IMG/VR virus record: IMGVR_UViG_3300022697_000102 | Location: 1-36,287 of that record | Reading direction: 5' to 3' (one strand) | DNA length: 36,287 nucleotides | Source of the DNA: a virus | Taxonomy: Duplodnaviria; Caudoviricetes | In this document: in pieces, positions 1 to 36,287 of the stretch | How positions within the stretch are numbered: position 1 is the stretch's first letter | Layout: every line of letters begins with the position of its first letter | The notes under the pieces: generated by a model | Database searches by the model: none | The model's input: only the letters and a program-made list of their open reading frames with translations | What the model was told of the DNA's origin: nothing | Position numbers and translations under genes: made by a program

Positions 1-97
1 GAAAAATAAAAAAGGTACTGTACCGGATCGGTATGCGCGGGTACACACTAGCGCAGAAAGTGGCTAGGGTCTGTGTTTAAGGGGGGTTACTTTATAA

Positions 98-292
98 ATG
101 ATTGATTTTAAAGGGTTAATTCACTTGGTAAAAATGGACAGAGAAGGTGAGTATAAAATTACGTTTACAATCCCTTCTTCTGAGCGAGAAAAAATGGTAT
201 TTCTTCAATCAGCCACAGAGGAAGTTCTTGATATCTCTATAGAAGTTGAAGGTGTGAATACGGAATTTGATTTAGGAGTTAGCGGCCAATGA
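98..292 (+). CDS. hypothetical phage protein (64 aa)
   Basis: ORF track; its stop overlaps the start of the next gene (ATGA). Confidence 0.55.
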   Translation: MIDFKGLIHLVKMDREGEYKITFTIPSSEREKMVFLQSATEEVLDISIEVEGVNTEFDLGVSGQ

Positions 293-891
293 AGGAGCAA
301 GTCGGCGGTCTGAAAGACGTTGCATTTTTATTGAACTTATCTGTTGAGAGGATTTATCAGCTTGCTAAGGCTGGAACGGTTATAAAGTTAAGTAATGACA
401 AGTACGACATGATAAAAAGCAATCATGGGTATATCCGATATCTCTCACAGTTGGCAGGGCAAGGTGGTGAGACGTTGACAGCCGCAAGGACTAGAGAGAC
501 CACGATAAAAGCAGATATTTTGCAGGCGCAACTAGAGAAAATACAAGGCTCTGTTGTGGATATTGGCATTGCCCTTGAAATATGGCAGGGTGTCCTTGGT
601 GCGTTTAAGTCTAAAATATTTAGTGCTAGTGTGCGGATGAGATCAATAATTGAAAATATAAAAACAAAAGAAGACAAGTCGGATGCGATTAAGTTTTTAA
701 AACAATTACACGATGAGGCGTTGAATGAACTCAGCGAAATTGAGGCGGCAGACTATAGGAGCGATGCAGAAAGCACTCCTGATAGTGAAGCCGCCCCCGA
801 ACATGACGACAAGCCAGTGGGCGGACGGAAGAAGGCAGTTAAGCCGAGGAAGCTCAAGCGAGTTCGGAAAGTGGCGGACAAGCAGGGCTGA
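289..891 (+). CDS. terminase small subunit, Nu1-like
   Basis: N-terminal HTH (LKDVAFLLNLSVERIYQLAKAG), coiled coil (AARTRETTIKADILQAQLEKIQGSVV), directly upstream of gpA-like gene. Confidence 0.85.
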   Translation: MKEQVGGLKDVAFLLNLSVERIYQLAKAGTVIKLSNDKYDMIKSNHGYIRYLSQLAGQGGETLTAARTRETTIKADILQAQLEKIQGSVVDIGIALEIWQGVLGAFKSKIFSASVRMRSIIENIKTKEDKSDAIKFLKQLHDEALNELSEIEAADYRSDAESTPDSEAAPEHDDKPVGGRKKAVKPRKLKRVRKVADKQG

Positions 892-2566
892 ATACCTTCG
901 CGGCATACAAGATGCTTTATCCGATGACAGTGTGAGTCAGGTCGTTTTCATGAAGCCCAGTCAAGCTGGCGGAACAGAAGTGATGAACAATGATATCGGC
1001 AGGTGTATAGATATTGATCCTTGCAGTATGCTTATGATGCGGGCAACCGTTGAGATGGGGGAAGAGTGGAGCAAGGATAGATTTATGCCTATGGTTGGTG
1101 ATACAAAAGTTCTTAGGGACAAAATAATCCCTTCAAGGAGCAGGGATTCAAACAACACGATCAATCATAAACGATTTCCAGGAGGGTCTTTGGCGATAAC
1201 TGGTGCGAACTCTCCGGCTTCTATCGCTTCCAGGCCTATTTGCAGGATGTATGCTGACGACGTTGACAGAATGGAACCCACAAAAGAAGGCGACCCTGTA
1301 GATTTGGCAATAGCTAGGACAGACACGTTTGCTAACAGGAAAATTTACCTTAATTCATCCCCCAGGAACCAAGGTACTTCAAGGATAGAGTCCGCTTATC
1401 AAGAATCAGATCAAAGAAAATATTATGTCCCTTGTCTGAAATGCGGTGTGTCAGATATTTTGGTTTGGGTACAAGTGAGGTGGGAAAAAGGACACCCGGA
1501 AGACGCTAGATATGTTTGTCTGCATTGCGGGGCTAAACATAATGATGCCGACATAGACAAGATGGTGCGTGAAGGAGAATGGATTGCTGAAAAACCGTTT
1601 AATGGTATTGCAGGGTTTTGGATAAATGCGATATATTCTCCATTCCCGCAAGTTACATTGAGTCAGCTTGCAAGTAAGTGGGAAAACATTAAGAACTTCC
1701 CGGATCGTCGGCGAGTGTTTATTAATACGGTTCTAGCAGAGACGTGGCGGCTTATCGGGGGGGAAGAACTTGATTATGAAAAAATATACAATACACGGCG
1801 AGAGGAGTACAAGGCTGATATCCCTGTCGGCGGTGTGTTGCTGGTAGCTGGCGTTGATTTTCAGAAAGATTGGTGCAGGATAGTTGTGCTTTCTGTAGGT
1901 ATGAATGATGAGCAATGGGTTGTAGACTCAGTAAGGTTCGATGGTTCGTTTGAAAGACAGGAGATATGGGATGATATTACGGATTACTTGGAAAGATCAT
2001 ATATACATGAAAATGGTATAAAGTTAAAAATATCTGCGGCTTCTTTTGACACCGGGCATAACGCAAAAAAAGTTTATAGGTATCTCAAAAAGATGCAACA
2101 GAATGGGAAGAGATATTACGCAACAAAAGGTGCCAGCACATACGGGAAGCCATTTTTCTCTAAACCGACAACTAACAATGAAGCTAAAATAAAGCTATAC
2201 ACCGTAGGTACCGACTCTGGGAAGGAATCTTTGTACGCACGTCTTGCTATTACTGAACATGGGCCAAGCTATATACATTTCCCGATGAAACTTGACCTTG
2301 CGTATTTTAAGGAATTGACTGCTGAGACACTAGACACGAATAGGATAAAACCGCTCTGGGTCGTATTGCCAGGGCGGAAAAGGAACGAAGCACTTGACTG
2401 TCATATCCTTGCGGAAGTCGCGTATGCCATAATGAACCCAAACCTTGAAGCGTTTGAGAAGGACTTAAAATATCAGGCAGATGTTATTGAGTCCGGTGGT
2501 CAAGAAAGGAAGAAAGTCGAGACACCTACTTTCAGAAGGCGGATGATATCAGGGGGTATTTCGTGA
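725..2566 (+). CDS. terminase large subunit, lambda gpA family (true start may be slightly downstream)
   Basis: PPPNMTTSQWAD, MKPSQAGGTE Walker A-like, YADDVDR Walker B, EGDPVDLA, SDQRKYYVPCLKC, AGVDFQ, RNEALDC. Confidence 0.95.
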   Translation: MNSAKLRRQTIGAMQKALLIVKPPPNMTTSQWADGRRQLSRGSSSEFGKWRTSRAEYLRGIQDALSDDSVSQVVFMKPSQAGGTEVMNNDIGRCIDIDPCSMLMMRATVEMGEEWSKDRFMPMVGDTKVLRDKIIPSRSRDSNNTINHKRFPGGSLAITGANSPASIASRPICRMYADDVDRMEPTKEGDPVDLAIARTDTFANRKIYLNSSPRNQGTSRIESAYQESDQRKYYVPCLKCGVSDILVWVQVRWEKGHPEDARYVCLHCGAKHNDADIDKMVREGEWIAEKPFNGIAGFWINAIYSPFPQVTLSQLASKWENIKNFPDRRRVFINTVLAETWRLIGGEELDYEKIYNTRREEYKADIPVGGVLLVAGVDFQKDWCRIVVLSVGMNDEQWVVDSVRFDGSFERQEIWDDITDYLERSYIHENGIKLKISAASFDTGHNAKKVYRYLKKMQQNGKRYYATKGASTYGKPFFSKPTTNNEAKIKLYTVGTDSGKESLYARLAITEHGPSYIHFPMKLDLAYFKELTAETLDTNRIKPLWVVLPGRKRNEALDCHILAEVAYAIMNPNLEAFEKDLKYQADVIESGGQERKKVETPTFRRRMISGGIS

Positions 2567-2748
2567 CGATAGACATCCCTTCAAAGGTCTTATGGAAGGT
2601 CAGCGCAGTCGCTGAATTTTTCGATGTCACCGTCAGAACTGTACGAAACTGGATAGCTGAGGGGGAGGTTCAGACAGTCCGTATACCTGGAGGCGGTGTT
2701 CGGGTTTTAAGAACATCTATTGAAAAAATATTGTCATTATCAAAATAA
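2563..2748 (+). CDS. small helix-turn-helix DNA-binding protein (excisionase/MerR-like HTH)
   Basis: VSAVAEFFDVTVRTVRNWIAEGEV...GGVRV pattern. Confidence 0.8.
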   Translation: MTIDIPSKVLWKVSAVAEFFDVTVRTVRNWIAEGEVQTVRIPGGGVRVLRTSIEKILSLSK

Positions 2749-2814
2749 GCCTTGAAAAACAGGGAATAATGATGAAATAAGGGTATGTACACATAGTATA
2801 TTTTAAATTAAGAT

Positions 2815-2847
2815 GGATGTAATCATTTATGGGTTACATCCTTTTTT
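2815..2847 (+). terminator. intrinsic terminator-like hairpin before the head genes
   Basis: GGATGTAATC / GGTTACATCC stem followed by TTTTTT. Confidence 0.55.
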
Positions 2848-2862
2848 ATTATGTGAGGTCTT

Positions 2863-3081
2863 ATGGCCGGGATAACTAAGACGCAAGCGGAAACTCAGTT
2901 AGCCTCATGGCTTGCAGCAGACGCGGCAGTATCAACGGGCCAAGAGTGGACTCAAGGCGGTGTTAGTTTTACTCGTGCCGATGCAGCTCAGATCAGGATT
3001 AATATTAAATACTGGAACTCAGAAGTCAAGCGGCTTACTAGGGGTGGCATCAGTATTATGGGAGCGACGTTTTCAGATTGA
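2863..3081 (+). CDS. gpW-like head completion protein
   Basis: MAGIT...WLAA...GQEW...TRAD...I..W pattern, located between terminase and portal. Confidence 0.75.
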   Translation: MAGITKTQAETQLASWLAADAAVSTGQEWTQGGVSFTRADAAQIRINIKYWNSEVKRLTRGGISIMGATFSD

Positions 3082-4667
3082 AATTCAAGGTTAACATAGC
3101 AGGGGAAGAGAAAGAATTTACTGAAACTCTCCTCGATAGATCAATCAGGTACGCAAGTCCTAAATGGGCTAATAAGAGGCTTGAGTCTAATATTAAGGCT
3201 TCTGTGATGTCTGCTTCATCTGGTGGGTATTTCAGCGGGTCAGGCAGGTGGAAGTCTAATTGGCACCCTGGTTCTAGCGATTCAGACGGCGATGTTCTTG
3301 TTGACTTAGAGGAAATGCGTAGCTTATCCAGGGCTTCTATCAGAACAAACATGATTGCCAGTTCTGCGGTTAATACTTTGGTTACAGGTACGGTAGGTAA
3401 AGGGTCAAGGCTTAAATCACAGATAGACAGAGAAGTTTTAGCAATGGGGAATGACGAGGCCGATGCGTGGGAGAATAACACCCAGAGAGAGTGGCGGCTG
3501 TTTTGGGATACATATGAAGTTGATGCGGCTCGTCGATTATCAGGGGCAGAGCTAGAGGGTCTTTATTTCCGATCAGTGCTTGAAAACGGCGATACTTTCT
3601 CTTTAATGCCTTCTATCCCTAGAAAAGGAGTTCCGTATTCCATGAAGGTTCAGCTAATAGAGGCTGATCGAGTAACAAATATTGATAATAAACAGGATAC
3701 GGCTGTTCTTTCTGGTGGGATTAAGCGGAGCAAGGTTGGCGCACCAATAGAATACTATTTCTTAAAAACACACCCTGGTAATTCAACGGCAGGATCAAAT
3801 GAAGACTGGGATACGATCCGTGCTTATGGGGCTAATACTGGCAGGAAAAACGTCATTCACGGCTATCAAAGCCTTAGAATAGGCCAAAACAGAGGCGTTC
3901 CGCTTCTAGCAACCGTGATAGAGCCGTTAAAACAATTAGATAGATATACCGATGCAGAGATAATGAGTGCCGTTGTCGCCTCAATGTTTACCGTGTTTAT
4001 CACCACAGAGGGAGACCAGACTTTCCCCGGAAGTGAATCAGGGTCAGACTTTGGACAAAACGCTGCGAATACAGAGATGAAACTTGGAGCGGGTGCTATC
4101 GTCGGGTTAAACAAGAATGAATCTGTCTCAACGGCAACCCCTGGACGGCCTAACTCAGAATATGCGCCGTTTATCACAGCCATCATCCAGCAGATAGGCG
4201 CACAACTTGAGATACCCTATGAAGTATTGATTAAGAAGTTTGATAAATCTTTTTCAGCAGCGAAAGCAGCACTCTTACAGGCATCAAAGCTGTTTATGTG
4301 CAGACAAGAATGGATGGCGCGGACATTTCTTAATGTTATTTATGAAAATTGGATGATGGAAGCCGTATCTATTGGAAGAATAACGGCCCCAGGATTCCTT
4401 TCTGATCCTCTTATGAGACAAGCATACCTCGGAAAAGAATGGGTATGGATGCCGGTTGGATCTATCGAAGAGAATAAGCAGGTTCAGGCGGCAGTTGAGA
4501 GAGTGAACGCAGGATTTTCAACTATTGAGCGGGAAACGATCATGATTAATGGTGGCGACTGGGAGAAAAATCACATTCAAAGCGCAAAGGAAGTCAAAAT
4601 GCGGAAAGAAGACGACTTAATCGTTGACCCTAAAAAAGCCCTTGAGCCTGTATCAGTAGGAGAATAA
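3078..4667 (+). CDS. portal protein, lambda family
   Basis: QLIEADRV, GGI..GAPIEYY, RIGQNRGVPLLA, PGRPN, FSAAKAAL motifs; 529 aa; synteny. Confidence 0.95.
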   Translation: MKFKVNIAGEEKEFTETLLDRSIRYASPKWANKRLESNIKASVMSASSGGYFSGSGRWKSNWHPGSSDSDGDVLVDLEEMRSLSRASIRTNMIASSAVNTLVTGTVGKGSRLKSQIDREVLAMGNDEADAWENNTQREWRLFWDTYEVDAARRLSGAELEGLYFRSVLENGDTFSLMPSIPRKGVPYSMKVQLIEADRVTNIDNKQDTAVLSGGIKRSKVGAPIEYYFLKTHPGNSTAGSNEDWDTIRAYGANTGRKNVIHGYQSLRIGQNRGVPLLATVIEPLKQLDRYTDAEIMSAVVASMFTVFITTEGDQTFPGSESGSDFGQNAANTEMKLGAGAIVGLNKNESVSTATPGRPNSEYAPFITAIIQQIGAQLEIPYEVLIKKFDKSFSAAKAALLQASKLFMCRQEWMARTFLNVIYENWMMEAVSIGRITAPGFLSDPLMRQAYLGKEWVWMPVGSIEENKQVQAAVERVNAGFSTIERETIMINGGDWEKNHIQSAKEVKMRKEDDLIVDPKKALEPVSVGE

Positions 4668-4668
4668 A

Positions 4669-6081
4669 ATGTTGATTGATGTTATGTCAAGCCCTTGGGC
4701 GATAACTAGCGGAAAGTTTGCAGAAATACAAGAGGTCTACAGGCGGCACATTTATGGAGAAAAGCTAGACATTGAAGGGATCACTTCTGCAATAGGGAAT
4801 AAAAAAGAAGATATTGGTCTTGAGGTGGTTGGGAATGTTGCAATAATACCGATACAGGGGGTCATTGGCAAGAAAATGAACCTCTTGAGCGAAATAAGCG
4901 GTGGGGTCTCAACACAAATGGTTGAGCGAGACTTTAACGCGGCATTGAACCACCCAGAGGTTGAGGTAATTGTTCTTGATATTGACTCTCCAGGGGGCGC
5001 TGTGGACGGAACACCTGAACTTGCCAATGCAATCTTTGAAGCAAGAGGAAATAAGCCCATTGTCGCCTTTTCTGATGGAATCATGGCATCTGCGGCATTT
5101 TGGATAGGCGCGGCGGCGGATAAGGTTTTCATCTCAGGTAGAACCGTTGAGGTGGGATCAATCGGAGTTGTTGCAACCCATACGGATATTTCTAAAGCAG
5201 AAGAAAAGGATGGTATTAAAACGACGGAGATTGTTGCGGGAAAGTTCAAAAGGATTGCTTCACAACACGGTCCTTTGACTAAAGATGGGCGGGACTCTAT
5301 TCAGGAATCAGTAGATGAGGTTTTCTCTGTCTTTGTGTCCGATGTTTCTAAGTTTAGAGGTGTTTCAGAAGAAAAAGTATTATCTAGTATGGCAGATGGC
5401 AGGATATTTATCGGGAATAAGGCTGTAGAGGCCGGTCTTGTCGATGGGATTATGACCCGTGAATCTGTGCTGAAAAACCAATCTTCTAACGACAACAATG
5501 TAATCAATGTGTCAATAAGCGCAGTAGATGCCAGCAATTTTGATATAGATAAAATCACAGAGGATATTGGAGATAAATTAAGAATCCATGCCAATACAGG
5601 ACAATTTAATTTTAAAACGGAGGAAGAAATGGATATCACTAAAGAAATGATTTCAGAAAAACACCCGCAGATTGCAGACGCTTTCCGAGACGAAGGTTTT
5701 AAGATTGCAGAAGAGGCCGGGTCTGAGGCGAACAAGAAAGTCGGTGCTGAAGCTGAACGCAAGCGGATCAAGGACGTTGAGGCGCAGTGCCTTGTAGGGC
5801 ATGAAGCCCTCATTGAGACATTGAAATTCGATGGCGTTACGACCGGGCCGGAAGCTGCTGTAAAGGTGTTGATTGCTGAAAAGAGTTTGCAGTCTAAAAC
5901 GGCAGAAGGCATCTCTAAGGATGCAGGTGGAGCCGTTGATTTCGCAGAACCAGGCGATAAAGAGACAGGAGAGACCACGGAAGCCAAAGGGGATCGTCTT
6001 GTCCAGGAATACATGACTTTGCACAAGTGTGATTACAGGGAAGCGTTGCTTGCTGTCTCTGCAAAACACAAGCTCGTTTAA
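4669..6081 (+). CDS. S49 (SppA-like) head maturation protease with C-terminal scaffold region
   Basis: LDIDSPGG, MASAAFWIG, VGSIGV, AGKFK, GLVDGI; C-terminal AERKRIKDVE helical region. Confidence 0.92.
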   Translation: MLIDVMSSPWAITSGKFAEIQEVYRRHIYGEKLDIEGITSAIGNKKEDIGLEVVGNVAIIPIQGVIGKKMNLLSEISGGVSTQMVERDFNAALNHPEVEVIVLDIDSPGGAVDGTPELANAIFEARGNKPIVAFSDGIMASAAFWIGAAADKVFISGRTVEVGSIGVVATHTDISKAEEKDGIKTTEIVAGKFKRIASQHGPLTKDGRDSIQESVDEVFSVFVSDVSKFRGVSEEKVLSSMADGRIFIGNKAVEAGLVDGIMTRESVLKNQSSNDNNVINVSISAVDASNFDIDKITEDIGDKLRIHANTGQFNFKTEEEMDITKEMISEKHPQIADAFRDEGFKIAEEAGSEANKKVGAEAERKRIKDVEAQCLVGHEALIETLKFDGVTTGPEAAVKVLIAEKSLQSKTAEGISKDAGGAVDFAEPGDKETGETTEAKGDRLVQEYMTLHKCDYREALLAVSAKHKLV

Positions 6082-6100
6082 TTAAAGGAGGAATAATATT

Positions 6101-6487
6101 ATGGCTATTGGAAAGACAGCAGGTGTCTCAAAATCCGTGAAATCCACGGCGGGGATTGCAGTTGCAAACACCATCGCAAAATTTGGCGCAGACGATGACA
6201 CAATGAGTCTTGCAACGGCGGTTGGTGACAGTTTGATGGGTATTTTCCAGCATACTACGGCGGCTGCGAATGAACAGGTCGAGGTCATGTTTACAGGCAT
6301 CTCAGACTTGAAGCTGGGCGGAACGGTTATTAGAGGCGACAAAGTCACAACTAATGCTAGTGGTCAGGGTGTCGTAGCATCTCCGGCGGCTGGAGTAAAT
6401 AATAGCACTATCGGGGAAGCCCTTATGTCAGGCGTTACGGGGGATATTATCTCTGTCTTGCTTGGACCTGGAAAAGTGCAAGGATAA
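6101..6487 (+). CDS. capsid decoration/cement protein (DUF2190-like)
   Basis: Gly/Ala-rich 128 aa with GGTVIRGDKVTTNASGQGV and IGEALMSG..GDII, between protease and capsid. Confidence 0.75.
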   Translation: MAIGKTAGVSKSVKSTAGIAVANTIAKFGADDDTMSLATAVGDSLMGIFQHTTAAANEQVEVMFTGISDLKLGGTVIRGDKVTTNASGQGVVASPAAGVNNSTIGEALMSGVTGDIISVLLGPGKVQG

Positions 6488-6519
6488 AAGAAAACGCATT
6501 ATTAATTTAGGAGGTTATT

Positions 6520-7458
6520 ATGCCTACACCATCAAGTTTACATACTGATTCTAGACTGTCTAATTTGTCGGTTCAGTACAAGAATGAAGATATGATTTGG
6601 CGCAACATCTTACCTGTTATTAGGGTTGGAAAGCGTTCAGATATTTTTACGGTATATGACAAGGCAGATAGTTATCGTAAGACAAACGATGACTTGGGGC
6701 CTAAATCAAACGCAAACGAAGCAGATTGGGGAACCTCGACAGATAATTATTCTGTCAAGGATCATGGCCTTGCTGATTGGGTCGCTCAGGAAACCATCGA
6801 TAATGCTGATCGGCCTATCGGTCCCTTGGTTGATACCAATGATTTCTTGAATAACAACCTGGATATCAATCAAGAGAAGCGTGTTTCTGATCTTGTGTTT
6901 AATACCGCTACTTATCCGGCTGGGAATAAAGTCACTCTTTCTGGTACTGGGCAGTGGGGTGGAACGGCAGATGACCCTATCGGAGATATTCAGACGGCGA
7001 TTGAGACCTGCTTTATGAGAGCTAATACGCTTATTTTGGGTGTTGAGACATGGTTGGTACTTCGTAAACTTCCTGAAATCCTTGATGCCGTAAAGTCTTC
7101 GACACGGTTTCAGGGTAGTCCGGGAGGTCTTGCTACTCCGGCAGAAGTCAGTGGGCTTTTCGAGGTGCCAAATATCTTGATCGGAAGAGGGCGGTATATT
7201 ACCTCTAAAATCGGACAAAGTGATGTGTTTTCAAGGCTTTGGGGCAAACATATGTCTGCATTACATGTGAAATCACTCCCTGGAATCAAGACAATCACAT
7301 TCGGCGGAACTTTTGTTGAGTCTGAGCGTCAAACCCTTCGTGACTTCGACGTGAAAAAGGGCGTTAAAGGCGCACATTATGTCAAGGTTGCATGGAACAG
7401 TGATGAAAAAATCATTGCATCTGATCTTGGATACATGATTGAAAACGCTGTAGCGTAG
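6520..7458 (+). CDS. major capsid protein
   Basis: 312 aa, strong RBS (AGGAGG), D..LSNLSV.YKN start and LGYMIENAV end typical of HK97-fold capsids; synteny. Confidence 0.88.
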   Translation: MPTPSSLHTDSRLSNLSVQYKNEDMIWRNILPVIRVGKRSDIFTVYDKADSYRKTNDDLGPKSNANEADWGTSTDNYSVKDHGLADWVAQETIDNADRPIGPLVDTNDFLNNNLDINQEKRVSDLVFNTATYPAGNKVTLSGTGQWGGTADDPIGDIQTAIETCFMRANTLILGVETWLVLRKLPEILDAVKSSTRFQGSPGGLATPAEVSGLFEVPNILIGRGRYITSKIGQSDVFSRLWGKHMSALHVKSLPGIKTITFGGTFVESERQTLRDFDVKKGVKGAHYVKVAWNSDEKIIASDLGYMIENAVA

Positions 7459-7469
7459 TTCTAAACGAA

Positions 7470-7495
7470 GAGGGGGTGGGGCAACTCACCCTCTC
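7470..7495 (+). terminator. GC-rich hairpin with GCAA tetraloop after capsid gene (mRNA stabiliser or weak terminator)
   Basis: GAGGGGGTGGG-GCAA-CTCACCCTCTC; no U tract. Confidence 0.5.
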
Positions 7496-7511
7496 CCGAC
7501 TAGGGGGTTAT

Positions 7512-7706
7512 ATGAAGTGTGTCGTTACAAGCGGAACATTGAAGCATGGCGTTGAAAAAGAATCACGCCTTTATGAAATAGGCGATGATGTTGATGTTAC
7601 ATACGAAGAGTATGCGACTTTACAGCACATGCTCAAACCTATCGAGGCTGTTATGGCTGAGAAACAGGCAAAGAAAATTCTGGATAAATCGATAAGGAAG
7701 AAATGA
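7512..7706 (+). CDS. small hypothetical head-associated protein
   Basis: ATG at 7512 after AGGGGG RBS; the track start at 7476 lies inside the hairpin. Confidence 0.6.
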   Translation: MKCVVTSGTLKHGVEKESRLYEIGDDVDVTYEEYATLQHMLKPIEAVMAEKQAKKILDKSIRKK

Positions 7707-8122
7707 CGTTTCTTTCGGAAGTTGCAAAAGAGGTTGAACAGTTAGTAGATCCCCTAATTTTCGGGGAGTCGATTATCTATATCGTGAAGCAACCTGACTA
7801 TATCGAGCAAGGTTTGTTCCCTGGAGATGGGGAAAAAACGATTAGTGCGAGGGTTGTAAGAGATCGACCAAACCCTACCATGACAGAAGGTGGGGACATC
7901 TCCCAGCCCGTAGGTGGCGCAAGTGATATTAGGCAGACATTGATAGGCGATGCCCTTGAGTTTTACGTCTTGAAGGATGCAACGAAAGGCATCGCAGACC
8001 CGCAAATAGGCACTGACAAAGTTAAAATACCTTTAGATATCGGTGGCACACCTGTTTTGATGAGAGTCACTAAGAAAGAGAGTCAGGGCGTGGGCTTGTG
8101 GCATTTAGAGGCTGAAGCATAA
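7703..8122 (+). CDS. putative head-tail joining protein
   Basis: Synteny, size, coupled start/stop. Confidence 0.6.
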   Translation: MTFLSEVAKEVEQLVDPLIFGESIIYIVKQPDYIEQGLFPGDGEKTISARVVRDRPNPTMTEGGDISQPVGGASDIRQTLIGDALEFYVLKDATKGIADPQIGTDKVKIPLDIGGTPVLMRVTKKESQGVGLWHLEAEA

Positions 8123-8697
8123 TGCCAATACAGTTGACAATAGAGGATCAACTTTTAGACGAAGTTGAAATTATGCGGATGCCCACTAGGATTGAGCGGT
8201 TTGTCAGACCGGAGATGCAACGCCATGCGAAACGATTCAGAAAATCTTTTGTTAAACAACTAAAAACATTAAAGTTTGAGTCTAAAGATGGAATAAATAA
8301 GATGATCCGGTCTCCCATTATCGGAAAGGCGATGCACTCTTATTTTAGTGGTCGAACGCTAGATACTTTCCAGATACTTTCCAGGGCAAACTCTTTTATC
8401 GTGCCTTACATTCTTGGTGGAAAAGTCAATAAAGTCCCTGTTGCTTTTCGGTCCATTGACAAATTGTATCTTAGAAAGCCCAATGAAATTGTTGATATTC
8501 CATGGGATAGATCATTTAAGCGTAATAAACCCAGCGCGGCTAGAAGAAAAAGAACAATCACGATCAATCCAAAGATTAAGTTTGACGGAATGTGGGATAC
8601 GATGCAGGTTGAACTTGTCCAAAGAATAGAAAACGCTGTGCAACGTGCCATGAAGACATCCTTTAAATTACATGAGTTTAAGAAGAGAAGTGGCTGA
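8122..8697 (+). CDS. putative neck / minor tail protein
   Basis: Basic 191 aa protein in neck position. Confidence 0.5.
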   Translation: MPIQLTIEDQLLDEVEIMRMPTRIERFVRPEMQRHAKRFRKSFVKQLKTLKFESKDGINKMIRSPIIGKAMHSYFSGRTLDTFQILSRANSFIVPYILGGKVNKVPVAFRSIDKLYLRKPNEIVDIPWDRSFKRNKPSAARRKRTITINPKIKFDGMWDTMQVELVQRIENAVQRAMKTSFKLHEFKKRSG

Positions 8698-9160
8698 CTC
8701 AATAAGAGAAAAAATAATCAAAGACGTTGTTTCTACCTTGGAGAAAACGACAAGGGACAACGGCTTTCATTCGGATATCCAATCAGTGCAAAGACTCTCT
8801 CTAGGTGGGTTCCTGAAGGTGGATAGCCCGTCTGTATGGGTGGATGAAGGCAGAGAAGACAAGGAAGACATTGCAGGCGCAGTAAGATGTTCCTTGCAAA
8901 TAGCCTTGGCAGTGTTTGTTATACAGGACTCAAAGGAGTCTTTCATTACTTTGGGTTCATTCCTTGACCCTATAAGAAACGATATTAGTAGGTCTTTAAT
9001 GGTTGATAGAAATAGGAGCAATAATGCAGCCAATACAACCTCTATTTCCTGGGACCCTGTTGACATGCAAGTAGGCAAAACTGGAATAATTATGGTCGGG
9101 ATATTCGAGGTAATCTATTTTCATTCCCTTGGTGACTCGACAATCGCTTGGAATGGATAG
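8672..9160 (+). CDS. putative tail terminator (start may be the GTG of VADSIRE)
   Basis: SIREKII..V...L start and acidic beta-rich body typical of tail terminators; synteny. Confidence 0.6.
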   Translation: MSLRREVADSIREKIIKDVVSTLEKTTRDNGFHSDIQSVQRLSLGGFLKVDSPSVWVDEGREDKEDIAGAVRCSLQIALAVFVIQDSKESFITLGSFLDPIRNDISRSLMVDRNRSNNAANTTSISWDPVDMQVGKTGIIMVGIFEVIYFHSLGDSTIAWNG

Positions 9161-9169
9161 GAGGTTTAA

Positions 9170-9352
9170 ATGTACAAAATTGAATATTTAGGAAAAGGCT
9201 TTATTGAGTTAGGGGGACTTGGAGACCTTGAAAAAGGAAAGCCTATTGAATGCTTAAAAGCTATTGCAGAAGAGTTTTCAAAAGACAAGCGATTCAAGGT
9301 TTTTGGTTTAAGCGAAGCACCCACAAAGAAGGGGGTCAAAGATGGCAAGTAA
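9170..9352 (+). CDS. small hypothetical protein
   Basis: AGGAGG RBS; fills gap before tail tube gene. Confidence 0.6.
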   Translation: MYKIEYLGKGFIELGGLGDLEKGKPIECLKAIAEEFSKDKRFKVFGLSEAPTKKGVKDGK

Positions 9353-10481
9353 TTTCACATTAAAAAGAGATGAGAGGGTTTTTGTGAAGGAACAAACCGC
9401 ATGGGGAACGATTGCATGGGCCGATACAGGTTCCGCTGTTAAAGTATTGACAGCCAGCATACAGGGGGCAGAAGAGCGTGTATCCAGGGAAGACCTTAGA
9501 AGTACCAGGTCAGTAGGTAAAACAACAAGGGGCAAACGGTCTTGTACTTGGTCTTTAACGGGATACATTCTCCCATCAGGCGCACTCGGTTTTCCGTTCA
9601 ACGCTGGCGTTATTTTCAAACATGCCTTTGGTAAAGAAGTAATAACAGGAGGAACCGATATCATTTATACTTTACTCAAAGATATTGAAACCGCCTTTAA
9701 TGGTTTGTCGATAACGAGGTTTGGAAACCATTTCGTTCAGACGGCTGTGGACGCAGTAGTTCAGGAGCTAACAATTAAAGGTGTGAGTGGCGAATTAGCC
9801 ACATTTGAGGCATCAGGAGACGCAAGCGATGAGGTTTACGGTGGTACGTCTACGGTAGGCCTAGCGGCATCGGCTGGAAGTGGCACAGTCCAAGTTGCCA
9901 TCAACGACGGAGTAAAATATTCCATCGGCACTTCTATAGAGGTCAATGGGATTGGCATCCACAAAGTTACAGCGGTTGCTGGGGACATTTTGAGCGTAAC
10001 TCCGTCAGTTACAGCAGCGCAGGTAGTGGCGCAAACAGTCGCACCAAGCGAGCCTACTCAATCTACGTTTGGGGACCCTCTACATGGCATTTCAGGATCT
10101 TTCTTAGTGGATGGTGTCGCAATCCCTGTTATTTCTAGCTCTGTCAAAATATCTAATAATTTCGAGATGAGGAATAATGAGTATGGTACAACAGTCGCGT
10201 CAGGGTTTTCAGGAGGCACCAGAGAGGTTACTTTCGAGACAGAACTGCATCTAACGCCTTCAAGTTTTAGGAGTTTTGGTCGATCACAGACTTTGGTACA
10301 AAGTTTATTAAATTTAAACATAGGCGCTGTGGCTGGTAGCAGACTTTCAGTAAGCATGGCGAAGACAGAAGCCGACATTCCTGCTATAGAAATACCGGAC
10401 ACAGGAGAAACCTCTATTACTTTGTCAGGCAGGGCGTTGCCGAATGGTTTAGACGATGAAGTTGTAGCGACATTTAATTAG
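9342..10481 (+). CDS. major tail tube protein with an inserted domain
   Basis: VKEQTAWGT start, ISNNFE and GTREVTFE motifs; precedes chaperone and tape measure genes. Confidence 0.8.
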   Translation: MASNFTLKRDERVFVKEQTAWGTIAWADTGSAVKVLTASIQGAEERVSREDLRSTRSVGKTTRGKRSCTWSLTGYILPSGALGFPFNAGVIFKHAFGKEVITGGTDIIYTLLKDIETAFNGLSITRFGNHFVQTAVDAVVQELTIKGVSGELATFEASGDASDEVYGGTSTVGLAASAGSGTVQVAINDGVKYSIGTSIEVNGIGIHKVTAVAGDILSVTPSVTAAQVVAQTVAPSEPTQSTFGDPLHGISGSFLVDGVAIPVISSSVKISNNFEMRNNEYGTTVASGFSGGTREVTFETELHLTPSSFRSFGRSQTLVQSLLNLNIGAVAGSRLSVSMAKTEADIPAIEIPDTGETSITLSGRALPNGLDDEVVATFN

Positions 10482-10489
10482 GAGACACA

Positions 10490-10858
10490 ATGGAATATTA
10501 CTTGTATCACCCGAAATGGAACGGCAATAGAGAGCGAGAGGTCAAGGACCGAATCGAAATAGAAGTCGGCATGGCAACAGATGGTGAGATAAGCGAATAC
10601 GGCAACATGTTGTCACCTCAGACGATGAACGGATTCAGGGCCCAAAAATCCATGTCGCCGGATGAGCTTCGGAACAAGCAACTCAAAGCGCACATCGGGA
10701 AGGTCGTGAATCTTAAACACCCTGTCACTGGCGTTGATATTAAGACAGCAAAAGACCTTATCGAGTCAACAGCAGGGCTTTTCCTCCTCAAAACAGAGCT
10801 TGCGGATGCGATTATTGATGCTTCCACGCTGGGCGAGGGACTAGCAAAAAACTCATAG
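10490..10858 (+). CDS. tail assembly chaperone (gpG-like)
   Basis: Between tube and tape measure; ends ..LGEGLAKNS at a slippery site. Confidence 0.75.
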   Translation: MEYYLYHPKWNGNREREVKDRIEIEVGMATDGEISEYGNMLSPQTMNGFRAQKSMSPDELRNKQLKAHIGKVVNLKHPVTGVDIKTAKDLIESTAGLFLLKTELADAIIDASTLGEGLAKNS

Positions 10859-11214
10859 CCGCCGCCAGATGGGGGTTTAAACAAGGCGAGCGGCGAGACT
10901 GTGGAAGCTGTATAGAGCAGGGGCTACAGGAGGCAAGAAATTGCGGTGGAGAATACCAAGACTCAATAACATCGCTAGGGGATATGATCCTCAGAGAATG
11001 CCCAATAACATACATCACAGATCAATCACGCCGGTTACTAGCCCAGTTCTGGAAATGCCATGAATACCGCCATATCGAGGGGTATACTTACGTTGTCAGG
11101 TCAGGTTATCCACGATCAGGCGGCACAGACGATCAAGATCATTTTACCATGCAAGCCTTTGAAACTATTAAAATAGAAACACAAGCAATGGTGAACAAAA
11201 AAGATGGCTGTTAA
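10846..11214 (+). CDS. tail assembly chaperone frameshift extension (gpT-like)
   Basis: A AAA AAC at 10846-10852; the -1 frame is open into ORF 10984..11214. Confidence 0.75.
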   Translation, partial: KKLIAAARWGFKQGERRDCGSCIEQGLQEARNCGGEYQDSITSLGDMILRECPITYITDQSRRLLAQFWKCHEYRHIEGYTYVVRSGYPRSGGTDDQDHFTMQAFETIKIETQAMVNKKDGC

Positions 11215-13864
11215 TCAAGTAATAATCTTTAAAGCAAAAGACGCAGCAACGGGTAAAATACGTGAAGTCTCCGTGTCTATGAGCAAGCTAAATAAGGTTA
11301 TGGGTTCTTCTGCTAGAACTTTCGCTAAGACAAGCAATGCCTCAAAAGGAGTAACTAAAAGCCTCGCTGCAATGGGCTTGGCACCTAGAAAAGCAGAGAC
11401 AGCATATGAATCATTAAGAAGGACTATGGGCCTTACGGTTGAGACACTAAAGGAGGCCAGTAGTTCCTCAAAAGGCATAGCAAGAAGTATTTCAGCGATG
11501 GGGCTTGGTGCGAAGAAGGCGACAGGCCCTATAGAGGCTCTTACTGGAGATTTAATAAACATAAAAAAGGCAGTTGTTCCGCTCACAAACAGCATAAATA
11601 AGCTAGACAAAAGCCTTTCAAGCATGGGCCTTGCCTACAAGAAACCGATAGTACAAACAAAAGTTCTTGAGTCGAGACTGAGTAAGTTGCGCTCAAAACT
11701 CAACAAACTAAATCCTGTTTTTAGCAAATTCAACAAAGGGATAGGCAAAGGTGTGTCTGCATTGAAAGCGGTCGGAAGAGCAGCGTTAAGCCTCAGAGGG
11801 ATATTATTCACGTTGGGTGCGGCCTATGTTGTCGCTTCTGGTATTAGGATACTCAAAGATTTAAACGCCACAGCAGACTCATTCGAGCTTCTTAAAATAA
11901 AACTAGATAATTTAATGGGGTCCGCAAAGTCTGGAAAAGAAGCCTTTAAATTTATCATTGATTTTGCTGAGACTACACCTCTATCTGTTAGGGAATTGAC
12001 GGCAGCTTTCGTAAAAATGAAGGCTTTTGGCCTTGATCCTATGGACGGTTCTATGAGGGCTATTGTTGACCAAACGGCTAAATTATCAGGTGGCCAGAAG
12101 GAAATGGGCAACATTATCCTTGCAGTCGGTCAGATGTGGACTGAACAAAAGGTTCGTGGGCAAGAAGTCAGGCAGTTGCTACAGCAAGCCGTCCCAGTTT
12201 ATCAGATATTGGCGGACAAAATGGGAATTGCAGCTTCGGCAGTCAAGAAACTAGGGGAAGAAGGTTTACTTGGGTCGCAAGCTGTCAGGGACTTAATCGA
12301 AGGCATGGGCGCGGCTGCATCAGGGGCCGCAGCAGTGCAGATGACCACCTTCACGGGCCTTTGGAATAACTTTGTGGATCAGATCGAACTTGCAAAGGAT
12401 GAGTTTGCTGGAGCAGAGGAAGGGCTTCTTTCTTTTACTAAGGCGTTGACTGATAAGGGGATCGCAGTCTTAAAGGAATTTAGAGAGAGTGGTGATTTAG
12501 CAACATGGGGTGAAGGTTTTGGTAATGTAATGGTCAATGTAGGGGTATCTCTTTTGACAGTGACACAGAGCCTTGTATCTATGGCAGAAGGGCTGGCCCT
12601 TGTCTTGAACGTAGTCAGTTTTATAGATCCTATCAGCACAGGTTTAAGGCTTACAGCAGCGTTAAACACAGGCGCGAAGAGGCTTGCAAGAACTTTCAGG
12701 GGCGAATTGGGAGATGCTTTTGATGAAGTGAACGGAATAGCTAAACCCGTACTTACTGGTATTAATGCTGATATAGAAAAATTGAAAGACTTGCTACTAA
12801 CTATCCCAGCCGCAATGAAAGCCGCAAGACAGGAGAAATTAGGGCGAGAGATATTATCTAACGCACAGGATGATTTAAAAGGTGACGGAGGCTTATCAGA
12901 TGCAGGAAAAGCAGCACTTGAAGAAGCGGCCCTGATGGATGCAGCACTTGTAAAGGCAGAGAAAGCAACCAAAGCCAATATTAAAAACCTGAACAACCAA
13001 AAGGCCTTAATCGAGCTTCAATCTGAGTTCCTACCTAAAACAGAGTTCAGCGCATTATTCCAAAACGAATTGGCCTTAAAACGCCTTGATATCGAAGAGC
13101 AAATTTCACTTTTAAAGGCTGGAGCACTCGGAGGTTCAGGGGGTTTGTTAGCGGATATCAGCGCAAAGTTTGATGAGGATAGGCAAGCAGTAATCGACTC
13201 AGAAGCGAATACACAAGCGGAAAAATTGCTTGCACAGATTGAAGCCGATATCCAGCTTGAAGAACAAAAACAGGCGCATGAAGATAGAATGTCGGCAATA
13301 GGGGAAGCTTCGGCTCAAAGGCAGCGTGATTTTGAAGCGAAAAAGATAGAGATCAGCCGAAGGTCAAACCAAATTAATCTACAGGCAGCGCAGGGTTTAG
13401 GCGTTGCGCTTCTTAAGATTGCAGGGGCCTCAAACAAAAAGATATTCGCCATAAACAAAATATTTGCAGTCGCAAGCATTTTGATTGACACGCAAGCGGC
13501 GGCAGCAAAGGCGATGTCAGTAATTTTACCTCCTGCAAACTTTGCAGTGGCGGCACAGATTGAAGCGGACGGATTTAGACGGGCGGCTTTTGCGGGGGCG
13601 ATAGGATTAGCCCAAGGGATTGCAGGTGGCGGTGGCGGTGGGTCATCCGGCGGTGGAGGCGGGAACGTACCAGGCACAGCCCCAAACTTCCAGCAACAAC
13701 AAAACCAAGGATCAACAATAAACCTTACAATCAATGCCGTGGACTCTAAGTCGTTCCTTGATAATGTGGATGAGGTTCTTGAGCCTATTGCTGAGAAATT
13801 AGCCGATCACTTAGGGGCGAACGGTTCAAGCGGACAATTCAACTTTGTGCTTGAAAGATCATGA
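11204..13864 (+). CDS. tape measure protein
   Basis: 886 aa Ala-rich helical protein; FAETTPLSVRELT.AF..MKAFGLDP tape-measure domain. Confidence 0.95.
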   Translation: MAVNQVIIFKAKDAATGKIREVSVSMSKLNKVMGSSARTFAKTSNASKGVTKSLAAMGLAPRKAETAYESLRRTMGLTVETLKEASSSSKGIARSISAMGLGAKKATGPIEALTGDLINIKKAVVPLTNSINKLDKSLSSMGLAYKKPIVQTKVLESRLSKLRSKLNKLNPVFSKFNKGIGKGVSALKAVGRAALSLRGILFTLGAAYVVASGIRILKDLNATADSFELLKIKLDNLMGSAKSGKEAFKFIIDFAETTPLSVRELTAAFVKMKAFGLDPMDGSMRAIVDQTAKLSGGQKEMGNIILAVGQMWTEQKVRGQEVRQLLQQAVPVYQILADKMGIAASAVKKLGEEGLLGSQAVRDLIEGMGAAASGAAAVQMTTFTGLWNNFVDQIELAKDEFAGAEEGLLSFTKALTDKGIAVLKEFRESGDLATWGEGFGNVMVNVGVSLLTVTQSLVSMAEGLALVLNVVSFIDPISTGLRLTAALNTGAKRLARTFRGELGDAFDEVNGIAKPVLTGINADIEKLKDLLLTIPAAMKAARQEKLGREILSNAQDDLKGDGGLSDAGKAALEEAALMDAALVKAEKATKANIKNLNNQKALIELQSEFLPKTEFSALFQNELALKRLDIEEQISLLKAGALGGSGGLLADISAKFDEDRQAVIDSEANTQAEKLLAQIEADIQLEEQKQAHEDRMSAIGEASAQRQRDFEAKKIEISRRSNQINLQAAQGLGVALLKIAGASNKKIFAINKIFAVASILIDTQAAAAKAMSVILPPANFAVAAQIEADGFRRAAFAGAIGLAQGIAGGGGGGSSGGGGGNVPGTAPNFQQQQNQGSTINLTINAVDSKSFLDNVDEVLEPIAEKLADHLGANGSSGQFNFVLERS

Positions 13865-14004
13865 TGGGATTTGTCAGAGACTTAATTCATGACGTTTTTA
13901 TGTGGATACTTGTTTTTATGTTTATCGGCTTTATTATCGCCGGGACTACATCAACCGCCGCTGTCAATTTTGCAAGGAGGACATATCTTAAATATTCCCC
14001 CTAA
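13861..14004 (+). CDS. small putative membrane protein (47 aa, not in ORF track)
   Basis: MMGFVRDLIHDVFMWILVFMFIGFIIAGTTSTAAVNFARRTYLKYSP; ATGA-coupled to the tape measure stop. Confidence 0.45.
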   Translation: MMGFVRDLIHDVFMWILVFMFIGFIIAGTTSTAAVNFARRTYLKYSP

Positions 14005-17000
14005 ACTCCAACAAGCGTTTGACAATGGCAATCTTGAGCCTGTCACTTATGCTGAATTAATTACAGAGGTTCTTGACGCTCCGGCATCGCAGAATCCGGC
14101 TATATCAGGAACGAATGTTGACCTGACAGACCCTAAAGCAATACGGATGAATTATCCTGATAGCGCGGGAGCGACAAGTACGTTTATTGATATTGGGAAT
14201 ACTGACCAGATTGTAGCTAGGCCTTTTTTTTCCACTTTTACGCGTGGATTAAGTGCAGGGTCTTATGGTTTTGGCCCCATAGGATACCAGACGTTTACAT
14301 TAGGAGAAGATAGTGATGCAGGTCAAGCCAAAAGGCTAAAAAATATTCATATAGACATATCAGCCACCGTACAAACTTCTTCAATTTGGCAATATAAAGC
14401 TGCTATTTTTGGAGTTCAAGGAGATTTAACACTCATAGATTCTAATGGTGTCCGTATTCGTAGTTTAGCTGCTATTGACAACGGGATCGTAAGTTCTAAC
14501 TCGGTATCTGCAATTACAACAGCAAAAACATCGATAACTTTTAATTTCGACAATGACTTAAAGGGTGGAAATAGATACGCATTAATTTTGTATCTACAAT
14601 CTGTACCTGGTGCGACAGTAGGAAGCACAAATGTAATGAAGGCAGAATGGTACGGATCGAAGACAAAGCAATTTCCGAACGAAAGATCTGTTTTTATCCC
14701 GACATCTAGGACGGGAGATTTCTTTGACGGAGAATTTTCTTTGCAGGTAGATCTTGCAGAATATGACCCATCCCCATCCCCTGTCGTAGCAGTTAAGTTT
14801 GATCTATTGGAAACACCCACAGAAGCGGGTGAATTTAGCATTCTTGACAGAAACGAAAAAATAATTGATGCAGTGACAGGCCTTGAGCAGGAAACATCAA
14901 CGGCCTATCACGCATGGACTACAAATGCAACATATGCGAAAGGCACGGGGCTTGATCTTGGTGTAATTGATATTAGTGACACAGAAAGCCTTAAAATACA
15001 GACAACAGAATTGAGCCGGTATTACCTCTTGGAGGTGTCATTGGCAGCCACGGCCAACGGGTTGCGATCCCCAACTTTTAAAGGGGCGATTGTCAAGTTT
15101 CCGAAGACAGGCGCACTAGCAAGGCTTTCTTCTCATCCGTTACCGAACTTTATAGATCCAGTTATCACCGCCATTAAATCAGCCCCGATTGTCCCTACTA
15201 AGATGGATATCTCAAATCCAATCACAAAAAGAGGGAAAGCGAAACTCAATTTGGTTGATATCGGAGGGGAAATAACCCGCCTTGCTATCAAGCAGAACCT
15301 TTTAAATTTTACGATTGAAATCAGAGTAGGCCACGCACCAACAGCCAAAACAAAAGACGATCTTGCATTGGTTTTCTCTGGGAAAATAACTGATTACACC
15401 TATTCGGAAGGCGAACTAAGCATAACGGTTGAGGACAGGACTAAAAATCTTGATATTAGAATCCCCCGCCTTGGAACAGATATTTTAAGACTAAAACGAG
15501 TTGTTATTGATTCAGGAGAGGTTAAGCGGGATTGGAAGCGAGACACGATACCTGGAATGCTGAAAGACATCCTCAAAAACGAGTCAGGAATACTTTCAAG
15601 GTATATAGACACGGCATCCATTGACGCGATTGAGTTAAACCTTAAAGCAGGTGATACTTTGTCGCCGTGGAAAACACCGAAGGAGATCAGGGAGCCGGAA
15701 GAGGCTTCGGGCTTGATTAAGGATGTCCTTAATCTCATCGGGGGATATCTAGTTTCGCTCGAAGATGGAAGAATCAAGATAATCCAATGGCCGCGTCCTG
15801 GCCCCGCGCTAGGGACATGGGATGCCGACATTTTGACGGTAGACGATAAGCAACCGGCTGGGCTTATTAAATCCCTTGTTAACTTCTGCATGGTTTCTTT
15901 TGATATTAAGGGGGACGCATCTAACAAGGGTATCTCAGCCGTTGCAGATGTGGACAGTATTGACGAGTGGGCACCTGGATCGGAGGAACACGTTTCTGAT
16001 CGATTTATTAAAACTGAACTGCTAGGGGATCAACTTAATTACAATGGGGAAACCATCGCTCATAAAGTGGCAAATCGTGTCGTGAAGACCTATAAAAACG
16101 GGGTTGTCCCGATGAACGTAGTCACCCCGTTTGATCAGTTCCGTTTCCAAGTCGGGGATTTTATAAATATAACATCGCCTGTCTTCCTGAAAAAGTTTAA
16201 TCTTGGATCGACTGCAAGAAAATTTATGATTACCGAGAAGAAACCCGACATTGAAAATAACAAAATATCGTGGTCTTTAATGGAGGATATTAATCACAAT
16301 CGGCTGCCGACGGCTAAATTCTCATCCTCAGTATTTTTCGGAACCCCTTCGTTCAACGTGACATTTACAGATGCCAGCAGAGATTCAGACGGAACAATAA
16401 ACGCATGGGCATGGGATTTCGATTATGACGGTGTAAACTTTGCAAATCCACCAGATTCAACCCTTCAAAACCCTACGCATACCTACATTACATCAAATAT
16501 TGGGATCAAGAGAGTCCGGCTCAAAGTGACAGACAATCTAGGCGGACAAGACGAAACAGAATCGACCATTAGAGTTTTAGGCGCACCCACCGCCATAATA
16601 AACGCCACGCCATCTGCACCGGATCAACCACCTACCACTCTTCTGTCTTCCGGCTCCTACGGGCGCACGGGGGAGATTACAAAGACTGAATGGGATATTG
16701 GATATAATGGGGTAACTTTTGTTTCTGACTTCGAGGGGGAATCGACAAATGTGATTCATCTTTCAACGGATTTAATTGTGGCCTTGCGGGTGACGGATGA
16801 AGACTGGGCTGTTTCGGCTATTGTGACAATTACCATCCCCGCATCGACAAAGGCGATTGTGCCAGGGGTTGATGTTTCGAGTTTATTGACAACTCAATGG
16901 CAGAAAAAAGACAACCCAAAAAACTTCTGGCTGACGGCTGTTGCGTGGAGTCAATCTCTAAGATTATATGTGGCTGTTGGTCTGCGAGATGGCGGAGACG

Positions 17001-17848
17001 CTTACGTTGTAACTAGCTCAGATGGTGAGGACTGGACAGAACGGGCGAACCCTAAAAATCAAAATTTGAATGGCGTAGCATGGAGTCCAGAATTATCACT
17101 TTTCGTCGCAGTCGGACAGCTAGACGGTGTTGATGCGTATATCATTACAAGCACCAATGGGATTACATGGCTGGAGCAAACAAACCCTAGTAATTTCACT
17201 TTATTGGCAGTGACATGGAGTCCAGAATTATCACTTTTCGTCGCAGTCGGCGGGTTCACAACCGATCCAGACGCATATATCATAACAAGCCCTAACGGGA
17301 CAGCGTGGACAGAACGAATCAACCCCAAAAACATTACATTACGGGATGTTGAATGGAGTCCAGAGCTATCACTTCTTGTGGCAGTCGGTGATTCTGATGG
17401 AGTAGATTCTTATCTAATAACAAGTCCTGACGGTATAACGTGGCTAGAAAGAGCAAACCCGAGCAATCTTAGGTTGAGATCAGTAACGTGGAGTCCTAAG
17501 TTGTCGCTTTTCGTCGCAGTCGGAGACTTTGACGGCACCGACGCTTATTTGGTTTCTAGTCCTAATGGTATGGATTGGACGGAAAGAGAGAACCCACGCA
17601 ATAATATACTGCAGTCAGTTGTGTGGAATGGCTTTATTTTCCTGGCTGTGGGGGGAAGTGTCATTGAAAAATACATAATCGGGTCAAGAAATGGTTTTGA
17701 TTGGTTTCGGAGAGATACAGGCATATCAGGGTCAAATCAACTACTAGCCCTATCGTGGAATGACGCAAGATTTTTGGCCGTAGGGCAAGCTGGGGGTCCA
17801 GGTGTCAATGCAGACATATTTTCATCCCTATCAATGATCGGAGAATAA
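13889..17848 (+). CDS. large tail-tip/hub protein with PKD domains and C-terminal Asp-box beta-propeller (start uncertain)
   Basis: LVFSGKITD, FQVGDFINI hub-like motifs; PKD (VTFTDASRDSDGTI.AWAWDF, NPTHTY, LKVTDN.G); seven roughly 45 aa repeats. Confidence 0.8.
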   Translation: MTFLCGYLFLCLSALLSPGLHQPPLSILQGGHILNIPPKLQQAFDNGNLEPVTYAELITEVLDAPASQNPAISGTNVDLTDPKAIRMNYPDSAGATSTFIDIGNTDQIVARPFFSTFTRGLSAGSYGFGPIGYQTFTLGEDSDAGQAKRLKNIHIDISATVQTSSIWQYKAAIFGVQGDLTLIDSNGVRIRSLAAIDNGIVSSNSVSAITTAKTSITFNFDNDLKGGNRYALILYLQSVPGATVGSTNVMKAEWYGSKTKQFPNERSVFIPTSRTGDFFDGEFSLQVDLAEYDPSPSPVVAVKFDLLETPTEAGEFSILDRNEKIIDAVTGLEQETSTAYHAWTTNATYAKGTGLDLGVIDISDTESLKIQTTELSRYYLLEVSLAATANGLRSPTFKGAIVKFPKTGALARLSSHPLPNFIDPVITAIKSAPIVPTKMDISNPITKRGKAKLNLVDIGGEITRLAIKQNLLNFTIEIRVGHAPTAKTKDDLALVFSGKITDYTYSEGELSITVEDRTKNLDIRIPRLGTDILRLKRVVIDSGEVKRDWKRDTIPGMLKDILKNESGILSRYIDTASIDAIELNLKAGDTLSPWKTPKEIREPEEASGLIKDVLNLIGGYLVSLEDGRIKIIQWPRPGPALGTWDADILTVDDKQPAGLIKSLVNFCMVSFDIKGDASNKGISAVADVDSIDEWAPGSEEHVSDRFIKTELLGDQLNYNGETIAHKVANRVVKTYKNGVVPMNVVTPFDQFRFQVGDFINITSPVFLKKFNLGSTARKFMITEKKPDIENNKISWSLMEDINHNRLPTAKFSSSVFFGTPSFNVTFTDASRDSDGTINAWAWDFDYDGVNFANPPDSTLQNPTHTYITSNIGIKRVRLKVTDNLGGQDETESTIRVLGAPTAIINATPSAPDQPPTTLLSSGSYGRTGEITKTEWDIGYNGVTFVSDFEGESTNVIHLSTDLIVALRVTDEDWAVSAIVTITIPASTKAIVPGVDVSSLLTTQWQKKDNPKNFWLTAVAWSQSLRLYVAVGLRDGGDAYVVTSSDGEDWTERANPKNQNLNGVAWSPELSLFVAVGQLDGVDAYIITSTNGITWLEQTNPSNFTLLAVTWSPELSLFVAVGGFTTDPDAYIITSPNGTAWTERINPKNITLRDVEWSPELSLLVAVGDSDGVDSYLITSPDGITWLERANPSNLRLRSVTWSPKLSLFVAVGDFDGTDAYLVSSPNGMDWTERENPRNNILQSVVWNGFIFLAVGGSVIEKYIIGSRNGFDWFRRDTGISGSNQLLALSWNDARFLAVGQAGGPGVNADIFSSLSMIGE
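16898..17820 (+). repeat. seven intragenic ~135 bp repeats (WSPELSLFVAVG...TSPDGITW)
   Basis: Protein repeats visible; identical 37 bp at 17079-17115 and 17214-17250. Confidence 0.9.
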
Positions 17849-17849
17849 A

Positions 17850-19715
17850 TTGGAAATCTTTCACAAGAACGTCTTGAGGCAATCCGAGCTTGGATTGGGA
17901 GATGGTACAATTTACGCCTCTGGAACAGTCAACCTAGAAACCGATATCAGCCAAGCCAACAGCACGTTTACCCTGACAGGCTTTACCCTTGACGCATTGA
18001 CAGGCACAGACACCGACGATTTGATGAACGGCTACCTGCTTTACTTCCCTGTATCCGGCAACAAATATCACGTAGTTGACTGGGTAGCCTCAACCGACAC
18101 CGCAACCACTCATGAGATGCCGCAAATTACTGACACGGGGGCGTGTGAGTTTAGGAAAGCACTTTTTGACAATAATGCCCTGGCATCGAACCCATTGCTT
18201 TATGCGGCGGACGGCAGGAAGGATAAAGCTTGGGACGCATCAATAAACAACCCAACAATAGAAATATATCTACCCAACGCCATTGACAATGGAGGTTTCG
18301 AGGGTGGTGCGCTAGCCCCCTGGTCAGATATTAAAATCGGCGGTGTATCGACGGATTATACAGCACTTGCGGAGGTCTCACAGCCTGAATTAAATGCAGG
18401 TGACGGCTACCAGTCAATGAGTGCGTTAACAATAACAGATGCTACAGGTGCAACATTCTATGTTTTTTTCGAGGCATTAATCACGACTGGGAATGATTTT
18501 TGGGCGTGGAATATTGAGAAAAATTCAACCTCTATCCAGTCTGGGGGCTGGAATGTGTCTTTGCACCCTGAAAGCACGGCAAGCCCCCACGTTTATACAA
18601 AATACAGAATGAAGTTGACAGGACTTATAAATAGCGATGTCATCAATATAAAAATGAAAGCGTCAGATATAAATGGTGATGGGATCGGATCGGGCGGGAC
18701 ACAAACCCTTTTTCTCAAAAATCTCATTATTTCGTCTGATGCTAGTGAAATAAATTCAGCATCGCAATTAGTAGGGAATTTCGATTACTTTCTAACCCTC
18801 GGAGGGAGAACCCAGAGAGGGATCGCACAGATTATAGATAAATTGAAAAAAGCCACAACATATCGGATCTTATTCAAGGCTAAATCCACATCCGGGTTTA
18901 TCCAAGGGCAATTTTGTATCACAATAGCAGGCAATCCAGGACTAGATCTAACTTTAACAGCACCATCATCAGGGAATTTGTCCGGGACTCATATATTTCA
19001 GCCTGCACTCACAACAACAGCAGCATGGCATTGGGTTGACATATCTACACCAAGTTGGGACGTAACAGGCTCAGTAATACAGGTAAATATTTTAGATGGT
19101 GCATTCGATGTAAATGTAGATGAGATCTATATATTTGAAAAAATAAACGTGTCAAGCCTGATTTTAACTGAACAGGGCAGTGGGTATACCAACATTACTT
19201 CAATAACAGGACGGAATGTATCATTATCCAGGACAGGGGCAACAGATCCAATTGTGATGTCAAGCCCTGGAATAATTACCAGGATTCCCGTTGAATTTAC
19301 ACCATTGATCCGGCCAGTTTATTCAATAGAGTTCACCTTTTCTGATTCAATACCAGAAATTCTTTTGGGCGAGAAATGGCAATGGGAGTTTAATCCTGAC
19401 ATGCCATTTGATGCTGATGCAATAGAATATGATGAGAAAACAATAAAAAGCAGATCAGGAGTTGAAAGTATAGTCCGGCACAGCAAGAAAAGAACTATAA
19501 AAGGCAAATACTCTAAAATGTCGGCCATTGAAAGGGCTATTCTAAAAAATGATTTTTTTCCAAACCACATTGATGAAGAGAGACATCCGTTCGCGTACCG
19601 ACTCAACCAGACAGACACACCATTGTTCGTTCGTGTTTCTCAAAGTAAATTTGGACTTAATCGTTCCAGCGGATTGCGGGATGATTGGGATTTTGCATTT
19701 GATGAGGTTTTGTAA
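17850..19715 (+). CDS. tail protein with carbohydrate-binding-like insert, possibly distal-tail (Dit)-like
   Basis: IDNGGFEGG..PWS CBM-type start and DEIYIFE end; tail module position. Confidence 0.6.
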   Translation: MEIFHKNVLRQSELGLGDGTIYASGTVNLETDISQANSTFTLTGFTLDALTGTDTDDLMNGYLLYFPVSGNKYHVVDWVASTDTATTHEMPQITDTGACEFRKALFDNNALASNPLLYAADGRKDKAWDASINNPTIEIYLPNAIDNGGFEGGALAPWSDIKIGGVSTDYTALAEVSQPELNAGDGYQSMSALTITDATGATFYVFFEALITTGNDFWAWNIEKNSTSIQSGGWNVSLHPESTASPHVYTKYRMKLTGLINSDVINIKMKASDINGDGIGSGGTQTLFLKNLIISSDASEINSASQLVGNFDYFLTLGGRTQRGIAQIIDKLKKATTYRILFKAKSTSGFIQGQFCITIAGNPGLDLTLTAPSSGNLSGTHIFQPALTTTAAWHWVDISTPSWDVTGSVIQVNILDGAFDVNVDEIYIFEKINVSSLILTEQGSGYTNITSITGRNVSLSRTGATDPIVMSSPGIITRIPVEFTPLIRPVYSIEFTFSDSIPEILLGEKWQWEFNPDMPFDADAIEYDEKTIKSRSGVESIVRHSKKRTIKGKYSKMSAIERAILKNDFFPNHIDEERHPFAYRLNQTDTPLFVRVSQSKFGLNRSSGLRDDWDFAFDEVL

Positions 19716-19730
19716 TAAAATGGATACATT

Positions 19731-20144
19731 ATGATTATTTGTCCTATAAGAGGTCAAGATAAATGGGGTAGCGGTGCGTATATGGCCTCACGTGGAGGTC
19801 GGAAACACAACGGCATCGATTTGGCTTGCTATAAAGGGTCAACTATTTTGGCAGACCAAGATGGCGTAGTAACTAAAGTCGGCTATCCCTACCCGCCTGA
19901 ACATGCAAAGAAGGGTCATTTCCGTTATGTGGAGGTCAGAAGCGACACGGGAATCAGGATCAGGTATTTTTATGTTGCCCCTAGTGTAAGCGTTGGACAA
20001 AGAGTCATGAGTGGTGATCCTATCGGCAAAACTCAGGGGCTTATTAGTGTCTATCCTGGTATCACAGACCATTATCATTTTGAAGTAAAAGATTCTAAAG
20101 ATAACTTTATAAATCCTCAAGAATATTTGGAGGCGATATCATGA
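19731..20144 (+). CDS. M23 family peptidase, probable endolysin
   Basis: HNGID (HxxxD) and HYHFEV (HxH) motifs, INPQEYL end. Confidence 0.9.
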   Translation: MIICPIRGQDKWGSGAYMASRGGRKHNGIDLACYKGSTILADQDGVVTKVGYPYPPEHAKKGHFRYVEVRSDTGIRIRYFYVAPSVSVGQRVMSGDPIGKTQGLISVYPGITDHYHFEVKDSKDNFINPQEYLEAIS

Positions 20145-20515
20145 AGAAAATTATTTCACTATTTATTGTTTTAATGTTTGCAGGGAGCGTTTCGGCATTT
20201 GAACCCAGAATCAGGACTGTCTATTTTTCTAATTCCTCAAAAGACTATAAGACGGTTTCCATCATGGGATGCGATTCTGGGGCCTATTCAATCAAAGGGA
20301 AAAATGGAAAAATGATGTTTGATTTCCTACAGCCTTGCATTTCAGTAGGATTAAAAACAAACGCTACGGATCAGGTGTCTGGAGGAATCGGCTTAGGGCT
20401 GGTCGAAGTAATGGACGTTTTTTCTCTTAATGTTGGAATGTTACCGGACGGAAACATGATGTTTGGGACTGGAATTTCCATGAAATTTGACGATTCAATG
20501 AGCCTGTTTGAATAA
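20141..20515 (+). CDS. exported protein with signal peptide
   Basis: MKKIISLFIVLMFAGSVSA signal peptide; beta-strand-rich body. Confidence 0.65.
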   Translation: MKKIISLFIVLMFAGSVSAFEPRIRTVYFSNSSKDYKTVSIMGCDSGAYSIKGKNGKMMFDFLQPCISVGLKTNATDQVSGGIGLGLVEVMDVFSLNVGMLPDGNMMFGTGISMKFDDSMSLFE

Positions 20516-20685
20516 TGATTAAAAAAATAGAAATCGAATTGAAGTCCGGCTTTGAATTAAGCATGACAATCGAAGAGGCCGAGGAGTTGATGGCGGATTT
20601 GGATCAGGTACTTGGTGTTTCGGCCAGCATACCATATGTTTGTACATACACAAAAGAAGTCCCTAGTAAAATGGAGACGAATTGA
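20515..20685 (+). CDS. small hypothetical protein (56 aa, not in track)
   Basis: MIKKIEIELKSGFELSMTIEEAEELM...; coupled to both neighbours. Confidence 0.5.
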   Translation: MIKKIEIELKSGFELSMTIEEAEELMADLDQVLGVSASIPYVCTYTKEVPSKMETN

Positions 20686-20918
20686 CCATAGATCCTGAAA
20701 CAGTGGCTTACATATCTTTCATCGTGCAATCTGTTAAGCGGTTCATCCCGAAAAAGCATATGGAGTGGGCCGTGCCGTTGATCGCTTTGCTGACAGGCTT
20801 GACGCTCGGATTCAATGCGGCTGGTTTATCGGGCTTAGAGGGTGGCTTGCTAGCGGCTCTAACTAGCCTGGCAGCATATGAGGGTGTAAAACAGGTGGGA
20901 AAGAAGGTGGTAGGATGA
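20682..20918 (+). CDS. holin-like membrane protein
   Basis: 78 aa, hydrophobic segments, IVQSVKR..P and AYEGVK pattern, near endolysin. Confidence 0.65.
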   Translation: MTIDPETVAYISFIVQSVKRFIPKKHMEWAVPLIALLTGLTLGFNAAGLSGLEGGLLAALTSLAAYEGVKQVGKKVVG

Positions 20919-21048
20919 ACGATGAAGGCATAATTTATCTGTTTAGGTGGTTCATACTCGCTATCGCTGCTATAGGATTTCTTGGTGTGATTCTGAACAC
21001 TTGTGATGCAGAATCTAAAGTCGTTGGTCAGATTATAGAGGCTCGGTA

Positions 21049-21408
21049 ATGGCGGAGCATCGGGATATGAGCGAATATACCACTAAAAATACAATGTATT
21101 GGATGACGGGAATTATAATCGGTGCAGTCCTTGCGGCTGTTTCGGGCGGGTATTCAATGACGGCGGCGCACGTTGAGGGGGTTGTTCAAGAGCATAATAA
21201 GCACCCTCATGACAACGCGGTGGATGTTCGTGTTTTTTCAGCTCTAAACGGCGCACAAAATAAAGTAGTTCAGGGTTTATCAAAAAGAGTCATAAAAACA
21301 GAGGATGAGGTTGACCAGAACCATGAAATGATTAAAAACGTAGAGACAAGATTGACAGGGATTGAAACCGCGCTTGAATTTCTCGTGGATGAGGCGAAGA
21401 AAAAATGA
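21049..21408 (+). CDS. membrane-anchored coiled-coil protein (lysis-associated?)
   Basis: One N-terminal TM helix plus C-terminal heptad pattern. Confidence 0.55.
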   Translation: MAEHRDMSEYTTKNTMYWMTGIIIGAVLAAVSGGYSMTAAHVEGVVQEHNKHPHDNAVDVRVFSALNGAQNKVVQGLSKRVIKTEDEVDQNHEMIKNVETRLTGIETALEFLVDEAKKK

Positions 21409-21791
21409 AACATTTAGTCCTCCTGCTACTATTAATCTCCCCTCCCTTGGCCCACGCTCAAACCACGCTCCAAACAGCGACAGCAACGCTCACATGGGAC
21501 AGCAACACAGAGTCGGACATGGACAGCTACATTATGCTCATCGGTAGCACATCGGGGGTGTACGGAAGTACCCGCCCCGTGGTACATGTGCAAGGTGTGC
21601 CGAAGCAGACGGGGAAATTTACAGGACTTGACGAGGGTAAGGTGTACTATTTCGCAGTCAAGGCGTGTGACACCAGTGGGAATTGCTCAGACCTATCTCA
21701 AGAGGTTTCGGGTGGCGTTACAATCCCACCCAACAGCCCTTCTGGACTCAGCGTGACTTTTGAAATCAACATAGAGGTAACAATACCATGA
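21405..21791 (+). CDS. secreted fibronectin type III domain protein
   Basis: Signal peptide ending AHA; TLTWD...Y...FTGLDEGKVYYFAVKA.D.SGN.S..S.EV. Confidence 0.85.
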   Translation: MKHLVLLLLLISPPLAHAQTTLQTATATLTWDSNTESDMDSYIMLIGSTSGVYGSTRPVVHVQGVPKQTGKFTGLDEGKVYYFAVKACDTSGNCSDLSQEVSGGVTIPPNSPSGLSVTFEINIEVTIP

Positions 21792-22168
21792 GCGATTACC
21801 ACGTCAGAGAGTCAAGCCGGGATGGTCGATCAGTGAGGGTCATCTTTCACGTCCCTGTGCCAGTTGAGGTGAATCAATCCGGGAAGCCGTTGCGGGACTC
21901 AATCAGCGAAGGCGGTGAGGTTAGGGGCAATGATGGGTCTGTCCGAAAGGTGAGATCCGAGTTGAAGCGGCTAGATTCAGCCGAGAGAATCAACCTGGAA
22001 AATGGCGTGATTGTAGAGGTTGTTGAAAGCATCCACTTCAAGGCAAACGCTACGAAAATACAAAAAACGAATAAAATAGATGCAAAGTTTAATAAATTGA
22101 AAAATTCCGCACTTAAAAGAACACGTACTAAATTTGAACTTTTTGGCCTCAACCGTAATGTCGTTTAG
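21788..22168 (+). CDS. hypothetical protein
   Basis: ORF with RBS, coupled start. Confidence 0.6.
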   Translation: MSDYHVRESSRDGRSVRVIFHVPVPVEVNQSGKPLRDSISEGGEVRGNDGSVRKVRSELKRLDSAERINLENGVIVEVVESIHFKANATKIQKTNKIDAKFNKLKNSALKRTRTKFELFGLNRNVV

Positions 22169-22177
22169 GAGTATATA

Positions 22178-22669
22178 ATGCCCGCTAAAATATACCAAAA
22201 CACTGAAACAGCAGTCACCTGGAGGGGGTCAGGGGGTTCAGAGCTTATAACGCTTGCGAGTCTTGGAGCCGGAGTCGGTCGCCAGGGGGCATTGCATGAT
22301 TTTGGCGCAGGTGCGAGAGCAAGAGAGGGTATGTGGAGAGCTTTCATCCGGTGGAACACGGCTCCATCATTAGGGGAGATTGTCAGAATTTACTGGAAGA
22401 CATCGGACGGAATGAACCCCGACAATGATGACGGAACTGGGGACATCTCAGTGAGCAATGAAAACAAGCTGAAGAACCTCCAGTTGATTGGGGTGATAAT
22501 CGCAGATGAGGCACTTGCTAATATACCTTCAGTAGCCCACGGGATAATAGATATGCCACATCGGCACGGCGGTCCGGTCTTCTGGAATGCTTCAGCGACG
22601 GATATTCTGCATTCTACAGCGGCTAATCATGGTTTTGACATAACCCCAATCCCTTGGGAGTCCCAATAA
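22178..22669 (+). CDS. putative virion structural protein
   Basis: AGGAG RBS; beta-rich 163 aa upstream of LamG protein. Confidence 0.55.
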   Translation: MPAKIYQNTETAVTWRGSGGSELITLASLGAGVGRQGALHDFGAGARAREGMWRAFIRWNTAPSLGEIVRIYWKTSDGMNPDNDDGTGDISVSNENKLKNLQLIGVIIADEALANIPSVAHGIIDMPHRHGGPVFWNASATDILHSTAANHGFDITPIPWESQ

Positions 22670-22670
22670 A

Positions 22671-23501
22671 TTGTCGGCCTTTATTAAACAAGCCAGCTCA
22701 CCATCATATGTCAACGGATTTGCGCGTTCTCCTGGCCAGTCTGCAAACCCAGGGCTATGGCGGGAGATGGTGGAGGCGATATACCCGGCAATGGGAAACA
22801 CTGGCCTATTTATTGAAGACTTGGGGACAGAACCAGAAGATGTAAATTTTGCAGGTGGTCTGGGGCATGACGATTGGCGCGTTGGGGATAACGCAAGTTT
22901 AAATGGCTATGCGTTGGACTTTTCAAATGGTGGAGAGCGGCTTGACTTGGGAGATTCAAAGAAATTTGATGGCGCGAGAGCTGTCTCATACGCAGGCTGG
23001 TTTTACTTTAAAGGGGCCGGAGGAACGCAATCGATTGTCCGAGAGGATGGGACCGTTACATTCTTCCAGCTTGCGGCCGGGGCCGTGCAGTTTGCGTTAT
23101 GGGCTCCGGTTCTAACGAGTCATCGTTTTTTCATCTCATTAAATATCGGCGAGTGGACACATTTTGCAGCTAGATGGGCGAATAACGTCAATTCGGGCAC
23201 CCCTGAGTTTTTTATGAACGGCAAGAATATGGGGAATTTTACAAAATCCAGCACAGGAACGATTGCTAGTACCACAAAAGCATCTGTATATGGTGCAACG
23301 GAAACAGGCGGAGAGCGATTCAACGGTCTGATGCAATCGTGCCTAAAGTACCGGAGGTTTCTATCAGATCCGGAGATCAAACAACTTTACTTGGATGCGA
23401 TGGCACCTTTTAGGCTTCGTAGGTCGATGATCCCGTTTGCGATAGCAGCGGGTGTGCCAATAGGCATCCCATCATTAGTAATGGCACCAATGCAAGTATA
23501 G
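22671..23501 (+). CDS. LamG/concanavalin A-like domain protein
   Basis: GYALDFS, SYAGWF, GEWTHFA, FFMNG, FNGLM....Y.R.LS..EI.QLY. Confidence 0.85.
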   Translation: MSAFIKQASSPSYVNGFARSPGQSANPGLWREMVEAIYPAMGNTGLFIEDLGTEPEDVNFAGGLGHDDWRVGDNASLNGYALDFSNGGERLDLGDSKKFDGARAVSYAGWFYFKGAGGTQSIVREDGTVTFFQLAAGAVQFALWAPVLTSHRFFISLNIGEWTHFAARWANNVNSGTPEFFMNGKNMGNFTKSSTGTIASTTKASVYGATETGGERFNGLMQSCLKYRRFLSDPEIKQLYLDAMAPFRLRRSMIPFAIAAGVPIGIPSLVMAPMQV

Positions 23502-23507
23502 GAGGAT

Positions 23508-23942
23508 TTGATGGCTTTATATAGTTCAGGACTTTTGACAGGCGCAGGATCTACCACACTGCCTGTAATTAGCCTGTATGCAGCGTCAGGCGTTGCGCCA
23601 AAAATAAAAGAGATTGGTGTTTTCAATACAACCGCAATAGCAGTGGCCTTAAAATTGGTTCGCCTTACAACGACGGGGACTCAAGGATCGGGGCAGGTTG
23701 AGGCAAAGCATGACCCTGACTCTGTTTCTTCTTCAGGCACAGCCTTCGCCACTCACACGGTGGGACCAACGCTAGGCGATGATTTGGGTTATCGTAATCA
23801 GCTAGGCGCTGCTGTTGGGTCTGGGATCATATGGACATTTGAGGGTCTTAGGATTCCGATTGGTGTTGCAAACGGTATCGGCGTGATCGTTGAGAACGGC
23901 ACGGGACAAGCCCTGCAAGCCTATATAAAGTGGGAGGAATAA
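23508..23942 (+). CDS. putative virion structural protein
   Basis: AGGAGG RBS; Gly/Thr-rich beta protein ending WEE. Confidence 0.6.
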   Translation: MMALYSSGLLTGAGSTTLPVISLYAASGVAPKIKEIGVFNTTAIAVALKLVRLTTTGTQGSGQVEAKHDPDSVSSSGTAFATHTVGPTLGDDLGYRNQLGAAVGSGIIWTFEGLRIPIGVANGIGVIVENGTGQALQAYIKWEE

Positions 23943-24148
23943 TGGTCGTTTTCGGCTTCTGTCTCCACACGTTTAAAAACAATATGAAGCAACGAATCAA
24001 GGGCTTATTTTCAATGTCTTCACGGGGCCGGGTTTTATCTAAATCAATGCCGAGAGGGGCAATAAGACCCAGCCGTGTTTATCGGGCCGCTGAGAATAAG
24101 TGGTATTCAGTTGATGAAATTTATAAATTGCAAAAGGAGGGGAAATAA
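23942..24148 (+). CDS. small basic hypothetical protein
   Basis: GGAGG RBS, TAATG coupling on both sides. Confidence 0.5.
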   Translation: MVVFGFCLHTFKNNMKQRIKGLFSMSSRGRVLSKSMPRGAIRPSRVYRAAENKWYSVDEIYKLQKEGK

Positions 24149-24507
24149 TGGCTACAGTCTTAACCGATATTGGAGAAGCATATGTTGTAGATCGCATCAC
24201 AGGAGCGTCATCAGTCAAAGCGGATGATGTGGGCTGGGGAACAGGAGCAGGCACAGCCGCAAAAGCCGATACTGTCCTTTTTACGGAGGCGGCGGAATCC
24301 AGGGTCGCAGCAGTAGAAACACAGCCATTAGCAGATAAGGTGCAATGGGTTGCCACAATAACTGCGGCTGCGGGTAAGACGATTACGAACGCTGGCAATT
24401 TTGATGCCCCTACAGGTGGCAACCTGGTAATACACGGAGATTTCACGGGAATTGTCTTAGCAACTGGGGATAAAATCGAGTTTACAATCTCTCTCGAAAT
24501 TACTTAA
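24148..24507 (+). CDS. fibre/collar attachment-like structural protein
   Basis: LTDIGEA, GWGTG...A..ADT.L.TE, ITNAG.FDA.TGGN resemble fibre N-terminal adaptor domains. Confidence 0.6.
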   Translation: MATVLTDIGEAYVVDRITGASSVKADDVGWGTGAGTAAKADTVLFTEAAESRVAAVETQPLADKVQWVATITAAAGKTITNAGNFDAPTGGNLVIHGDFTGIVLATGDKIEFTISLEIT

Positions 24508-24519
24508 GAAGGCATTTAA

Positions 24520-25929
24520 TTGAGCAATCTTGTCCGGTATAAAGTTCCGATCATACGCCCTGGGCCTGATAACAGGTCTAGGGTTATTTTTGATCTACTT
24601 GCACCGTCCGGCCCGACTACTTTTTTTCAATCAATGTCCGTGGCAGCGTCATCGCCTGGTGTCATATCAGCAGGGGCCTCGTTTTTTAGGTCTATTTTAG
24701 TCGCTTCATCGACTATTCCGATCCTTGTCATGGCTGGTTCTTTTTTTAAGGCTATGGCTATAGCATCTTCCACAGTTCCAGTATTGCAGAGGGTGGGAAC
24801 ATACTCCAGATCCATGATATCAGTATCAACATCAACGCCTATTTTATCCAGGGTCACGTCTTTTTTTAGGTCAATGCCCATTATTTCCACGACTACGCCA
24901 ATAATCTCAAAAGTCAGAACCGTAATCCAGTCCATTATTGCTTCGTCTTCTACAATCTCCGTAGTGGTAATTGTATCGACTTTTTTCAGGTCTTTTCAGA
25001 TTTCATCTGCTACGAACCCAGTTATTTTGACGGCTAAATTGCGGCTTTTAGCAATGGCAGTTATTTCAACCGGGGCATTAACATTTTCAAACATTCTAAC
25101 CGCTGTTAAATCTCTTACAGTAGTATCAAATACAACCCAGATAATCGGCAAGGCAGCAACATTCTTTCGGGCCATCCCCATTGTTGCAAATGGGAGTGCT
25201 GTTCTGTCTAAAGGTATGTTTATTGTTATGGCTGTTGCTTCCGCTACAATCCCCACGCTTGAGAAGGGTTTTCTTTTTATTAAATCATTGGCCGCTGTGT
25301 CTTCTACTGTTCCAATCTTAGATAAAATACAACTTAAACTCGCGTCATTAGTCATTGCATCTACCACAATACCATCTCTTTCAAGTATCAAAACAGCCAT
25401 TATTTCTTTTTTGGTAGCATCAAGCGCATTGCCAGGGCTTTCAAGGGCAGCATCGTATTTCAAGTCGCTCAATATTGTCTCAACATCAATCTCTATTATC
25501 TCCAGGGTTGCGACATTCTTCCGATCAATCGGGAGCATTTCCTCAACAATCCCCAATATGGCAGTGGCACAGCTTAAACTCGTCTCTATGTCTGTAATAT
25601 CCTCTACGATGTCAGGTCTTTCACGGGGGCTTGTCGTGGTAAAATCATTGATTGGAGTCGCAGTGACGCTACCCGTGATTGTAAGGGCGGTGACGTTTTT
25701 CAGGTCATTTATTGTGATTTCTTCGGCAACACCGATATTATCCAGAGTAGCGTTGTTTTTCAGGACAATGTCCGCAACAACGATAATCGGGACAATACTC
25801 GCATCTGTGTTTATCATCGGGGCTACTGTCAATAAAATATTATTCGATATCAGGGATGCTATTTTCAACAAAACAAACACAAGAGACGCTACTTTTAATA
25901 AAAACGATAAAAGGGATGGTGATTTCTAA
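24520..25929 (+). CDS. 20-aa tandem-repeat protein, putative fibre
   Basis: About 20 copies of [TS]FFRSxxIxSSTxPILSRVx. Confidence 0.7.
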   Translation: MSNLVRYKVPIIRPGPDNRSRVIFDLLAPSGPTTFFQSMSVAASSPGVISAGASFFRSILVASSTIPILVMAGSFFKAMAIASSTVPVLQRVGTYSRSMISVSTSTPILSRVTSFFRSMPIISTTTPIISKVRTVIQSIIASSSTISVVVIVSTFFRSFQISSATNPVILTAKLRLLAMAVISTGALTFSNILTAVKSLTVVSNTTQIIGKAATFFRAIPIVANGSAVLSKGMFIVMAVASATIPTLEKGFLFIKSLAAVSSTVPILDKIQLKLASLVIASTTIPSLSSIKTAIISFLVASSALPGLSRAASYFKSLNIVSTSISIISRVATFFRSIGSISSTIPNMAVAQLKLVSMSVISSTMSGLSRGLVVVKSLIGVAVTLPVIVRAVTFFRSFIVISSATPILSRVALFFRTMSATTIIGTILASVFIIGATVNKILFDIRDAIFNKTNTRDATFNKNDKRDGDF

Positions 25930-26243
25930 TGAGTTGCCCAGACTACGTGGAAAATGACACAGGCACCGTACACGGGCCGGTCAGGATGGTTGATAAGGCT
26001 GGAGCCGTTATTGATGCCACTGGAGGCACGGCACGGCTTAAATACAAGATCAACGGCCTCGCCCTACAAACAAAAACGATGACGATCAACTCGCCTTCTA
26101 CAGACGGAAAAGTACAATATCAATTCCTTGCTGGAGAGCTTATCAAGGGGGTGATGATCGGAGAAGTCGAGTTTACTGATTCATCTGGTGCCATCATCAC
26201 AGAGCTTTGTCAGTTCCGAAGAGTTATTCGAGCAAAAACTTAG
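25929..26243 (+). CDS. BppU-like Ig-fold structural protein
   Basis: NDT...D..G.VID.TG.T, DGKVQYQF, GEVEFT..SG.I.T. Confidence 0.7.
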   Translation: MSCPDYVENDTGTVHGPVRMVDKAGAVIDATGGTARLKYKINGLALQTKTMTINSPSTDGKVQYQFLAGELIKGVMIGEVEFTDSSGAIITELCQFRRVIRAKT

Positions 26244-26263
26244 TTTCAATATTTTGATGCAAT

Positions 26264-26289
26264 GCCTCCTTTTTAAGGGGGTTTTTATT
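26264..26289 (+). terminator. intrinsic terminator ending the late operon
   Basis: GCCTCCTT-TTT-AAGGGGGT followed by TTTTATT. Confidence 0.7.
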
Positions 26290-26293
26290 ACCC

Positions 26294-26342
26294 TTGACAT
26301 TTCCGGTAACGTCGCTATAATGAATATAGAAATCGAGTCAAT
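26294..26342 (+). promoter_or_regulatory. sigma70-type promoter with operator-like spacer (copy 1)
   Basis: TTGACA-16 bp-TATAAT; shares TTGACATTTCCGGTAA and ATCGAGTCAAT with 29179-29226. Confidence 0.8.
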
Positions 26343-26358
26343 CAAGAGGAAAAAGTAA

Positions 26359-26520
26359 ATGGCATTATCGAATAAAGAGAATCAGGCAGCATTCAAGAAG
26401 AGAAAAAAGGATGTCGGTTTGGAGCGTGTTGAATATTGGGCAACCCCATTTCAGCACCTTAAACTTAGAGAATTATGGGATAGGCTTAAAAAGCAAAGGG
26501 AATATGAAAAACCACGATAG
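26359..26520 (+). CDS. small putative ribbon-helix-helix-like regulator (53 aa, not in track)
   Basis: MALSNKENQAAFKKRKKDVGLERVEYWATPFQHLKLRELWDRLKKQREYEKPR; GAGG RBS; aligns with 35776..35949. Confidence 0.75.
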   Translation: MALSNKENQAAFKKRKKDVGLERVEYWATPFQHLKLRELWDRLKKQREYEKPR

Positions 26521-26728
26521 ATATCCTGAAAGGCCGTGCAAGCACACCCTAAAGACTGCGCCAACGATTAATGAGCGGCGGGATGAATGGTCGCAGAGGT
26601 GTATAGATTGCATGGAAAAACTTCCCTTCAAGTGGGAGCCTATTACGGAGGGCGCATGGTATTGGGGTAGCATGTTATGGATAGTCGGGTTGATCATGTT
26701 TGGGTTTCTTGTTTTAATTGGGGGCTGA
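26504..26728 (+). CDS. hypothetical protein with Cys motif and C-terminal TM helix
   Basis: Internal ATG (MKNHDR) of track ORF 26411..26728. Confidence 0.5.
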   Translation: MKNHDRYPERPCKHTLKTAPTINERRDEWSQRCIDCMEKLPFKWEPITEGAWYWGSMLWIVGLIMFGFLVLIGG

Positions 26729-26987
26729 GATGAACTGCCTTAAATGCCACGGGGTTATGATTTTGGTGTATGTTGATGCTGATGGGATTGACGATATCAG
26801 GATTTCAATTATTGAGGCGTTAAAATGTCAGTCGTGTTCATCGTATTATTGGCTGTCTATACCTTCCGAAATAAAACAAAAGAGACCATACAAAAAATGC
26901 CTTAAAAAGATAACGCGCAACAGGAAAAAGACTTTTCTCGGAGCATTAAATGACATCTACAAAATTGAAAGGGTGGGGGCTAAGTGA
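26718..26987 (+). CDS. zinc-ribbon hypothetical protein
   Basis: MNCLKCHG.M...KCQSC. Confidence 0.6.
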   Translation: MGAEMNCLKCHGVMILVYVDADGIDDIRISIIEALKCQSCSSYYWLSIPSEIKQKRPYKKCLKKITRNRKKTFLGALNDIYKIERVGAK

Positions 26988-27361
26988 AATATTTATTTCT
27001 TATAATTATACTAACATCATGTGGTGTCGTGCCGCCACGCTCAGTAGGCGAGAATGCCCCTGCTGGAATACATGTGGATATGACAGTTTATAGGCTATTT
27101 AAATCTCGATTTAATCAGGTCCAGGCTTGTACAGGCATCCATGCAGGCACTTTTGAGTCGCTTGCTATTGTAATAATGCCTAACGCGTTTTCTTGCCTTA
27201 GTGATACAGCAATGTGTTCAGGGGAGTTCACGCCGCCGAATATAATAAAAATAGGGAATCAGGTGTCGTGGAAGCATGAAGTAGTCCATGCTCTGTTATA
27301 TGCAAAACATGGAGATGCGGATGGGGCGCATGTTTCCGAGTTTTTTCAGAGGTGCATATGA
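26984..27361 (+). CDS. lipoprotein with HExxH metallopeptidase motif
   Basis: Lipobox LTSC; WKHEVVHALL. Confidence 0.7.
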   Translation: MKYLFLIIILTSCGVVPPRSVGENAPAGIHVDMTVYRLFKSRFNQVQACTGIHAGTFESLAIVIMPNAFSCLSDTAMCSGEFTPPNIIKIGNQVSWKHEVVHALLYAKHGDADGAHVSEFFQRCI

Positions 27362-27579
27362 AGGATGAAGTTTTGACAGAAGAACATAGGGAATTACTTG
27401 CATTCGCCAATGGTGGGGCGAAGCATTGCACAACATTAAGCGGGTCTGATTACAGATACACCAAGCCAAGTTCAGAACGGGCCAAAAAGAAGTATTCCCG
27501 AAAAGTCAAAATGTGGGGATATGGACGGAAATATAAAGAGACCATAAGGGGAGGAACAAATGGAGATAAAAGAGTTTGA
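27352..27579 (+). CDS. hypothetical protein
   Basis: ORF track, coupled to neighbours. Confidence 0.5.
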   Translation: MHMKDEVLTEEHRELLAFANGGAKHCTTLSGSDYRYTKPSSERAKKKYSRKVKMWGYGRKYKETIRGGTNGDKRV

Positions 27580-27715
27580 CGAAATTGATACAGAACAGCG
27601 AAACACAGCCCTGTATATGGCAATCAACGGGAGCGTGATAGATGTTGCAAGATTTTTTTATCCATCTTTTACAGATAGGGGATCAGATGAAGCTATTGAA
27701 GAAATCAATATGTAA
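27560..27715 (+). CDS. small hypothetical protein (51 aa, not in track)
   Basis: GGAGG RBS; MEIKEFDEIDTEQRNTALYMAING... Confidence 0.55.
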   Translation: MEIKEFDEIDTEQRNTALYMAINGSVIDVARFFYPSFTDRGSDEAIEEINM

Positions 27716-27892
27716 ACTCTTGCACAAAAGTAAGGTGATCAAGGTTAAAATAGGAATGTTCACCGCTTTTCTTCCTCATTGCAGAAAGTGCGATCAATAA
27801 ACTGGGATAATTATCTCGGCATCAGCCCCCGCCTACCCTCCCAGTGGCAGGTTGACCACCTAAAAGGGGCTGATGTTTAAAAGGAGGCCTAA

Positions 27893-28048
27893 ATGACAAT
27901 AAAAGAAGCCCTTGATAATTACGGATTTATTGACAAAATGGCAGTCGGCGCGAAAGAAATAGTCAACTGGGAATTATTCCAGGAATATGAGATAGAAAAA
28001 GTTGGCGTTGAATCTGGAAATAGTTTGATCCACATAAAAAGGATTTAA
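27893..28048 (+). CDS. small hypothetical protein (51 aa, not in track)
   Basis: AAGGAGG RBS; MTIKEALDNYGFIDKMAVG... Confidence 0.6.
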   Translation: MTIKEALDNYGFIDKMAVGAKEIVNWELFQEYEIEKVGVESGNSLIHIKRI

Positions 28049-28049
28049 G

Positions 28050-28229
28050 ATGTCTGACTGTATCTGGCAGATCGTTATTTACCGAGACAATAAACCCAGG
28101 GATGGCCGTCACGGCACAGAATCAGACATGAGGCGTTCTTACCACACCTGGAAAGAAATGCTTGTTACGGGGGAATCTATCGCGATTAGAAATGATCGAG
28201 TCGAAATTGAGAGGTTTGATTGTGAATGA
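28050..28229 (+). CDS. small hypothetical protein (59 aa, not in track)
   Basis: MSDCIWQIVIYRDNKPR...; starts 1 nt after previous stop. Confidence 0.45.
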   Translation: MSDCIWQIVIYRDNKPRDGRHGTESDMRRSYHTWKEMLVTGESIAIRNDRVEIERFDCE

Positions 28230-28377
28230 ATATCCTGAATGGGTTGATACTGTTACCCTGCAAAGAAAAGAACGAGAAACCGCTGGTATATTCCCCTGTC
28301 TGGAATGCGGTGAAGACCTTTTCGATAGAACCAGGGCCGGATATTGCGAGCCGTGTGCTAATCAGATAAATAATTAG
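28222..28377 (+). CDS. small zinc-finger protein
   Basis: CLECG...YCEPC; GTG start inside track ORF 28162..28377. Confidence 0.5.
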   Translation: MNEYPEWVDTVTLQRKERETAGIFPCLECGEDLFDRTRAGYCEPCANQINN

Positions 28378-28416
28378 TTTACTTTTTGGACTTTTTTTGG
28401 TATATTATATTTAATA

Positions 28417-28508
28417 GATTGCTGTAGACAATCAAGCGACATGCGGCCACAAAGGCATGAGAAACCCCTTGATATTGATGTCTACAGCATCATTGATAGG
28501 GGTTTTTT
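28417..28508 (+). ncRNA. candidate cis-regulatory RNA: two hairpins with complementary loops, the second terminator-like
   Basis: GATTG-CTGTAGA-CAATC and TGATG-TCTACAG-CATCA inside AAACCCCT/AGGGGTTT followed by a T run. Confidence 0.55.
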
Positions 28509-28947
28509 GTTTATGTGGTCTTTTTTCGCAAAGCTCAAATCCATAACCCAGAATGAACTTTCGAGTTGCTATTTACTAACCTCAACCAACAAAGATGACC
28601 CCTTATGGGTTCTGGGTTTCCTGATAAGCTCCCCAGTAAGAGGACATTCAGGCTCTACATTGATCACCGAAATAACCCAAAGCATCGCTTTGGTAATTGT
28701 TTTGCTGGTCATGCCTGGATTAACCGAGAAAAGCACGCGGCAGGTCTTGTCTATTCCCTCGTCGCAACATGTGGAGAGAGAGATTTCAGGCATTTATGCT
28801 TGATTAGCCTTTCTGACAAACGGATTGATTCACTAGGTCTAAAGTGTTCAGTTCGAGCAATTTCCACTCAATAGACCTTTTAAGTTCTTTTTAAGCATGG
28901 GGCGTGGCACTGACCACGTTATCAAAGAATAGAGGGGGTGACTTTAA

Positions 28948-29172
28948 ATGAAAGAATCAAAGAAGAAAAAAGGCCCTGAAACCTACACAAATGAACAAGC
29001 GTTTGAGATTGTAATTCCCGCGCTTGACCTTCTCCAGGCACGGCTTGAAAATGGATGCAAAATAGTCCAGCAGAGCGGCGGGTGGTGTTTGAGGGATAGT
29101 GACGACGTTTGTGTGTGTTTTGGGCAAACGATCAGTAAAATGCTCATAAGTCTAATATTTACAGAATGTTAA
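28948..29172 (+). CDS. hypothetical protein
   Basis: GAGGGGG RBS; ORF track. Confidence 0.6.
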   Translation: MKESKKKKGPETYTNEQAFEIVIPALDLLQARLENGCKIVQQSGGWCLRDSDDVCVCFGQTISKMLISLIFTEC

Positions 29173-29178
29173 AATGTT

Positions 29179-29226
29179 TTGACATTTCCGGTAATTAATA
29201 TATGATGAATTGTAGATCGAGTCAAT
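29179..29226 (+). promoter_or_regulatory. sigma70-type promoter with operator-like spacer (copy 2)
   Basis: TTGACA-16 bp-TATGAT; same conserved blocks as 26294-26342. Confidence 0.8.
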
Positions 29227-29245
29227 TAGAACTGGAGGGGGTGGA

Positions 29246-29989
29246 ATGGAAGGATTGGCCGAATTAGCAAAAGCAGTCATTGGAGTCATGAAAGATGTCA
29301 GAGGTATGGAGAAGGGATCTCATGTTGGTTCAGGTAGAAGCGCATATGATGGGACAAAAGATCAGGACGTTAAAGATGCGTTTAACAGCGCGATGGTTAA
29401 TCATGGACTCTGCATTTTGCCGGTAGAGATTAAAGAGGAGACAAAAATAGATAGATGGGAGGCTCCTGATCCCTACAAAGAAGGGAAGAAAGTAACAAAG
29501 CAGAGCGTTTTTACCAAAGTCTTAACTCGATATCTACTCCTGCATGAGTCGGGGCAAAGCAAAATTATATCTGGCTATGGACATGGGGTCGATCCTCAAG
29601 ATAAAGGCGCAGGTAAAGCAACTACATACGCTCTAAAAAATGCGTTACTACTGACATTCTTGACCCCAGTCGGGAAAATGCCAGACACAGACGAAACGCA
29701 TTCTGGAGATATTGAGACAAAGCCCAGCCAGAACGGAACAAGGCCGAAAGCAGAAAACGAGATAACGAAAGATTATAAATTTTTGCACCAAGTCGGGATG
29801 GTCAAAGCTGAACTTTTTGAGGCAGTCGGGGGCGAAGTAGGCGAGAAACTTTACCGCGCAGAACTAAAAATAAGAGGATGCAAAAAATCAAATGAATTAT
29901 TGGACAGAAAAGACCAAGTGGGGTTCTATCAGGCCATTGGGGTCTTGATCGAAGAATCCAAAAAGACGGAGGCAGAAAATGGCAAATAG
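29246..29989 (+). CDS. ERF-family single-strand annealing protein
   Basis: LLHESGQ, G.G.D.QDKGAGKATTYALKNALL..F...D.D. Confidence 0.88.
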   Translation: MEGLAELAKAVIGVMKDVRGMEKGSHVGSGRSAYDGTKDQDVKDAFNSAMVNHGLCILPVEIKEETKIDRWEAPDPYKEGKKVTKQSVFTKVLTRYLLLHESGQSKIISGYGHGVDPQDKGAGKATTYALKNALLLTFLTPVGKMPDTDETHSGDIETKPSQNGTRPKAENEITKDYKFLHQVGMVKAELFEAVGGEVGEKLYRAELKIRGCKKSNELLDRKDQVGFYQAIGVLIEESKKTEAENGK

Positions 29990-30326
29990 CTCGGTGGTGG
30001 TACAAATGGGGCATCTAACCAGAGATATTGACATTATGACGACAACATCAGGCGTTACGATAGCATCGTTCGGGTTGGCAACCAATCATAAATATAAAGA
30101 CAAAGAAGAGGTATGTTTTATTGATGTCAAAATCTTCGGGGCATTGGCTGAGAATTGCGTCAAATATCTCTCGAAAGGATCGGCTTGCCAGGTAATCGGT
30201 CGGTTGTCTTTGGACAGATGGGATAAGGACGGCGTTAAACATCAAAAGCATGTGATTGTTGCAAGCTCTGTTGTTTTTCTGAGTTCAAAACAAGGTAATA
30301 ATGAAGATGATCAGGTTCCGTTTTGA
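29979..30326 (+). CDS. ssb: single-stranded DNA-binding protein
   Basis: GHLTRD, FGLATN, FG.LAENC.KYL.KG, GRL, acidic DDQVPF C-terminus. Confidence 0.95.
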   Translation: MANSSVVVQMGHLTRDIDIMTTTSGVTIASFGLATNHKYKDKEEVCFIDVKIFGALAENCVKYLSKGSACQVIGRLSLDRWDKDGVKHQKHVIVASSVVFLSSKQGNNEDDQVPF

Positions 30327-30835
30327 AGAAAAATTATCTTTACCTGGACATCGAAAAGCGAAAAGAAATAGATGCCTACCTAGAAGCATCCGGAGGGGAA
30401 TTCGCAACCGACAATCAGGAAAAAGAATATGACCGCCTTGACTGGTCGATTGATGCAAATGTGGTTGATTACATAAAAGCCTGGAAAGAAAAAAAGGCTT
30501 TAATTGACTCAATTAAAGCCGAAATAACCCGCATGAAGGACTACTTGGATGCAGAGGTAAAAAGACAAGAAAGTATTGAGCAGTCTCTTAGGTTTGCCCT
30601 TGACGATAGGCATACGGAAAGCCTTGATTACGGGATTAACTCGGTATCTTTATGTAATGTCGCACCATCACTTCCTCCAGCAGAAGAAATAGAAGATATG
30701 GTGCCAGATGCCTACAGGATAGAAATACCTGCCACATCAAAGGTTGATCGTCGGCTTTTGTTAAAGGGGGTCAAGGCTGGAGACGTTTTCGGCATAGAAT
30801 TAATTACTGATAAAAAACGGTTGAAGGTGTCATGA
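30323..30835 (+). CDS. siphovirus Gp157-like protein
   Basis: Coiled coil (IKAEITRMK), VPDAYR, KVDRRLLLKGVKAG...G.EL; follows ERF and SSB. Confidence 0.7.
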   Translation: MKKNYLYLDIEKRKEIDAYLEASGGEFATDNQEKEYDRLDWSIDANVVDYIKAWKEKKALIDSIKAEITRMKDYLDAEVKRQESIEQSLRFALDDRHTESLDYGINSVSLCNVAPSLPPAEEIEDMVPDAYRIEIPATSKVDRRLLLKGVKAGDVFGIELITDKKRLKVS

Positions 30836-30931
30836 AGTATATTATGCCAATAAATATAGTTTTCAAAGGATTGTTCCCAGGCCCAAGCCGAGAGCCACAA
30901 GGTCGAGTCCTTACATCACAACTTAAATTAC

Positions 30932-31243
30932 CTATAACGTAGAGATAACACGCATACTACAGACACAACCCTAATGCAGATAAGGTGATGTGATCTATAC
31001 AAAATACATAAATCTAAAGAAAGCGCATTTACGATTTTTATTACGGGTCTCAAGGCTTTTAAAACAAAAGTCAAACGTAATAAAAAATAGTACACTTATG
31101 ACACCAACGTAATATACAGTGTACTATTTTTTATGCCTTGAGTGCAACCTTGGCTTTGTGTTTTATTATTTCTCATGTTGCATGCTCGGCACGGCGATGA
31201 GATTACGAAGTGTTCTGCGGTCGGGTTGAGTGATTGGTTGGAT
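30932..31243 (-). repeat. split or degenerate attC-like site (arms 30932-30971 and 31206-31243)
   Basis: Both arms align to the intact site at 34681-34766. Confidence 0.7.
31080..31134. repeat. 17 bp perfect inverted repeat with 21 nt loop
   Basis: ATAAAAAATAGTACACT / AGTGTACTATTTTTTAT. Confidence 0.9.
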
Positions 31244-31259
31244 TTATTAGAGGTAGGGC

Positions 31260-31637
31260 ATGGCAAACATTGGAAAAGCAATGAAGGAAGATATGGCAAT
31301 CCTTAATGGCCACGGGTCTTATGGTCATTTTAGCTGTAATCACTTGTTAGATTTGGATGATTTAGGCGGTGATGGATACCCTACAGTAAAAAGCTTGGAG
31401 AACATATCAAATTATACGGGCGACTTTTATCACTTGATTGATTCAATTTCTTTCATGTTTTCAGAATACGGGAGATGCGAATTAAGTAGATGTGGCAACA
31501 GGTGGGAGGTTGATACCGGAGGATGGAGCGGATGCGAAAGCGTTATTTCAGCTTTAGAAAGAAACCGTCTTTTTTGGGCTAAATGTTGGTTTCTTTCTAA
31601 ACGGGGAGGATATTATGAATTCATGACTAAAATATAA
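31260..31637 (+). CDS. cassette gene, phage-type hypothetical protein
   Basis: TGGWSGCESVISAL..N..FW...W..S.RGG.Y.F; stop TAA lies in the attC box. Confidence 0.75.
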   Translation: MANIGKAMKEDMAILNGHGSYGHFSCNHLLDLDDLGGDGYPTVKSLENISNYTGDFYHLIDSISFMFSEYGRCELSRCGNRWEVDTGGWSGCESVISALERNRLFWAKCWFLSKRGGYYEFMTKI

Positions 31638-31714
31638 CGTAGAGCTAACCCGCCGCCCTACGACACAAACCGAAGGCCGAGAATTTTTTCGGTAGGTTTA
31701 GAGGTTAGTTGTGT
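31632..31714 (-). repeat. attC-like site (degenerate right arm)
   Basis: ATATAAC GTAGA GCTAACCCGCCG ... CGGTAGGTTTAGA GGTTA GTTGTGT. Confidence 0.75.
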
Positions 31715-31735
31715 TGTCGAAGAATGGAGGAAATT

Positions 31736-31996
31736 GTGAAACTATTAATAGATTGCGATTGTGGTGCAGATATCCTTAAAGTCGAAAAGATTTGGGAAGA
31801 TAAAAGCAAGGGTCAATATTTGATTTGGCTCTGTATGTATAAGGGTGGATCGATGCACTGGTGGAACCGAGTCAAAGCCTCTTGGAATTATTTTTTATAT
31901 GGGGAGTTTTTTTATAATGATATTACTTTGGATCAAAATCAAATGGATGAATTCATTAATTTTCTAAACACAGTTAAGGCAAGCGAAGTTGTATAA
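31736..31996 (+). CDS. cassette gene, hypothetical protein
   Basis: GGAGG RBS then GTG; IDCDCG motif. Confidence 0.7.
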   Translation: MKLLIDCDCGADILKVEKIWEDKSKGQYLIWLCMYKGGSMHWWNRVKASWNYFLYGEFFYNDITLDQNQMDEFINFLNTVKASEVV

Positions 31997-32000
31997 TATT

Positions 32001-32084
32001 GAGTAACGCCAATGTTCAGCGGGCCGCAACGGACTTTGAGGCGACGCAAGGCGTAAACGGCTCCGCTGGAACGACTGGTTAGCT
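32001..32084 (-). repeat. attC site
   Basis: Minus strand: AGCTAAC CAGTC GTT(C)CAGCGG(A)GCCG ... CGGCCCGCTGAAC ATTGGC GTTACTC. Confidence 0.9.
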
Positions 32085-32099
32085 GGAAAAGGAGCGAAG

Positions 32100-32294
32100 A
32101 TGAAGATTTTATGTAAAACAAGTAATTGTCGTGGAGAAATGAAGCCTGGTATTGCTACAGGGCAGACGTTTGGATTGCATCTTGATTTTATTGGTGAACC
32201 CCCTGGAAGAGGCTGTACAATGTCGCCGGGAGGTCCGGGGAAACTTATCTCTGTTTTGAAATGTGAAAAGTGCGGGTATAGTTTTTCCATCTAA
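32100..32294 (+). CDS. cassette gene, zinc-ribbon protein
   Basis: AAGGAG RBS; CKTSNC...KCEKCG; stop lies in attC box. Confidence 0.75.
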   Translation: MKILCKTSNCRGEMKPGIATGQTFGLHLDFIGEPPGRGCTMSPGGPGKLISVLKCEKCGYSFSI

Positions 32295-32748
32295 CGACCG
32301 GATCACCCGCCGCCCCACGGCTACCAAAAGAAGATAATACGAGGACTGCTATAGTATTGTCTTTCGTTTTATCATCATCTGAAAGACTGAAAATAAGAGA
32401 CAATAACGCCCATGGAACAGCAGCAGAAAACATTCTCAATACCCACTCTGGCAAACTGAAGGGAGTAAAACTATGATTTATATAAGCATTAAGATCATCC
32501 GTAAGTCTCTTGTGGATTTTCAGGAAGTCATTATTGATAGATTTTTTTATATTATCTTCAAGTGCTACCAGTTTATCAAGAAGTGTTGTTGCTCTTTCAA
32601 TTCTGCTCAGTCTAAAGTGACCCGTATAATTTTCGTAAGTGATGATTATCGCAACGACCAGAAAAGATAGTGTCAAAATGAACAACAATCGTTTCCATGT
32701 GAAGTCAGTTACTAATTTTTCAAGGAACTGAAATATAGGATCGAACAT
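32245..32748 (-). pseudogene. membrane-protein cassette gene, probably 3'-truncated
   Basis: TM helices; C-terminus (SRGAAGDPVVR...) is read through the attC half site and antisense to the neighbour gene. Confidence 0.6.
32289..32318 (-). repeat. attC half site (left arm only)
   Basis: ATCTAAC GACCG GATCACCCGCCGCCC. Confidence 0.7.
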
Positions 32749-32761
32749 ATTAAATTATGAG

Positions 32762-32789
32762 TCCTAACGTAGCGGTAAACCGGCCGCTG
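32762..32789 (-). repeat. attC half site (left arm only)
   Basis: TCCTAAC GTAGC GGTAAACCGGCCGC. Confidence 0.65.
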
Positions 32790-32818
32790 AATGAATTGAA
32801 TAAAATAGGAGGGTAATA

Positions 32819-33165
32819 ATGACAACTTGGGGAATGTATTGGTTTACAAGATTAGACAATCTGCAAGGATTAGGAGTAGCAGGGGCAATTGCATGTGGTG
32901 TCGGTCTTTTTGGTTTAGTTTTGGTATCAACAATAGAAGGGACTGACCACGCTAATAAATGGGGTTTTAAGTTAGGTTCTTTTTTTTTATGTTTCTCCTT
33001 CTATCGCTATTTACCCCCACTCAGAAAGAAGCTGCGGAGATTTGGTTGATACCAAAAATGTTAAATAACGAGCAGATCGGCAATATAGTCGCTAATTCTT
33101 TGGAGATATTGGAAGCTAAAACCAAGGAATATCTTGATGATTTAGCTGAAAAAGAAAGCAACTGA
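32819..33165 (+). CDS. cassette gene, membrane protein split by a frameshift at a T9 run
   Basis: Frame 0 MTTWGMYWFTRLDNL...; -1 frame MFLLLSLFTPTQKEAAEIWLIPKMLNNEQ...KESN stops just before the next attC. Confidence 0.7.
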
Positions 33166-33181
33166 CGGCTGGGTATTTTCC

Positions 33182-33267
33182 ACCCAACGTAGCGATAACC
33201 CAGCCGACAACGGGCCAGCCTGAAAGCCGCGAAGTATTACCGGCTCGGGTTGATTGCCTGGTTGGGT
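33182..33267 (-). repeat. attC site
   Basis: ACCCAAC GTAGC GATAACCCAGCCG ... CGGCT(C)GGGTT(G)ATT GCCTG GTTGGGT. Confidence 0.9.
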
Positions 33268-33287
33268 GGATAAATGGAGGGTGTAAA

Positions 33288-33485
33288 ATGGAAGACTTTT
33301 CTGCATGGGAAGCGATATTGAAATTGCTAAATAAGGCGGAGTATATGGGGGTAGTTTATGAATATGATGATGGATATAAATCCTTTATCTGCCCTATATG
33401 CAAAAAAAGGGAAGGGCATGGGCATTATTCTGGTTGCGAATTGGAAAACGCAAAATCAATAATTAGTTCGATGCTTTATAGTTAA
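33288..33485 (+). CDS. cassette gene, CxxC-H-C zinc-finger protein
   Basis: GGAGG RBS; CPICK....GH...C. Confidence 0.7.
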   Translation: MEDFSAWEAILKLLNKAEYMGVVYEYDDGYKSFICPICKKREGHGHYSGCELENAKSIISSMLYS

Positions 33486-33507
33486 ATAGATGATGGTATT
33501 ATTTTCC

Positions 33508-33593
33508 ATCCAACGTTGAGCTAACCCGCCGCCCAGAGACCCTGCCAGAAGGCCGCAAAGTAATGCCGAGTCGGGTTCATTGCCTTGTTAGGC
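33508..33593 (-). repeat. attC site (imperfect arm pairing)
   Basis: ATCCAAC GTTGA GCTAACCCG ... TCGGGTT(C)ATT GCCTT GTTAGGC. Confidence 0.85.
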
Positions 33594-33610
33594 ATTTTTG
33601 GAGAACAGAC

Positions 33611-33829
33611 ATGAAAAACTGTAATGATTGCAAGTATTCAGAATGGGATAAAACAAAAATTGGGAGACTTCACCCATCCGGTTCTGGGAGATGTACTTAT
33701 CCATTTGAGGTTCCAGCCCTGCCACAGTCAATGTATTGGGTCGGTAAAAATACACCCCACCCAAACGGTGGGCAGATAAATAGAAAACATGTATTTGAAA
33801 ACAATTGCGTATATTATGGCCCAGCCTAA
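33611..33829 (+). CDS. cassette gene, Cys-rich hypothetical protein
   Basis: GGAG RBS; MKNCNDCKYSEW..T..GRLHPSG.GRC; stop lies in attC box. Confidence 0.75.
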   Translation: MKNCNDCKYSEWDKTKIGRLHPSGSGRCTYPFEVPALPQSMYWVGKNTPHPNGGQINRKHVFENNCVYYGPA

Positions 33830-33908
33830 CGTTTAGTTAACCCGCCAGCTACCGGCACAACCTAAAATCGAGAAGCGTTACCTGGTCGGGTTTATCTACT
33901 GGTTAGGT
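33824..33908 (-). repeat. attC site
   Basis: GCCTAAC GTTTA GTTAACCCGCCAG ... CTGG(T)CGGGTT(T)ATC TACTG GTTAGGT. Confidence 0.9.
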
Positions 33909-33954
33909 TTGTTTTAAGGATGTATTTTATCTTTAATTTGTTTTCTCTGATCGC

Positions 33955-34024
33955 TTGACATAACCGCTTATGATATGTTAATTTAGATCATGAGCAACGC
34001 GCAAACAAACAAGGAGAAAACAAA
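33955..34024 (+). promoter_or_regulatory. cassette-internal promoter and leader (copy 1)
   Basis: TTGACA-18 bp-TAATTT with TG extension; 32 bp identical to 35510-35541; AAGGAG RBS. Confidence 0.75.
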
Positions 34025-34234
34025 ATGATCGAATCTGGACTATTAAAAGCTGAAAATTTAGGTGGGAATGCTTTTCTTAATGGCGCAATGAGTGCCCCAT
34101 TCTTAGATGCAGAAATGATGAGAATGCTTGAAGGAAACAAAGACAGAGACAACGGAATAAGGTTGATGAAAGCGTGGCACAAAGGATATTACAACGCAAA
34201 TGTGGTGGCGATGGATGCGATGCCCACACTGTAA
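34025..34234 (+). CDS. cassette gene, hypothetical protein
   Basis: RBS and promoter upstream. Confidence 0.7.
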   Translation: MIESGLLKAENLGGNAFLNGAMSAPFLDAEMMRMLEGNKDRDNGIRLMKAWHKGYYNANVVAMDAMPTL

Positions 34235-34382
34235 AAAGGGAATAGATGACAAAGAGATTTCTGCCTATCTTGGTTCAAAGGGTGGGCGGACTTCTAAGCG
34301 AGAAATTTCAAAAGAGGCACAGGCAAAAATGCAAACCGCAAGAAAAAAGTCAAAACCAAAACAGAAAAAGACTGCAACCTAA
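34215..34382 (+). CDS. cassette gene, small basic protein (CPHC, LGSKGG), possible DNA binder
   Basis: MRCPHCKKGIDDKEISAYLGSKGGRTSKR; stop lies in attC box. Confidence 0.65.
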   Translation: MRCPHCKKGIDDKEISAYLGSKGGRTSKREISKEAQAKMQTARKKSKPKQKKTAT

Positions 34383-34462
34383 CGCTCGGGTTAACCGGCT
34401 CGGCGACGACTGGGTGTGAAATCGAGAAGCATTACCGCGTCTGGTTTAACCCCTGGTTAGAT
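34377..34462 (-). repeat. attC site
   Basis: ACCTAAC GCTCGG GTTAACCGG ... (T)CTGGTT(T)AAC CCCTG GTTAGAT. Confidence 0.9.
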
Positions 34463-34479
34463 TGATTGGAGGTAAGACG

Positions 34480-34686
34480 ATGAAAAGAAAAGAAGACATT
34501 CAAAAGCCAAAAGAATTAAATAGCTGGGATTTCTCTGACAGAATCCAAGTCCCAGATGGGTATGATTTAAAGACTATCCCAGATATGACAAGAGATAATA
34601 TGCAAACCCTGATAGAAGAACACAATCACTTAGTTCGAGTTGTGCTGAGAATATGTCAGGAGAAGCAAATAATATTTGAAATCTAA
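34480..34686 (+). CDS. cassette gene, hypothetical protein
   Basis: GGAGG RBS; stop lies in attC box. Confidence 0.75.
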   Translation: MKRKEDIQKPKELNSWDFSDRIQVPDGYDLKTIPDMTRDNMQTLIEEHNHLVRVVLRICQEKQIIFEI

Positions 34687-34766
34687 CGTTGAGCTAACCC
34701 GCCGCCCACAGACACAACCCGAAGGCCGCGAAGTGTTATGCGGTCGGGTTGAGCGACTGGTTATCT
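34681..34766 (-). repeat. attC site (clearest example)
   Basis: Minus strand: AGATAAC CAGTC GCT(C)AACCCG(A)CCGC ... GCGGCGGGTTAGC TCAAC GTTAGAT. Confidence 0.95.
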
Positions 34767-35344
34767 CATTTTGGGGTATGTGATGGTTTTTCAATTTTCT
34801 CTGGTTCATTTTCTTGCTCTGCTAGTTGTCTGTTCGATCCTTGGTTTTTCTGCTGGATATTTTTCAGGTCGCCGAAAACTTGTTCAAGAGCTTGTGAAAT
34901 ATTTACTTCAACATGGACAATCTGATTTGGCGAATCGGGTTTCTGTTTTGAGAAATGAAGACAGACCATAACAATAATTGCAAAATACGCGGCAAGTTCT
35001 GCAGCATTTTTTGGCAAGAAGCGAGATAATGAGGAAAGAAATGGGAACTTTCTGGAAATTTCAGTTTTTATTTCTTCAGCGTTCGCGCCATTAAGTGCCT
35101 TATTTCTCAGAAATTCAATAGCGTAAAGGACAAGATTGCATTCAATGGTGTTAAAGATTCTTGCTGAAGCATGAGTGTATATCCCATCTGGAATTTTTCC
35201 AGTGCCTTTGCATTTTGGGCATGGGCAAGCCTTATTCCCTATGGATTGAACCGAAAGAAGAGGGCCAGTACCAAAAATGCTATTGGAGAACCAAACTGTT
35301 TCGCAATGCGGCGTTTCGCAAATCACTGGGACTAGAGGTTGCAT
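34766..35344 (-). CDS. cassette gene in canonical attC orientation; zinc-ribbon plus TM protein
   Basis: 192 aa fills the cassette; CETPHC...CPKCKG.G.IPDG.Y; stop abuts the attC. Confidence 0.8.
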   Translation of the reverse strand: MQPLVPVICETPHCETVWFSNSIFGTGPLLSVQSIGNKACPCPKCKGTGKIPDGIYTHASARIFNTIECNLVLYAIEFLRNKALNGANAEEIKTEISRKFPFLSSLSRFLPKNAAELAAYFAIIVMVCLHFSKQKPDSPNQIVHVEVNISQALEQVFGDLKNIQQKNQGSNRQLAEQENEPEKIEKPSHTPK

Positions 35345-35363
35345 ATTTTATTAACCTTTGTCG

Positions 35364-35449
35364 AGATAACGCTCGGGTTAACCGGCGCGACTAGGGCAAT
35401 ATGTGAAATCGAGAAGTGTTACCGCGTCGGGTTTAACCCCTGGTTGGGC
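35364..35449 (-). repeat. attC site
   Basis: AGATAAC GCTCGG GTTAACCGGCGCG ... CGCG(T)CGGGTT(T)AAC CCCTG GTTGGGC. Confidence 0.9.
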
Positions 35450-35490
35450 AGATTTAAGTATGGATCTTTATTTTGCTTTGTTGAATACGC

Positions 35491-35561
35491 TTGACAGTTA
35501 CATCGTGACTATGTTAATTTAGATCATGAGCAACGCGCAAAACAACAAAGGAGAAAATAAA
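35491..35561 (+). promoter_or_regulatory. cassette-internal promoter and leader (copy 2)
   Basis: TTGACA-18 bp-TAATTT; same leader as 33974-34005. Confidence 0.75.
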
Positions 35562-35771
35562 ATGAGAACATTAATTGATAATAGAAAAGACGCTGCGGAT
35601 ATATTGGTTGAATATGCAAACGGTGGCAGCTTCACACTAAAATTGCAAAACAATGTTGACCTTGGAAACCGACGCGGAATAAAGGCCACATATGAAAATG
35701 GCATGATCGAGGTGACGACTAAAAAGCTGGATAGTCTCTCTAAATTATATAAAGTTGAATGCAATTTTTAA
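35562..35771 (+). CDS. cassette gene, hypothetical protein
   Basis: AAGGAG RBS; ATG in the same position as 34025 relative to the shared leader. Confidence 0.7.
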   Translation: MRTLIDNRKDAADILVEYANGGSFTLKLQNNVDLGNRRGIKATYENGMIEVTTKKLDSLSKLYKVECNF

Positions 35772-35775
35772 TCAC

Positions 35776-35949
35776 ATGCCGATGACCAGCGCGGAAAAGA
35801 TGACCGCCCTTCGGAAACGTCGGGCGGAAGCTGGGATCGTAGAGCGCACATACTGGGGCAAAGAAGAAGATCACAAAAAAATGAAAAATATTGAGTCCGC
35901 TTTGTTGGCTAGGATTAAAAGGGCCAACATGAAAAAGATTGAGACCTAA
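35776..35949 (+). CDS. cassette gene, small putative RHH-like regulator or antitoxin
   Basis: MPMTSAEKMTALRKRRAEAGIVERTYWG; homologous to 26359..26520; stop lies in attC box. Confidence 0.7.
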   Translation: MPMTSAEKMTALRKRRAEAGIVERTYWGKEEDHKKMKNIESALLARIKRANMKKIET

Positions 35950-36027
35950 CGTAGCGATAACCCTGCCACCAAGGGCACGATCTAAAATCGACGAGTAACA
36001 CTGCTCGGGTTGAGGGACTTGTTGTAT
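35944..36027 (-). repeat. attC site (imperfect arm pairing)
   Basis: ACCTAAC GTAGC GATAACCC ... TCGGGTT(G)AGG GACTT GTTGTAT. Confidence 0.8.
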
Positions 36028-36044
36028 GGAAAAGGAGAAACGAC

Positions 36045-36242
36045 ATGACCCATTCATTGAAGATTGAAGAGCCGTATTTAGAAGCAAAATTAGACGGACA
36101 TAAATTGTTTGAAATAAGATTCAACGATAGGGGTTTCCAGAAAGGGGACACAGTAGAATACACTGAGTATTCCTCCTCTACTTTTGAGTACACCAAACAC
36201 TATTTTGAGATAACTTACGTCGTTGTCTTCTGCCGGTGGTAA
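36045..36242 (+). CDS. cassette gene, DUF3850/ASCH-like protein (C-terminus possibly truncated)
   Basis: MTH.LKI...Y......G.K.FEIR.NDRGFQKGD...ITYV. Confidence 0.8.
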   Translation: MTHSLKIEEPYLEAKLDGHKLFEIRFNDRGFQKGDTVEYTEYSSSTFEYTKHYFEITYVVVFCRW

Positions 36243-36287
36243 CAGACCTTCACGAATATTAACCTGTATCGAGGGCAAGATTAGCCG

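Follow-up and report, generated by a model that had tools for sequence, protein, structure and literature searches.

A twelve-unit attC array in a lambda-like phage contig with ten units in inverted orientation

The window analysed here is the whole 36,287-nt viral contig IMGVR_UViG_3300022697_000102, a linear, 74% complete genome of a lambda-like tailed phage in which a search for a terminal repeat found none. On its plus strand, the phage early recombination genes for an Erf-like annealing protein (29246–29989; PHROGs 155), an SSB (29979–30326; PHROGs 44) and a Mu Gam-like protein (30323–30835; PHROGs 253) lie directly upstream of an attC array at 30932–36027. Twelve small gene units make up the array, separated by attC-type sites of which nine are full, one is split and two are half sites. 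GC content and skew run into it without a step, the plus strand being the one with positive GC skew. The array exits the contig at the right edge, the predicted attI side, with about 26% of the genome missing.

An earlier note, made from the sequence alone, had placed twelve attC-type sites in this region, and a shared YAAC-G left box was found at 12/12 of them. The nine full palindromes measure 83, 84, 86, 86, 85, 86, 86, 86 and 84 bp, run as described from a YAAC box to a terminal GTTA or GTTG, and carry the AAC and GTT core triplets in their R boxes in 9/9 cases. The split site (left arm at 30932, right arm at 31206–31243) and the half sites at 32289 and 32762, which retain the left arm only, were also recovered. 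When the nine full sites were aligned, 89.5% of 152 cells paired, with both-sided changes in 9/17 pairs; in the inner helix, where paired L boxes and unpaired spacers of 5–6 nt had been noted, 87.1% of cells were paired and 8/13 pairs showed two-sided change. None of 500 shuffles attained either the pairing or the two-sided-change value, and sliding the registers by 1–3 columns left pairing at 46.7% or less; these controls favour the structure because it was drawn from the same nine sequences. A model built from the nine sites gave no match above 11.4 bits elsewhere in the window and scored 63–74 bits against bacterial sites beside a true IntI (locus L086); an Rfam search returned 0 matches. 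The attC-type identity of the sites is upheld.

Folded singly, the sites are weak. The plus-strand z-score fell below −2 in 1/9, most z-scores were near zero, and most minimum-energy folds were not the full R-to-R hairpin, which was the best plus-strand fold for site 33182 and nearly so for 33824. The three broken sites and the degenerate site 31632 all lie in the left half of the array. Given the weak single-site folds and three broken sites among twelve, part of the array may be dead.

The unpaired bases, expected on one arm, lie on the right arm of the plus strand; the G position holds G in 4/9 sites and T or C in the others. Because the unpaired T and G lie opposite the AAC arm and a G follows AAC, the plus strand is the attC bottom (recombined) strand, by the marks given in PMC5027507 and PMC2727003; a further reference for polarity was aadA7, whose bottom strand is given in the PMC9892861 supplement. 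With this strand assignment, 10/12 units are inverted and 2/12 are textbook cassettes (gene on the top strand, attC downstream). This placement of genes on the attC bottom strand is the unusual feature here, and one that the earlier note did not contain; its statement that the cargo is co-directional with the phage operon held for 10/12 units and failed for the 2/12 that carry a minus-strand gene.

At the distal and presumably oldest end, the split attC (30932–31243, plus strand) has a 240-bp insert between its arms, within which lies a perfect 17-bp inverted repeat (31080–31134). The inverted cassette gene that follows (31260–31637, +; 125 aa, a phage family without known function) has its stop within the YAAC box of the full-length but degenerate site 31632–31714, whose plus strand, as elsewhere, is the bottom strand. 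Next come an inverted 86-aa gene with a GTG start, a ribosome-binding motif and no family (31736–31996, +), a full site with unpaired T and G in its right arm (32001–32084, +) and an inverted 64-aa gene with CxxC motifs (32100–32294, +), whose stop lies within the YAAC box of the left-arm half site 32289–32320 (+). The right arm of this half site was probably lost together with the 3′ end of a textbook-oriented, host-type cassette gene (32245–32748, −); the loss of that end is inferred because the frame reads through the half site. The gene encodes a predicted membrane protein and starts just past the R′ box of the second left-arm half site (32762–32790, +). An inverted gene for a hydrophobic product (32819–33166, +), with a frameshift at a T run near 32980–32988 and open frames on either side, precedes the full site 33182–33267 (+), the sole one for which shuffled sequences fold much worse than the plus strand (z −2.88), and an inverted 65-aa gene (33288–33485, +).

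In the right half, the full site 33508–33593 (+) has a right flank complementary at 4/4 positions to the left flank of 33824–33908 (+), across an inverted gene for a cysteine-rich 72-aa protein (33611–33829, +) whose stop lies within the next YAAC box. The right flank of 33824 is likewise 4/4 complementary to the left flank of 34377–34462 (+), across an inverted two-gene cassette (33909–34382, +) with a promoter-like TTGACA-N18-TAATTT at 33955; its genes lie at 34025–34234 and 34200/34215–34382 (+), the second encoding a small basic protein with viral look-alikes at 0.91–0.93. Site 34377 again matches 4/4 across to 34681–34766 (+), the inverted 68-aa gene between them (34480–34686, +) ending within the next YAAC box, and the right flank of 34681, ATCT, complements that to the left of site 35364–35449 (+), an unusual AGAT; site 35364 is 82% identical to site 34377. 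Between these two sites lies the second textbook-oriented host-type cassette gene (34766–35344, −; 192 aa), whose stop abuts the R″ box of 34681 and whose start lies about 20 bp past the R′ box of 35364. A second two-gene inverted cassette (35450–35949, +; genes 35562–35771 and 35776–35949) has the same promoter-like leader at 35491, and the last full site in the contig (35944–36027, +) is followed by an inverted DUF3850 gene (36045–36242, +; PF12961, E 7e-15). Its product has a shorter C terminus than three viral homologues, its stop sits in a TAAC, and the flank there is mismatched to site 35944.

A ribosome-binding motif was present at 10/10 plus-strand starts checked (background, 26/126 ATG), seven plus-strand genes begin 22–28 bp past a site, and in 6/9 plus-strand units with a known next site the stop codon falls inside that site's YAAC box. 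The R″/R′ end match is perfect (4/4) in 4/9 neighbour pairs (expected 0.78, exact p=0.004), and these perfect matches fall at four consecutive junctions, 33508 to 35364. Over a set of viral arrays, ends matched across the cassette in 54/71 pairs, against 10/94 for a site's own ends (0/20,000 permutations), and bacterial arrays had complementary ends across the cassette in 124/148 pairs. Such cross-site complementary ends are the mark of cassettes that were once circular, and the cassette-like behaviour supposed for the units is thereby borne out.

We then compared viral and bacterial arrays found with one search pattern, leaving metagenome matches out of the orientation scoring; the site family of this array also occurs in bacterial arrays. 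Viral loci were 12 inverted, 3 textbook and 3 tied, and bacterial loci 2 inverted, 46 textbook and 2 tied. By a longest-ORF test, 36 of 72 viral intervals were inverted, 9 textbook and 27 unclear, against 10 inverted, 129 textbook and 24 unclear in bacteria, counts in which sites within one locus are not independent. A ribosome site and start followed the site on the bottom strand at 38 and on the other strand at 3 of 92 viral sites, compared with 11 and 62 of 238 bacterial sites. An initial orientation metric (viral 46/8/18, bacterial 15/127/21) was dropped because it clipped ORFs running into sites; its calls were also wrong for one TJE1 interval and for three of the bacterial loci. Exceptions among the phage arrays are TJE1, which is textbook, and loci L029 and L041, textbook on a single interval each; in phage PH101 the annotated genes lie on the attC bottom strand, and MW202573 leans inverted.

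Similar arrays in other viral records are flanked by phage genes on both sides, and one of these records, a complete genome, has terminal repeats and lacks any tyrosine recombinase. Two phages that are 87–93% identical over a 4.6-kb tail region share attC types but not cassette DNA, and attC cores 99% identical to each other sit on unrelated genes in different arrays; flank identity of near-identical sites gave no indication of which side a site travels with. For this contig, no close relative was found among viral contigs through terminase or Gam (best terminase matches, 36–44%), an exact site-pattern search found no relative, the array DNA had no match among phage GenBank records, and only 1/24 Erf relatives came with an array. 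An inner-motif scan gave a single match, in a coding region without attC (locus L331), which was rejected as chance. The best bacterial site matches, at 57 and 54 bits in Nitrospirota records, were too weak for naming a host, and the terminase matches pointed to none.

The cargo had been called phage-like, which stands for DUF3850, whereas the supposed zinc fingers amount to CxxC motifs. Pfam assigned a family to 0/16 other window ORFs tested, and PADLOC recognized 0/14 cassette proteins. The 31260 protein has 22 homologues; 15 viral loci with a homologue were examined, and its predicted fold (pLDDT 82) resembles two uncharacterised phage proteins, with no PDB match at E 0.001. An attC lay beside the homologue at 0/15 of these loci (any attC-type match in only 1/15) and at 0/3 viral DUF3850 loci, so neither gene is confined to cassettes. 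Among the host-type genes, Atlas look-alikes of the 32245–32748 protein are bacterial hypothetical proteins at 0.87–0.88, a lead only, and the 34766–35344 protein has 6 homologues at 47–58% identity, including a bacterial one whose gene ends directly before a textbook-oriented attC-like site (locus L310). The host-type gene family was present in 1/301 and 2/401 sampled genomes. Other arrays carry DNA methylases, Dam, Mom, HNH and GIY-YIG nucleases and an RNA ligase, with a Pfam match for 19/116 proteins.

The earlier note had regarded attC in a phage as lying outside its normal settings. This is not new, since PMC9892861 reports attC clusters lacking integron integrase (CALINs) in phages, 17 of them in 10,705 genomes, with 5/6 phage sites tested, PH101 sites among them, recombined by IntI1. 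Those clusters likewise combine attC sites and small genes in tailed phages without IntI, but hold 2–4 sites per phage (Table S1) against twelve here, and gene polarity, a host-type cassette mix and a decay gradient are not remarked on in the text consulted. Sedentary chromosomal integrons (PMC5027507, PMC2727003, PMC5371416) share R and L boxes, an unpaired spacer, the unpaired G and T, and complementary ends across each cassette. Here, by contrast, genes lie on the bottom strand with the site ahead of the gene and the stop in R′, the median unit is 368 bp (viral) rather than 608 bp, no intI or Pc is seen in the contig, and the cargo is of phage type. CTXphi with XerCD (PMC4792948) offers a parallel in that the tyrosine recombinase at work on a folded single strand is likely one that the phage takes from its host, but the CTXphi site has no unpaired bases and integrates the whole phage, whereas the sites here bound single genes inside one. 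No report of the inverted layout was found in the literature searched, a scope without subscription papers and bioRxiv supplements.

We consider it probable that this twelve-cassette array, with ten cassettes backwards, is one whose units would be cut out and inserted in circular form by an integron integrase, likely that of the host. Each unit would extend between the crossovers, at AA|C, of two successive sites, an inverted unit having its gene on the attC bottom strand behind the site. New cassettes would be added at an attI past the right edge, and the oldest, decayed sites would accordingly lie at the left. Transcription would come from the Erf–SSB–Gam early operon and two cassette-borne promoters, starting at the far end and running towards attI, opposite to reading from a bacterial Pc; phage-type cassettes would then be expressed in the phage and stay silent within host integrons, and host-type cassettes (two here, one truncated) would land antisense in the phage. 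Should the plus strand, whose GC skew is positive, serve as the lagging-strand template, recombination would also be kept high by the inverted layout. The phage thus likely swaps accessory genes through a borrowed host enzyme, and captured host genes would stay silent.

The absence of an integrase from the window was confirmed: twelve co-oriented sites lie in 5.1 kb with no PF00589 match in the sequenced 74% of the genome, the make-up of a CALIN, and no intI, attI or Pc was found in the contig, their predicted side lying beyond the right edge. A TAA-N6-GTT pattern, that of the attI printed in PMC9892861, occurs at 3/10 candidate downstream ends (background 0.9%; the pattern was chosen after looking). 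Because the contig is incomplete and linear, what lies past its right edge could be an integrase, or host DNA. A recombinase of the phage's own, IntI or Xer-like, in the missing quarter would make this a complete phage integron with mirror-image cassettes, and the array does exit at the predicted attI side, but we regard this as rather unlikely: 5/6 near-complete site-bearing viral records lack a tyrosine recombinase, the integrase of the sixth is an ordinary one (22 bits, where the integron-integrase cut-off is 265), a profile of 10 bacterial IntI-like proteins met only ordinary integrases in viral loci, and in bacteria the site family adjoins a true IntI (L086; TIGR02249, 487 bits). That the array is a host integron attached to the end of a prophage, or attached through chimeric assembly, is highly improbable, even with a linear contig whose right flank lies beyond the sequence. 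Bacterial arrays of the site family are textbook in 46/50 loci against ten inverted units of twelve here, the cargo has viral relatives, GC content and skew show no step, and same-layout arrays elsewhere have phage genes on both sides.

The cassettes could also be a relic, made by an integrase but now fixed early genes that change through Erf annealing of similar sites or through deletion. The adjoining Erf, SSB and Gam genes, the three sites that are broken and the one that is degenerate, a frameshift, a truncated gene, the weak single-site folds and the homologues of two cassette genes in phages without attC all fit this account. We nevertheless find it improbable, in view of the perfect end matches at four consecutive junctions, the covariation at paired positions and an intact host-type cassette whose site polarity is the same, an arrangement expected of insertion by an integrase.

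In the textbook view, integrons belong to bacteria and their site polarity serves to point genes away from the Pc promoter. Returning to exchange through a host integrase, we suggest tentatively, as something close to an even call but on the doubtful side, that tailed phages hold their own mirror-image cassette pool and trade it via host integrases, the reversed polarity acting as a firewall: phage promoters would read the phage genes, and host cassettes, many of them carrying anti-phage genes, would enter silent. In that case the array may capture traffic in both directions, and the near-identical attC cores that different phages carry on unrelated genes suggest that cassettes are perhaps made within phage populations. 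If true, an opposite-polarity phage class would be a case of integron chemistry serving the virus, would mark out small phage early genes as a pool selected for quick exchange, and would tie this pool to host integrons, in which anti-phage genes are stored (10.1101/2024.07.02.601686). According to PMC4792948, cassette genesis has no reliable model, and arrays in which unrelated genes carry attC cores that are 99% identical would provide material for testing it.

A left box common to twelve places marks the array between 30932 and 36027. Nine of these are full sites of 83–86 bp, two are reduced to the left arm, and the first attC is split by a 240-bp insert. The insert contains a perfect inverted repeat at 31080–31134, with 17-bp arms around a 21-bp centre, that may serve as a terminator or operator or mark where a small mobile element ends. 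In the nine-site alignment, 89.5% of 152 cells were paired and two-sided changes occurred in 9 of 17 pairs. None of 500 shuffles reached the observed pairing and covariation, and slid registers gave at most 46.7% pairing, although the paired structure was drawn from the same nine sequences and these values count as support rather than as a probability. Single strands of the sites folded weakly, the + strand giving a z-score below −2 only in site 33182. Together, the left box, the lengths and the pairing relative to shuffles bear out the nine full, one split and two half related palindromes described in the earlier note. Broken or degenerate sites all lie in the left half of the array, a pattern that fits, by our inference, an attI on the right through which new cassettes enter.

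The earlier note had not worked out polarity. On the + strand of each site AAC-G comes first and two unpaired bases lie on the opposite arm. This arrangement matches published bottom-strand marks, namely unpaired bases opposite AAC (PMC5027507), unpaired bases that are mostly G and T with the AAC of R′ followed by G (PMC2727003), and the layout of the aadA7 bottom strand in the supplement of PMC9892861, and on these sequence grounds identifies the + strand as the bottom, recombined strand. Genes nevertheless lie on the + strand in 10 of the 12 units, and these ten are inverted cassettes. A ribosome-binding motif preceded all ten starts checked (background, 26 of 126 ATG on the + strand and 1 of 64 on the − strand), the start lay 22–28 bp past the site in seven single-gene units, and the stop fell inside the YAAC box of the next site in six of the nine + strand units for which that site is known. 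Co-directional cargo, as previously claimed, therefore holds for ten units and not for the two with minus-strand genes.

One of these, a 192-aa gene (35344–34766, − strand), has the textbook layout, with its start past the R′ box of 35364 and its stop immediately ahead of the R″ box of 34681. It has six homologues (47–58% identity). A bacterial homologue (locus L310) stops immediately ahead of an attC-like site in textbook orientation, which has a weak model score (16.8 bits) and boxes visible by eye; no site was found at two other genome matches. The second textbook-layout gene starts at 32748 on the − strand and runs into half site 32289, so that its end and the right arm of the site appear to have been lost together. 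The leader of the host-type cassette (35349–35365) has a 17-bp repeat in common (15/17 identical) with the last bases of the contig (36257–36273). Immediately ahead of these bases, the DUF3850 gene falls short of its homologues in length; the contig end may therefore be rearranged. Elsewhere, the gene starting at 32819 changes frame at a run of T (32980–32988), which may reflect a fault in the assembly, decay of the gene or phase variation. Two promoter-like elements (TTGACA-N18-TAATTT) are carried by cassettes and were given no score by a consensus promoter scan. Two of the cassettes have in common a 52-bp leader (at 33955–34025 and 35491–35562; 85% identical) with such an element; their gene pairs are unrelated, and in each the last gene encodes a small basic protein that may regulate its own expression.

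The two ends of a cassette, R″ and R′, pair with each other when it is circular; once cassettes stand in an array, the four bases that follow a site on its right should therefore be complementary to the four preceding the next site. Full matches were found for four of nine neighbour pairs in the window, consecutive from 33508 to 35364 and including one with an unusual ATCT/AGAT. Across all 362,880 permutations the mean was 0.78 (p = 0.004); for degenerate site 31632, the right box used was the analyst's choice among four. Neighbouring sites matched in 54 of 71 viral pairs versus 10 of 94 for a site's own ends, and in 124 of 148 bacterial pairs versus 41 of 236. Judged from their ends, the units of the array were once circular.

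The window spans the entire record, a single linear viral contig of 36,287 bases with an estimated completeness of 74%, in which no terminal repeat was found. Terminase, portal, protease, capsid, tape measure, endolysin-like and holin genes (PHROGs) follow from the left end, all on the + strand, as do Erf, SSB and Gam-like genes (29246–30835), and GC skew on this strand is positive throughout. The tape measure gene is followed by two large proteins (1319 and 621 aa) that had no match in PHROGs, and the lysis genes by a mostly unmatched block (13889–19715 and 21049–25929 region). A PF00589 search of the contig detected no tyrosine recombinase, in agreement with the earlier note.

For comparison, one search pattern followed by covariance models R1 and R2 was used, the pattern giving 24 loci in viral contigs and at least 129 in bacterial genomes. 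The viral set comprised 20 loci: the window, viral locus L001, 16 of the 24 pattern loci (leaving out five duplicates, two without model match and one weak single) and two published phages. For bacteria, the set was drawn from 76 of these 129, after four loci that overlap on one contig and 49 others had been set aside, and one further overlapping locus was removed. By the longest ORF between sites, 36 viral intervals were inverted, 9 textbook and 27 unclear, versus 10, 129 and 24 in bacteria; by locus, 12 were inverted, 3 textbook and 3 tied, versus 2, 46 and 2 (Fisher p = 1.4e-8). A ribosome site and start just past the site lay on the bottom strand at 38 and on the top strand at 3 of 92 viral sites, versus 11 and 62 of 238 bacterial sites.

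Viral arrays neighbour helicase, primase, terminase, portal or tail genes, which flank the array on both sides in four loci (L026, L027, L041 and L047). A tyrosine recombinase was present in 2 of 15 viral records searched whole. Five of six records at least 90% complete had none, and that of the sixth is an ordinary integrase; one of the five recombinase-free genomes is 37 kb long, has terminal repeats and encodes an Erf 71% like that of the window. Two viral loci, L030 and L044, have in common a 4.6 kb tail region (87–93%) and attC types, but no cassette DNA. A downstream matching YAAC was seen at 10 of 23 array ends examined. In three of the ten the top strand has TAA-N6-GTT, a pattern shared with the attI given in PMC9892861 and chosen after looking (background 91/10,140). 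Counting against a general pattern, one of 24 Erf relatives carries an array, and no adjoining site was found for any viral homologue of the 31260 gene (15 loci) or of DUF3850 (three loci).

Several further sites were noted. Two phage loci that show no other similarity, L040 (11242–11991 region) and L048 (10809–10899), have an 87-bp attC of 100% identity; the covariance model missed it at that place in L040, so some arrays hold more sites than counted. At several phage sites (L036, L026, L040, L048) a ribosome-binding motif and start codon apparently lie inside the hairpin loop, and the genes would seem to begin within the site. A metagenome contig (L256:3031–8395) has five or six co-oriented attC-like matches of ~226 bp each, longer than the usual attC length of up to about 140 bp. 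Phage attCs at L034:21–80 and L044:5256–5315 are almost the same as the aadA7 attC, a class 1 integron site (PMC9892861), but the genes of these phage sites have inverted polarity.

The observed sites, polarity, gene direction and end matches, in a contig lacking a recombinase, allow us to propose a mechanism. In integrons the bottom strand crosses over between AA and C; each unit would accordingly consist of a site and its downstream gene, the stop codon often supplying the R′ core. A host IntI would carry out recombination, and the array would be read towards attI from the phage early operon and the two cassette-borne promoter-like elements. Host cassettes would enter antisense and then decay, as in one of the two here. 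Indirect bench support comes from the published phage PH101, whose bottom strands were recombined by IntI1 (PMC9892861) and carry its annotated genes. Excision is more frequent when the bottom strand lies on the lagging template (PMC5371416), and G exceeds C on the bottom strand in 17 of 19 viral versus 17 of 53 bacterial arrays; a link of the inverted layout to the lagging-strand template is a guess, because GC skew follows the coding strand too.

Contrary to what the earlier note had presumed, an attC array in a phage is not new, since PMC9892861 had already described 17 such clusters in a survey of 10,705 genomes, with IntI1 active on five of six phage sites. Its text does not mention inverted genes, which its figures and Dryad files could show, and our literature search found no report of inverted phage arrays. 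The array has the layout of a CALIN, an attC cluster lacking an integron integrase. It differs from a textbook cassette array by gene polarity. Of the parts of a complete integron, no PF00589 recombinase was found in the sequenced 74%, and the side on which one is predicted lies beyond the contig edge. The phage carries a real and large cassette array of mixed polarity. New in this window are the row of twelve units, the gradient of decay from left to right, and the presence of two host-type cassettes between phage-type ones.

Follow-up and report, generated by a model that had tools for sequence, protein, structure and literature searches.

An array of integron-type sites and oppositely facing genes in a phage contig

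An array of small genes alternating with integron-type DNA hairpins (attC-like sites) lies in the phage contig IMGVR_UViG_3300022697_000102, whose 36,287 nt form the window analysed here. Integrons are treated as bacterial devices, and the locus raises the question of whether a phage can carry gene cassettes of its own in which each gene faces against its recombination site. A first-pass annotation had proposed this inversion from the sequence. The nine full sites span positions 31632-36027 (4.4 kb), and besides these the array holds two half sites and one split remnant. The contig is 74% complete, and its end coincides with the end of the cassette array. Neither a tyrosine recombinase such as the integron integrase (IntI) nor any replication gene was found in the 74% of the genome that the contig is estimated to represent, and an attI-like motif is absent from the contig, including its last 50 bases.

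The sites were scored on both strands with an attC model built from bacterial sites. The following were recognized, together with the fragments:

30932..30990, minus strand: decayed R′-side remnant of an attC-like site (66% match to site 1)
31206..31243, minus strand: R″/L″ half of an attC-like site before the first gene (76% match to site 9)
31632..31714, minus strand: attC 1, decayed arms (30.9 bits; 3 of 12 arm pairs)
32001..32084, minus strand: attC 2 (34.2 bits; 12 of 12 arm pairs)
32289..32321, minus strand: attC 3, R′/L′ half only (approximate limits)
32762..32787, minus strand: attC 4, R′/L′ half only (approximate limits)
33182..33267, minus strand: attC 5 (52.4 bits)
33508..33593, minus strand: attC 6 (48.7 bits)
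33824..33908, minus strand: attC 7 (54.5 bits)
34377..34462, minus strand: attC 8 (39.8 bits)
34681..34766, minus strand: attC 9, the site of a host-type cassette (71.1 bits; 96% identical over 79 nt to a Nitrospira genome site)
35364..35449, minus strand: attC 10 (40.7 bits)
35944..36027, minus strand: attC 11 (30.1 bits)

All nine full sites match the model on the minus strand (30.1-71.1 bits), and the best plus-strand score is 15.1. When the minus strand is read as AAC, five nucleotides, three paired, one extra, six paired and one extra, the arms of the eight intact sites pair at 8-12 of 12 positions, compared with 5-8 of 12 when the plus strand is read in the same layout with freely chosen spacers. 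The R″ and R′ cores carry the invariant AAC and GTT in 9/9 full sites, and 8/9 show paired L″ and L′ arms, an unpaired spacer and extra bases confined to a single arm. Site lengths of 83-86 bp fall inside the 57-141 bp range given for attC sites in PMC5371416. The extra bases had been said to lie always on the right arm of the plus strand, a rule that holds for eight of the nine sites and fails for the decayed site 1. On the minus strand the second extra base is A in all intact sites, and the first is C in four of the eight, A in three and G in one, and thus non-standard in half of them. The aadA7 layout on which the first-pass annotation relied is borne out by the supplement of PMC9892861, where the top strand shows the same arrangement as the minus strand here. 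Neither strand is favoured by folding energy, which is similar for both, outer-core pairing is predicted above 0.7 in only three of the nine sites, and four or five sites of the array are decayed or halved. The sites are attC-like with the minus strand as top strand, which confirms the proposed polarity: the array points from right to left.

Structural conservation extends to other phages. Across 59 distinct phage sites, in an alignment fitted to the model, 87.6% of cells are paired, compared with 25-40% when the alignment is slid, and two-sided changes occur at 13 of 19 pairs. The AAC and GTT cores are almost invariant and the arms covary; within the inner helix, the changes run from Watson-Crick to Watson-Crick pairs, with few one-sided changes.

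The genes of the array, and those directly before it, are as follows:

29246..30835, plus strand: genes for an Erf-like annealing protein, SSB and a Gp157/Gam-like protein (PHROGs and Pfam matches), directly preceding the array
31260..31637, plus strand: reverse cassette gene, 125 aa, stop at crossover (no family match)
31727..31996, plus strand: reverse cassette gene, about 89 aa, stop 8 nt before the core
32100..32294, plus strand: reverse cassette gene, 64 aa, stop at crossover
32245..32748, minus strand: host-type cassette gene in normal orientation, encoding a membrane protein; truncated along with attC 3, whose other half is lost
32819..33165, plus strand: reverse cassette gene split by a frameshift into two frames (an additional base near 32980 is present in a related contig)
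33288..33485, plus strand: reverse cassette gene, 65 aa
33611..33829, plus strand: reverse cassette gene, 72 aa, stop at crossover
33955..34382, plus strand: reverse cassette of two genes, 34025-34234 and 34200-34382, preceded by a promoter-like repeat; the latter gene is small and basic and ends at the crossover
34480..34686, plus strand: reverse cassette gene, 68 aa, stop at crossover
34766..35344, minus strand: host-type cassette gene in normal orientation, 192 aa, stop at R″ of attC 9
35491..35949, plus strand: reverse cassette of two genes, 35562-35771 and 35776-35949, preceded by a promoter-like repeat; the latter gene ends at the crossover
36045..36242, plus strand: reverse cassette gene with a Pfam match to DUF3850, an ASCH-like family (E 7e-15, covering positions 1-61 of the 77 in the profile; gene end and contig end uncertain)

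Twelve of these 14 genes lie on the plus strand and two on the minus strand, with the frameshifted pair 32819/32989 counted as one. The direction stated at the outset is therefore right, and its count of 11 in 13 becomes 12 in 14. A cassette gene on the top strand that ends at R″ is found only in the two host-type cassettes, whereas the other 12 genes are on the bottom strand. A further plus-strand frame at 34771-34971 was rejected as a shadow of the 192-aa minus-strand gene.

Six of the reverse genes stop exactly at the TAA of the predicted crossover (31637, 32294, 33829, 34382, 34686 and 35949), as had been claimed. A TAA closing a frame of at least 44 codons occurs at six of nine site ends; elsewhere in the array, nine of the 102 TAA triplets do so (Fisher p 1.5e-4). 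The expected ribosome sites just beyond R″ were likewise recovered: a ribosome-site word followed by an open reading frame is present there at 6/9 sites, whereas the opposite strand has none past R′ (0/9).

How these genes would be transcribed is less direct to read. A promoter-like stretch is repeated in the two two-gene cassettes (33955-34025 and 35491-35561), and a 52-nt repeat of the first is shared with 35510-35561 at 85%. The stretch of the first cassette was not flagged by the promoter scan, and both the promoter scan (20 vs 17.9) and the terminator scan (8 vs 6.6) performed at chance level. The reverse cassette genes are likely to be read from phage promoters. The accompanying proposal that they are silent from an integron promoter, Pc, cannot hold for the two two-gene cassettes because they carry the promoter-like stretch, and so probably promoters of their own. 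Family scans named DUF3850 alone among the cassette genes, and the Atlas gave no function.

The two minus-strand genes are ordinary host-type cassettes. A homologue of the 192-aa gene sits in a normal cassette of a Nitrospirota genome. The product of 32245..32748 has 41-50% identity to proteins of 182-183 aa, with the alignment failing after about residue 135; a PADLOC SLATT-like match for this truncated gene (E 0.017) was too weak to be accepted. The exact site subfamily occurs in 1 of 351 Nitrospirota genomes and in 0 of 5 others. Short matches are present in 10 of 41 relatives, nearly all at sites and none to a cassette gene. The Nitrospirota link is thus a lead on the host, not a host assignment.

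If the reverse cassettes are mobile units, the last bases of each should re-form R′ when the unit is a circle. Pairing of the ends in this circle form is perfect in 4/7 units of the array, compared with 1/7 in the array form (shuffle p 0.002), with a mean of 3.0 of 4 positions against 2.06 in shuffled units. In inverted viral arrays the corresponding values are 30/34 and 0/34, and in bacteria 47/57 and 5/57. Furthermore, the related viral contigs L143 and L153 differ by a cassette at the crossover: they are identical at 1000/1000 positions beyond the G of R′, at 66/81 within the site, and unrelated beyond R″. Movement of the unit at the R′ crossover fits L143/L153 and the contigs of one sequencing run, although homologous exchange in the conserved arm also fits L143/L153 because the identical block already begins some 20 nt ahead of the crossover. 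The indels that separate L186, L188 and L189 do not fall at sites. Circle-form pairing, the cassette swap at the crossover in relatives and the same build in many phages sustain the earlier description of these units as purpose-built reverse cassettes.

The inversion of genes relative to attC sites is common in phages. Surveys, whose counts here and below include related contigs and so are not independent, found ribosome sites with open reading frames on the bottom and top strands in a ratio of 28:4 in viral contigs and 2:14 in bacteria, and 13/14 of the intI-linked bacterial cassettes checked are normally oriented. Normally oriented phage arrays also exist (TJE1, L151 and L144). In two-armed phages, site polarity follows gene direction (12 sites in L202 and 6 in L199), and the GC skew changes sign where the genes change direction. 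An influence of orientation on which strand folds during replication, as suggested in the first-pass annotation, would coincide with one of gene direction in such phages.

In many phages such an array ends in an attI-like site followed by an integron integrase gene of the phage's own. A relative of IntI is encoded in 51 viral loci, and 6/6 of those tested exceed the TIGR02249 cut-off. The order in these phages is cassettes, attI-like site and intI, which had not been part of the first-pass annotation; the attI-like motif, present in 22 of 45 cases, is fixed on its intI side and variable on its array side. Site polarity agrees with the position of intI for 59/61 model matches (in 25 of the 51 viral loci) and for 15/15 in bacterial loci, and at 58 sites of IntI-bearing viral loci the ribosome site and open reading frame are on the bottom strand in 43 cases and on the top strand in one. 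In a quick tree, 29/37 viral IntIs form one viral-only branch. No IntI over the cut-off is present in 20 other viral records with such sites, four of them at least 90% complete. A complete integron, with intI and attI adjoining the array, was found in other phages of the same build and not in this contig, which stops at the point where an integrase would be expected and where the array genes point towards, not away from, the expected attI. Searches for close relatives with the same cassettes gave no match among 50,697 GenBank phages; the first cassette protein had none in viral contigs, the cassette proteins had no match in the loci compared, only 1 of 24 loci with Erf relatives yielded attC model matches, and one DNA pattern returned 0 viral contigs.

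We consider it probable that the locus is a phage integron cassette array built back to front, likely read from phage promoters. Site anatomy, polarity, gene direction, unit boundaries and whole-unit exchange between related phages can all be read directly from sequence. Each hairpin site precedes its gene, and the predicted recombining (bottom) strand is the gene's coding strand, so that an integron integrase would cut and rejoin at gene ends. The plus strand would fold when single-stranded, with IntI predicted to cut each site near its left end, between AA and C, and the moving unit would comprise site, ribosome site, gene and TAA. New units would be added on the right, promoter-distal side, at an attI-like site, and older ones would drift left and decay, as in this array. 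The integrase may be the phage's own, encoded beyond the contig end, or come from the host or another phage. Ordinary host cassettes could enter too, landing antisense and probably silent, like the two seen here.

Several other explanations were weighed against this array of reverse cassettes. Host-integron sites might now serve as repeats for the phage Erf protein, with homologous recombination swapping genes and IntI having a minor role in this phage. Genes for Erf, SSB and Gp157 immediately ahead of the array, also in L199 and L202, agree with this, as do the lack of IntI in the contig, the decay of several sites and the switch of L143/L153 within a shared 20-nt block. We nevertheless regard it as unlikely, given that the cores stay almost invariant while the arms covary, that paired circle forms with mismatched array forms are the product of a crossover at R′, and that IntI-bearing phages have the same build. 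Another history, in which IntI placed host cassettes at secondary GTT sites (the reverse of a phage stop TAA plus C) and spared the phage gene, with cargo later lost and passive sites remaining, predicts no pairing between a gene's end and the R″ preceding that gene. The perfect pairing counted above, here and elsewhere, largely refutes it; moreover, ribosome sites abut R″, and in L202 genes begin inside the site. In its favour are the six genes ending exactly at the crossover, the two host-type cassettes sitting that way (one truncated) and the use of short GWT sites by IntI (bioRxiv 10.1101/2022.09.11.507474, in the portion available). It is improbable as an account of the array, but secondary-site insertion may be the origin of the first reverse units.

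A further possibility is that the hairpins are retained chiefly for what they do as RNA, in processing, pausing or stabilising the early transcript, with DNA recombination being historical. Their intergenic position on the coding strand, immediately ahead of ribosome sites, agrees with this, as does the partial state of four sites. Such a role has little probability in our estimate: the conserved features (cores and extra bases) are those that IntI reads, the inner helix changes between Watson-Crick pairs, and unit exchange is observed in L143/L153. The least probable reading is that the genes are normally oriented and the sites have the opposite asymmetry, with the minus strand recombined. 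The similar folding energies of both strands would allow it, but the genes of near-identical bacterial sites occupy the opposite strand, in L143/L153 the body of the site moves together with the R″-side gene, and host-type gene and host-type site are paired when the minus strand is taken as top. The phage PH101 assay described below also shows a preference for the bottom strand.

A wider proposal, which we advance tentatively and judge somewhat more likely to fail than to hold, is that phages run their own integron lineage, with mirror-built cassettes of phage genes, an IntI group largely confined to phages and an attI placed distally in an early operon. Phage cassettes would be read only in phage arrays, and host cassettes would be silent there; many chromosomal integron cassettes are anti-phage according to the accessible part of bioRxiv 10.1101/2024.07.02.601686. 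This contig would belong to that lineage, its platform being either borrowed or located past the contig end. A phage-side integron, if real, would permit site-specific shuffling of accessory genes such as DNA methyltransferases. Backward cassettes of phage genes would imply cassette making without a gene that precedes its site, and the question of cassette origin thereby becomes testable. Orientation would also be a simple marker separating phage from host cassettes in metagenomes.

Phage attC clusters are already known, and the inversion of gene relative to site appears undescribed; we found no paper on it in a search that left subscription journals largely outside. Phage-borne CALINs (clusters of at least two attC sites within a few kb, with no integrase gene close by) were published by Qi et al. 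in 2023 (PMC9892861), and in the text available they share attC clusters and small genes in phage genomes with no integrase in the record; the present contig, with nine sites in 4.4 kb and no intI, may belong with them, but it stops at the array's end. The same source reports that IntI1 recombines two sites of PH101, the bottom strand more than the top, and in its accessible part calls that array typical, without stating that genes face against sites. The annotated PH101 genes at those sites lie on the recombined bottom strand, and in our analysis the PH101 and MW202573 arrays are inverted and TJE1 is normal. Secondary-site insertion at GWT sequences, as far as its available description goes, shares one feature, since the complement of a stop codon plus C is GTTA and matches the GWT consensus, but it yields scattered single insertions rather than tandem units with matched ends. 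Bacterial sedentary integrons share the site anatomy, the 84-86 nt length, the circle-form core pairing and the polarity relative to intI; unlike them, the phage array has its genes on the bottom strand and each site in front of its gene. In IntI-bearing phages, also unlike bacterial integrons, cassettes and intI run in one direction, and insertion would be promoter-distal.

The array of small genes at the right of the phage contig holds nine full attC sites, two half sites (attC 3 and 4) and one split remnant, as read from the sequence, with decayed sites at its left and intact ones at its right. Read on the minus strand, eight intact sites share one register, in which a core is followed by five bases, three paired positions, one extra base, six paired positions and another extra base; attC 1 is decayed and is the exception among the nine full sites. 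The extra bases on one arm described in the first-pass annotation are thus present in these eight sites. Arm pairing in this register covers 8–12 of 12 positions on the minus strand and 5–8 on the plus strand, and the top strand of aadA7 has the same layout (supplement of PMC9892861). Twelve genes of the array are on the plus strand and two on the minus strand, so the reported plus-strand majority stands, although not its exact count of 11 of 13 ORFs. The six stop codons placed earlier at the predicted crossover are also recovered, as a TAA closes a long frame at 6 of 9 site ends versus 9 of 102 other TAA triplets (p = 1.5e-4).

A search pattern taken from these sites matched at least 122 stretches in bacterial or archaeal genomes, many of them chance matches in coding genes, and a covariance model was built from 36 distinct full sites among them. 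All nine full window sites match this model on the minus strand only (30.1–71.1 bits; best plus-strand score, 15.1), a result that is partly circular because the search pattern was itself derived from the minus strand. Independent evidence of polarity is the placement of genes and of the integron integrase gene intI around such sites elsewhere. Sites are directed away from intI in two Nitrospirota integrons and at 15 of 15 model matches in 30 bacterial loci picked by intI alone, where 13 of 14 full-length matches have a normally oriented gene. Therefore, the minus strand of the window is the attC top strand and the phage genes lie on the bottom strand, which agrees with the right-to-left polarity claimed before. 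Folding of both strands, which had been proposed as a check, lends no support, since the folding model favours neither strand at the nine sites. The same model forms the outer core well in only three of the nine, and these two predictions count against full activity in the window phage.

Inversion was then counted in 19 viral loci found with two gene-blind patterns (omitting one duplicate locus, two duplicate sites, two weak opposite-strand matches and sites less than 200 bases from a locus end) and in 53 bacterial loci (two integron loci plus 51 of 80 with flanks, the remainder of the 80 being chance matches in coding genes). Scored by a ribosome-site word followed by an ORF, 56 viral sites have the gene on the bottom strand in 28 cases, the top strand in 4, both in 1 and neither in 23, whereas the corresponding values for 109 bacterial sites are 2, 14, 1 and 92. 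The longest ORF between sites is inverted in 20, normal in 10 and unclear in 13 of 43 viral cases, compared with 10, 50 and 10 of 70 bacterial cases. Fisher tests give p values of 6e-7 and 4e-6 for the two measures, with contigs that are not independent. In two phages with divergent operons, site direction flips with gene direction (12 sites in locus L202 and 6 in L199). Exceptions are the normally oriented arrays of phage TJE1 and loci L151 and L144, and two methods disagree on the orientation of L124. Inversion is a phage trait, with exceptions; the observation made in the window is confirmed.

Among published phage arrays, two of three checked are inverted (PH101 75922-77983, our L219, and L157:2619-3738), with TJE1 normal. 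At L202:1063-3247, three genes start within the site and share an N-terminal peptide, such that a hairpin arm is translated. Sites with inverted genes also occur in a contig assigned to a Flavobacteriales genome bin (L013:3199-4024); this contig is possibly a prophage or a misbinned phage.

If the units are cassettes, each R′ (the core of predicted crossover) owes its four variable bases to the next cassette, and their expected pairing partner is the R′′ of that same cassette. For units of up to 800 bases, this circle-form pairing is perfect in 4 of 7 window units (four consecutive, sites 6–9), in 30 of 34 units of inverted viral arrays and in 47 of 57 bacterial units; perfect array-form pairing occurs in 1 of 7, 0 of 34 and 5 of 57, respectively. 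This pattern excludes passive sites dropped among ordinary genes, and the units are, judged from sequence, true cassettes, although the pairing would fit a cut at either end. In a model-fitted alignment of 59 distinct phage sites, 87.6% of cells are paired and two-sided changes occur in 13 of 19 pairs. Contigs L143 and L153 are identical at 1,000 of 1,000 bases beyond the G of R′, match at 66 of 81 positions in the site and are unrelated beyond R′′. The body of the site therefore moves together with the R′′-side gene; the exact exchange point is not fixed because the identical block starts about 20 bases ahead of the crossover. These pairing and exchange data favour the earlier proposal of purpose-built reverse cassettes. 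In one public run with relatives of the window phage, one contig tracks the first gene to 31641 and ends four bases beyond the crossover, another matches 34094-34369 and then enters a different site, and 11 and 16 contigs depart from the window at 34683 and 34762-34763, respectively. Such junctions offer weak support because the likeness threshold is 85%, the run is single and joints may arise from repeats.

The virus record is linear, 36,287 bases long and an estimated 74% complete. It encodes terminase, portal, head protease, major head and tape-measure proteins, and a search of the whole record revealed no tyrosine recombinase. The array follows the genes at 29246-30835 and extends to the contig end. 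Features of this region are:
26294-26325 and 29179-29210, two sigma-70-type promoters, close to consensus and similar to each other, from which the early genes and the array may be expressed
29246-30835, Erf-like (annealing protein), SSB and Gp157/Gam-like genes, directly ahead of the array
31086-31132, inverted repeat with a 21-base centre, inside the stretch splitting the first site remnant; an operator or terminator is possible
32819-33165, gene split over two frames, with an extra base near 32980 in a related contig; either a frameshift or an assembly error
33955-34025 and 35491-35561, promoter-like leader repeated in both two-gene cassettes, each closing with a gene for a small basic protein, a possible regulator of that cassette
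36220-36287, DUF3850 gene that departs from its profile early, the final bases matching nothing tested; possibly an assembly artefact

The two minus-strand genes are antisense to the phage operon. One encodes 192 amino acids and has its stop at R′′ of attC 9, the top-scoring window site, which shares 96% identity over 79 bases with a site of an intI-bearing Nitrospira genome. A homologue (33% identity) occurs in 1 of 301 Nitrospirota genomes searched, as a normal cassette by eye, and the covariance model gave no score for its site there. The other gene is truncated compared with two homologues, and half of its site is missing. Host cassettes thus appear to have entered the array, where they would be silent.

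No IntI above the cut-off was found in 20 viral records with such sites, four of them at least 90% complete. A single IntI query, which possibly biases the set, matched 51 viral loci, and 6 of 6 viral IntIs tested pass the TIGR02249 cut-off. In a quick tree with 34 bacterial rows from two phyla, 29 of 37 viral IntIs fall together in one branch without bacterial members (SH-aLRT 92). The covariance model finds 61 sites in 25 of the 51 loci, 59 of them upstream of intI and directed away from it. After removal of two duplicates and one end site, 58 sites have a gene start on the bottom strand in 43 cases, the top strand in 1 and neither in 14, and 23 of 29 units show perfect circle-form pairing. 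A motif resembling attI (the integron's insertion site), constant on the intI side and variable on the array side, precedes intI in 22 of 45 viral loci examined, compared with looser matches in 2 of 30 bacterial loci. Cassettes, attI and intI therefore share one direction in these phages. Neighbours include phage integrases, endolysin and spanin, and the cargo includes DNA methyltransferases. Loci L221-L271 (for example, L240:2150-6948 and L271:3523-8308) look like complete back-to-front integrons with co-directional reverse cassettes, attI-like site and intI, often with a co-directional phage integrase; most of their IntIs group together. By analogy with these phages, which may be unrelated to the window phage, attI and intI would lie to the right of the window's intact sites, where the contig ends, and the window holds no trace of either.

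Integron integrases recombine the folded bottom strand, and the lagging-strand template favours folding (PMC5371416). IntI1 recombined five of six phage sites, the bottom strand more than the top (PMC9892861, section 3.4), and the two assayed sites of PH101 have their top strand on plus and the surrounding annotated genes on minus; inverted sites can therefore work. In the window, the cut would fall at the left core of the site, the moving unit would comprise site, ribosome site, gene and stop, new units would enter at the promoter-distal end, and phage promoters would express the reverse cassettes. If replication is co-directional with transcription, shuffling would be favoured, with the coding strand serving as the lagging-strand template. 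The window has positive GC skew along its whole length, but the skew is confounded with the coding strand, and the contig lacks the replication genes. The interpretation in the first-pass annotation is largely right. No description of the inverted arrangement, or of phage integrons laid out in this way, was found in the consulted parts of the PMC9892861 text or in the literature searched, which lay mostly outside subscription journals. Phage attC clusters are already known (PMC9892861), and the back-to-front phage array is a variant of them.
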